DNA of 64,000 nt from Amphiscolops sp. MND2022 (lineage: Eukaryota), in assembly GCA_964187785.1 (NCBI GenBank), contig OZ076409.1, forward strand, positions 10,790,001 through 10,854,000. The letters are read 5' to 3'. Under the pieces are notes generated by a model. It saw only the letters and a list, made by a program, of their open reading frames with translations. It was not told where the DNA came from and searched no databases. The translations under genes and the position numbers were made by a program. Positions 1-64,000 of the stretch are shown here, piece after piece; position 1 is the first letter of the stretch; each line of letters starts with the position of its first letter.

Positions 1-501
1 TTCACTTGGATCCGTCGAAGACAAAAACTCAAATTCAGATGAAGAAGTTAACTCAGAAGCAGTGGATAGATTCATTTCACTGTACACTTTATAAACAAAA
101 TTTGCTCGACTGTTGTAGGCTTCAGTTTTGTGGTCAGCATCCGCAGTAGCATCCAGCTTTTGGGGCACAGCCTGGTATACTAGAGACACAGGCACTACCG
201 TGCCCAGGTGGGCACCACATCGTACACGCTGCTGGTTGCTGGTGAGGTTTACCAGGCTCACATACAGTGTTCCTGTTTCACTGACAGTGGCCACGCTGTC
301 CTCTAAAAAGATGGTATTTTGCAATGAGGGATCAGACAACGAGGCGTTAAGCGCCACGGTCTGGAAGATTAATGGTTCAAGCGCGTTGGTGACAAGTTTG
401 GCCTTTGCCACTGTACGCTCGAAAGGCTGTAGGACTAGGTCACTGTCCAGGGTAATGGGGGTAGTTAGCGAAGCGTCACCTACCTGGGTGTGTGCATGAT
501 G
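1..501 (-). pseudogene. pol: pol continuation (region between protease and RT), out of frame with the protease
   Basis: Manual translation from 501 to 1 has no stop (HHAHTQVGDASLTTPITLDSDLVLQPFERTV...LYVSLVNLTSNQQRVRCGAHLGTVVPV...STDPSE). It resembles the beta-rich post-protease segment of gypsy pol. Absent from the ORF track. Confidence 0.75.
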
Positions 502-1090
502 GGTGCTCGCACCACTCGTTCACGGGTGCTCGCACCACTATCTTCATGGAGGTTAGATCTACCAAGACTTGGTAGGAACGGAGGAAGTTTCGACCCAACA
601 GAAAGTCCTCCACGCCCATTGCGTCATCTACCACGACGAAATTGGTTTCGAGTTCATACCCTCCCAACTGGAAGCGTATCTGCTCAGCCAACCCGAAAGT
701 CTTTATTGTCTTCCCATTGGCAGCGTACAAATCAATTTGATAGGGTTTCAGGACCGCACCGGTCCGTGCAGCTACCCGATTGAAGGCGGAGAAGGTTAGT
801 ATGGATACTCCGGAACCAGTGTCCACCAGGCCTCGCAATGGGATAGGTGCCGCATGGGGCACCACAAAGGAGACAACGAGCGACGCACGCTCGTCTATTC
901 GCGCTTCCCCGGTAGGTTCTTGGTGGTTGATATTATAGCATTTCAGCTCTTGAGGTCCCAAGCATAAGCCGGGTGGGAATACATCTACCACCACACAGGC
1001 CTCGATTTTCACGTCCACGCCGTCCATCGTTGCACAGACTGGTACTGGCGAGTATGTAGTCAGGGTCTCCGACTCTCCAGGGACGTGCCA
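476..1090 (-). CDS. pro: retropepsin-type aspartic protease, in frame with gag behind a TAG
   Basis: LVDTGSGVSIL catalytic motif (Asp codon 821-823), YAANG flap and FLLGRNFL motif. The frame is open from 1090 (WHVPGESETLTTYSPVPVCATMDG...). Confidence 0.9.
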   Translation of the reverse strand, partial: WHVPGESETLTTYSPVPVCATMDGVDVKIEACVVVDVFPPGLCLGPQELKCYNINHQEPTGEARIDERASLVVSFVVPHAAPIPLRGLVDTGSGVSILTFSAFNRVAARTGAVLKPYQIDLYAANGKTIKTFGLAEQIRFQLGGYELETNFVVVDDAMGVEDFLLGRNFLRSYQVLVDLTSMKIVVRAPVNEWCEHPSCTHPGR

Positions 1091-3901
1091 CTACTTTGGG
1101 CGGTGCAATTCCAACCGGTTATAGAGGACAGATAGTTCAACCCAAAGTTTCGCCAAGGTTAGCGTGGGTCTACGCACCTGCTCGGCTGCCAGCATAAGAT
1201 GAATCGAGATCAACGTTCTCCCTTGTGGATCGAACGTGGTAGGCTCCAAGCACGTCTGAATCTGCTTTGTCCCGCATGTAACTATCAGTGGGGGGTGAAA
1301 CGCTGGGGGCTCCGCTGGGTGTAGCATTAATACGCGATCATCTTCCAGGGGTACCGTGTGGGCGGCCAAACCAGCGGATTCCACCTCGGCCCATCGATTG
1401 TAGGCCAATTCATCATTAGGCCTCGGAGCTTGAGAATGCTCACTGCAGGAGACATCCACATGGTCATAGACTCCACAGTGCGCACACTGATGAATGCCTG
1501 GATAGTTCTCCAACACGCCATCAGTTACGTCTTCGGCAGTGACTTTCACGCCTTCTGGCTCAGGAGCTGCCACTGGTTTGCGAGCTTGATCGCGGGTGGG
1601 ACAGTCCCGGGCAAAATGCCCAGCTTGTCCGCAATTATAGCACGCGCCAACGGGCAGGCGTGCCGCAGGCTGCACTGCTGCTTGATTGGGGGGAGCATTA
1701 CTCGCTGGTGGGGGAGGCATTACTCCTTGTGGTAACACCAATTTGTTGGGGGGTAGTGGCGCGAAGGGATGAGGTCGAGACCTCATTGCTAGTCTGGGGT
1801 CATAGGGTTGAGGGAATTGGTTAGGTTTGGGACGGTTGAGCTGCAATTGGCGGGTGGTGAAGCGAAGGGATTCCACCGTAGGTGGCTCGGTCAGGAAGAC
1901 TTCCGAGGCATACACTATGGCCAGCTCGCGCCTCAGCGCTGGGTCTCGTACACCTTCCATGAAGCGCTGGAGGATTTCATAGCGCTTGGTGGTGATTGCC
2001 TCTTGTGGGAACCCTTGACTCCGAAGACCCTCTAGAGCGTCTAAATACTGCATCCAGTCTTCTTTCTCTTGTTGAATGCGGCTCTGGAAAGCTTGTCGCA
2101 CTTGCATACGATTTCCTCCAGCGCCGAAGCGGCTGGATAACAATTCGAACACCTTCTCGGGGGTGTCACGTTCAGATTCCGCTTTGTTGATGATGTAGTT
2201 GCGGGCTTCACCTTCAAGGTGACCGATGATGCTCCAAGCCTGGTCCTCGGCTGAGACCTTGGTTTGCGTTCTCTTCAGGTATCTCTGCATAATAAGGATC
2301 CACCCATCAATGGATCCGTTTTTGGACCCGCGATATACATTGGGTCTCGCCTGAGCCAAGTCTCTGCCGGCGAGTAGGGGCGCTAACTCTTGTGACATCG
2401 CCTTTGATATGGCGGCCGTGAATCTCAGCTGCTCGGGGGATATGGCTTCTCCTTCGTCGGCCTTGGCCTCCCCCTCGCGCGTCCTGTCATGACTACCAAG
2501 AGTGGCTTGTATCGACAGGTCAGCGATTTCGTCCTTTTTACGAGTGCTGCTAGCACAGGGAGTGCCCCAGGGGAGTCCATGATCGGCTGACAAGTCTGCG
2601 GTCAAGTATAGGGAATCTGGTCCTGACATCAAAATGGGGGCAGTTGCAAACGTTGCTCCCTCGGTTTGAGAGCCTAGGGTTGCTTTGGTGTTAGATAGAT
2701 CGATTTCAACCGAGGAATCAAGATAGATGGTCGACATCGGGTCCACGCCTTGATCTCGAGTGGTACTCTGGATTGCAGAAGGCATCGATGATTCTGCTGA
2801 GTCGTGATGTCCCCTCATCTGCACTCGTGCAGGCTTGCGCTCTGCCTCAGGTGTGGCTATCACCAAATTTCCGGCTACTCCTTCATCTTTCCGGGGCGCA
2901 GGCACTGCCGACCTGGAAGTGCTAGGCTTTAGCGCGCTCGGCAGTTCCGATTTCACTACCTGGCTCGGGCACGTCGGCTCCGAGACACGGACTGGACCTC
3001 CATTCCTCACGCCTCCATTTGCGCTGGGCTGCCGTGGAAGTGACCTCTCACGCCTCATGACATCAATGGCATTGAGTACCGTGTGCATCTGATTGCTTAA
3101 GTCGTTGATCTGCGTTTCCACGCGCAACTCGCGAGCCATCAACGTGTCATTCATCTCTCCTATCCGGTGACCCAATGTGTCCACTCGAGCATTTTGCACG
3201 TTCTGCGCGGTGCGCAATTGATCACTGACCTGCAGGCCTTCACGCATCGTCGTCTGCATCACTTTAATGTTCTCCACGATGGCAAGATGTTGCTCATTGC
3301 ATTCAGCACGAGTGCTGGCCAGACCTGCAAGGGCCCGTTGGGTTTCGGCTTGGGCATCCAATAGTGCTGCCTTGTATACTGAAGACCGTTGCGACGAGGC
3401 CAATGAGCCTGTCATACTCCTGACACGGGATACCTCTTGACGTGGCTCGCCTACCTGTAGTATGGGTGGTCGCACCTTCTTGTGCTTCCCGTAGGCACAG
3501 ACCCGGGTAGGTCCTCGAGTGGTCCCGAGTTCTCGCTGTCGCGCGTAACTCATGCCTCCCACATAAGTGAGGTCCTGCTCCATGTCGGTTTGTGAGCCAA
3601 GTTGTCTTTCTCCAGCCGGGGGTGCGCGCGAGCACCCTTCCTCAGCCGCCAATTCATCGGTCACATTCGAATTAGGCCAGCCCTCTTCCACTTCATTAGC
3701 TCTATCGCAGCAGGTTTCGTCGACCCACTGCTCAGTTCGACGCGAATTTGCAGAAACACTGGAGTTCTCTGAGGGAGGAACCATAGCGGACAATTCCTCT
3801 TTTCGCTGTTGTTCGATAGTGACTTCGTCAGACATGTCGTCTGAAAAACGCGAACCCTCTATCGTGACCCATGATTGTGAACCGGTATGGGACACCGCCA
3901 T
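1091..3901 (-). CDS. gag: Gag protein (N-terminal coiled coil, capsid domain, two CCHC zinc knuckles)
   Basis: 945-aa ORF; the track start at 3928 is TTG and the first ATG is at 3901. Capsid motifs YRGS..IDGW, HLEGEARNY, LSSRFG and FQSRIQQEKEDWMQY. Knuckles CYNCGQAGHFARDC (1601-1642) and CAHCGVYDHVDVSC (1445-1486). Confidence 0.92.
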   Translation of the reverse strand: MAVSHTGSQSWVTIEGSRFSDDMSDEVTIEQQRKEELSAMVPPSENSSVSANSRRTEQWVDETCCDRANEVEEGWPNSNVTDELAAEEGCSRAPPAGERQLGSQTDMEQDLTYVGGMSYARQRELGTTRGPTRVCAYGKHKKVRPPILQVGEPRQEVSRVRSMTGSLASSQRSSVYKAALLDAQAETQRALAGLASTRAECNEQHLAIVENIKVMQTTMREGLQVSDQLRTAQNVQNARVDTLGHRIGEMNDTLMARELRVETQINDLSNQMHTVLNAIDVMRRERSLPRQPSANGGVRNGGPVRVSEPTCPSQVVKSELPSALKPSTSRSAVPAPRKDEGVAGNLVIATPEAERKPARVQMRGHHDSAESSMPSAIQSTTRDQGVDPMSTIYLDSSVEIDLSNTKATLGSQTEGATFATAPILMSGPDSLYLTADLSADHGLPWGTPCASSTRKKDEIADLSIQATLGSHDRTREGEAKADEGEAISPEQLRFTAAISKAMSQELAPLLAGRDLAQARPNVYRGSKNGSIDGWILIMQRYLKRTQTKVSAEDQAWSIIGHLEGEARNYIINKAESERDTPEKVFELLSSRFGAGGNRMQVRQAFQSRIQQEKEDWMQYLDALEGLRSQGFPQEAITTKRYEILQRFMEGVRDPALRRELAIVYASEVFLTEPPTVESLRFTTRQLQLNRPKPNQFPQPYDPRLAMRSRPHPFAPLPPNKLVLPQGVMPPPPASNAPPNQAAVQPAARLPVGACYNCGQAGHFARDCPTRDQARKPVAAPEPEGVKVTAEDVTDGVLENYPGIHQCAHCGVYDHVDVSCSEHSQAPRPNDELAYNRWAEVESAGLAAHTVPLEDDRVLMLHPAEPPAFHPPLIVTCGTKQIQTCLEPTTFDPQGRTLISIHLMLAAEQVRRPTLTLAKLWVELSVLYNRLELHRPK

Positions 3902-6588
3902 CGGTTCGGTGGCCAACGCGTTTATCAATAGCGACCGAGTTACCGCTCACGATTACTCGGAAGACTCAAATTGGGTCGCCGAACGCACCAGGGTCTTCTA
4001 TTGGAAGCTGATCCCTTGGTCGTCCCGGTGAGCACTTAAGAAATTTGATGGTATTCAACGTCCTAGATTTTTCGAAACACGTTCTAGAGCTCGTAGGCTG
4101 TTCAAATTCGCACAGCGTTTTCCCACAGGCACACTGGGCTAGAAAATCAACTTGATTTGAGGCAAAAAGTCTCCAGTCACCCACAGGAAGAATTTCAAAG
4201 AATTTTTGGATTTTCCAAAAATCGCACAACAACACTCAACAGGCTCGTGTGTGCGCTAGAAGCGCTATATCAAGCCCAAAATTGACCAGAAGATCTTAGG
4301 TACAGGTAGGTTTACGAAAATGAACACAGTTTTGAGCTGCGCCCCTTCTACACAGTTTCACCTAGGTACAGACGTGCGGTACCACTATGTACCGAAATAC
4401 ACTGTTTTTCACGTCTTTTTCAAGATTGCGGTCCACGGGAAAGAGCTAGCAAGCTCAAATTCTCTGCAACAACGTAGGAACTAGCACAAGTTACGATGGA
4501 GGATTGCAATATAGCCCCACCCGTCGGCTAAGGTGCCCGGGTTACTTGGAAAAATTAAGAAAAAACTGCCTTTTTGGACACCTTTTTGGGCTCCACGTTT
4601 TTTCTATTTTCTCGACAAGTATCAGACAGATCGGCACCAAACTTGGTAGTCTATGCCAGCAGGCACCTACAATGCCACTAAAATGGTCGAATTGAAGCGC
4701 GAGCGCTTATTTGAGGTTTCGACCCACTATGCACGTTGTACACGAAAAAACACTGTTTTTGACGACTTTTTTCACAAATTGACCAAGAGGATCACCTCAG
4801 AAAGTGATACGGCAGGCAAAATGGGACCAACGTGTTGCCCCACTATCCGTAGCACTGGGATAAGCCCTCAATTGGTTGTGCCCGTTAGGTATAAGGCACT
4901 GACAGTCCTGCAGTTTTGGATTTTTTCGGCTTTTTTGTGCTTTTCTGAAGTCGAAACGTCAGAGAGCTTTTCTCGACTTTGGTGAGCGATACGCTCGCCA
5001 AATTTTCGGCACCAACGTTAATTATCAAGGCAGTTACGAAAAAGCAACCACTTTTTGGCTAGGGTTCAGGAATCGATGACCCGACCCTAGCTCAGAGACA
5101 GTGCGGTTTTGTGGAAAATTGATCAAATTCAGTGCGTTTTTCCACTTTTCTCGGCACTGAATGGGAGATTTTACACGCGGTTTTCACCACCACGCGTTAT
5201 TTGTATTATAAAAACAGAAAATAGGAGCGCGCGGGCTCCCCGGTCTCGAAAACACTGAGTGCCCCAGAGGTTTTAATGATGCACTCTGGCACTCCTGAAA
5301 CTGGCCAAAAATCAAGGTTTTTCCACTTTTCTCAACGCTGAAAAGGAATTTTTGCATGCGGTTTTCACCACAATGCGTCGTTTTCGCTGCTACAATCGAA
5401 TATGAGAGCGCTCGAGCCCGCTCTCTTCGAATAAGCTTTGCTCTGGGTGTTTTTGGTTAATGCACTTTCTCTACTCGGAACTGCCAAAAATCACAAGTTT
5501 TTCGCACTGTATCAGCCCCAGGCTGCCTGAGTCCGCTACAAAAGTTGCAATTAGTATCCTGAGGGTCAACTACACTTGGGATAGTGCCGTACACTGTCGT
5601 TTTACACTTCCACACTCGTGTACGTTCACATTTTGGGTGCCTTTTTGGCCAAATTTCCACTTTTTTCACATTTTTCGGCATCAAATTGGCACTTTTATCA
5701 CAATCAAAGGCTTCAACTTCGCCTTTCGTGCCTCGTGCCGGCTTTCTCGAGCCTTGCAGCGGCTTTTTCAAAACTTTCCACCAAACTTTCCTGGCTTCTG
5801 TGAGCACTAGTGCTCGAAACCAAGAAAAACACCAAAAAAACGCAAAAATGAGGTTTTTTTCTCCAAGTGCTCTCTTTTTCGCAGAAAAGCACTTCGTAGG
5901 GTGTCGTTACATTTATAGTAGAACGTCACTGACCTGCACCAACGATTCTCCACCGAAAGAGGTGTATTTTCAAAATTTTCGCCAAACATACTCCATCTGA
6001 GCGACTCATCTGGTCATAGGGGGTGCATCTTCACCACGTTATTTCTCCACATCTAGACCAGACAGAAACACGCGGGTGGGACCATTAGCATCGTCTGTCG
6101 TTGCACTTGCTGTCCATCAAAAACCATGCCTCTAGGACGTCTCCACGAGAAATGGGAATAGGAAGTAGGCAACACAAGATTTGTCCCCTCCTTCGCCTCG
6201 CTGGAGCATGGTCAACCATCCAACCGGTACCCTCTTGCACGGCATAAAATGGCTGAAAATAGCTCAAAAAACCTGTTAGACACCCGTAGCCACGTGCTAC
6301 GGTCCTCTACACCTGCAAAGAGGTACCCGCTGATGGGTACACAACACATCACACATAAAGAGCGATTTCCTTCTAAAATGCCCAAAAATACCATTTTCGC
6401 ACCTGAAAACACGTTTTCTTCGGCATTTTCTCTGGTTCAACGCCTCTCCCAGTTCCAGTAAGACGTAATACGACTAAAAAGAGGTAAAACTCTGCTCCTC
6501 TCTCCTGTCCAGAGTCGAAAACGGGCTTGGCGCTGAACACCAGGGGGCCAGATCTTTTAAAAACCGCTAGGGAAAGCTTCCCAAGACG

Positions 6589-6606
6589 ATCCCTCTGTGG
6601 TCGCCA
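6589..6606 (-). other. primer binding site (tRNA-Arg-like)
   Basis: Minus strand TGGCGACCACAGAGGGAT, complementary to a tRNA 3' end ...CCCUCUGUGGUCGCCA. It resembles animal tRNA-Arg(UCG); the assignment is from memory. Confidence 0.75.
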
Positions 6607-6621
6607 AAAAATGAGTTTCTA

Positions 6622-7351
6622 TGTAACGATAAGCGCTGGCGCTTGAACCGCAACGTAGAGTGGAGGAACTAGAACAGCGAATATAATCTGGGACCTAGAT
6701 CTCCGCGGCCCTAGCTCATTTTCCCTCCGAAGGAGCCAGTCCCAAGGTGGGGGAACCGTCTTGTAGGACGCTCTCTGGCCTGGTCCTAGTCTGTAACTGC
6801 TAAAAGTAACAGGCATCTTGCAAGACTCAAGACCACTGCTCAACTAGCCTTTAAAATTTGGGCTGAAAATCGATGAAGGTTGAACCGTAATATTGGAGAA
6901 TCTGATAAAATCGCCAAATTGGATAAACAGATGTTAAACAATAGCTCTCGAGCATATTAATCTACCACATCGAAAAATACAACAAGAAATCAAGAGTTCA
7001 GAGTCATTTGATGAAAATTGACTTCAGGTTCCCAGCGCTAGCGCTAGTTGCCACACAGGATACCGCAGGGATACTCAGGCGAACATCTGGAACACTGGTT
7101 TCCTTTACTGTAGTAATGGATATCTCCTAGAGATTGACACAATACCGTGTTCTGTATGCGTTGGGGACGTCTTTTTAGTCGTCTCCGGTGCTTGTTCGTC
7201 GCGAGCGGCGATTTCTGCTTTTTTGGGGTGCTTTTTTTGGCAGGTACTTCGTCTTGAGCATGTTTGAGTGCCACGTCAAATTTGAACGAATTTTTGACAA
7301 AATTTTCTAAACATGTCGGTTGATATTGCTGTACCAGAGCTTGCCGTTACA
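6622..7351 (-). repeat. 5' LTR (730 bp)
   Basis: Terminal inverted repeat TGTAACGATAAGC / GCTTGCCGTTACA (11/13), next to the PBS. Sequence becomes AT-rich after 7351. The partner LTR and TSD are outside the window. Confidence 0.8.
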
Positions 7352-8953
7352 TATCAAAGCGCGATTCTTTCTGGGAAATTAAAAATCCGAAAAAAGTCCT
7401 ACAGTTACTGACATGTTGCATTATAGGTAATTGAGTAAAGAGATCAAACAAAGGAAGGGGACCCTTCAACCCGTTCGATATTCCTGAGATTTTGGGCTAT
7501 TCTATTCAATGAATGTTCTATAGTGACTTCGACGGGTTGAAAACAAGTCCAACGAAAAACAATTGTTAACGTTAGTCGAAACATTTGGTTCTATTAAGCA
7601 CTGATTTAAAATGGTCAGCTTGTTTTGATGCAGTATTTGAAAAGTTCCTTGCATGCCGACTATGATACTTATCAGTTACATGTTGAGTTTAAAAGGGCAA
7701 TTGCGTTTGTTATACAGCTATTGTTTCCTATCCAAGCATCAATTTCTCAATTTATGACGTAAATGTTAGAAATATAATCTAAATTCCCGGGTTGACCTCC
7801 ATTTAAGAAACATCTAGATCATAAATAGTCATATACGGTAATGCATACAATCCCCATATACGAAAAAAAGTCAAATCAAACAATAGCCATAGCGCGGACT
7901 GAATGCATGACAAATTAGCATAACGTAGTCAATTAACGCTCAGTTTGATAAATTTGTCGGCTGTTGTTTAACCGTGAATCAATTTCTACCAAAAACTAAA
8001 GAATATCATCACAATCACCATTTATTGGTATCTGATGCTGCTTTTGTTTAGGATTCATCTTGTTTGAAGCCAAAATCTCCTTGAAAAGGAGAAAGGATGT
8101 TGAAAAAAGTTGATGCTAGTTTGAAAAAAAAATCGAACAACGTTGTAAAAACTATAGTTTGGGTTTGCAAAAACCTTCAATGCAACCGTTTTCGATAAAG
8201 GAGGTCAAGATGAAGCGATGTGTGGATCTACAGTCATCCTAAACAGCCGAATCAAGGCCATGTTCAAAAAAATTCTTCGGAGTAAACTCAGTTTTACATT
8301 AATCGTTTATGGAAAACATGCAAGTCATATATGTGTGGTTTCTGAAACAACTAAATGTTTTCAAATATCGTCATTGTATGAACTAAGTGTTCCATATGGT
8401 CATAGTTAATACAACGACCATAAATGAAAATATTTCCGTCATAGCATGATTATAAAATGTTTTTTTTTGTATGGCGTCTTATTTCTATATATGGAAATAT
8501 TGTCTTGACTAAATGTTATGCCAAGCCGAGTCCAAGGGGATTTTTTGCAATAATCTCCATCACCTTTCAATTTGATATTATTTGTAATGTCAATAGTAGG
8601 TTAAAATACCTAGATGGTGCAATGCTTTACTAAACAAGTCATTTCATATCCTTTTTTCAGATATGGTTTATCATCAAAAGTTGATATAAGCGTAGGTGTT
8701 TCCGGGTTTTGCTATTTTTGGAGCCAAAGGAACCTAAAAAATGGCCTTTACCTTAACTTTTTCTTTCAGACTATTAACTTTAACTGTACAGACATGTACG
8801 GACAATTTCTGCATATATTTCTGAAAACTCAAAAATTGGTGTATTCTCTACTGCATATATAGTATTTATTATATTTTGGTCGAAATATTTCAGCTTCTAC
8901 TGGAATTTTACACCCGTTTTAGATAACGAGTCTTGAAACTGATTTTTGTTCAG

Positions 8954-9150
8954 GTAAACAATTACTTCATTCTTTCTCTGTCGGTTGCCGATTTTGGAGT
9001 GGGATCCTTTGTAGTGCCAGTGTCTGGAATCTTGATTCTGGCAGACAACCGCTGGATTCTCCCGCAGTTCGTGTGCCAGCTCTGGCTCTCAGCCGATTAC
9101 GTCATGTCAACCGCCTCCATTCTCAATCTCACCGTCCTTTCTGTCGATAG
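8954..9150 (+). CDS. HRH1: histamine H1 receptor-like GPCR, exon encoding TM2-TM3
   Basis: cag|VNNYFILSLSVAD...CQLWLSADYVMSTASILNLTVLSVD(R)|gt; contains the amine-binding D3.32; phase 2 donor. Confidence 0.93.
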
Positions 9151-9181
9151 GTTAGTTTAGAGGTGTAGATTCTATAGCCGA

Positions 9182-9699
9182 CCCTAGTTGGAACTGCTTG
9201 AAGTTTTTACAAGTTTTTGTAGGTCACCAAGCTAATTTTTCATTATTTTATAAAATTCTGAGGGAAATGTCAACACATTAAAACTTCACTGTTTCAATTT
9301 AAATTTACCAAGCTGCCTATAAGATGCATCCTAAATTTGGCGGCAATTTCAAGTCTTGCAGGTTTCTTTAAGACGCAGTTCTAATTTTGAAAGCAGCTGA
9401 AATTTCATCAGTTTTACTGCGATTTCAATGCGAATAATCTTCAGTCACGTTATAAGTTTCAAAGTAGCGTCATATTCAGCGTGCTATTTGACTAACGGTG
9501 ATAACATTAGGTACTCACCTGAGAAACTTACGCGTGAAAACAAACTGAAAAAGTAGAAATATTTTCAGTTTTATTTCAAATAGTGGTAATCCTACAAAAT
9601 GTTTCCATGTATGCTCCCTGAATTTTCCGTTTTTGTAAAATACATTAGCATGCATGTTTCCATGCAGCATGTAAAAAGTTCAAGCAATCCCTACTAGGG
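9182..9699. mobile_element. non-autonomous TIR element, family A (CCCTAG ends), CMC/EnSpm-like
   Basis: CCCTAGT...ACTAGGG termini with 2-bp TSD GA. Confidence 0.75.
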
Positions 9700-11177
9700 G
9701 AGCGAGCTTTAAGACGAAAGAATATAAAGCCGAAAATCTGCAGCCGACATCTACAGATTACCTAATCGTTACTATTAGTGGTGAGCAGGATTAAAAATGT
9801 AGGTAATGTGAAGTACAGCCACATGGCTGCGGTAGCGGTTCGTACAAAAATAGCTTATTTCGTCGTCCAATCATATCCGAGATCGGCTTTGTATTAGTTC
9901 TTCTCAAAGCTCGTTCGGTTATACGAACGGCTACCTAGTTTAAATTACCCCTGATTCAGTGATATAACAAAGTCTGCTTTCAATCATAAAACCTAATTTG
10001 GCTTCAAAATTGTGCTGAAGGTATTACAAAAATTTTTACGACGAATCTTCCGGCGAAAGTAAGTTTATGAAATTAAATAATTCAAGCTATGACCTATTGA
10101 AATTTGCCTCAGGTTTGCTGTGGAACTATATTTCCGAATACTTAACCGATTTTTTGAGGCTATAATCTTCAATCCCATGCACGCGTATCGTGTTTTCAGA
10201 ATTTGCAATCAAGTGTTGAATTCGTCGTTGATACATATTAATTTCGATCATTGTTATTTCGCTTGTTTGTGACTGTAAATTAACTGAATAAACTGCAGTG
10301 AATTTTGGCATTGAATATGTTTATGAATCATAGGAGCAATATAAGCGGATGGTAAGCAAACTGTTTCGGCATTCCGCTCAACGCTGAAGCGAGTTAGGGG
10401 TATCATTGTCAACGTTGAAATGTTGATGTAAAAATCTTGCATTAAACAAGGAAATTTACAAAAAAATGTACCCAAAGTTTCAAACTGTTTGATGACGTCA
10501 TTAATCTCAGTCCCCGAGATGAGGATCCTTTGTATCGAAAAGATTTGAAAAATTCAAAAGTTCCGACATTTCAAAAATGCAAAAAGCAATATCGAGAAGA
10601 AATTGTTGAGCTCTGAGCTAAAAAAAGTTTAGTCGACTAAAGGTTGAACAAAAGTCCCGAAGTGTCGCTCAAAAGTTCTTTGGATGATTCAAATGTCCTG
10701 GCATCTGAAACCCAGAAACCAAAACTTTTTGAAATGAACAGAGACATCAGAGGTTTTGAAGCTGAAAGTTGAAAGAGCCATCCATTAAAGGTTATCTTTT
10801 TATGATATCTTGTTGATTCTGGAAGACATTTCATTTCATCTTACTTTTTTAAAAAAAACTTATAGAAACAAAATTGTGCTTCAGTGCTCGTATTGCGCTT
10901 CAAACATTTTTTTAGTGATTCTGAAAGTCTGTCAGTCTCCAGAAATCTGCCAAGAATATTTTCAGATCTAAAGCCTTCTATTGATGAAGACTTTTATTTT
11001 CCAAAAATAGATTTTGAAAGTTTTAAAAAAGAATAATAAAACTGTTCAAAAGTTTAAGTTCTAAAAATGATGCAATTATTGCACTGTAGATCTTTAGATG
11101 TAAACTAGTTTACTAAATACTTGCTTGTCCGCATAGAAAATATGATTCCCTTCGTATATCATACAAAAGTTTCCCTT

Positions 11178-12701
11178 CCCTAGTCAAAACTGCCGTAACT
11201 TTTTACATGTTGCAGGCATGCACGCAGGGTAATTTTTTATAAAACATAGAAAATTCAGACTGCGCGCAGGGAAAAAACTTGTAAAACTACACTGCAGCAT
11301 GGAAAAGCCTGGCAGCATTTCACTGCGCGTTGAAAAAAAGTCGCTGCAACTTACAAAATTTTTGAAAAAAAGTCCCTGCATTGTTTTTGTTTCACGAACG
11401 TCAGCGCAAGCGTAAAAACATGTTTAAAAACTTCCTCAACATTGTAACTAGGATAGATATAATGATTTTTCTCTAAAATTGTCTGGAAAGCTGGAACCTC
11501 TACTAATGGCGAATTGAAAAAAAAACAAAAAAATGAATCTGAATTAGGATGATGATTAAGGAAATACAACTTCAACTTAGATCTTATTATACCAAAATTC
11601 AGTGATTTTAGACGTTCTTCCATAAATATAGTGATATTAGACGTTATTCCCCAAAAAAGTTATTTTAGACGTTATTCCACGAAAATAATGATTTTAGAGG
11701 TTATTCTACAAGGATACGGTGATTTTAGACATTATTCCAATGGAATACAGTGTTTTTAGATCTTATTCTACCAAAATAGAGTGATTTTAGACGTTATTCC
11801 ACAAATATAGTGATATTAGACGTTATTCCCCAAAAAAGTGATTTTAGACGTTATTCCACGAAAATAATGATTTTAGACGTTATTCTACCAGAATACGGTG
11901 ATTTTAGACGTTATTCTGGTAAAATACAGTGAATTTACATGTTATTCCAATAAAATAAAGTCTCTGGGTCTTTTTTTAAATAAGAACTCATCAGAAATGA
12001 AATACATTGTCCAAAATTCAACTGAAATTCTTAGATTAGAATTTTTCATTTTCGAAAAATTTATTGATTTTTTTTTCTCGAAAAACACCTAAATTTTCAA
12101 CTCACGCGGAAAACTTCAACAGAAATGCTCGCAAAAACCTTTAATAATCCTTCTTGTTAGTTTGTCATTTTTTCTGAAAATATTTGACGCTGAAAAGGTT
12201 GAAAAAATAATTCAAACTTCAACCAATCAAAACAGCCTAATTTTGATATTCCGTTCTAAAGTAGTTCCCTAAAAATGCCGTCTAGAACTTTGTTTTGGAA
12301 TTGTTTTTGTTTCTCCTAACCCGAAAAGTGATAAATATTGCCTATTTCGACAGTTTTCATGCAAAAAAAATTTTTTACACCGAAAAAAACTCCAGTAATA
12401 CGAATTTGTTTGCCACACTGGCACACGTAAAAATTTTGTTTACATCATATGCACTCATAAAATTTGAGGTTTTCCCCGCAAAAACATGGAAAATTTCGCG
12501 GGGAATTTTTCTTGAACTTCCTTGATGTTGCTCTGAAAACCCGCCAAATTGTATAGAAATTCTAATAAAAACCTGAAGAAATAGCATTGCATCAGGGAAA
12601 TATTTTGCATTAATGATTGTCTATGAAACTCCCAAAATCATGCTAAAAGTGCTTGGTAGCCTATGAAATCATGTACAAGTTTCAAGCAGTTTTAACTAGG
12701 G
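11178..12701. mobile_element. non-autonomous TIR element, family A, carrying an internal minisatellite
   Basis: CCCTAGTCAAAACTGC...GCAGTTTTAACTAGGG termini with TSD TT. Confidence 0.75.
11577..11955. repeat. ~30-bp minisatellite, about 13 units
   Basis: Repeating gtgattttagacgttattcc core. Confidence 0.9.
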
Positions 12702-15700
12702 TTCCCTTGGAAGTAGAACAAAACGTCTTTCCTTTTGAAAAAGGAAGCAAAAATTGAAAGGATAATTTTGTTTGAAATTACACGCAAAACGACGGCAGGG
12801 TACCGACGTGGATTTTATTTTTAAATTAATGTTTTCTTTGTGTTCGGAGACTCTGATATTTTTGATTCCAATGTTGCCATATTAGAGAAGCAAGCTCATA
12901 CTATCTCAAATCTCAAGATTTAATATCCTTTCAAGCTCAGCTTTGCGGAATTAAAAGGAAAATTGTGATTTCCTTTGAACACATTGAGGTACCCGTGTGT
13001 TCAAGATGGGGCCCAATTAGTGTGAAAATAGGAGCGGAATAATTCAGGAGTTAATAATTCACGAATGTTGAGATGCAACTTTGGGAAGTGAAAAAATGCT
13101 GTTTTATCCTTCAGAATAAAACCTTCGTGATTATTATTACTGAAGATTGAAAAATGGAATCCTGATGGGCAAAGAAAATCCTGTTTTAAGCTTGACTTGA
13201 ATTCAAAAAGTTACACATTTTAATCAGCACTTCTCGATGAGAAATTCTTGCAGCGTGCATATGAATTGTGAGTGTTTTCAGCATCGAAATTTCCATATTT
13301 GGCTGTTGTGAACTTTAATTACCCGAGTGAATATACCTAGAGTAGCTCTTAAGAAACAAATTTACCGAAATCCTTTACAGGTATAATTAGGCTAATTAAA
13401 TTTGCGAAGTTATTTCAAGTACTTTTGCAATCATGGCAATCAAAATATAATTTTTCGATTTTTGATACTTTGTGTTTCTATCTGATTTTTGCCGTTTTGA
13501 GTGTTTTCAGATACATTTTCGTTAGATATCAGTCGAATGCTCTGCTTATATTACCCGTACTGTCACTCCGCCTCAAACCATCGTTGTCCGCCAGTGGAGA
13601 CACTCTGGGGCTGCCAATTTCGTTTCCAAAAATTTCCAAAACGAAATTTGAATATTCAAATCACGCGCTCGAAGATGCTTGCCAGTGAATTTTTGCTTGT
13701 CATCATTTTTCAGTTTAAATTTTCTGATGTGTTTTTTCTGGTTTTGAATATTTATTAGTTGTTTCAGAGGGTTACATTAATGACCAAGGTAGCATTGAGG
13801 ACACTTTTTGGCACCGCGTTTCCTGAAACCGCTGGATAGATAGGATGTTACGAATTCTTGGTTAGATTGTCATGATTTTCAGATAAAATCTATCTAGATG
13901 GGAGGGAATAACAAGATCTAAAGAGTAAGATTTAAATTATTCCACCCCCAGTTCAAGATTTGGAAGGTCGCAGATCTAAAATTACTGTATTTTGGTGAAA
14001 AAGGCCCGGAATAGTTTTTCCGATAGAGTAAGTCCTTAAATAATTTTATTTTGGTAGAACAAGACCCAAAATAATTTTTCTGATAGAATATCTAAAAACA
14101 CTTTATTTTCATGGAAAAAGATCTCAAAAGACTGTATACCCATGAAATAAGGTCTAAAATAAATGTACTTTGGTGGAGTAAAGCTCAAAATCGGACTGGC
14201 AAAATGGATGGGTCTCAAAGCTACTCCTAAAATCATTATATTTTTCGTTCTTAGTTTGTTCTCCAATGGGCTTTTACTACACCTGCTCGTTAGTGAGGTT
14301 ATCAGAGTCGCTTTGTTGAATTTTTCCAATGCAAAATTTGAAAAAAAGAAACAGTTCCCTGTGTATCTGATGTGAATTTCAAGGACTTCTGAATGAAACA
14401 TTTTTTTCCGTGATTATTGATTTCTGTAGAACTTTGATTGATTCATTCTAAATAGGCTTATTCATGCACCTAATCGGCGGTAGCCCTGCCAACGTTGGCT
14501 GTTTCAGTAGGCCAGCCAAGACTAACAACTGATTTTTTTTCTGAGGTTCTGATATGGAGTTTGATGGACTTCGGATGCAATTTCACATTGAATTTTACAT
14601 TGATTTTTGAGAAATCCTTTGTTTTTTGTAGCTCTTTTTTCGGCAGCTGCTCTGGTGGAAAAAAAGTACAAAATCGTTTCTTTGATTGAGTAAGTCGTAA
14701 AATCATTTTTTTGGTGAAACAAGGCCCAAAATTTTCTTTCTGATAGATTATCCAAAAAATTTTTTTGATAGACTAAGATCTAAAAACATTGAGTTTTGGT
14801 GATAAGAGCCTATTATCTTTTGCCCGATAGAATAAGATCTATTATCATTGCAATTTGATGGAATAAGTCCTAAAATTGGACTGGGTGTTTGCCAACCTGG
14901 ACTTGTTACTGATTTATCACCATTGGAGCCATCGGTGGACAACGATGGAACTTTCGGTGACAACCGGTGGACATCGCCAAAACTGTGGATGCCACTTTTG
15001 TTGTCCACCGGTGGGACTTGTGTGGATCGTATGTGACCACCGGTGGACTGCAATTGGCTGCCAACCAGGGTAGAACATTTCCTCATGTAACGTCATAATC
15101 ATTGATCCATATAGTTATACAGTTTGAACATCAGTGAGCTAGGCTTCGAAGCTGTATAAAAACTGAACTCTTTATGAATCAATCCCTAGTTAAGAAGTTT
15201 TCCATGCTGCTTCTATGCATGCAAGGCTTTTTTCACAAAACATGGAAATGTTTGAATGAACTTTGTCGAATTAAAATGCAGCTTCCACTGTTTCAATCAA
15301 AACTGAAAAGTGACTGAAGTTGATTTGCATTAAAATGGCGGTAAAATTGATATGGTCTGAGCTGCATTAAAAAAACTGCTTTTTAATGGTACTTGGAAAA
15401 CTTGGTCGCTCCGAATGGCGCCCAATTTGGGTTTCATCTTTTAAATAAGCTTGATAAAATTCACTTGAATCAGTGAAAATTTGAGGCAAGAAAGTTTCCT
15501 TGAGAGTTTTATAAAATCAAAATGAATTAGGAATGAAATCAATGAAAAGATTTGAAATGATCTCTTAGCCGCGTGAAAACTTTCCTTGAATCCACTTGGG
15601 CCGAATGTCGTGTCGCAATGTTTTACAGAAAGCAATTGCTTCGTATTGGTAAGAAATCACCTCAGTGCCAACTATATGTAGCTTTTAATTGCTTAGGTGA

Positions 15701-17024
15701 CGTTTATATTGATTCAAATAAAATCTTTTCCACTTCAGTGAAGCTTTGTAATTGTAGAATTTTACAACAACCTTTATTGAAGTCGATATATCATGCCATG
15801 TTTTGATAAGGAGTTTGAAACTTATCAAAAACTGGCGCGCCCTTATCCCTTTTATTAAGAAAAGGTATAAAAAGTCAAACTCATACCAGATAAAAAATGA
15901 ACATTACATGAAAAAAGAAGCCTTTTTTCAAGGAGAAATGACAATCTTTGAGATCTTATAAAAGTTGCTTTTCAAACTTGGAATAAAGTCAGAGTTTGAT
16001 ACCTTTGAGTTTCTACCAAAGCACTGTTATTGAAACATTTCGTTTTTCTCACACTTCGATAGCTAGATTAAAACAAACTAACTTGAATTGCTATTTCTCA
16101 CAGTTAAAAAACATTGATTTACTTCATATTTTGTAAAATGTATCTTCTAAATATACAAAGACACTAACTTGGCATCATGAATGTTTCAAATCTAATTTTA
16201 AAGGCAGGACGAAACTGAAACATAAAACGACAGTGATCTTCTGAATTACCCAAATTCCATTGCCCGAACTAGCAAAATTGAGACTCCAATATCTTGAAAA
16301 CTGTCACAGTGGCATATCATAATTTCCTTCATTGGACGTTATTTACCAACAAAACCAGCCAAAGCTAAGTTTTTCGATTCTAGAAAATATTGGCAAAATC
16401 AAAAGTTTTTTCCGGTAATTTTTTTTTCGAAAAATTCCTTTTTCACCAAAACGTCCTTCTCTTTTGGGTTTCCCTATTTTAACTTTAGCAAAGATGTTTT
16501 ACGAGCCAAAATGATCCTTTTTCCACCACCATGTGATTTTGTGGGAAAAATTGTTTCCGGAAAAAATTCTCAAACAAAACGTTTTTTGATGTTTTTAAAT
16601 GAAGAAAAAATATTTCGAGGCCAGAGGGGGTCCATTCGAATTGTTTTGGCGACCTGAAGTTGATGACATTTTGTGCTTTTTGAGTTTTAAAGCATTAAGT
16701 TGAGGCCTTTTCGTCTTGTTCCTATAATGTCTAAAAAGTGGTCCATTGATGTGAGCTCAAGGTGGCTAGTTGGGTCGCTTTAAAGCGACCTGGTCGTTTT
16801 TGGTTGCTTTTTTTCCAAAGTAGCTTTTTTGGTCGCTTTTTCTACGAACATGTTTTTGATTGTTCAATAGTGTATCATTATCTATATGCCACAAATGTCA
16901 TATCTGGAAATATCATTGAATCTTTCTTTGTCAATAAGTTTTGAATGCTTTTGTGTATAACCTATCTCAGATATTATGTTCAACATTTTGTTCATATTAT
17001 AATTTATGGTTACTAAGCATGTTT

Positions 17025-17771
17025 TTAGTCCGCACTTCATGAAGTGAAAGGCGACTATTATAGTGGCCTTTTCTCAATCCACACGAACTGACCAAAATAG
17101 TTCTTAAAAGTTCTACAAAATATTATTGCACCAAATTGCGCTATTTGGTCTAGCGAACTGAACCAAAAAGGTTTTTCCTGATTTCCCGCGTAACATACCA
17201 TACCGGGCGAGACCAAAGGGTCCCCTTCCAATTTTTTTTCGGCACTGCGAGACTTTTTCCGGGAAATTTTTTTCCCCAAAGGGTCCCCCTTCAATTTGTT
17301 TGGCTGTTTTGCGACAGAATGGATGTTTGAAAATCCCAAAGGGTCCCCCCTTTCAGTTTTTTTTCGGCACTGTGAGTTTTTTTCCGAAAATAAAAATTCC
17401 CCCTTCAATTTATTGATGTTTTGCGACAGAATGGATGTTGAAAAACCCCAAAGGGTCCCCCTTTCAGTTTTGCGGCATTGTGAGACTTTTTTTCTATTTT
17501 TTTTTCTCTCCAAAGGGTTCTCCCTTCAACAACCTGCGACAAAAATGTTGACAATTTCGAAAGTGTCCCCCTTTTAGCGGGCCAGGGGCTCGCGCTAGCG
17601 GAATCCGGCGCGCCACTCGGTCCATTTTTTAATGTAATTTTTTCGAAAAATTTTTTCTCGAAAAATTTTCGATTTTCGAGTACTGTAAAAGAGAATATTT
17701 GAAACTTGGAAGTCTTTTTGCTATTTTTGAGCCTTGGAAATGGCGCCGACTTGGGCCGGTCCCAGCTTGTT
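17025..17771 (+). mobile_element. HINE/DINE-1-like (Helentron-associated) non-autonomous element
   Basis: 5' TTAGTC(C)GCAC hairpin, internal gggtcccc repeats, 3' GGCGCCGACT subterminal inverted repeat and CTTGTT end. Confidence 0.7.
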
Positions 17772-19803
17772 TGAAGAAACGTTAGGTAACTCTTTTGAGT
17801 TAAAAAAAATGAGTTAACATTGTTACAAATCAATACATGAAACAATATATCTGAAAATTGTTCAACATTGTAACAAAGTTGCAAAATCTGCGATTCTTGT
17901 ACAAACCCCAATAATGCATAAATAATCACGAACATATGTCAAAAATATTTATTAATTTACAATTTCTTTAAATCACTAGATCAATTGACATATGCTGAAC
18001 CAGTAGTTTCTTATGCGTTTGATATGCAGATTGAACAGAAAAGCACACGACACGCGTTACTTTCCAAAGCGTTCACGTTTTTTTTTTCGATTCAAGTAAA
18101 AAAAACGTAAATTTCTATGATTTTAATTGTGTCGTAATTTTTAATTTGCTGAAAAAAACTGGCCACTCTGTGTGAGCTTTGTAATTGGTAGAAAAGAACA
18201 AGACAAGAATGTTTCTAGTCGGTGCCTCATCTTCAGCTCAAATTTTGCCTCATCTACAGCTTTCAAATGTAATGAGAAACTGTTCTTATGGTCTTATGAA
18301 ACGTCTGAAAACTTCGCACTGTGCGGAAAACACTTCGGGTTTTAAAAAGCTTTGTCTCGGAAAATACTTTAAAAATAGGGGAAAACTCATTTCATGAGAT
18401 TGAACTACATTAAAAAAACGTCACAGTGCCAAAGGCAGACATTTAGGTTAGATGGAGTGTTTCAAAAAAGCCGCGCAGTGCCGATGAAAAATCCAAAGGG
18501 CACTGTTTGCTCTATTCATATTCGGAGAGCCTGTCATCATGACTTGCGCTTGCCAGTTTTTTGTCAAAAAATATCACGATATGATTTCAAATCAGGGACA
18601 TCAAATTACATTTTTCACTTTCAAATGATTTATCCTAACTTTTAGAATGTGATTACTTTTTTAGTTCAAACAAAGTAGCTTATGAAGTTCAAAAAGTTAC
18701 TATCCAGTTGCTAGAAGCAAAATAAATATAATTTCTACAAACTTATCAGTTCCTTTCATTTCCAATTGTGAAAAACTGTGCTCTAGGCGTTATATATTTG
18801 AAATCAACTGATATATTTATCATGAAAAAGTCATAAGGGACTTCTTCAATAGGGAGACAAATTTCGCAATATTCACATTTCGCATTTCTTCTTATGTTAA
18901 CAGAAAAGTTTCCTGAGAATCTTGAGGGTGTAAATAGATTACACCATTTTTCGGGGGGGGGGGGGTGTTTATTTGGGTGAGGCGTATTTACTTTTTGGCA
19001 TTTGTGGACTAACAACTATCCCTTCTACTCTCAGATGAATTTTGGGGAGATGATAGAATGTCATGCGTGAATGACTTGTCTTTCCAATTTCGCCATTCCC
19101 AGATTTCTTAGTCAAGTCTGAAAACGAAGACACCAATTACTCGAGGAAATTATTCACAGTTGATTTTGATTTTTAATAGATGGCAGACAGTATTAACCAA
19201 GGTTCCCAATCAGTCCGATTGATCTCGCTTTTCATTTTGCGCCTCTGCGGGCAAGAAGCTCTGAATTATGCTACACTTCGCATCAAAGGTCAATTTGTAA
19301 CATTGAAACTTTTGAAAAAAATCTGTGAAAAAGTTCAGATATTTCCGAAAATACAAATGATACGACGCTAGTTTTTCGTCATTGATTTATGTGTGAAAAC
19401 ATTTATCTTTTCATCAGTGTATTTCTAGAAAACAAACGCAGATTATAGAATGATATTTTTTTCACATGAAAATCAATTCCTTTCCGGATAAAAAGTTTTA
19501 ACGTATTTGGGTATGTCTCAGTGAATTTAAGGAAGCTAATTCAGCTTTCAAAGAAAATCGAAGTTACAAGCCTTATTTTGGTCTCGAACTCAACTCATTA
19601 TTGACACTAGCGCTGTAACTAAAACTAATTGATTAGGTATAATATCAAGCTTACCAGTACACGGGATCGATAGAAGCTTTTAGGTCTGCAATTATTAGCC
19701 GCAAATATTTCACTATTAGCCGCAAAGATTCGATCCACGCTACCCTGAATACTATTCCACACATATTTTTGAGTCATACCCGGTTAGGGAACCTGCTTTA
19801 GGA

Positions 19804-20373
19804 AACAAGACGGGAACGTCTAAAGTCGGCGCTATATCTAAGGCTCAAAAGGCGCAAAGTTTTTAAAATTGTAAAAGAGGGGGGACCCTTTAGACTTTTT
19901 CAAATCTAGTTTACTGCAAAATATCAAAGAAGTTGAAGGGGGACCCTTAGAAGACATTAAAAAAATTTTCGAAAAAAAAACGAAAAATGAGAATTTTGAA
20001 ACAGTCTTATAGTGCCGAAAAACAAGAAAGGGGAGACCCTTTGGGTTTTTCGAAACTTCAGTTTGCTGCAAAATATCAATAAACTGGAAGAGGACCCTTT
20101 GGCGACAAAAAAACATCCGAAAAAAAGTCGCACAGTGCCGAAAAAAATTCAAAGGGGGGACCTGTAGTCCAGTCCGGTTTTGTATCTTACGTTAAATTTT
20201 GAATACACGGAAGAGGGGACCCTTTGCATTAACTTAGATGCGTTTCCGCTTGCCGGTCCAGTAGTTTAGTTGTTCTGTAGAAAAAGTGTCCACTACGCAT
20301 ACATTCTGTGGTCTGTGGAAAAAAACTTCCCACTGTAATAGTCGGGCTCATTTTGATAAAATGCGCCGACTGA
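19804..20373 (-). mobile_element. HINE/DINE-1-like element
   Basis: AACAAG...AGTCGGCGC at the left end and GCGCCGACT at the right end; internal ggggaccc repeats. Confidence 0.7.
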
Positions 20374-23300
20374 AAACTGTGTTAACTCAACTGCCTAGTA
20401 AGTTTGTCACAGATGGATTAACCTTTCCAGCTAAAGGTCAACGTTACCAGACCAATGAGACAGTGTGTTTGGGTAATCGAGTTATGACATCAATATAAAA
20501 TCACAGAACACGATAAGAACGACAATCTTGCAATTGATTACTCAGCGAATATATGGGTTAAAAACACGGTTTCATTCACAATAGCAATCGACTACATTCA
20601 TCACTTCGTTTCGTTTGAGATATCACAGACCAAGGTCAAATGTCGTTTTTCGGTCGGGCCCACGCGTCCGGTCCCGCGTGCCTTAAACAAACATTACTCC
20701 GTGCGTGGTGGACCGATTTTTTTTGTATCGTTGATATATTTTACTTGGTGTTGGTAGGTGAACATCCTATGTAAGTTCCATGATCCTGGGGTCAACTGGT
20801 GACGATTTACATAACGTTCGGTGTTGGTTTACTTAGCGTCCGTGCTCCTTCTACGCGCGTCGTAGCGTTCCAAAAATATGCGCAAATGGCTTCATATCCT
20901 AAGGGTTATCGATTCCATTTGTTATATGACTTACTTCATGCTCCACCAACGAGATGACATCTGGTGCTAATAGCTCGGGACTGGGGGGCGACTCTCTTCT
21001 GTTTTTATAAATCAATAGCGTTACAGCTAAGGTAAACGTGTGCCGAATTTCTGGTATGGACGATTAATAGTCTTTGGGAAAAACGTTTTTTTTCTCTTTG
21101 GTGGGGGGGGGGGCGGTTGTTGGGTAAAAGTTTGCAATGTGACGATTTTCAGTGTGGTATCTCAGAGAAATTCGGACCAAGAGTGGGCCTTAGTAAAATT
21201 CGCTCTACGAGATTGACTCTGACTTTGCTGATTCGAATCACTCATTGTTGTCGTCAATTCTACAAGAGTGGCGAGAAGTTTCGTCTAATTAGGTAAACAC
21301 CGAGTTTGCCAATTGAGCCGTAACAAAATATGCTATAGTCAGCCTTTTCAGCTGCTTTTACTAATCCGACTGTCCGAAAACGTAATTAACATAGTTCAGT
21401 CTATCGTCTGGGCTTTGAGCAAAAAACGATGGGACTTTTATAGGAACGCCAAAAGTTAAAAATGCCACAAATTACAGCATTTTTTTACAATTACAAGAAC
21501 TGAATCGATGAAGTGTTGACAGTATTCTTCTGATAACGTCATCTCAATCATTTCAAGTGTAAAACAGTCGTTTGTTTCACACCATGTCATATTCTAATTC
21601 AACTTTGGAATAAAAGTTTAAAGTTCTATCTCCAATTTCCCACTCGATAGCCGTATTTTTCCAAGCATTTCTAGTTTCCATCTAATTACAATCAGGGACG
21701 GTTTTAGGATTTTTGAAACCGGGGCTATGTTGCGCACCGGAACGAGAGCAGCAGTTGAAACTTTGAAAGTAGGAAAAGCACCGGGTGCGTGAAATCAATT
21801 GATTCCATACAACTCTCCAAAGGAGGGGCGGTCCCCGATTACAGTTCGTTTTTACTTTCTCTGTTTTTACCTTCGCTTGGTGACACCGAGGAAAAGTCAT
21901 GACAACTATGTCGACCTTTTTCTGTTTTGCCCAACCATCAGAATTTTTCGAGAAACATTGACAAAAAAATTCAAACTGGCCGAATAAAAAAGATTTTTTT
22001 CTGTTACTGGAAGTTACCTTTATTGAAATTGTTCTTCGAACAAAACACTTTTCACACATTTTGACTTTGAGTATGTTCAATATCAACTGTTTTTTTTTCA
22101 AATGACTCAGAAAACGAAGCTGTTGATTTCTCTCAGAAAAGAACCCTTATTTCTACTCTGTCCAAAGTTGGGGGGGGGGGGGGGTGATTTTCGCTGCAGC
22201 TTTGTTGCAAAAGTATGCCGACAGACTGCAATGACATGTAATGTACGACGACTAGCGTTGTCCAAAATTCAAAAGAAGTTCATGATCAATGAATCGGCGA
22301 AGCGGGATAACCTTGAATGTGACGACGTCCCGTCGGTGGGTTGAATTGAAACTGCCAGAAGCAATTTTGTTTGAATGTTCTGGGAGTCAAATAGTGATGA
22401 AAATTCTACTTCTCATTTTTTCATTGTTTCATGCATGCTAAGATGAAGGAAGTTGTTATGTAACGGCACCCTCTGGTACAGCAAAATCAGCCAATTTTGA
22501 AACTTTGACACCTGAAATTTGGTCAAAATTTCTAATTCGATGTGTGACGTGGCACTGAGCATGCGATTTCTCTTTTGCTGTTTCCGATAACAGTTTGCCA
22601 TTACATTAGGTGGTAGCGCATCTAACCCTAAATGGACGATGGTACAATTTCGTACCAATTGGTTTCTGCAAACTTATGAAGGCACCAGCTGACCGGATAG
22701 TAAAGATAATCATGAATGAGATTTTCAGACGATATTACATAGCATTGCACGCCTTTTCACGAACTATTGACTTGATGTCTCTGAAATCAAAAATCAGGGA
22801 CCAAAAAATTGGAGAAAAAAACGGAGAGCAGATTTTCGGTTTTTCCTCTTTCTTTTTGTGGCCTTATTCCACTGGTATCAAGATTGGGTCAAAGCGGCCC
22901 TAGCATATTTTGAAACATGCTGAAATGCAATCCGAGACACGATGCTTATTTAGGATTAAAAGTAAACCTGCTCGCCTATTATAATGACGAGTTTTTTGCA
23001 GACTACAGAATGTATCTGAATAAACCACTTTTACAGACGTTTTTCAACTCGCTCGGCGGCGCCATTTGACCAAGTGGTTAGGGTGCGAGCTGCGAAAGCA
23101 AATCCTTCACAGGACTAAATTTTTCTAATGCTTTTTTGTGCAAAATCAAAGTGTTCCTCCTTCGGGTTTTCAATGGTATCAGTTAGAGGAGCTTTCGAAT
23201 AATTTTCAACAGCGTGAGATATTTTATAACTCTGTTAAGAAACCACATCCGCAATTCTTATTTCTTTTGAGGCCCTAAAAGATACATAAAAATGTTATCC

Positions 23301-23779
23301 CGAGTTTTCCGTTGAAGTTGATTGAACTCTGATCATTTATGGTACCAAACAAATCATAGACATTTTTTCTATGATCTTACCATGGTCAATCTGGAAGCAT
23401 GTATGATTCAGAGTGTGGCCAATCTGGAACCACAAATGGTCCAGTCTGGAATAATAAAAAGCCCAGATTATGATCAAATTAAAATCATAAATTTTTGCTC
23501 TAAACGCGGATTGACGTGACATGCCATTTAAACAAAAATGTTCAAATATTGGGAACCGCAGCTTTATACACTGAAGGCAATAGAACCACGTTCTAACCTT
23601 TGTATCTGCGAACGATACATTACAGGTCAGAACTCCGTTAAACTCTTAGCGGAGTCAAAAACAAACTATAGTCACTCAATTTGTTCTCAGCCACGCCCTA
23701 GTTAATAAATAACACTTTTGTTACAGCAGTATCCATTTTTCAGTGTGAGTTTTGATTCTTTCGAGAACAATTACCAATA

Positions 23780-24451
23780 CAGTAGTGTGATTGAGAAAAC
23801 GTCCCCCGGGGCGATTTCAGACTCAATTTTCTCAAAATCTGTTGGGAATTTTGAAAAACATCAGAACTAAAAGTTTCTTAGAATTTTATCTAGGTTATAT
23901 TAGTGTTTTTTAAATTTTTCTGGGACAAAAATTGTGAAAGTTACATGAAGCTAATTTTGAGCAAATTTGGGACTTTTTTCCGTTTTTTCATTTTTTGACC
24001 GGGTTACCGACATGTTTTTTGGCAAGTTTTATGCTAAAATAATTCTCACAAATCTACTGACTTTTTGGACATTTTTTGATTTCAAAAATTATCAACCGTT
24101 TTCGAAATATCATGCTCGAAAGGTAAAATTTCATCGATTTCCATGTATTAAGATAGGAAATGGACGTTTCGCGGCAAAAAACTGCAATTATTTTCTCATT
24201 TAGAATGTTTTTGGAACAAAAAATATATCAGTGAATTCTATACAATCTGCAGAATTCGCTGAATTAAAAATTTTCCAAAAAGTATTTCAAAAACCTGCCG
24301 AAAACTGGGAAAATAGCAGAAGTGTTCTTTCTGCGCATGAGATTTCACTTGATGCGCCAATCAGAATTGAAAGTGAGAGCAAATAAGCAATTCTTATTGG
24401 TTGATAACGACGCTAAGCGCATAGGGGGACTATTTCTTAATCACAGTACTG
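23780..24451. mobile_element. Tc1/mariner-type MITE
   Basis: 28-bp TIRs CAGTAGTGTGATTGAGAAAACGTCCCCC / GGGGGACTATTTCTTAATCACAGTACTG, flanked by TA. Confidence 0.8.
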
Positions 24452-24654
24452 TAGTTCAGCAAAAGCTGCCAAAAATTGATGATTGATGATTGTGAATTGT
24501 TTTCAGTTTAGTGAGTGTATTGACACTTTTGTTGAGGAATATCAGTTATTTCATCAGTGTTTACGTTAATTGACTGCGTTATCCTAATTTTCTGTTTCTG
24601 TTTCCAGGCTGACCATATTCTGGACCATAAATGTTTATGGTTTCAGGCTGACTA

Positions 24655-25458
24655 CCCATGTTGAGCTTACCTTGAGAATCTGTAAAGATCTGTGAGCCAA
24701 TTTTCCTTGAGGATCTGTAAAGATCGTGCCACTGCTACGTAAGGAAAACTGCAGATCTGCAAGGATCTTTACAGATGTTCAAAGATTTTCAGTACAGATT
24801 TCTCAGGAAAATTTTTTCCGGACCTTCTAGTGAAACTATGCATTTCAGTTTTTAGCCTCTTCAGTAGATAGTTTTGCTGACCAAGGCTTAGTCAGTTGAA
24901 ACTCTCCATCACTCAAAATTCGTGAGCAGGAAATCTCCATCACGGTAATTTTGGTGTCTGGGGAATGTTCGGTATTGGTTATACACTGTAATTTATCCAT
25001 TTCACTTGAACTTTCCAGAAGTGGTTTTTCAACTTTGAGAGGCTCGTTTGCCATATTGACTTCGTTTTGACGGATGAAATTTGACATGTGACAACCTTCT
25101 GGGTTGGTAGAGGCGTTGATAGAGTGCTGTGGTTGTAATATTTCGGAAACATGGTTTGCTGGAGTAGTTTTGGTATTTGCTGGAAACTCGGAATACGTTA
25201 TAGTAATTTATTGGTATGGTTAATTCGTAACAAATCCTGGAATATCTGCAAAGATCTGTACAGATCTGTACAGAATCGCACAGAAACCTTTTTTAAAACC
25301 TCAAATAAGAGGTGTGTTTTTTTCGTAGAGCACTTTTTAATCAACTAATTTCTTTTTCGAAAACTGAATTTATGACTATTCATATTTCGAACAATCCTGG
25401 AATATCTGTCAGGATCTGTGCAGATCTGTACAGATTCGCAGGGAGTGCTCAACATGGG
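24655..25458 (-). mobile_element. ~810-bp TIR element, family B (CCCATGTTGAG ends), copy 1
   Basis: TIRs, TSD TA and subterminal ATCTGTACAG repeats; near-identical to copy 3 in inverted orientation. Confidence 0.88.
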
Positions 25459-26875
25459 TATACTCTGGACCATATATGGTCCAGAGTATGGTCAGCCTGG
25501 AAACATTAGCCTTTATGGCGCAAAGTATGATGACCCTGTTTTTGTACGGGAGGTGAACCCGGGAAATGAAAAGCGAGACATGAAAAACAATGTTGAATTG
25601 GTTGAAACCATGTCTTTTAAATGATAAAGAAGGAATTTTGATTTCGGACAATTTTCCCCAAAATGGTTCTCACTTATTTTTCCGAACAGCTTTGTTTCAT
25701 GATTTGAATTTTCTACACTTTTTCAATCTTTAGATCTTTGATCACTAGTTGAAACGACAAACTTTTCGCAAGGAATTGGTTTGTAAACATTGCCTTAATC
25801 GAAACAATTCCTTATATCATTGTCATGCAAGAAAACTCCTCGTGAAAGCTCTCATGATGTTTGGATAAGAAGCCGGTTTTCTTGAAAATCGCGCACCAAT
25901 TGTTTCCTAGGATGTTCAATTGAGATTAGGGATAAACTATGCACGTTTTCATAACAAATTATGCAGCTATCATTAGAAAGTTTTGACCCGAAAGTTGCAA
26001 ATTCCAGTAACTAACGGCAAAAGCGAACAAAGAAATTGGTTTGCGGGAAAAAAATCCGTTAAAAGAAAGGAAACTGTCACTTCTGCTGATATGTTTTGCC
26101 TGATTCAATATCCATTTAGAACACTATTGTTTTTTGTCAGCAAACAAGAAAATTTGACTTCTTTCATAACCTTTAACTTTTTCATTGATTTTTAGGAGAA
26201 AATCAAAAAGAATGTTTCATTATCGGAAAATTTGCCTTCATATGAATTTCTACTGATAAGGAGTCCCTTCATTTTGCCTTTTAATATCAGTTTTATTATC
26301 ACCTTATAAGTCACCACGGATAAGGTGTGTATATATTGGTATATATGATCACGTGTTCATTCCTTTTAGGTCGCCAAAACGAGGGAACCTGTGGTGTGAC
26401 ACAAATTTCAACCTTTTTGATTCTAATTACAGTAATTTGAAAAAAAATGACAGGTACTTAAAACCAGACTTTTTAAGGACCATTCGACTTCAACTGAACA
26501 GGAGGTGGTGAAAAAGATAATCGATTCGAACAAAAGGCGAACTTAACAAATGCACTTTCCATGGCAAATTTTTCACACTTCCCGCGTTTCAATTATAATT
26601 ACCTTCATTTAGATATCTTAGGTGGAGAAGCTATTTGTTTTATTGGTTCTCAGGAATAATTCGTCAGCTTTAATTTTCAGCTTTTCCTCCCTGGGGTTTT
26701 CCTGTTATTCACCACAAATGATTCATTTATTTTTGGGTGCTGAATTGTAAGTCCGTCGACTTCATTCAATTCTATTTTTCAAAGCCGGGATTCCAATTTC
26801 GTCGGGCTCTTGCGTTGTACAAACATTTGCCATTCTTATTGTTTTAATGCCATAATAAGACAGTTAGAAAAGCAA

Positions 26876-27693
26876 CCCATGTTGAGCACTCCCTGCGAAT
26901 CTGTACAGATCTGTACAGATCCTGACAGATATTCCAGGATTTTTCGAAAATTAACTAGTCAAAAAACAGTTTTGAAATTGAAATTAGTTGAATAAAAAGT
27001 GCTCTACAAGATACACACGTCTCCTAGTTAAAGTTTTGAAAAAAAATTTCTGTGCGAATCTGTACAGATCTGTACAGATCCTGACAGATATTCCAGGATT
27101 GGTCGTAAATTAACCATACTAAAATAACCAATAAATTACTATAACGTATTCCAAGTTTCCAGCAATTACTAAAACTACTCCAGCTAACCATGTTCCCGAA
27201 ATATTACAACCACATTCCTTTATCAACACCTCTACCAACCCAGACGGTAGCCACATGTATAATTACATCCGCCAAATCGAAGTCAATTTAGCAAACGAGC
27301 CCTTCAAAGTTGAACAGCAACTTCTGGAAAGTTCTAGTGAAATAGAGAAATTACCGTGCAAAACCTATACCAAACATTCCCCAGACACCAAACTTACCTT
27401 GATGGGGACAAGTTTTCCTGCTCAAAAATTTTGAGTAATGGAGATTTTCAACTGACTGAGCCTTGGTCAACAAAAATACTTGTTGAAGAAGCCGAAAAAA
27501 AGGCAATACATTGTTTCCCAGAAGCTCCGCGAAAAAATTTCCTGAACAATCTGTACAGAAAATCCTTGAACATCCTTAAAGATCCTTGCAGATCTGCAGT
27601 TGTCCTTACGTAGCAGTGGCACGATCTTTACAGATCCTCAAGGAAAAAAGGCTCACAGATCTGTACAGATTCTCAAGGAAAGCTCAACATGGG
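26876..27693 (+). mobile_element. ~810-bp TIR element, family B, copy 2
   Basis: CCCATGTTGAGC...GCTCAACATGGG termini with TSD AA. Confidence 0.88.
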
Positions 27694-28230
27694 AAAGAAA
27701 TAATCTCCAGAGATTATCTTTTCAGAGGAATTCTTTTAGGATTGATTGAGTGTCCGCTGAATTTTAATCGACAACCGTTATTTCATAAGCAAGATCTTTA
27801 CAATAGTTCCAACTGAGATACATTTTTTTAATGAAAAAAATAATTCCCTCTCAAAATTAAGTCGCCGTTTCCATTTATTTGAAATTATTAAAAGCTCAAA
27901 GACAATAGTATGCTGTATGAAAACTGTACAAGTTACCTATTTTGCCCACATTCCATTGCACACAAGCTCATGATCACAAAAAGTAATGATTATAGATAAT
28001 GAAAATTGTGCGTAAAAGCGATGAGTATTTAATTATTTTATGATTTTTGGCATTGATTGTGGGAATGAGAGAGAATATATTTCAATCAAGAATTCATCGT
28101 TTCTCATACTTTGATCATACTATGAAACATGATGACCATAGTATAAATCATAGCATGATATGTAATGCTTCTACATGCAATGTATACTTCTATTATAGCG
28201 GGGTATTTATGTCAGTTGAATAGATATACT

Positions 28231-29039
28231 CCCATGTTGAGCACTCCGTGCGAATCTGTACAGATCTGCACAGATCCTGACAGATATTCCAGGATTGTTC
28301 GAAAATTGAATAGTCATAAATTCAGTTTTCGAAAAAGAAATTAGTTGGTTAAAAAGTGCTCTACGAAAAAAAAACACGCCTTTTATTTGAAGTTTTAAAA
28401 AAGTTTCTGTGCGAATCTGTACAGATCTGTACAGATCCTTGCAGATATTCCAGGATTTGTTGAAAATTAACCATACCAATAAAATACTATAATGTATTCC
28501 GAGTTTCCAGCAATTACTAAAACCACTCCAGCAAACCATGTTCCCGAAATATTACAACCACAGCACTCTATCAACACCTCTACCAACCCAGAAGGTTGTC
28601 ACATGTCAAATCTCATCCGTCAAAACGAAGTCAATATGGCAAACGAGCCTCTCAAAGTTGAAAAACCACTACTGGAAAGTTCAAGTGAAATGGATAAATT
28701 ACAGTGTATAACCAACACCGAACATTCCCCAGACACCAATATTACCGTGATGGGGACAACATTTCCTGCTCAAGAATTTTGAGTGATGGAGAGTTTCAAC
28801 TGACTGAGCCTTGGTCAGCAAAAATATCTACCGAAGAAGCTAAAAAATGAAATGCATATTTTCACTAAAAGTTCCGGAAAAAATTTCCTGAGAAATCTGT
28901 ACAGAAAATCTTTGAACTTCTGTAAAGATCCTTGCAGATCTGCAGTTGTCCTTACGTAGCAGTGGCACGATCTTTACAGATCCTCAAGGAAAATTGGCTC
29001 ACAGATCTTTACAGATTCTCAAGGAAAACTCAACATGGG
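28231..29039 (+). mobile_element. ~810-bp TIR element, family B, copy 3
   Basis: CCCATGTTGAG...CTCAACATGGG termini with TSD CT. Confidence 0.88.
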
Positions 29040-30148
29040 CTTTCATCAAGGGTACGTTTACAAAACGCCCATTTTTTAAAATTTCAACAACTAACCATAC
29101 TGACCGAGGTTGACCAAGGTTGACCAAACATACTCACCATGCTATGATCATACTATGGTCATCATGCTATGGTCATCATGTTTCATAGTATGATTAGATC
29201 AAAGTATGAGAAACGATGAATTCTTGATTGAAAATCAAGATATCGGGCATGGAAATCTCTTTTTAACAAATCTCAAATTGCTTACCAAGTCTTTATGCCG
29301 TGTTTTTAGGGGGGGCACTTAGCTCGTAAGATACATAGTATCACACTTGACGAGACCCAGGGCAAAACCGTGGCATCTTTTGGGTCTCCATGTACCTGAA
29401 AAGCACGCAAAACTTTCTGACACGAAGTTGTTAGAAAGAGATTTGAAAATTGGGCAAAGTAGAAGCTAAATCATGGAAATTACTTGTTAAAATAGCAGGA
29501 ATCAGATTTAAAACATGGGTTATACTAATTTGGAAAGGAAATAAAGATCCCGAAAGACAGTATACAGTATATAAAAACTGCACAGTTTTGCCTGAAATTA
29601 GTTCTATAATCCAAAATTTCCTACATATCTAGCGACTTCAGGAAACGATGTACCGAAATGAATCCTTAATGCAACCGGGTCATTAAGGCAACCCTCAAAC
29701 CCTTCGAAAGCGACAAAAATAGTAACATTCTGTTTCCCTCCCATTGTCTTGATCTATCAGGAAAATCTCCTCCCAAATATTTTTTTCATGACTCCAGGGT
29801 GACAACAAACAAAAATTTTCACAAACTTTTTCCTGACAGGTTTCATTCAGAAACGTGACTGCTTTTCAGGATAAAATATGAAAAGAACAAACTCCTTTTG
29901 CAGAAATTTTCAGATTTTCAATAACTTTCAACCACTACAAGTTTTCGTGAACAAATGCAAAAAAGGAGTTAGTAGTCTTTCATCACGTGCTTGAGAAAAA
30001 TGTATGAAACAAAACCTCCAAAACGCGTGAACATTCTTCAAGGAGCACTACTTACTCTATTATTTGAATGGTAGTATATAAAGGTATATAGTTTAAATAA
30101 TTAATTTGACCTTGAGCCAGCATGAGTGATTGGCATCTTTGGATACAG

Positions 30149-30430
30149 GTACTTATCTATCCGGTCCCCTCTGGCCTACCTGAAAGAACGCACAAAGAGG
30201 AGAGCATACATAATCATCACGTGTGTTTGGATCCTTTCCTCCATCTGGATAATTCCCATATATGGCTATCGCGCAGTGGCCGGAGGACACTCTCTGGATA
30301 TCTACGAGGGAGAGTGCCAGACAGAATTCAATCTGGACCTCAAGTTCAAATTTGTGTCCGGACTCTTCAACTTCTGGCTACCCCTGTCAATCATCATTTT
30401 CACCTACATAAGAATTTTTGGACATATTAG
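30149..30430 (+). CDS. HRH1: histamine H1 receptor-like GPCR, exon encoding end of DRY, TM4, ECL2 and TM5
   Basis: AG|G TAC completes the DRY motif with the previous exon; YLSIRSPLAY...VWILSSIWIIPI...EGECQTEF...FKFVSGLFNFWLP...YIRIFGHI; gtgagt donor. Confidence 0.93.
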   Translation, partial: VLIYPVPSGLPERTHKEESIHNHHVCLDPFLHLDNSHIWLSRSGRRTLSGYLRGRVPDRIQSGPQVQICVRTLQLLATPVNHHFHLHKNFWTY

Positions 30431-31175
30431 GTGAGTCCTTCAATCAAATTACCGACCACGTTTCTTGTTTTCCCCAGGTACCCCTTGTCGCCTTGTTTCA
30501 AAGCCCTCATAAAAAAACTTGTTCCCTTGTAACCCCCCCCAAAAAAAAACAAAAGAACATTTTATTCTTTAAGAAAATTATTTCACTAATAGGATAATTA
30601 AACATGGTTGTGAATACTAGGAGGATTGTTTCTATAGTTGTTTTACACTTCCAGCAAAAATGACCCTCATTTTTCGATCGATATGATTGTCCCAATTAGC
30701 AAAAATTCACCCCTGGAATAAGCTAAAATCGTATGAAAGGGCCCCTATTTCAACACCATTTTTCTCCGCCATAAAATTCAACGAGCAACTTTTAGCTGGC
30801 AGTCAATGTAACATAGAAAAGATAGGATTATGTCGACATCAATTATTTTATTGGACCAAAAATTCAACGCAATCGATGTCGACATAATGGTATTTGAACT
30901 CGCAGCCGCTTGGGCGGGAATAAGAAACATATTCCCAAATTACATTAACTTCGAACAGAGACTCTATAATAAGACCAGACAAACTCTTTCGTGTAACCCC
31001 CTTAATTTCCTTCCCCTCAAAATACCCGTTATTCTAGTGAAGAGAATTTACGCGACAGGGTTCAATTCGTAACCGGAAACTTGCTATTGCATAGATAACC
31101 TGCTTCATTGGTCTACTAGAAAATCTCCAAAATTTGATCACGTTCTCAAGAGTTGATTTCAGCTGAAAAAGATGC

Positions 31176-31369
31176 ATCAAAATCCAGTGGAAATTACTTT
31201 TAAAAAACTGTTGTCCACACCCGGGTTCAAATTGTCTGTCATGGCCCGTTCATGGAAATCATCCATGATCATATGATCATGGATGATTTCCATGAACGGG
31301 CCATGACAGACAATTTGAACCCGGGTGTGGACAACAGTTTTTTAAAAGTAATTTCCACTGGATTTTGAT
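31176..31369. repeat. perfect 194-bp palindrome without spacer (no. 1)
   Basis: 97-bp arms checked base by base; centre CAT|ATG at 31272/31273. Confidence 0.97.
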
Positions 31370-31391
31370 CAATTTATCACTGGAATTTGAT

Positions 31392-31585
31392 CCTCAATTT
31401 ATCAATTACCAGCCTTCTCGCAATTTTTAGCTTTCTGGGGCATCCATGATTTTCCATGAAAGTATAAGTAATGCGTCGAAAAAGCCATATGGCTTTTTCG
31501 ACGCATTACTTATACTTTCATGGAAAATCATGGATGCCCCAGAAAGCTAAAAATTGCGAGAAGGCTGGTAATTGATAAATTGAGG
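31392..31585. repeat. perfect 194-bp palindrome without spacer (no. 2)
   Basis: 97-bp arms checked base by base; centre CAT|ATG at 31488/31489. Confidence 0.97.
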
Positions 31586-31863
31586 CGATTAATTGCAATT
31601 ATTTTTTTCGCAATACCTGGATGTTTAGGCCAATTAACTTTTAATCATCAAGCCAGTTCACGAATCAAAATACACTACTTTCGGTGGATTCCCAAATAAC
31701 ATAAGAGCAAACTTCACAAAAACAATTTTCAGTTTCACTGATCATAAATTTTCAGTTTCTGTCAACCGAAACAAATCTCATCATTGCTCATGTTCCATCA
31801 AGTTACTATAACGCAATTCTGACCACGATCGGAAAATAGCACGACCGTCCCTCTGCCTCTAGT

Positions 31864-32369
31864 CAGGGTTTTCAATGCCAATTCCAATTCCAGGGGGTCA
31901 ATTCCAATTCTAGGCAATTCAATCCCAATTCTTACTTTTTTTAAAATTCCAATCCCATTTCCATTTCTATAATTTTCGGGCCGTCAATTCCTAATTCAAT
32001 TCTTCAAATTCTTGTGTCCTTTCTTCTGGAACACCGGAACACCTAAAGGATTGGACGAAGTTTCAAAGCTTGTATATGGTATTTCATTATAATTTCCTTA
32101 TATTTTATTATAAGGTACTTCTAAGTGTTATTTTGAAATGTTTTGTCAACAAGGAAAATTAAGTTTCATAATTTTTCATGTATGTCATTGGATTTACTAT
32201 GAAAATGTTTAGAAGCCATATTCTGGCGACCATAAATATCTCAATTGTTCGTGTAAATTCTGTTGACAATTTAAATTCCAATTCTTCTACCAAGGATTTG
32301 ATTCCAGTTCCTTAAAATGTGATATTTTCAATTCTCAATCCTTGAAATGTCAATTGATTGAAAACCCTG
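31864..32369. mobile_element. hAT-type MITE
   Basis: TIR CAGGGTTTTCAAT / ATTGAAAACCCTG with perfect 8-bp TSD CCTCTAGT; subterminal CAATTC repeats. Confidence 0.9.
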
Positions 32370-33544
32370 CCTCTAGTGTCCTAATTGCAGGAGCGATGCG
32401 AAGCAAAGCGACGTGCCACTACTGGCCAAGTGGCTGGTTTTGACAAAGGCCGACCTGTAGGAGCGCGCTAGTAAATATGTTATTGCCGGTTATGCTGATA
32501 ATTATATGTTATTTGCTCTTATGCTAGTTGGTACGTCATCACTACTTTTTTCTAAAGCTTCATTAATTTTGGCAACAAGATCACAGTTTTTATCCAATTA
32601 CGCAGTATTTTATCAATTACTTCTCATGACAATCCTACGCAAGATTGATTTCTACATCAATGAGAGTTTGACTGCTAAATATCGCAATTTTCTAATTGGG
32701 TTTGATCATATACCTTTCTTTCCAGATCAATTAGAATTTTTCCACTTTTTTCAGCTCTATTTTTTCTGCCCCTATTTCCTATGAGAAAATAAACGACTTT
32801 CAGCTGCGCCTTTTCCTACCCCGGTTTAGAGGCCATGGCTTTCTATCCATGATTCATCAATTCGCCGCTCCGAGAATCATTCCATGATCATGGAAAGATA
32901 TCCACGGTTCATGGGTGATCATGGTTGCTTAAAGGGCCTTAACTTTTTTCCATTTTGGTTAAAGTGATGTTCTCAAATACCACTAAAATAGAGAATCAGT
33001 GAACTGAACTTAGTAGTTCTACGTCTAAAAATCTATGTGTCAATTCGTACGAAACTTTGTTTCATATAATTACAAAGCTATGAACCTGATTCAGCTAGTT
33101 AATTTCAAAGCACTTTTGGAGGTTTCATAGGTTTTACAATTTGTGATTTTCCCTCATTTTTGCAACAAACACTTTTGTGAACAAAATTCGTTCAAATTGA
33201 ATGCTTCTGATTGGTTTCTGCTGAAAGGAAAAATTTATCACAGTCTTGCTAAAAGCCGCCATAAATAACACAACATTGCTTTCTGTCATGGAGTCATGAT
33301 CATGGATGAAAAGCTGAGAATAAGACATGATGATCAACCTGTGTATTTTTGCCATGTTTGAATGCTATACTCAAAAAACAAAAATTTTCTGAAGAATTCA
33401 ATTTCAGCAAATTTAGGTTCGTAACGTATGTATTTGTGAGATTGTTTGAAGTTTGAATGAAGTGCCTCAAAAGAAAAGTTGCAAAATTGTGAAAAAAGGT
33501 GATTTTAGTCGCATAAGTGGTGATTTTCATTTCCATTATTATTT

Positions 33545-33960
33545 TTAGTCGGCACTTCATGAAGTGAAACGCGACTGTACTAGTGACTTTTTCCAATCCA
33601 CACGAACTGACCAAAATAGTTCTTGAAAGTTCTAGGCAACTTTAAGGTGTCAAGCTGGACTATTTGTCCCAAGGAACTTAACCAAAAGATTTTGTCCTTT
33701 TTTTCATACAATACCGGGTGAGACTCAAGGGTCCTCTTCCAGTTTTTTTTCGGCATTGTGAGACTTTATTTCAAATATTTCGTTTTCACCAAAGGTTCCC
33801 CTTTCAATTTTTCTGATGTTTTGCGACAGAAATGTCGAACAATCCTATAGGGGCCCCTTTTAGCGCGTCTATTCGGCCCAACTTTTGGATTTTGGGGTAC
33901 CGTAAAAGAATTGACACTTTGAATTCCTTTTTCTATTTTTGAACCCTATATATGACGCCA
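33545..33960 (+). mobile_element. HINE/DINE-1-like element with degraded 3' end
   Basis: 5' end closely matches the 17025 copy (tagtcggcacttcatgaagtgaaa...). Confidence 0.6.
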
Positions 33961-34379
33961 AGGTTCAAATTTTCCGCAGTATGAGTTTTTTGAAAATCTA
34001 ACAAGGAATTCTTTGAACTTAATGCATTGTCCGTCGAAGGACTTCAAAGGTCCTTCAAATGTTCCCATTGCCATTGGCCATCAATTATTCCAGTTCAGAA
34101 TCAAAAAAAGTTGTTCAAGCTTGGGCATAGATTGAAAAAGTTTTTAACGATCGAAGGTTTTTATTCTGACACCAGTTGACTTCTGTTGCCAGTTCTCCTC
34201 TCTCTACTCAAGGTTCATTCAGAGGCGCCCTTTGAAGAAAATACTTCCCAGACAAAGACGCGCATACTTCTACTTTACGTTCTGACTTACACAACCAAAA
34301 AAGCAGGAGAAAAAATACATGGGCAATTTCCATGAATAACTTATGTAACCAATGGATACCAAGGGACACCGGTCTTAAG

Positions 34380-34819
34380 AACAAGAAACTCTAAATCCGG
34401 TAAATGTAATATCCGGAATTCATTAAATCCGGTTTGCGTCAAATCCGGTTTGCATCAAATACGGCTTGGGTTGTGTCGTTATATCCGGTATACGTTTTAT
34501 CCCGAATTCGTTATAACCGGCTTGCGTTAAATCCGGTTTGCGTTAATTCGGGTTTGCGGAAAAAAAATCCAAACGGGGAACCCTTTTTTAACATTAAAAT
34601 ATTCTCCAAGAAACGTTATAACCGGTATAGAACGTCCCGTATGGACTGTGTTTTTATCAAAGGGGACTCATCAGCACTTTTTACAGCTTTGAAAAAATCT
34701 CCCGGGAACGTTATATCCTGTGTACGTTATAGCTTATAAAAGTAATGAAATCTGTCACTTCGTTGGTCTTAAAAGAAGCCAGTGCTATAGTCGTCTTTTT
34801 CTACAAAAGCGCCGACTAA
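34380..34819 (-). mobile_element. HINE-like variant containing ATCCGG repeats
   Basis: Ends in AAAAGCGCCGACTAA; segment 34745-34800 recurs inverted at about 48365-48420. Confidence 0.5.
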
Positions 34820-34952
34820 AAAAGATGCGCATTTTGTCCAATAATAGGACAGGGTGAGTGCGTAAGAACAACAGAGGAACGAACAACATGCTGGAATTTG
34901 ACAAAATACTCTATTTTCATAGTTTTTTTGTCTCCAAGAAGTCAGGCAGAAA

Positions 34953-35792
34953 TGTCGTAACAGACTAGCTGAGTTACGTCCTTAGAATCTTCCTTATCTC
35001 GGGAGTTCTCCTCTAACTTTCTCTCAATTTAACGCCTCTTTTGGATTTGCATGGTCCTAAATTTGACTCATTCAGGTTGTCGACATTTGACAAGATTCTC
35101 GATTAGCCTCAAGACTTCTCGCGGTCCCAATTCAGCGTCCTTATGTTTTTGGAGACTTCTTTCACGATTTCATTGGTTATGTCCACGAAGTCTCTTTCGG
35201 ACAAACTCGAATTCTCACCGGTTTGGTGGTCCTTAAGGTCGGCTTATAATCTGGCTTCGTCAGGAAAATCTGTCCTCACTCTTTTCTTACTAAATTTCTC
35301 AGGCATACTTTTTTAGAGAATCAACTTCCTGACAAAGTTTCGATTCTCCGTCCCTTCATCTTCTTTCCCCGCAAATTCAGGACACCGAAACTGAAATAGA
35401 CACTGAAGTTCATGAACCTATCTACTGCCGCGGGAAAAGAAATGGATTTTGCTTCAAAATAAAATAGCCAATTTAGGCAAGTTCAATAAACAAAACGCAC
35501 TGAATATTCAGTTGTCAAACGTTTAGTGTACTGGATTGATTAATTATTGCATCTAATTGGCATTAATTGGCATGGGTAACAATAATCAGCAAATATCATT
35601 AGAAAGCGACAGCTAAAATTAAAACAGCGCAATAGCTTTGATCAATTCACATAAACAAATAGCATCAGAACATTAGTTGATTGATGTTTTCGATTCTCTG
35701 AATCACATCGGTAGAGTAACTAAACTGGAAAACAACATTACAACAACATGGTTGGTACATATATCCCTGACATATATTCTCCCCCTTTTCCC
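34953..35792. mobile_element. possible LTR remnant
   Basis: TGTC at 34953 and GACA at 35769-35772, followed by a minus-strand polypurine tract (GGGAAAAGGGGGAGAA). Alternative end TTACAACA at 35745. No TSD found. Confidence 0.3.
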
Positions 35793-37516
35793 ATTTTAAG
35801 CTATCCTAAAACCGTAAACCGGTTAGAACATTGCACCATTTTGTGGGTGAACAACACAGAACAGTAGATTAACTGGTCGGTTGACTGAGCTGTTGACTCA
35901 AATCTAGTTGACTGTTGGGCTGCCTGGGACAGCCACTCAGTCAACTAAGTATAAATGCTTTTCACTCTGGTTGGTTAATAACTTAACCAACAAGGACTAC
36001 TCTTGCTAGCAACTATGGCTGAGGCAGCACTCCAGTCAAGGCGATCACTGATCAATTCCAATCAACGCGCTGGCTGTTTGGCTGCAAATAAATTGTCGCA
36101 ATGATTACTTTTAAAAAGTTAACGTAGTAAGTATTTTATTTACTGTGCTTCAATATGAAGTGCTCAATTACATAAATGTTTGGGTATTCCATGTGATGTT
36201 TGTTAGATGCTTATTTCTGGTTCTTTATGTTGCTTCTTGGGATGTTTCATGTCAATTTCTTCGGTCCTTTCCCTCGAACACTCTCATGTCGTTGTGGTCA
36301 AAAATAGTTTGAAAAACATGTTCAACTTTGCTCCGTGCTTCCTTCAATCGTTTGCAAAATATCGGAGGTCAAAAAAGGCAACAGCTGACAAAAACATTCC
36401 AGCGTTGTTTGCCCGTCTTTCAAATTTTAATTCGGAATGAGTGTACTTGAAAGGGTTATCGAAGAAAAAATTTCTTTCGAAGTTCAAGGGAAGGGAAAAT
36501 ATACTCGTTCGAATTTTTTCGAGGACCTTCATATGTTTGTATCGACCTTGAGGAACCTTCAAAGAAATGTATATTATCCAAGGACCGACAAACCGGTTGT
36601 ACCAAAGGTTTGAAGGACCGACAAACCTTTGAAAAATCCATTCTCAAAAACCTGTAAGTTGTCATTATAATTTTAAATGTGGGTATGATACCACCATTTA
36701 GGTTTTCCTCAAAAAAGACAATTAGCTCGAAACAAATTACTTGGATCGAAATACTGCATTATTTCGCATATGAAAAGAATATGTAAAGTTCTAAGTCCTG
36801 CTCACAAAATCATATTCTCTATATACTCCATGTACTTTTTTCTCAACGAACAATTTTTGAAAGCAAAAAAGAGCTAATTATTGGAGTGCCTTAAATTCAT
36901 CAATTGTTGATGACGTTGAAAACTTTAGCTGACCAAATATAAAACGTTCTTCAGAAGTTTTGATTCATTTTTACCAAGTTTTCACATTCGGATGAAAAGA
37001 ATTCCCATTATTAGAAAACTTCTAGTACTCCTTTTTGTTATTTCAATTTGTGACAGTGGAAAACAGAATGGAAAATTTCATAACAAGATCGAACTGTAAA
37101 AGGTCAACTTTTGTAACTATTCATAGCACCTTTTATTAATTCGTTCGATTTTCATTTTCAGGGCAACATTTGTTTCATTTGCTGATATTTGTATTTCTAG
37201 AAAGGTTTTGACAGAGATTTTATTAATATTGCCCGAAGGAAAATCACATAAACAACGTACAAAGATCAGCTACGAGCGACAACGTCATTTTTAGTATTTA
37301 TATAACGCACTGTTAACTTTTGTCATGTCAAAAATCACAGGAATTCCAAAGTTAGTTATTTCCCTGAAAAGAATTCCAATAAAAATTCTTTTCAAGGTAT
37401 TGATCGGAATCAAACAGCTGTCTTTTTCAGCGTGAACATATATAGTTTAACATTTCTTCACTAATCTCTATGATATCAATTCAACTGTCCAGAAAAACTG
37501 CTGAACGTAATGATAT

Positions 37517-38958
37517 CCCGGGTCGACCCTCCATGGATATCTTAGTAAGATTTTGGCAAGATCTTGCCATCATATTGGAAAAATCTTAGCTAAGATCGTG
37601 CCAAGATATTTCCAAGAATTGCAAGATGTCATGGTAATATCTTATCAAGAGAGCCATGTTTCCAAGAAAAATTTTTTTGTAAAATGCTATATGGCCAGAA
37701 AAAAATCTGAAAGGGAGTCAACAAAACTCAACATCTTTGCTGATTTATTTTTTAGACATTGAAACTTCCTATTAGCAAGGTATAAAATTGAATTGAAGAG
37801 TCCTTATGCAGTAATACGGCTGCGGAAACAGGCTCAAAGAAAGACAGAGATATGAATTAACAAAAACATTTCGGATTTCCTAGTGTTTCCTGTGTAACTT
37901 TCTGATAGTGGCTTCCCTAGTTGAGACTGCTGGAACTTTTTACATGTTGCAGGCCTGCACGCAGGGTAATTTTTTATAAAACCTAGCAAATTCAGTAAGG
38001 TTCCGGAGGTTAATTTTGTAGAATTACACTGCATTTTCCATTACTGCAATTAAATTTGAAAATATTTTCCCTTTCTTTTACGGACACGACCACGTTGTAT
38101 TCACACATTGATTTCACAAATACTCATCTGATTTAGTCACCGCGTCTCAAATAGGACGCTGAAGATGACGCTAGTTTGCTGTTTACATTGTGAATGAAGT
38201 TAATTTGCATTAAAAAGGCGGCAAAAATGTTGAGGTCTCAGCTGCATTTAAAATTAGAACCGATGCTTATTGAAACTTGCAGAACTTCACGGCTTGAAAT
38301 TGCCGCCAAAATTTTGATGATTCTTTAAAGCAGCTTGATAAAAGTTGGTGACAACAGGGACAAATTAACGCATTTAATTTCCGTAAGATATTTAGATTAT
38401 CATAATAAAAGTTGCTGGCAACATTAAAGTACATGTAAAAAGTTCAAGCATGTTCAACAAGGGTTTGGACGTTTGAGACCATTTTCCTCCATCTCTGGAA
38501 TCGACAGGAGTGATAAGATTCAAGTTTTCGAAAGTACTTGAAATGAGCGTTCATTTGGTACATTCGGCATTTCTCAGTCTTAAAGAGGTGAGGAGTTTTT
38601 AGAATTCTCGTCAGAATTTCGGAAGCCAGAATACGGTACCGTAATTTTTCGCACAGTTTTGCATGCAACTTTGTTCCAGCAGGTTGAAGCATTTTGATTA
38701 TGAAAACTAGTAGAAATAGTCATTGTTGGGTGATACGAGCCTTTAGATTGAGTCTCTGCTGCCTGTACCGAAGGTATAGTGTTTTTTACAATCTTGGAAT
38801 TTTGTCCACCGTGACAAGATACGATCTTGGAATAAGGTAGTATCTTGGTAAGATCTTATTAGTATCTTGCCATGGGTTCCATGGTCGCCAAGATGTAGTA
38901 AGAATTTGGTAAGATCTTGCCAAGACAGCCAAGATCCTAGTAATAGGGTCAATCCGGG
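37517..38958. mobile_element. TIR element, family C (CCCGG ends, CAAGATCTTG subterminal repeats), with a nested insertion
   Basis: CCCGGGTCGACCCT...AGGGTCAATCCGGG termini with TSD AT. Confidence 0.7.
37915..38463. mobile_element. TIR element, family A, nested in the family C element
   Basis: CCCTAGTTGA...TCAACAAGGG termini with TSD TT; left end matches the 11178 copy. Confidence 0.72.
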
Positions 38959-39876
38959 ATTGACAAGAAAATGTGTTTTTATTGCGTGAGGAAAAAATGT
39001 TTTGTTAGAACGAAGTATTTCGTTTGTACACATCTTGAACTGTATTTATAACCAATAATTTTACCAAACTTCCTGAATCGATTTTTCTACACGTCGTGTA
39101 AGTAAATCCGAATATTTTACTTCAATTGGCCGAGAAATTGTATTGAATTTCGTCAATTTCGCCAGCAGTAAAATGAATCTTAAATACATTGGCCCAAAAC
39201 ACAAATACATTGGAACAAAAAATAACCCATATTGTAATGTACAAAACTAAAAATGAATATATTTCATTTATTTATTGTCAATATATTTGAATACAATAAC
39301 TTTTTTACATCCCCGATTTAAATGCCTTAAGGCGTCATTGAAAACTTGCCAAATTGTAACAATATTTGTTGAACAAGCCAATTTGCAACAACTTTCCTCA
39401 ATAAACCCCATGGGTGCATCTTCTCAAAGACCTCTGATACTTTTTCCGAAGACGTTCAAATCAAATTAAAAGGTCTCGCTTTTTAGGACGGAACTTTCCA
39501 AAGAATCTTGATAGAGTGTAAATTAAATTTAGCGTGGAAAACTTTTCGTAACAATTGTTCAGAATTAACCAGTTTCTATCAATCAAACGCTGCCCAGATT
39601 CTCGGCGACTCAGCTGGGATCAATGATTTATCTCTGATTGGAATGCTCTATGTGCAATCTTTTCTAATTAACTTATCCTATTCGATGAATAATAAATAGT
39701 TACATTAAGAAATTCTAATCGCAATGTACCTACAGCCAGGAAATTCCCCGCATGAAGCCAATTTTATCTCACACATAATTGAAGATAAGAAGCTCTGGGG
39801 GTAAGAGGTCATTGACTCAATCTGCAGAGTCAGCATGCGACTTCACTGAATGCAAAGTAGGGTATCAAAATGGTAC

Positions 39877-40091
39877 ATGACGTAACAAACGGTTGCGTAA
39901 CACTCCATGATGTAACAAAGGGTTGCCAACACTCCATGACGTAACAAAGGGTTGCTCAACACTCCATGACGTAACAAAGGGTGCATGCGCAACACTTTAT
40001 GACGTAACAAAGGGTTGCTTAAAACTCCATGACGTAACAAAGGGTGCACACGCAACACTCTATGACGTAACAAAGGGTTACGCAGCACTCC
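39877..40091. repeat. ~30-bp minisatellite, 7 units
   Basis: Unit ATGACGTAACAAAGGGTTGC..AACACTCC. Confidence 0.9.
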
Positions 40092-40234
40092 GAGTTGACA
40101 TTACTAGTAAATTCTTCCGTGTAAATTGAATAACTATGCATTTTCGGGGTTGACCTGACATTAGGTTCAGACAATGTTTCCATATTTGGAAACTAGTTGC
40201 CCTTGAATGGAAACCATTTCAAGACTGGCATGTT

Positions 40235-40615
40235 TCTGGGCGGCGCAGTTTGGTAAAAGTTTTTCCCTCAGAACACAGAGTTCTCACTGAATGGTCCACT
40301 TTTTGAGCAGACTTTTTTTGAAAAAGTCCTGTAAGTTGGTCTTGTGGTTAGGATCCGTGCTTTGCCAGCAGGAAGTAGCCTGTTGAAATTTCGCGCGTCG
40401 GCACCAATTGGTTTTTTCGGCACAGTTCGATTTTTCAAAATAACACAAGCTCAGAACTTTTTTTCACCCTTTGTATGATATACAAAATTCCTGACCTTTG
40501 AATGGTGCAGACCACCTGAAAAATCTTTTCAAAAATTTCATTTTTTTTCCAAAAAAATGTTTTGCGCTTTTTGAGCCTTAGATATGGCGCCGACTTTAGA
40601 CGTTCTCGTCTTGTT
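40235..40615 (+). mobile_element. HINE/DINE-1-like element, degraded
   Basis: 3' end GGCGCCGACTTTAGACGTTCTCGTCTTGTT; 5' boundary approximate. Confidence 0.55.
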
Positions 40616-43600
40616 GGATTTTCACTTGCTCACAAGAGCTTTTTCACTGAAAATTCCAACTGGCAAATTTTACTAAACTACAGTTTATCAATTCCTAAAA
40701 CATTTTAGTACACTATTCTGATGACTTCACACGAATGCTTATAATTATCTAATAATTTTGGCTAATTCTGAGTTTTTAACATAGTTTTTGCGTGTGAGGA
40801 AAAGCAAAAGGATCCGTATTTTGTTCTAATTTGTAGCGAAAAGCAGTAATCGTTTGCTTAAAACACTTATGGGGGGTAAATCGACCTGCAGAATGGGAAT
40901 ATCGACGGGAATTGATCCCAACGTCACAAGCTTATTTTGTTTCCATGTGAAATACGTTTTGTGGGGCAGAGGTAAGAGCCGGCTTCACCTGAACACCCAC
41001 TTTTTGGCTTTTAGAAGTAACGGACTTGTTACTGCTACTCACGGGGCAACCAATCACAGAGCGTATAAAAATTGGTCCGAGAATATAGTAAACTTCCAAT
41101 TCCAGGGTAGCAGGGTATTATTGTCTAAAATCGCAAGAAGTGCCTCTCAAGATATAAAACCAAAACTACAAACTATATAAAGAATGATAACCCATACAGC
41201 CATACAGTAAAACGACCGACCACACAGCAAAAAGCTTGGGCGCCAAACCGAACGATGATGTCAAACGACCGACCAAGCAAAGAAGCGCTTTTTTCGGTTT
41301 TCGCCCTTTTAGGTAGCATTTTGCTGAAATCCGTCAAAACAGTATCAGAGCTGTTATCACCTAAATAGAAACTCTTCAAGTTAACTGTTCTCAATGTGTT
41401 CTCTGGCCTGGGCCTCTCTCAATCTGCTCTTTTTCGTTTCTCTTTCAAAATGGCAGAAACAGCGAAATTTTTTCTCATGCCATTGCCACTTCAAGTTTCG
41501 GATTATAAATTTTCACCACGTTTCTTGAGTTTATTCATCACCATCTGGGGAGTAACTCGGAAAACCCTCTAAAGGTTGACCTCACAGATAAGATATTCAA
41601 CAAGAGGAGCATTTGCGCTGTGACTTTTTTCATTTGTTGTTACGCCAGAGTATTTACAGAGATGGCCATTCATGATTAAAAAGACTCCTTTCTCATTGAA
41701 ACTATTACAAGAAGCCAATTTTCGTTACTCTCCAAAAAATTGTTGGAACAATGTCTCACAGTAGCGAAATCGACCAAGGGTTGCTAATTATACTCAAAAA
41801 ACGCTTTTTATACACGGAAAACCTCAGATGAAAACCAAGCAGTGAATGTCTATGAAGAAAAAACTTCCTAAAACGTCGCACAGATTTTAAAAAAAGTTTA
41901 AAAAAGTTTTAAAAAAGTCTTTTCAACAATAATTGGGAAAACTCTCAACACTCCGAGGTGAAGAAAATATCACCAAAGACGTCGTCCTCAAGATTGGTAA
42001 ACGGTTTTCGTATCAGTACCTTTCAAAAAACCAAAATTTGTGTTTTCAACGTTTCTTCCGATTAGTCGCACAGTGCCAAAAAACCCTGCGGAGCCCACTA
42101 TGGACGTTTTTTTCTGCTGAAAATCAAAGGGGGCCCTCCGGTGAAAAAAAAATCAGGAAACAAGTTGCATTGTTCCGAAAAACTCCAAGGGGAATACTTT
42201 GATATTTTTTATACCTTTGCCAGTGCAAAAATTTTTGACTCACTGCGGGACTCGAACCCACGTACATTCACCTTGTTGGTAAATCGAGTTAACCCATAGT
42301 TGTAAGAAGTTTTTAGCCTATCCAGTATCAAATTCTAACGGCAGAAACTGGGGAGAAGATAATTAATTGTAGCAGCAGGTTGAAACTATGTTTGTTCATT
42401 CCTCAAAGAAAAAATAATTTTAGGTCTGTGAATTAATGGCTTTCAAAATTTCAATTCTTATACGATTACCAGTGGAAGAATTCCCAATCCTTGCTCTAAA
42501 CTATTTAGAGGATCATTTCAAGGTTGATTTGATACTTTTTCGCCAAGGAAAATACTGTATGAAGGATTATATCGACAGATTAACGTCAAATATCAAATCA
42601 TTCTTCAGATCTTTTCAGACTAAAAACTTTTTGCTGTATAGCAAATTGTTCACTAAATTCTCGGAAAACTTCAAGGTTCACCCATAAATATGGAAACAAT
42701 TTCACACCAAGTATAAAGTTTACACTACAAAAACAATTTAAATTGCATTACTGATTCAAGTTTGTAACAGAATGATATTCAAACTTACTGCATGACCTTA
42801 AGAAACCAAATAATTCAGCAGCAATTTAGGGAAAAAAGTGCATTTTATGTTTTCAAAGGCGCAACTGAACAAATCTTCCGTTTATTTCAAAGCATCGAAA
42901 ACACGTGTTTTTTATTGGGTAATATTGACTATCAAAGAATGATGAAAACCAAGATTAATTCTCGATAGAAATTTCCATTGATTCGAAGTGCTAATTTTTA
43001 AATATTAGAAACATCTTAAGTATTTCAAGCCAAATAATTCAACAGCGTTGTCACTGAAGTTCAATTATCTTTGATGATTTTACCATTTGAGCTTGGAAAA
43101 GTCTTCGTTCGAGCTTATTTAACGAACAGTATCTTTTTTTGATTATTTGGATTTGGTTCTCTGTAACTTGTAAAGATTTCCTTATAATTGTTCTTTCAGA
43201 AGAGTCTCAGAAAGTCATCAACTTTTCACCTAAATTATTCAATCAGATGGTTTTGATGATTTTTATTTTAGAATGAATTTCAAAAGATGAAAAACATTGA
43301 ATGTTCAAACAAATTGGACTTTATCACTTGGTTCAATTAGAGTAGAAAGTAAAAACCAAGCAAAAGAATCGAAGATGAAAGGAATTGATCCGCTAAATTG
43401 CATATACTGAATCGCACACATATATATTGAACGCAGATATATACAATACAAGGTCTACCTAATTTGACCGATTTCAGTGTAAAACTCGAGCGTTGAAAAA
43501 TTTACAAAAATACATTTTTACAAAAACATGCACGATTTTGCAGAATCTTGCAAAATGCTGCAAAACGTTTCAGAGGAAAATCGTTTGTTTCAGGTTGAGA

Positions 43601-43833
43601 TATCTTTCGGAACCTCTGAAAGTACTTTCTCTCTTCTTTGAAGTTTCTTTGGTGTTACTGGCAATAATGACTCCTTGTGATTAAAGAAAATGAAGAAAAA
43701 ATGATTTTTTCGTTTCAAGTGAATTTTCAAGAAACTTCAAGTGCTCATGTTGTTACCAATTCACTACAGAATTTTTCCAAAGTGTTTATTCAGAAGATCA
43801 ATTATTGCTCAGATAAACCATTTATTGTTGTTT

Positions 43834-44319
43834 TTAGTCGGCGCTTTTCTAGTGAAAAGTGCCCGACTCTTACAGTGGCTAAGTTTTTTTTCGTCAGACT
43901 ACAATCTCACTCTGATTGGTCCACTTTTCTTACAATCGAAGCTACTAAAACTACTACCATAAGGCCAAGTTCGGTCAGCGGAAATTAGTGCAAAAGGGTC
44001 CCCCTTTCATTTTTTACTTTTTTAACGTAACCTACAAAACCGGACGAGACTAATGGGTCCCCCTTTCGATTTTTTTCGGCATTGTGCGACTTTTTTCGAA
44101 AATATTTTAATGTCTCAAAAGAGTCCCTCTTTTGAGTTTTTTGATACTTTGCAACAGAATGTATGTTAATAAAATCCAAAGGGTCCCCCCTTTTACATTT
44201 TCCGGCACTATGCGACATTTTCTGAAAGAAAAAAATTCAAGTTTTTTCTCAAAAAAAAACGTCTTGTGCGCTTTTTGAGCCTTAGATATAGCGCCGACTT
44301 TAGACGTTCCCGTCTTGTT
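43834..44319 (+). mobile_element. HINE/DINE-1-like element, intact copy
   Basis: 5' TTAGTCGGCGCTTTTC..GAAAAGTGCCCGACT hairpin; 3' GCGCCGACTTTAGACGTTCCCGTCTTGTT; T-rich insertion site. Confidence 0.75.
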
Positions 44320-45161
44320 GTTGCATAGTTTTTCAGTTGCCGGTTAAATGACCTGAATAAACTTGCGTACGTTGCGACAACCAGTTTTCTCTTTGCAAAT
44401 TGTTCCATGAATAATGAATTATTTCAACGCCCGGGTTATAAAAATATGCTTTTCTCATTGTTAAGCGCTAAGCAAAAATGAAACAATAAGTCTTTGTTGC
44501 CCAAATTATGGTAACAAAAACGAAAGGCGGTTACACCCAGGTGACAAAAAATTGTGTTTCTCAATTATTGATTTCGAATTTTCACAAAAAGAAACCGGTA
44601 TTTTCTAATAATGAGAATTTAAATAATGTTGTAATCGCCAATGCATTTTAAAAAAATGGTTACTAATTTGCTGCTTTCTGTAATCAAAACGTTTTGTCTT
44701 TTATACGCTTCTCTGGATAAATTTTGAAATTCAAAGGGCTTCATAAAGCCAAAGTTCATGCGTCAAGATGTGATGGGATTCATAAGCATTTCTATTGAAA
44801 TAAAAACTTGTATGCTTGAAGGCAAGATATTTCATTTTTTGAGACTCGAAGCCGGGTTGCTGGCGGGATCTTTGCGAAGTTTTTGGGATCATAAAAGATC
44901 GTGCAAATATAGAGAATTAACTTAAAATTCCCGGTTATAGATTTCTAAGTCTTTGTGCGGAAATGTTCTAGGAAATTCAAAATGGACAGGGATTTCACAA
45001 TATAGTTGAAAATTAACCACAGTATAAAACAGCGTAGAAAAAGAAAAAAACTAAAACAAAGTTTATTTCCTCAATAACACGGGGTCGGTGACAAACAAGC
45101 AGTCAGCGCCCTTTCGGACACCATGGTACCATATTTGCAGCAATGTGGTCAAGCAATGGTT

Positions 45162-45660
45162 CCCAGCGTTCGACATCTTGAATATCATGCCAAAAATCTT
45201 GCCCGATCTTCCAAGATCTTGCAAAGATCTTGCAAGATCTTTCAAGATCTTGCCAAGATCTTACAAGTTCTGGCAAGATCTTCGAAGAAATGCAAGATGA
45301 AATCCTAAGATTTTGTCAAGATATTCAAGATGAACTCCAAGATCTTACTACAAAGGAATCCAAGATAGATTCCAAGAACATATTTGTCGTTCATGTAGTT
45401 CTTGTGCAAGCAACGCTTCCAGAAACTGAACATTGTCCTTACTCTGAGGTAGAGGCTCTCTGCTGATGTGGATTAATATAACACACGTGTCAGGACTCAA
45501 TATATTCAAGATGTCAAAACAAAATCCAAGATCTTGCCAAGATATTCAAGATCCAAGATCTTGTCAAGATATCCAAGATGAGACACTAGATCTTTCAAGA
45601 AATTCAAGATGTCAAGATAAAACCTAAGATCTTTCCAAGATATTCAAGAATTCAAGATTT
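45162..45660. repeat. CAAGATCTT-rich repeat array, probably a decayed CCC-ended element
   Basis: Many short AAGATCTT/CAAGAT units starting at CCCAGCG; same motif as the family C subterminal repeats. Confidence 0.55.
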
Positions 45661-45860
45661 TCCTGAGAAGTTTCGCTACAATTGAGATCGTTAAAGCGCT
45701 CAAGTGCTGATACAAATATCATAATATGAAACACGGGATCTCAGACCTGAATTAAAAAACGCGTCAAAGTTGGACAATGGTGATCAGATTGCCATTTTCA
45801 AAAAATTTCGACTGATATGAGAGGTCTAGGTGGGTAGAGTAGCATCAGTGCACTAGCCTA

Positions 45861-47350
45861 GTGCAGTTACTGACAATGTTTAATTCAAAGCTCTACTCAA
45901 AAACAAAAGCATGTGTAAAAGTGGGCAACTGTTATTCTAGTTTTTTCAAATGTGAGGATGGTGTTAGGCAAGGTGATAATTTATTACCACTATTGTTGAC
46001 AATTTTTGTAAATGACTTCAAAGACTACTTGAAAAAGCATTGTAAAGGATTGAGTTTTCTATCGAATTCACTGAATAGCAACCTGGATGTCGACGACGAG
46101 GAAATCTTTGCCCTTTTGTATGCCGATGATACCATTATTTTGACTGAAAGCGAAGAAGACATGCAAAAAGCATTAAATGCTGCATATCAATATTGCTGTA
46201 ATTTCAACATTCGAATAAATTGTTCCAAAACGAAATATATGATCATCTCCAGGGGAAAAGTTCGAACATTGTCAGTGATGATAATAAGCAACAGGCCAAT
46301 AGAAATAATTGATAGTTTTAGCTATTAAGGGATAATTTTCAAGTACAACAATGCCTTTCAACTAACCATAAAAACTACGTTGACAAAGCAAAGAAAGGGT
46401 TATTTAAGTTGAGAGCCGAAATAAGTGGTCATGAACTCGCAATACAGACAAAACTAAACTTGTTTGACTCAATTTTTTGACTGATTCTAACCTATGGTTG
46501 CGAAGTTTGGGGACATGAACTTTTTAAACAGATTGAAATTTTTTATCGGAATCTTTTGCGAACGCTTTTAAACGTTTGGAACAGTACTCCAGAGGCTATG
46601 ATTTACGGAGAATTAGGCATAAGTGAAATAAAATATCGAATTTGGCTCCGAGTTTTAGGTCTTTGGAGAAGGTTGAGCGACGACAAAAATAAACTCTCGT
46701 CCCTAATTTAAAAGTCCCCACGAAAAATTTCCCATCCAGAAAAATGGTTGTCTTGTGTTCAAACAATACTGATAGAATGCGGAATGGAATTCCCGCGCTT
46801 ATCATTTTATCGAAAATGTTAATGAAGCTTACGTTAAAGAGTATACCAGGAACAAGCTGCAGGATGTGTCAATACAAGAGTGGATCACCTCAATGAAAAA
46901 TAACTCATTCTGCAGAGTGTATGCTGCATTTAAAAACAAATATCGAATCGAGCAAATGTTTTACCCTGAAGACAAAAAACAGAATTGAGTTGAGTAGATT
47001 TCGATGTGGTGCTCTGACTATAGCAGTGGTCAGGGAAAAATTTACGGTGCTAAAAGAGACGCATTGTCCGCTCTGTAATAATCAAGTGAATGCGGATGAG
47101 TACCACTGTTTACTGGTCTGCGCTGAGGTATAAGACTTACGTGCAAAATACCTCAGCCAGTGCTATCAGCAAAACCCTAGTCTGCTGAAACTTGACGAAC
47201 TGATGAACTTGAAAAGCACCGTAAGATTAACGCACTTCAGTATGTATTGTATATTGGTCACCGACCGTGTCCGCTGTAAACTTGAAAGTTTGAGTTTTGT
47301 AAACCCCACGGGGTAACAAATATGAATTAATTATTCATTCATTCGTTCAA
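45861..47350 (+). mobile_element. 5'-truncated, decayed LINE (RT pseudogene, RTEX-like)
   Basis: GVRQGDNL and LLYADD RT motifs, then LTYGCEVWG, MIYGELG, LSRFRCG and CPLC..DEYH...C across stops and frameshifts; (ATTC)n tail near 47334-47348. Confidence 0.88.
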
Positions 47351-47974
47351 ATCGGGGAACAAAATATTTGCCACTCAACGGCATCCCCTGTAGATGTAGT
47401 TTACTCAATGTTGCTTTTAAATCAGTTTCATCACTTTCTATAATGCAAAAACCGTGGGAATACATGTTGAACTAGCTGAGCTTCCAAATCATAATAAATT
47501 TTTCAGTGCTTCTGAAATAAATATTTTTCAGACAAAAAATACAAAATTTCAGGTATTTCTCTACATGTTATGTGTTACTTTCCATAAGGGTGTTGTTGAT
47601 CATGCAAGTTACAACTCCCAAGCAGTCGAAGAACATTTACCACACATGTCACAAGGTAATTCGATCTGGTTGGACACAGGTCATCTTCTAAGATGTCAAT
47701 GATGTAAAGATGAAAAAAATGCAAAGATTTCAGGTTTTGAAGTTACACTTAGAATTTGACACTTAATTGCGTGACTCGCTACTTCCCGTGCATTTTGACC
47801 TGTTTAACTGTCAAGTTTACTTTCTCCAAGTCAAGGCGCGGGCCTTTGTTATTTTCCGCCCTCACAAATTTATTTGTGAATGGGAGAGGAAAATCATAGT
47901 CTGTGTTGCGTTTTCTAAACCAATTTTGCCAAATCAGCACGATCTCCATCCATTTTCGTTAATACCTAATTTAG

Positions 47975-48060
47975 TAACTTTGGCTAAGTTAGTAGTGCCT
48001 CTGCCTGGCAGACATGAGGTTGTGGGTTCGAACGCGTGCTGATGCGTTACATTTGAGAGG
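47975..48060 (+). mobile_element. tRNA-derived SINE-like head
   Basis: A-box-like TGGCTAAGTTAG and B-box-like GGGTTCGAAC at tRNA-like spacing; no acceptor stem. Confidence 0.45.
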
Positions 48061-48169
48061 AAATTATCGCGGTGCTTAGCGGGCGTCTTGTTTATCTGTC
48101 CCGCGTTTGGTGCTACATGCAAGATCGAAGTATCCGGGAAACTCCATAGCTGAGTCCTCCATCCCTTTT

Positions 48170-48850
48170 ACATTACTATGCGACTACCGGAGACCAAAAA
48201 AATTCGAAAAAAATTCGAAAAAAATTCGAAAAAAAATTATTTTTTTTTCAATTTTTTCCTCACGCGGGTACTGTAGAAGAGAATACTTGACACTTTGAAG
48301 TCCTTTTGCTATTTTTGAGCCTTAGATATGGCGCCGACTTGGGCCGTTCCCGGCTTGTTATAGAAAACGCAGACTATAGCATTGGCTTTTTTAAGACCAA
48401 CGAAGTGACAGATTTCATAAGCTTTATAAGCTGAGCTGTTGTTTCTACTAACTGCCACACTAAACTTGAAACTTCTACTGCCACTTGGCATAGAGGTTAT
48501 TTAGGATTTTTTGAGGTCTGTCAATCAGAAGGACGTCAGTCTGACCAATTTTTTGTACATTTTATTTAGGCTTTGTGAGACTTTTTATTTCGCAAATTTT
48601 TTTAATGTCTCCAAAGGGTGCCCCTTTCATTTTTTTTGTATTTTGCAACAGAATGGATGTTGACAAAATCCCAAAGGGCCCCCTTTTACATTTTCGGCAC
48701 TATGCGACTTACCAGAGACTTCGGAAAAATTCGAAAAAAAATCGGAAATTTTTTTCCTCATTCGGGTACTGTAGAAGAGAATACTTGACACTTTGAAGTT
48801 CTTTTGCTATTTTGAGCCTTAGATTTGGCGCCGACTTGGGCCGTTCCCGG
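48170..48850 (+). mobile_element. two adjacent HINE-like copies (a 3' fragment ending at 48359, then a copy ending near 48850)
   Basis: Two GGCGCCGACTTGGGCCGTTCCCGG 3' ends. Confidence 0.65.
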
Positions 48851-49001
48851 ACTTTTTCGGATTGTGTTGAAGCATGGTGCTGTGGATAGGGCATATTGCA
48901 TGCAATGGGGCAGGCTCAAACATTTCAGCCCAACTTTGTTCCTCCTAAACATAGCTTAGGAGCGTGGTCAATTTTAAATTATGGTATCTAGTGCAGTAAA
49001 A

Positions 49002-49492
49002 AACAAGACGGGAACGTCTAAAGTCGGCGCTGTATCTAAAGCTCAAAAACCGCAGATTTGAAATATGCGTAGGACGATTTCATGAGAAACTCCTGTTTTC
49101 GGACCTCCGCCTCCTCCTTCCAAAAACACAATATAGTTCGGATATAACATCAAAAGTTCGGATATAGCGCTTAAATCCGGATATTACGAGGGGGGACTTC
49201 AATAAAATCGAAGGGGGACCCTTTGAAGACAAACAAATTTTCGAAAAAAAGTCTCACAGCGCCGAAATAAATGAAAGGGGGACCCTTTAGTGTCATCCGG
49301 TTTTGTATGTTACGTTTAAAAAAGTAAAAACTGAAAGGGGGACCCTTTGCGATAACTTAGATGCGTTTCCCAGATGTTCGTTTAGTTGAATAAACTGAAC
49401 AAAAATTTCGTCGCTTCAAGTCTGTCTTTAAAAAAGAAAAAAACGATTCACTGTAATAGTCGGACTCTTCTATTACTAAAAGCGCCGACTAA
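49002..49492 (-). mobile_element. HINE/DINE-1-like element
   Basis: AACAAGACGGGAACGTCTAAAGTCGGCGC ... AGCGCCGACTAA. Confidence 0.72.
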
Positions 49493-51303
49493 CAAGCAAT
49501 TGTGAAAAATCAAAATATTGTAACCTTAGGCAAATCCTTAGGCAATTGAGAGCACAATAACAAGCATTAATTGGAACTAAAAGGCTTTTTCGAAGTCCGA
49601 ACCGAGCAAAAAAAAGAGTTTTTCCAGTTTTCACAAGGTTTTATGCCTTTTTCACAGCTCTTGAACGTTTGCGGAAAGTATCAGAATCCGATGAGTTCTA
49701 ACACAAAACGGTTATTACCTAGCAAATTTTGGTCGAAACAAACTATTTTTTCAAAGAGTTCTGAATAAGCAAAACGTCAAAAAATTTTACTCAAAGGTGG
49801 CTTGTTGTTCGCTTCAGTCATTGATTAGCGGACATCTTGTAGGATAATGTGATGGACTCTAACGGTGACTTGTTTTTAGGCGAACTTAACACTGACGAAG
49901 AATTACGTAACTGAGGGTTTTGCATCCATCATGCAATTCAACAAAGATTGCCTAAAATAAGATACGTTTTCTGTTTCGGAAGAAATGCTTTCATTTCTCG
50001 AACTGCTATTTTTTTTCTTTTGGGAGCACTTCAAAAATAACCCTTATTATCACAATATTTTAGGAAATTTATACAGTTCACCAAAGTACCCAGATAAATC
50101 CATTCTGGCGGCAAACTAAACGGCTTGGGATCCTTTGAGATTCCGAACTGTAGCCAAAGTTCTTAATTCTTGAGAAAAAAAAAGATGAAAAATGTCGTTG
50201 GTAGTGAGTAATCTGAAATAATCACAGCGAAGAAATCCCGAGAGAAGCGCGTTATTGTCTTTTTTATTGACTAAAGTGTCAAATCCAAAAGAATGCCAGA
50301 CATAGAGATGGCAGGTTCCGGAGATACACTTTTACTCAATTTTAAATGTTCTCGGCAGAAAAAAAAATCGCGATAGAAGCTTCACATTTTCAAATACCAG
50401 CAGATTAAAATCACAGTGACCTCAAAGGACATGCCTATTAAAATGTCAATGATAAATGATCAAACGTTTATCGATTTCATTCACATTTTCTCATTTTAAA
50501 TTCTCATTTGAGAAAAAAGCGTTGATCAACTTTGATTTAAATAGAACAAACGTTTTATATTTGTAATAACAATTGCTTTGATCAATTATGGATGTGATAT
50601 TACTTCATGTATTTTATATCAGATCATAAAATAAGACAAGCTTGTATCAATCAAACCACGACTTTCAGTTAATGTCACTGAGAAGCTTAAGCAATGTCAA
50701 TCTCATAAACCCGATCTTCTTTGACTTGATAAAATGTCAGTTGAGAGAAGATACATGATGTAATTAACAGTTTACCTATTTATTTTCAACAACTATTTAT
50801 TCAACTACATTTTTCTGAAATTTTGGCACCTTAAGAAATGTACTTTTTTTCTGAAAAAGTCTTTTATATCTTGCTGCTGTGTCCGTTATGTTTTGGATAT
50901 TGAAGTTTATCACCGAGTCGAGTTGAACCCTCAAAGCCCCAAAGAGAGTTTTGTGAAAAAAGACCATATAAGGAACCCTGCGGTTGAAAACTCAAAACAT
51001 TTTCAAGTCTAATTACAGCTTTGGATCTTTTCTGTTAACAAACACCCCCAAAGTAAGCGGGAAAAAATTTTATCCCAAAACAAGACCCGATATTCTCAAG
51101 AAACCCCCCCTTCCCCAGTATCAGCGATGAGTTTCAGTAGCAGTTCGAGTTATAAAATACTGCAATTTGATTGGTTGCTGCTATTAGTTCAATGATAATT
51201 TCACTTGACCGCTTAACTGGGGGGAGGGGTGTTTATGTAACTAAATCGGTGGGGGATTAACATAAAATATCTGCAGCTTTAGCTGGGTTTGCATTTTTTT
51301 CAG

Positions 51304-51534
51304 GAAGAACTCCAGAATGCAAATAGGTCAAAAGACAACCCTGGGCGCTTTGGTCAAACAGACGGCGCTGGTTCCTGGAGCTCTGGGTAATAATTTGAAA
51401 AACGTGGGCCCTAAGGAGAATGTGGAAGACAAGAAGCATGGTGTGAACAATAAAGGGGAGAGTGCGAAAGTTGCCGGGGAATCGGTCAAGGTCATTGGCT
51501 GTAGCACCTCGACAGAGACACCTGCCAAAAATAG
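51304..51534 (+). CDS. HRH1: histamine H1 receptor-like GPCR, intracellular loop 3 exon
   Basis: Strong acceptor (tttgcatttttttcag), phase 2-2, 231 bp, open frame (R)KNSRMQIGQK...PAKN(R), gtacgc donor. Joins both neighbours in frame. Confidence 0.75.
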
Positions 51535-51574
51535 GTACGCTAGTTGCAGAAGAAGTATGTTGCAATGATAATAA

Positions 51575-51724
51575 ATCCCAAAGGCTCCCCCTTCTACATT
51601 TTTGGGCACTATGCGACATTTTCCGAAAGAAGAAAATTTTCAAAAATCTCATTTTTTTTCAAAAAATGTTTTGCGCTTTTTGAGCCTTAGTTATAGCGCC
51701 GACTTTAGAGGTTCTCGTCTTGTT
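51575..51724 (+). mobile_element. HINE-like 3' fragment
   Basis: GCGCCGACTTTAGAGGTTCTCGTCTTGTT end. Confidence 0.6.
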
Positions 51725-51883
51725 TATTGAAGCTTTGAGTTTGTGATTAGGTCATCAAATGCAAGTCACAGGGTAGAAGATTGAATTGACTTAACCAGTG
51801 GTAACTTTTCAAAGTGCAGGCATTTTGAAGGTATTTCGTTTTGTTAACGTACGTCCTCTATGAGGTAAATGAAGGCCATATGA

Positions 51884-51995
51884 GGTATGGCGTAGTGGTT
51901 AGAGCATTCGGTCTGTACTGGGGCGGTATCAGGTTCGAATCTCTCTCAACTCACCATTGTTGGTCCTTAAGCAAGTCCTTCATCCCTAGCTTAGT
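51884..51995 (+). mobile_element. tRNA-derived SINE remnant with a CORE-like segment
   Basis: A box TGGCGTAGTGG and B box GGTTCGAATC, then GTCCTTAAGCAAGTCCTT resembling the conserved SINE core motif (GACCTTGGGCAAGTCACTT). Confidence 0.6.
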
Positions 51996-52269
51996 GGTAT
52001 GGTGAATGATAAAAAATAACGCCTTTGGCAGAGAAAAGCAAAAATTAAAAGCGCAACGGTCAGCAGTCAGACCTTTGTGACCTTGAGAAAGTTATTTGAA
52101 ACCACAGCTTCAAGTCCACCATTGCTTGACCACTTGGCTGCAAATATGGTCCCATAGCTTGCTATGGGGAGATAGTATCCGAAAGGGCGCCGACTTAGAA
52201 AAGCAGAACTGCTTATTCGGCGTCCACCCCGCGGTAATGGGGACATAACTTCTATTCTATTTTCTCAAG

Positions 52270-52511
52270 GTACACGAAGCGGTGTTCGACGGCGTCAAAT
52301 ATGACGTCAGACAAAGGCGGGTCTCTGCGCAGCTACAGGGGTGGGGGAGGGGTTGCTTCTCACAGGCCCAGCAACGTGTCTGTGATCAGCGAGGCCAAGT
52401 CCAAGTCTGTGCGGTCCACAAGCGCCTCCATGCTGCTACAAGAGGCCAAGAGCAAGTTCATCATCTCGCATTCCAGCGAAATCAAAGCTGCCAAACAACT
52501 CGGAATCCTAG
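52270..52511 (+). CDS. HRH1: histamine H1 receptor-like GPCR, exon encoding ICL3 to start of TM6
   Basis: aag|(R)YTKRCSTAS...SEIKAAKQLGIL|gt; KAAKQLG is the H1-type motif before TM6. Confidence 0.88.
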
Positions 52512-52689
52512 GTTCGTTTCCTACGATTTGCTATTTTTTAACGAAAAAAAAACTATTATCTATCAAATGCATTTAACGAAGATCTTCGCTCAATCGGGGT
52601 ATAATATTAAAACCGGATCCAAATTCATGAGGCTTTTTTCATACGATTCAATGCATTGAACCATATGATAAGTTTGATTCCCGTGGTTT

Positions 52690-53042
52690 TTTCGGTACTA
52701 TGTGACTTTTTCTAATGTTTTTATCCCCCTTCAATTTTTACAAGAAACCAAAAGCTTTGCGAGCATAGAGGACTCCTTAAGGGTTTCGACACTTTGCAAC
52801 CTACCGGAGGCATTTTTTGAAAGGCATTTCAGTTTTTTGAGGTTTTCGGCTAAGCAAGATGAGTTTTTCGCTGTTCCGAGTTGGGGGAAAAGTAGTTTTT
52901 GAGCCTTATACATATCCCGTTGGGTATTTGTTGGTACTGAAATTGATGAAATTTCAGCATTGGTGTCCGTTTGTATACTTAAAAACCTTTTACTTTTTTG
53001 AACTTTGAGCGGGGCGCCGACTTGGACTATTCCCAGCTTGTT
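52690..53042 (+). mobile_element. HINE-like element, diverged
   Basis: 3' GGCGCCGACTTGGACTATTCCCAGCTTGTT. Confidence 0.55.
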
Positions 53043-53106
53043 TCTGGTTCACCTAGGTAGTAACATGTACATGCGGATGACGTCATCATTGGTTGTTGTG
53101 TTGCAG

Positions 53107-53227
53107 CGTCGTGTTTCATTGTGTGCTGGCTGCCGTACTTCATCCTGTTCCAAGTGGTGGCCGCGTGCAGCGACTGTGTCTCCCAACAACTCATCACCAT
53201 CACCATCTGGCTCGGTTACCTCAACAG
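53107..53227 (+). CDS. HRH1: histamine H1 receptor-like GPCR, exon encoding TM6-TM7
   Basis: cag|(A)SCFIVCWLPYFILFQVVAACSDCVSQQLITITIWLGYLN(S)|gt; CWxPY and WLGY motifs. Confidence 0.93.
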
Positions 53228-53259
53228 GTACATACGTCACACATACGTCACACTCGGCA

Positions 53260-53577
53260 TAGCGACAACTCATATCAAGCGACAACTTATATCAAGCGAT
53301 AACTCATATCAATAAGGAAAAGCGAAAACTCATATCAACTTTGCCAATAGGTTACAAATACCTAAATGTTACCTCAAGAACAACTTATAATTAACTGCAA
53401 TCAAATTCCAAAGTTACACAGATTTTTACAATGAAATTTTGTTAATATTTTATAATTTCTAACAATTACTCTTCAATTATCTTAATTTTTTCTAATTATC
53501 GCATGAATTATTTGAAATAAATTTTCTGATATGAGTTTTGATTGATATGAGTTGTCGCTTGATATGAGTTGTCGCCG
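53260..53577. mobile_element. small MITE
   Basis: TIR GCGACAACTCATATCAAGCGACAAC / GTTGTCGCTTGATATGAGTTGTCGC with reiterated subterminal units. Confidence 0.75.
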
Positions 53578-54764
53578 TACGGTCATACTTATCCCACTTA
53601 TCCCGAATTCAACCTCCCAAGAGCCACGTATTCTAGTTGATAAGTGCTTGCTCGCAAAAACACTGCAAAACGTCATTTCCATCCTCCTTTTTGTTTTATG
53701 ATAATCAAAGGTTAGCCCTAAATAACCTAGTGGTACTTTGAAGCAACCTTACTTTTTCAACTTCTGACCCGTTTTGCCAGTAACCCATATTGTTTAGCAC
53801 AGTTTTTATTGCACAATTTGTTGGTACAAGTTTGATTTGAACGGCACAAGTATTAGGAAAAAAGAATTTGTCTCAAAAACTAAGAATAAAATCCTTTACT
53901 TTTTCTAAGTCCTTGGTCCATAAAAAAGCAAACCAATACCCTCCCACAAAAGGACCTTACTCAACAAACCCAAATGACCAAATGATATGTAGTTGTTACA
54001 AGCCCCCGCGCAGCGGACCACATGAAGCGACGGTACCGGAGAAACTAAAATTCTGAAGGAGGCTCGCCTTATGAAAACTAAAGCCCTGTACCACACCTTT
54101 CAAACGCGCTATAGTTCATTTCCCCGGTAAGCGTAGTTGTGGAGATATTTATGATTGAAAATTTTCAATAGGATTTTTCCAAAATTTGCAAAAACACACA
54201 GGTCAATTAGGATTCACCAAGTTTTAGTTGTTTTCAGAAATGTTTTGAAATGATTGAAATTTTGTGAAAAGTACAAAAATTGTCGAACATTATTAACCAA
54301 ATTCATGTAGAGTTGTTTCTGTGAACTTTCTTTGCGCAATAACGATAATTGTGTTGACACTCCAGGGCTACCCAGCCTGAAGCAATTCGGAAATTTTGGC
54401 AAGATTCTTTCAAATGAAAGACAATTTTGGGGAAAATCTTTTTTTTTGGGGAAATTTTCAGAATCTCGTGAAGTCGTGCAACAAATTGCAGGGTATTTTT
54501 TGAAAAAGTCCTCTTTTTTATTTTTAAAAATGCTCAAAACCATCTATTAGTACAGCTCGAAGAATAATTCAAGAATTACGAAGAATTATATCAAGAACTT
54601 GATTGACCACGCCAAAAATTAACTAACCAAAAACTCAATGACATCACAAAAAATCAGATTTCGAAAAAAAAGCAGAAGCATCCGACGCAAAAGGTTGAAA
54701 GACATCAGGAAATGTGCATCATAGGTAAACAAGCGAAACACAGGTGCCCTGGAAATGAATTAAT

Positions 54765-55262
54765 GGTTGGAACTGCTTGAAGTTTTTACTAGTTTTTGTA
54801 GGTTACCAAGCTAATTTTTCATGATTCTATATAATTCTCAAAGAAACGTCCATGCATTGAAACTTCATTGATTCAATTTAAATTTATCAAGCTGTCTATG
54901 AGATGCATCCTAAACTTGGCGACAATTCCGAGCCGCGAAGTGTTGCAAGTTCCATCAGGACGCAGTTATAATATTGAACGCAGCTGAGACCTTCATCAAT
55001 TTTACCGCGATTTCAATGCAAATAAACTTCAGGCACATTTTCAGTTTCAAAGTTGCGTCATATGTATCATGCTCTTTGACTAACGGTGATTACATAAGGT
55101 ACATATAGTACTTACTTGAGAAATTTACGCGTGAAAACAAAGTGATCGCGGCGATGAACTAATGGAAATGTTTTCAGTTTCACTTCAAGTAGTGGGAGAT
55201 GCACTGTAGTACCACAAGTTGTTTCCATGTATCCCTCGTTAAAAAATACACATTTTGTAAAA
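54765..55262 (+). mobile_element. family A element homologous to 9182-9699, ends degraded
   Basis: Colinear similarity starting gttggaactgcttgaagtttttac. Confidence 0.7.
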
Positions 55263-57392
55263 TTCTTGCAACTAATTTTGTAAAATCTTGTGAGACTCTT
55301 GGGAGATTGTAAGAAAATGCATTAATTAACACTAAATCTTCAAAAATTCTAGTAATTTGCAAATTACGGCTGTACAAAAAATGCACAAACTTTACGGAAT
55401 TCGTACAAACGTTGAGTAGTTTGACTTGGGTAATAGTTGATGACGGAAACTTTGATAGTAAAAAAACTAGCCGACATCCTTGCTGTACTATGAGAGGGAG
55501 AGTGGTGTCCGTATCTACTTTTAATTTTGAGAAGTATGAGGTACAAATCGGAAAAATACAGACAATTTTTTCAGGCTTTTTTTATCCAAAAACTCTAAGA
55601 ACGAAAAAAAATTGACGTCATTTTGAGCTAAAATGTAGCCTACAAAAATCTTGTACAATTTACGGAACCATGGACTCTGTATTCGGTCTCTGTTCTGAGA
55701 TATAAGGAATCAAATCTGATAAACACTCAAAAAATGCGGTTTTTTCAGAACTTCTTTGCAAAAAACAATGAATTAGAAATTTTTTGAAGGCGAAAATGTT
55801 TTCTAGGATCTTGCGCAACTTTTAGCGGAAACATGGTATCCATATCCGTTCTCTATTTTGTGAAATTTTCTCACAAGTTTGTAAATTCGGCACGAAGTCT
55901 GCGAAATAAACTCTACCATATGGGCATGTCGCAAAGCTCGCATCCCCAAAATTCACTTCTCGACCGTCCAAACCTTCGGCTACTTGATCAACGCAGAAAT
56001 CACTGTTTTCGAAACATTTAACCTTTAACTTTCCAGAACTTTTGAACACGGTTTTCCAGATCTTATCCATTCGATTCCATTTTCAAGAACCTTTTCTCAG
56101 TTCTCTCAAATTATCTTATTGAGTTGATCATTTTCAATTTGAACTTCTTTCAATTAAATTGTCACAAAAAAGAAGCAGATGTTCAGAAACGATGTTCAGA
56201 GACGCTTCTCAGACAGATGAAAGTCAAAGTAATCAAACGGTCACTAAAAGAGATGGTTTGTTTGATGTTGAAAATGTATAATCATAATAAGCTGGGAACG
56301 GCATACGTCAGCACGCCGTTTGACGCTCGAAAAGAGCAGAAGTCTTCAAAGCGTCAAGGATCTTCTTCTGACAAAATTCTCACTTTCACAGCAACCAAAA
56401 AACCAAAAGGATAACCCTTAGTGCTTGAAAAAAAGCTTTTTTGCTTCTAATACCAGCAGAACCATCACGATCAAATTCAACGATCTACTCCTCAAATTAA
56501 CATAAAAAAGTACAAAGAACATTTCTAAATTAAAGGTCTCCCAAACACTCGCAACGTGCCGGGAAAATTCAAAAGGGACCCTTCGGGCTTGAAAGAGCTC
56601 TTTTAAAACTAAAAGTTCAAAGAAACTAAAATTGTGTTTTTTTGGAAATTTGGAACTTTCACGAGAAAAAGTCTGACAATGACAGAAAACAAACATTAAA
56701 CCTCTTTTTTATTTGACCGATACGCCCTAGGATCAGTGACATGTTTTCCGCGCCAAACTATTCTACAGTATTCTACAAAAATTGAGGCTCTAGAAGAGAC
56801 AATGCACTATGAAGATACAAAAACGTTCGAAGGAAAGAAAGCTTTGATTCAACTTAGACCATTTTTAAAGGAAACGCCTAATTGATAAAGTCCCTGAAAA
56901 AACTATTGAATTTTTCTTTAATAATTGTCAATTCAGGTCTGAATTATTCAAAATTATGATCTGAAAGGATAAAAAACAAGATCTAATTATTATGAAATTG
57001 GGATCTAAAAATTACAAGTTTCAGATCTCAAAATTGATCATATAAGATTGACAAGTTGCAGAATGGGTTCATTGAAATTGGCCGTGAAATTGCTAATAAA
57101 ATGGTAAATTTAATAAATATTCAGATTTCAAGAAATTCAAGATTTTTTGAAAGAAGTTAGACTTTCCAAGATCTTGAAAAGAAATTCAAGAGGTAGCATG
57201 ATTATGTAGGAAAATCCAAGATTTTGGCAAGAAATTCGAGAGTTTTTACACTGCGTTGTCCAAAATTGGCGTTAAAAATACTGGGATAATTCAACTTTTG
57301 ATTTCCATTTTCCATGAAAGTTTTCAAGCCCAACAGTTATTTACAAATAGATTCGTTGTAGCACCTTAACAAAAACTGTTTGTTTATTACAG

Positions 57393-57615
57393 CAGTGTCA
57401 ATCCGCTGATTTACCCTCTCTGCAACAGACATTTCAAGGACGCATTCAAACTCATTCTATGTGGCAAGAAGTACGGTCCCAACGCCAGATACTTGAACCA
57501 GAAATTCGGCACTGCGCAACAGCGGACCCCTGTACACCTACGAGGAGTAGCCGCGGGGGGCGCACCAGTAAACAGACCCCCCTGCTTGGAGAGACAGAAA
57601 ACCGCTGCTGTATAA
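57393..57615 (+). CDS. HRH1: histamine H1 receptor-like GPCR, terminal coding exon (NPxxY, helix 8, C-tail)
   Basis: (S)SVNPLIYPLCNRHFKDAFKLILCGKK...KTAAV then TAA at 57613-57615. The six exons sum to 1296 nt (432 codons) in one frame. Confidence 0.92.
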
Positions 57616-57655
57616 TTTTTACAAATAGCCAGGGACTCCCTAAAAATAATGGCAT

Positions 57656-57988
57656 CCCTAATCGAAGTTGCCACGAAGTTTTACAGGCACCTTCAAAAAA
57701 TGTCGGCTAATTTTTTATAAAACATGGAAAATTCAGGGACAATGCCTGGAAACATTTTGTGAAATTAACAGGCAACTTATAAAATTTTGCAAAAGTAATA
57801 GGCAACTAAGAAAATGCTGGCAGCATTTCAAGTAGCTCTTGAAGAATTTCCCTGCAGTCTGTACAACATTTGAAAAAATCCATGTAGTGTCACACGAAAA
57901 ATTCAACAAAAAACCTCCAAAAACGACCTAATAAATTACCCTGGAACCTATAAAAGATTGCAATACTTTCGAGCACTTTCAACTAGGT
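57656..57988. mobile_element. decayed family A element just after the receptor stop codon
   Basis: CCCTAA...AACTAGGT termini with TSD AT; internal aattttttataaaacat.gaaaattcag shared with the 11178 copy. Confidence 0.55.
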
Positions 57989-59499
57989 ATTCATGGACAT
58001 GAAACCATCAATAATGCTTCGCAAAAATTTAATTATATCTCTTTATTTTTTAAAAATAAATAAATAATGGAAATGGTAAATTTCCCAAACAATTGGAATA
58101 AAAAAACGCAAATTAGATTATGCCGGAAATTAATTCAGCGTCCCAGGATTTTTTATTGACCGATAAGAACAATTCAGCTTTCAAGTGTATTGGTGTGACG
58201 CTGTGCCTTGAGTACCCAATATTAAACTTGGCGCGGCTAAATTATCTTATTATATTAAGTATTTGAACTAAATTATTTTCTGAAATCTACCTGAGAAGAA
58301 ATAATTTTTATTTTCGTGATGAAAAATAAATAATTTGCGGCCATTATTTCTATAAAAACTATTTTTTCGGAGTCCCTGCAAATAGCCCGGCCATCAATAT
58401 TCACGTTGAAAACAATTTATTTGTTATGATTTTGAAAAGATCACACCACGTTTAACCCTCCATTTTATGGAAGTTCAAAACAAAATTTCAGTTCATTAAT
58501 TGCCGTAATTTTCCTGTTCATCTGTGATTTTTAATCAAGATTTTCTTTGATGCTAATCATTTCTAAATGCGTTGCTTTTACCTTAATCATTGTCATTGAT
58601 CAGAAGCTGTAAATACGGTTTTTTAGGGTCTTTAGCATCAAACTGCAGTATGTGTGAATATGTGTGTCAGCATTTCATTTGTTTTTTAGTGTTCGTTTTG
58701 TAGTTCGTTAAATTGGTTCAAAGTTTCAGTCATTATTGCTGCATTGTAAAATGATTGAATTATCAATAATTCTCCAAATGCAGAACTGTTTAATTCTGAT
58801 GATAGTAGGATCCCACTATCACTGATATTTAGATATGACACTTTAAGACCTAAATCTGGAAATTGATTACTTGAAAAACTGGAACTTTTTTTTAGTGTTT
58901 TTCTCCCATATGTCGTTGAACAAATAATATTTGATTAACTGATTACTTCACTAAATTGTTAGTTTTTGACGTATTGTGATACAGCTCTACTTTTTTCACA
59001 ATAATGGCAGTTTCTTTTCAATGCTTTGTGGGGGAATAAAAGTCAAAATTTCCCAAAAAACTAAGAATTTATTCTGACACCGCAGTTTTGATACATAGTC
59101 ATGTTGGTAAAACTTGGCGTTTAATTTTCTATTTTCAGGTTGCTTCGTTTGTTAGATTTTGACTGGATGTCACGGTAGAAAATTGAAGTATTTGATGTTA
59201 GAAGACTATTTGTATTCTGTTCGTGACGTAAATATATTTCAATTCTGTAAAACTATACTTAATTAGAAAATAGATATTCGTTTGAACAACCATTTTGTTC
59301 CTAAACGTCATTTAGGAGGAAAGTGAGTCCGTGAAGCAGTTCATGTTTTTTTTTTAAAAAAAACTTTTTTTTCCAAAGTTGACTTTGAGAAGAATCAAAA
59401 ATTGTTAGATCATGAATGCAGCTAAACACCATGTGAAAAAAAACACAATTTGTCTAAGTTTCTTGAAAGATTTTTCAGAAAAGTCCTCTCATTGCAAAA

Positions 59500-61420
59500 T
59501 TCTCTCAAACTCTCAAAAGTATACTTTGGAAACAGTTTGCTAGCCAATGTTCCGAAATTGTCATTGAAATAACACGTTTTTGGCTATTTCTCGGCAACTA
59601 CTGGTTGGAATCACTCGCGGTTTTTTGGGTTTGCAACGTTATACCCTATACTAACAGAAAATAGGCAAGCGAAACCTGGCAGGTTCCAACTAAAGTCTCT
59701 CAAAAAATTTTCAAGTTACACCTTTTACACTCTGGGAACAATGAGAAAAATACATGTTTTCCCTAAGAACTTTTTATTTCCCAGTTCCCAGATGTTCGGG
59801 AAAAACTAGTTCTAAACGTAACGTAACAAGGTGTAATAACTTTATTCAGGGGACTGGGGTTGTTTCAATTATTAGTTTTGATGTTATAACTCTCAGGTCT
59901 ATGGGGTCCTCTACTCAGGTCTATGTATATAAAAGAAAATCAAAAATTAAAGTTTCAATTTATATTGGGGAAGGCTAAAAAACGTCCTGGCAGTAGTGTT
60001 TTGTACTACCAGGCTCGGGAAAAGTTTTTGGACTGCTTTAGAAGCTTGGAAACAGACACCCAAGGCTTCGCTTCACCAAATTTGAACTTTTAGGCCAAAA
60101 TTGGCGTTTTCTCAACAAAAGTCACTGAATTTTACAACGTTTCAACAATTTAGCCAAACAAATTTTTCTGTTTCTGACCTAGCTGGTCTGATGGAACGCT
60201 TTTCTCGCATTCCCACTGGCCGTGTTCTATTCTACAAAACTTTGACTTTCAAATTCAGTAAAAATTGAAATTTGAGCTATATATGGTGTTATTTTCAATG
60301 TTTTTGCGCTCAAATTTTTTACCACCGGTCCGAACACCCACAGGGTATTTTTCCAGTTAGTTTAAGTAGGAATAGGCCTGCGAATACGCTTTTTGGGCTG
60401 GTAAATAGGGAAAATTGGAGATGTAACCCAATTGACGTGGTAGTACTGCAATCACATGGGTGCATGAGGTGTGGTCGTGTAGGACGTCACGACTTTGTTT
60501 CAGCTAACGTGAACCTTCACTGCACGTCCTCTCTGTCCAATACGTTGCAAATTTGCTGAAATGAGGCTACAGAACCCTTTAAAACAGAATCCGGTGAAGC
60601 CGGATCGTAAATTTCGACAAGCAGAAACGGTATTTAAGCGTTACTTTGCTATAAATCAGGTTTTTCTCGTTTCAGACCTCGGAAATACGCAGGAAACGCA
60701 GAAAAAACACTTTTACAAAGCCAGTAAGGCCTGTAATCTAGGATTCTCCAGAAAGTTTTCCTAGATCCAGACCTAGCAGGCCGGAAAAACCATTATGACG
60801 AAAAGTTGGAAAAATGTCCCTTGTGGGGCGCCATAAAAACTATCCTAGATGTAACGTCAAGCTAATAGCTACATTCTAAGAGTGGGACAATGCCCGCACA
60901 CTCAAAGTCTGGATAAGTCCCACAAGCATGTTAAAACGTTCTTAAAGGTTCCTGTGGTCCTACATACCTCCAAGGTCAAAAAGGTGACCTGAAAAACGTT
61001 ATATTTGTCGAACGAGATCTAAAATAGGCAAATAATAGGTCTTCCAGGACCATTTCCATCACACATCTGTCAAATAACATAAATTAACAATGTATGACAC
61101 CAAAAATAGCACATTCTGCTCCTTCATGAAACTTCCAGAGTTCTCTGGGTGAACCATTGTCGGCTTTTGATTCCTTTCCGGTTTTTCCATGACATCTTCT
61201 TGATTAAATGGCACACAACTGTGATTTCGGACGTTTCTTCTCTTCTGGGATAGTGTATCTCGTCTCCTGTGGAGTTTCGGATGTGGTGGGGGCGTGTCCC
61301 TTTTTTCTTCTTTATTTTGTTCTCCTTTTTGATTGCAAGGACCTGCCAGGTCGGCCATATTGACTCGCACATTTTCTGGTTCTTCAACGATTGTTTGGAT
61401 GTTGACTGGTGGACGTTACA
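59500..61420 (-). mobile_element. second LTR retrotransposon, truncated (LTR 60850-61420, PBS 60816-60833, leader remnant)
   Basis: TGTAACGTC...GACGTTACA inverted ends; minus-strand TGGCGCCCCACAAGGGAC resembles a tRNA-Lys PBS; no gag ORF found; left boundary approximate. Confidence 0.65.
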
Positions 61421-61924
61421 TCACTACGCGAAACAGTAGTTTCTTCGAACTGGTAGTATATTAAATTGGACATAATCTGAGAATTCTTCAAACAGTTTAA
61501 TTAGTGAAGTTGGTTTGTTTCGTTTGGTTATCCATTTAAATTAAGAGAGCCATTTGCGTTAACACTTGCGTTTAAAATTTGTGAGAAATTCGACAGGAAA
61601 AATCAAAAAAATTTTAAAAAGTGATTTTCAAATTGCTCAGGAATCGAAATTTGAAAAAAAAACAGTAAACGACAATTGACGGAAACATCAACCATATTAT
61701 CTAATACCACATGGTTTTGTTTCTTTGAACATGCCTTCAGACTCTTTATGACCTTTCAATTTTACCATAGTGCTCATTTATGAACATCAAAATGGGAATT
61801 TTGTAGATGAATTTGTTAAATTAAATGTATAATGTTGCAATGCTGAAATCCTCAACTCAAATGAAAAATAATAGTTGGTCATATAAGGACTAGGTCGGTG
61901 GGATAATTCTTCCTTGAATTCTAT

Positions 61925-62078
61925 CTAAAATGTGATGCTGGAAATTGGCTGTTGTCTCCGCTTGGTGGCGTCCTTGTTCTCTCCTGACTCCGCCCCCTGC
62001 TTGTGTGTGGGCCCCCCGTTCTGCTCAGTGGCCCACGGGGACTGTGTTTTGTGGTTCTCGTGCTTCGGTTTTGTGAAC
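61925..62078 (-). CDS. putative terminal coding exon of an unidentified convergent gene
   Basis: Acceptor tttgatttttcttttag; FTKPKHENHK...QPISSITF then TAG; GC-rich; phase matches the exon at 63533-63707. Confidence 0.6.
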
Positions 62079-63532
62079 CTAAAAGAAAAATCAAAGCAAT
62101 TTTTCATGACTTGGGAATTGGCGTTGTTCGTGTTTGTGGAATGCAACGGCCAAACTGTCACCATCAGACCAAACTTTCCCCCCACTTTCTTTTCTGTTTT
62201 CCCCCCGCCACCAAAATTTTTTTGAATTTAAATTTCCTTCCCAATTTTAGACTAGCCTAATTAAAAGTAAAACCTTCTTTCATAACAGGATGTGAGCGTC
62301 TATTGGAAAAGTTTTTTGTTTGAACAAAAACTTTTTCACATATTTTAACTATATTTTTGATCACATTCACTTTTTTGTGACACAAAACAGGAAGCTGTTA
62401 ATTTTCTAATCAAAAATGGTGACTTTATATGGAAAAATATTGACTTCATAAGGAAAAATAGTGTGAACAAATTTTATATCTCAATTCCAAATTGTCACAC
62501 TGTGGAAATGAAATAAAAAATTAAGGTTTCTGGTTTGTATGCAAGTCTTTTTTTTTTACATTTTTCACTAATTTTCACTAAATTTGGTGGTGGGGGGATT
62601 TTAAACAGAAAAGAGCCACAATTTCAGGCAGAGTTGTTGAATAGTTTATTACATTTGATTGAAATACTGTCTTTTGATATAAACCCGATAGTATCGTGTT
62701 GAAGATATTGATACTCATCGATTGTTTTAACCTTAGATTTAGAGATCTTAACAGTGTTATACAGTTCATCCATTTCGGTTGAAAAAACAGTACCTGCTAC
62801 TGAAGATTAATTACAACCTCAGATACGGAAACTTGAGATACATCTATTCATCTTTTTGTATGTGGCAAAAAACCCAACGCAATATGCGGTTCCATGTAAT
62901 TGCATTCATTCAACTATATGGCTCCATACGACAATTTCATTGTGTTGCCATGCATAGAATCGTATGAAATCATATAGTTCCATGTGAGGATTTGCATGGA
63001 AACATCATGAATTTGGTAGTATACCTGAAACGCTCTGAAAGAAAAATGAATGAAAAAAAAAACAAAAATGTTCTCGTTTGAAAATTAATCACTTTAAGGT
63101 TTTGGTCACTTTTAGTATCTATTTTTGGCATTTAGAACTAATGTTTTCAATAAATGTTAAGCCTACGATAAAGAATCACCTCGGTTCAGTTCTGTAAGTT
63201 TTTGTTTTTCTTTGCTCCACTTCAGAAGGAATGGGCTCACTGAAAAATGATCACTAGAATTTCGTTTTTCGAGAAATATCAACTCCGTCCAGAATGCTCA
63301 ACTTTCAGATGAAATGACAAAAATAAGAAAAAAACACTCAAATACAATGGTTGAGAAAACATATACAAAAGCAATCCCTGCAACATCCTTGCTTTTAAAT
63401 CACTCCTTGGAGGATCTTGCAAATACCTGCATTCCTCACAAGAATCTTGCAAGCAAATATAATATCCGTGGAACCTTGCAGGGAAAAATGCTTTTTGAAT
63501 GAGAAAAAATGCAGCCAGGGAATTGATCTTAC

Positions 63533-63707
63533 ATTCTCGTGTAGTTTTCGTCAGTTCCGTAGGGAGCAGACATGGACAATCGCGCACTGTGGGAGCGGGA
63601 GAGGACAGACGACGAGTGTCCCCCATGCATGAATGCCTCTTCCATGTGAGTGACAGGGTTGGACCTGGCTGTTGCAGGCATCCTGCTCACTGATTTCTGC
63701 TGCACAT
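63533..63707 (-). CDS. putative internal exon of the unidentified convergent gene
   Basis: Acceptor ttttttcgatgtattttag and donor gtaaga; open frame VQQKSVSRMPATARS...DENYTR; GC-rich. Confidence 0.6.
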
Positions 63708-64000
63708 CTAAAATACATCGAAAAAACCTTCTTGAACAGGACATTTTAGTGAAAGGAACTTGAATGCAATGTATTCAGATACGGCATGAAATTCAATTTT
63801 GAGAAACCCATGTACAACTATGATTTTCTTCGAAGTTCCTGTAAACAAAACACATTTTTATTGTCGTCATTAGAGGATGGATTAGTTCCCGTCGAAAATT
63901 CGAAATCACAAAACTGGGTCTATGAGACGTGTAATTTTGCAAAAACCTGCCCCTAGATCAGGATTTAGTAGTAAATACAAGTTGTTGAAAGTGATATTAC

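Follow-up and report, generated by a model that had tools for sequence, protein, structure and literature searches.

The 64-kb stretch of DNA analysed here (G000:C1:10790001-10854000), referred to as the window, carries a GPCR gene whose plus-strand exons were located by tblastn with two acoel GPCRs at 8954-9151, 30147-30431, ~51278-51436, 52352-52537, 53100-53231 and 57391-57543. Its closest named homologues come from acoel worms and share 71% identity with it. The exon at 30147-30431 on the plus strand encodes part of a rhodopsin-family (aminergic-like) receptor (7tm_1, E 3.8e-14) and is followed by a donor GT at 30432. This donor opens a plus-strand intron of ~20.8 kb (30432-51290), whose 3' end is approximate, the next tblastn match beginning at 51278. 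About 745 bp into this intron lies a pair of long palindromes, and the GPCR exon matches on either side uphold their earlier placement within a receptor intron.

Several other elements are found in the window. The GC-rich first 4 kb contain two long minus-strand frames (476-3946) that resemble those of an LTR retrotransposon, one being Gag-like with a zinc knuckle and the other like an aspartic protease. A 161-aa plus-strand frame at 45843-46328 resembles a fragment of a LINE reverse transcriptase and has a YADD motif. Three related copies of a unit longer than 1 kb occupy ~24800-29100, and palindromes of 20-22 bp centred on AGATCT occur within this repeat region at 25255, 26899, 27058 and 28415.

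The pair in the intron consists of two perfect palindromes without a spacer, at 31176-31369 and 31392-31585, each with arms of 97 bp and the common centre CAT|ATG. Arm A (31176-31272, plus strand) is the original left flank and ends in the first copy of a duplicated AT (31271-31272). Arm A' (31273-31369, minus strand) is its inverted copy with no mismatches, and would correspond to a 97-nt P-tract derived from a left hairpin. On the far side, arm B' (31392-31488, minus strand) is a mismatch-free inverted copy of B and a putative 97-nt P-tract of a right hairpin, while arm B (31489-31585, plus strand) is the original right flank and has the other copy of this AT (31489-31490) at its start. The total structure measures 410 bp, and an A-B allele without the scar would measure 192 bp. 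The runner-up among perfect zero-spacer palindromes in the window has arms of only 15 bp. The twin palindrome is a real feature of this locus, and its description in the first-pass annotation as two 194-bp, mismatch-free and spacer-free palindromes centred on CATATG is confirmed.

The 22-bp linker between the palindromes (31370-31391) is a mosaic of two local copies. Its first piece (31370-31379) is an exact copy of 31395-31404, identical at 10/10 bases, and its second (31378-31391) agrees with 31356-31369 at 13/14 bases, with one substitution; the two pieces overlap by CA. With both pieces located, the earlier view of the linker as a templated mosaic is borne out. Pattern searches of the assembly with each palindrome centre returned a match at this locus only. 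Each centre being unique in the assembly, the scar did not multiply together with its repeat family, nor does CATATG recur as a motif. The predicted RNA fold of the region forms two hairpins at -349.5 kcal/mol (z = -50).

The ancestral site

The 1,067-Mb assembly was searched with each arm, and the best 40 of 144 and of 171 candidates, respectively, were scored. Within these best 40, each arm had 39 further scored matches, all confined to inner parts of the arms, and part 57-97 of arm A and part 4-56 of arm B match neighbouring places in other copies. The repeat concerned is the left end of a ~1-kb non-autonomous DNA transposon of the CACTA/EnSpm type with termini CCCAGGTTG. The remnant at the locus spans only ~100 bp of the roughly 1-kb element and is split by the scar. 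Its left part (31220-31272, plus strand; BLAST match from 31232) has a degenerate left end that reads CCCGGGTTCAAATTG in place of the family terminus, and its right part (31489-31541, plus strand) directly adjoins the left one in the sisters. More degenerate pieces of the same CACTA-type family lie in the window at 8409-8501, 32845-32927 and 45385-45499.

Across the site, 41 of the 52 oriented copies read ATCATGGAT, the remainder being single variants, and CATATG is present in none of the 52. Since the sisters carry C-AT-G at this position, the shared centre is explained by one duplicated AT, and the appearance of CATATG on both sides follows from the mirroring of CAT and ATG. The simple A-B ancestor that had been proposed is thereby supported, with the two arms adjoining in other copies, but the CATATG junction attributed to it is not, the ancestor having read C-AT-G.

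Relative to this ancestral site, the locus has gained a net 218 bp. The sister copies supply an empty ancestral site without palindromes, as is expected for a hairpin-type footprint; the AT target duplication is present on both sides of the inserted sequence, and both palindrome centres abut it, at what would be the former element borders. An element-filled allele was seen neither at the locus nor at any other site, and the assembly is without a second haplotype. Over 92 columns the locus copy shares at most 94.6% identity with the family, whereas no mismatch separates its arms, which indicates that the duplication is younger than the decay of the remnant.

The transposon family

A 2-bp target site duplication (TSD) flanks 25 of the 30 two-ended family copies, varied in sequence (AT in three cases), and a 3-bp TSD was found in 0/30. 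The family ends CCCAGGTTG..CAACCTGGG display the short TIR that, with a TSD of 2-3 bp, characterizes CACTA/EnSpm elements. The termini are CCC..GGG and so differ from the 5'-CA..TG-3' of most CMCT elements. CCC ends occur in animal EnSpm.

Transposase_21 (PF02992) has 19 matches in the genome. Four element copies that are 99.6-99.8% identical over 9.5 kb contain a 728-aa open frame, which scores 30.9 bits against PF02992 (cut-off 28.6). This frame carries CTLC and HSLRH, corresponding to the C(2)C and H(3)H signatures of EnSpm, Transib and RAG1 (PMC12730594). No solved structure matched the 728-aa transposase. The autonomous copies share their terminus with the host family, as seen at the one end of the autonomous element examined. 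A recently active CACTA-type system with a 2-bp TSD is present in this genome. The element of copies L256-L259 also contains a SET-domain frame (PF00856, E 1e-9) directly upstream of the transposase, at L259:3053-3991 and common to L256-L259, and a 446-aa frame with no Pfam match.

Excision of the hAT type, suggested earlier beside the RAG type, does not fit the locus, where its geometry was rejected: hAT geometry entails an 8-bp TSD and a complementary centre base, whereas the locus has a 2-bp duplication and no centre base. The 8-bp geometry was also rejected for the L263+L201 and L237 pairs described below. An element of the CACTA/EnSpm type with a 2-bp TSD would account for the locus instead.

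Long palindromes across the genome

The genome was sampled in 136 evenly spaced 10-kb stretches from 13 large contigs, amounting to 1,358,400 bases without N, or 0.13% of the genome. A score of at least 20 defined the long near-perfect inverted repeats; scars with two short arms fall below this threshold. Sorted by spacer, the sampled long palindromes comprise 13 with none, 8 with one nucleotide, 0 with two and 8 with 3-12 nt, and shuffled sequences gave no long palindromes at spacers of 0 and 1. The 21 with spacers of zero or one nucleotide are spread over 15 sampled stretches, and the rate of long-armed events in the sample is 14 per Mb. Extrapolated to the whole genome, this corresponds to ~15,000 scars, with a Poisson range of 9,000-23,000 that widens given clustering.

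If these palindromes are footprints, partners are expected across the former insertion. A partner was defined as a palindrome on the far side that carries the reciprocal dinucleotide and whose perfect arm measures at least 4 bp; with a T-centred case (L127) left out, 20 palindromes representing 19 events were tested, two stretches being extended with their neighbours. A same-dinucleotide partner was found for 8/13 zero-spacer palindromes. For one-spacer palindromes the figure is 4/7, a fifth having a partner at arm 3, under a rule (C at the left centre, G at the right, two shared bases) that was taken from the very data used to test it; the 2-bp idea alone predates the sampling. Taken together, partners with the matching dinucleotide appeared in 12/33 tests compared with 12/495 for other dinucleotides, and 0.5 would be expected at random sites against the 12 observed. 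Tests for wrong-side or wrong-base partners gave 0/49, and cross-class tests 0/33. One or two of the 12 partners may have arisen by chance (L102, L186): that of L102 looks like a chance match, and L186 could be an 8-bp hAT-type scar instead. Against the footprint reading, 8 of the 20 tested palindromes lack a rule-matching partner of at least 4 bp.

The twins recovered have arms of 58/151 bp (GA) and 8/293 bp (AG) at L070, 179/11 bp (CA) at L128, 6/45 bp (AT) at L073 and 103/81 bp (GG) at L263+L201. A second empty site was identified by comparing L080 with its relative L051, where the flanks overlap by 2 bp; for the L070 twin, an empty site was sought but none was recovered. Several joins carry local templated repeats resembling the linker at the locus. 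Aged arms contain mismatches (11/110, 6/50 and 4/47 bp, and also 7/73), and L199 is a decayed twin. The tabulation of paired palindromes by arm and centre that the first-pass annotation had called for, carried out on the 136-stretch sample, returned the pairs but not the equal arms.

The second scar class, with a one-base centre, is represented by L080:3752-3954, L114:9138-9364, L237:676-892, L263+L201 and L046:218-352. Its left partners are C-centred and its right partners G-centred, with two bases in common, which would place the nick one base into the element. Among short perfect palindromes with a one-base centre (arms 8-19), the centre is C or G in 54/95, in a genome of ~36% GC, and this excess suggests that many more short scars exist.

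Five long palindromes, representing four events, lie within 7 kb at L070:663-7442, and eight 10-kb stretches neighbouring L070 hold four more with a score of at least 18. Regional clustering was considered and set aside, 200 kb adjoining sampled matches having yielded only 4 new palindromes at a score of at least 18.

The genome-wide class with its 2-bp CACTA-type signature is the finding of this work; the symmetry of the twin that led to it is incidental. The 21 long arms of the sample have a median of 81 bp and extremes of 21 and 293 bp, and no 10-bp phase was seen in their lengths. The other twins with two long arms are unequal (the 58/151 and 103/81 cases), and most pairs combine a short arm with a long one. 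One side measures only 3-11 bp in 8/11 tabulated pairs, which shows that near-tip opening also happens. A log-normal fit puts the probability that two long arms are exactly equal at 0.007, and ~10 equal-arm twins are expected genome-wide (range 1-38). The 97/97 equality is a matter of chance, and the fixed opening distance once read from it is rejected by the spread of arm lengths and the unequal twins.

Repair genes

Ku70, Ku80 and DNA-PKcs are all present, which rules out a loss of classical end joining at the level of Ku and DNA-PKcs; the genome is not simply short of this pathway. Two POLQ_helical loci are consistent with POLQ and HELQ, which were not told apart. In an exon-by-exon search, PF07522 matched 1 of 9 candidates, identified as SNM1A (G000:C12:2815696-2824548), and the SNM1A query returned no paralogue, so that neither Artemis (DCLRE1C) nor Apollo was detected by this search. 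A search with PF12706 missed even SNM1A and is therefore uninformative, so that a possible absence of Artemis is no more than a lead.

Proposed mechanism and alternatives

The twin palindrome is probably the excision footprint of a CACTA/EnSpm-type element whose flank hairpins were opened ~97 nt back and rejoined by templated copying. A two-hairpin footprint with a templated join, the core of the earlier interpretation, is retained as the best reading, but a hAT culprit, the CATATG ancestor and the fixed opening distance are not. The starting point, an older truncated family copy with C-AT-G at the site, is visible in the sister copies. A 2-bp-TSD element would have inserted at C-AT-G to give CAT-element-ATG. 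RAG-style excision would then have nicked exactly at the border and sealed each flank, together with its TSD, as a hairpin, producing CAT|ATG twice. In the one-base-spacer class, the nick would instead have fallen one base inside the element, with C and G as the ends.

Plant CACTA footprints offer a further basis for such flank hairpins, and no paper directly showing them for CACTA enzymes was found in the literature. The chemistry is otherwise assumed by analogy, from the kinship of these enzymes to Transib and RAG1 (PMC12730594).

Opening of the hairpins could have proceeded in several ways. We slightly favour a nick on the 5'-side strand far from the tip by an MRN/CtIP-type cut, which would fall 20-300 nt back across the class and would leave long 3' tails. 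In yeast, Mre11 resolves ends capped by hairpins, and its cuts lie 41-300 nt away from ends that are blocked (PMC6315862). The same product would arise if the tip were opened and the strand then refolded and was extended by a polymerase, a credible, if less probable, sub-step; replication round the hairpin seems improbable. The two 3' tails would then have been joined by two microhomology-primed copying rounds of the Pol theta-type or SD-MMEJ kind, as the templated linker suggests. The linker has the properties of a Pol theta-type insertion, being copied from break-flanking sequence with microhomology at the switches. To the base, the second copying round stops where arm A' does, a hint that the template physically ended there. 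The same palindrome grammar recurs at other loci of the sample, with arms of 21-293 bp.

The alternatives differ mainly in what they predict away from the locus. A non-transposon break with a 2-nt 5' overhang, filled in, sealed or folded back at its ends and then processed and joined likewise, would yield the same duplicated AT and the same zero-spacer centres, and breaks of the Spo11 type have such an overhang. No excised element is visible at the site, as this explanation would have it. It leaves unexplained, however, the class with C on the left and G on the right, which are the terminal bases of the family and for which 4/7 palindromes have a partner of at least 4 bp against 0/49 in the wrong tests; a recently active transposon with a 2-bp TSD is, moreover, already in the genome. 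We therefore consider such a break unlikely. Still less likely, in our judgement, is a small circle, comprising 192 bp around the site plus the linker, that integrated anew in inverted orientation, or template switching over several replication steps. Both are topologically equivalent to the footprint at the locus, where the linker connects the outer ends of both arms, but they require donor and target to be cut at the same two bases, and they predict neither short partners (3-11 bp) facing long arms (24-293 bp) nor the spectrum of 0/1-nt spacers. The circle raised in the first-pass annotation is accordingly not needed, and would not explain the short partners at other sites.

A chimera of library preparation, amplification or assembly would fit the 100% identity of the arms and the many mismatch-free palindromes of the sample. 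It is opposed by mismatched, aged members (L110, L199, L108 and L144), including the decayed twin, and would not be expected to give the shared-dinucleotide and C/G rules or a templated linker with one substitution; we give it very little credence. The preferred reading remains excision of a CACTA/EnSpm-type element with flank hairpins.

A broader proposal is put forward tentatively, and we regard it as possible but doubtful. Artemis may have been lost in an acoel-like lineage that kept Ku and DNA-PKcs, and CACTA-type excision may there routinely leave germline palindromes with arms of 20-300 bp. The ~15,000 scars would then form a fossil map of back-up nuclease cuts in vivo, and would preserve two nick geometries of CACTA enzymes, one exactly at the border and the other shifted one base into the element.

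Palindromes that are long and lack a spacer are usually regarded as unstable and rare. With ~14 long-armed scars per Mb, this genome would demonstrate that a transposon and a repair route together can mass-produce palindromes and keep them. The scars would also reveal the cut geometry of CACTA/EnSpm enzymes, on which we came across no direct biochemical work; the lengths of the scar arms would document the opening of hairpin-capped ends in an animal germline. Intronic scars would place long perfect dsRNA stems in pre-mRNA. The single locus alone, like its equal arms, carries little weight.

Comparison with known systems

Our literature search found no account of long paired palindromes as CACTA footprints, older work on Spm and Tam1 footprints lying outside its scope, and none of palindromes in acoel nuclear genomes, most subscription titles lying outside it.

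The system described here resembles CACTA/EnSpm elements (CMC, CMCT clade) in its PF02992-type transposase with C(2)C and H(3)H motifs and in its short TIRs, and the TSD of the family falls within the 2-5 bp range of the CMCT clade; its CCC..GGG termini, in contrast, depart from the CA..TG of most of that clade (PMC12730594). The templated linker is similar to products of SD-MMEJ, having been copied from both sides of the break in what appear to be successive microhomology-primed rounds (PMC5728401). Foldback insertions in yeast are primed by nearby microhomology and are mostly 5-34 bp (PMC11724301). Unlike these, the scars have longer arms, spacers of 0/1 base and a paired arrangement tied to a duplicated dinucleotide.

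Ac/Ds elements of the hAT superfamily likewise leave palindromic additions on one or both sides of the empty donor site, which are explained by flank hairpins (PMC5873905). Their centre is complementary to the base that flanks the element (PMC5873905), whereas the centre at the locus has no extra base and that of the second class has C or G. Their P-tracts reach 3 nt in Candida albicans and 20 nt in Saccharomyces cerevisiae, and the scars differ in their 2-bp duplication and in arms of 97 nt at the locus and up to 293 nt in the sample, against at most 20 nt for Ac/Ds (PMC5873905). RAG1/2 coding ends share the zero-spacer palindrome that arises from an exact cut, and the longer P-tracts that follow when tip opening fails: V(D)J P-tracts are normally 1-2 nt, and typically 1-7 nt without Artemis (PMC2193825). 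In contrast to these coding ends, the scar has no RSS and appears to be germline and fixed. Set beside these systems, the scar is probably an excision footprint of the hairpin type, in a class whose P-tracts are 5 to 15 times as long as any that we found in print.
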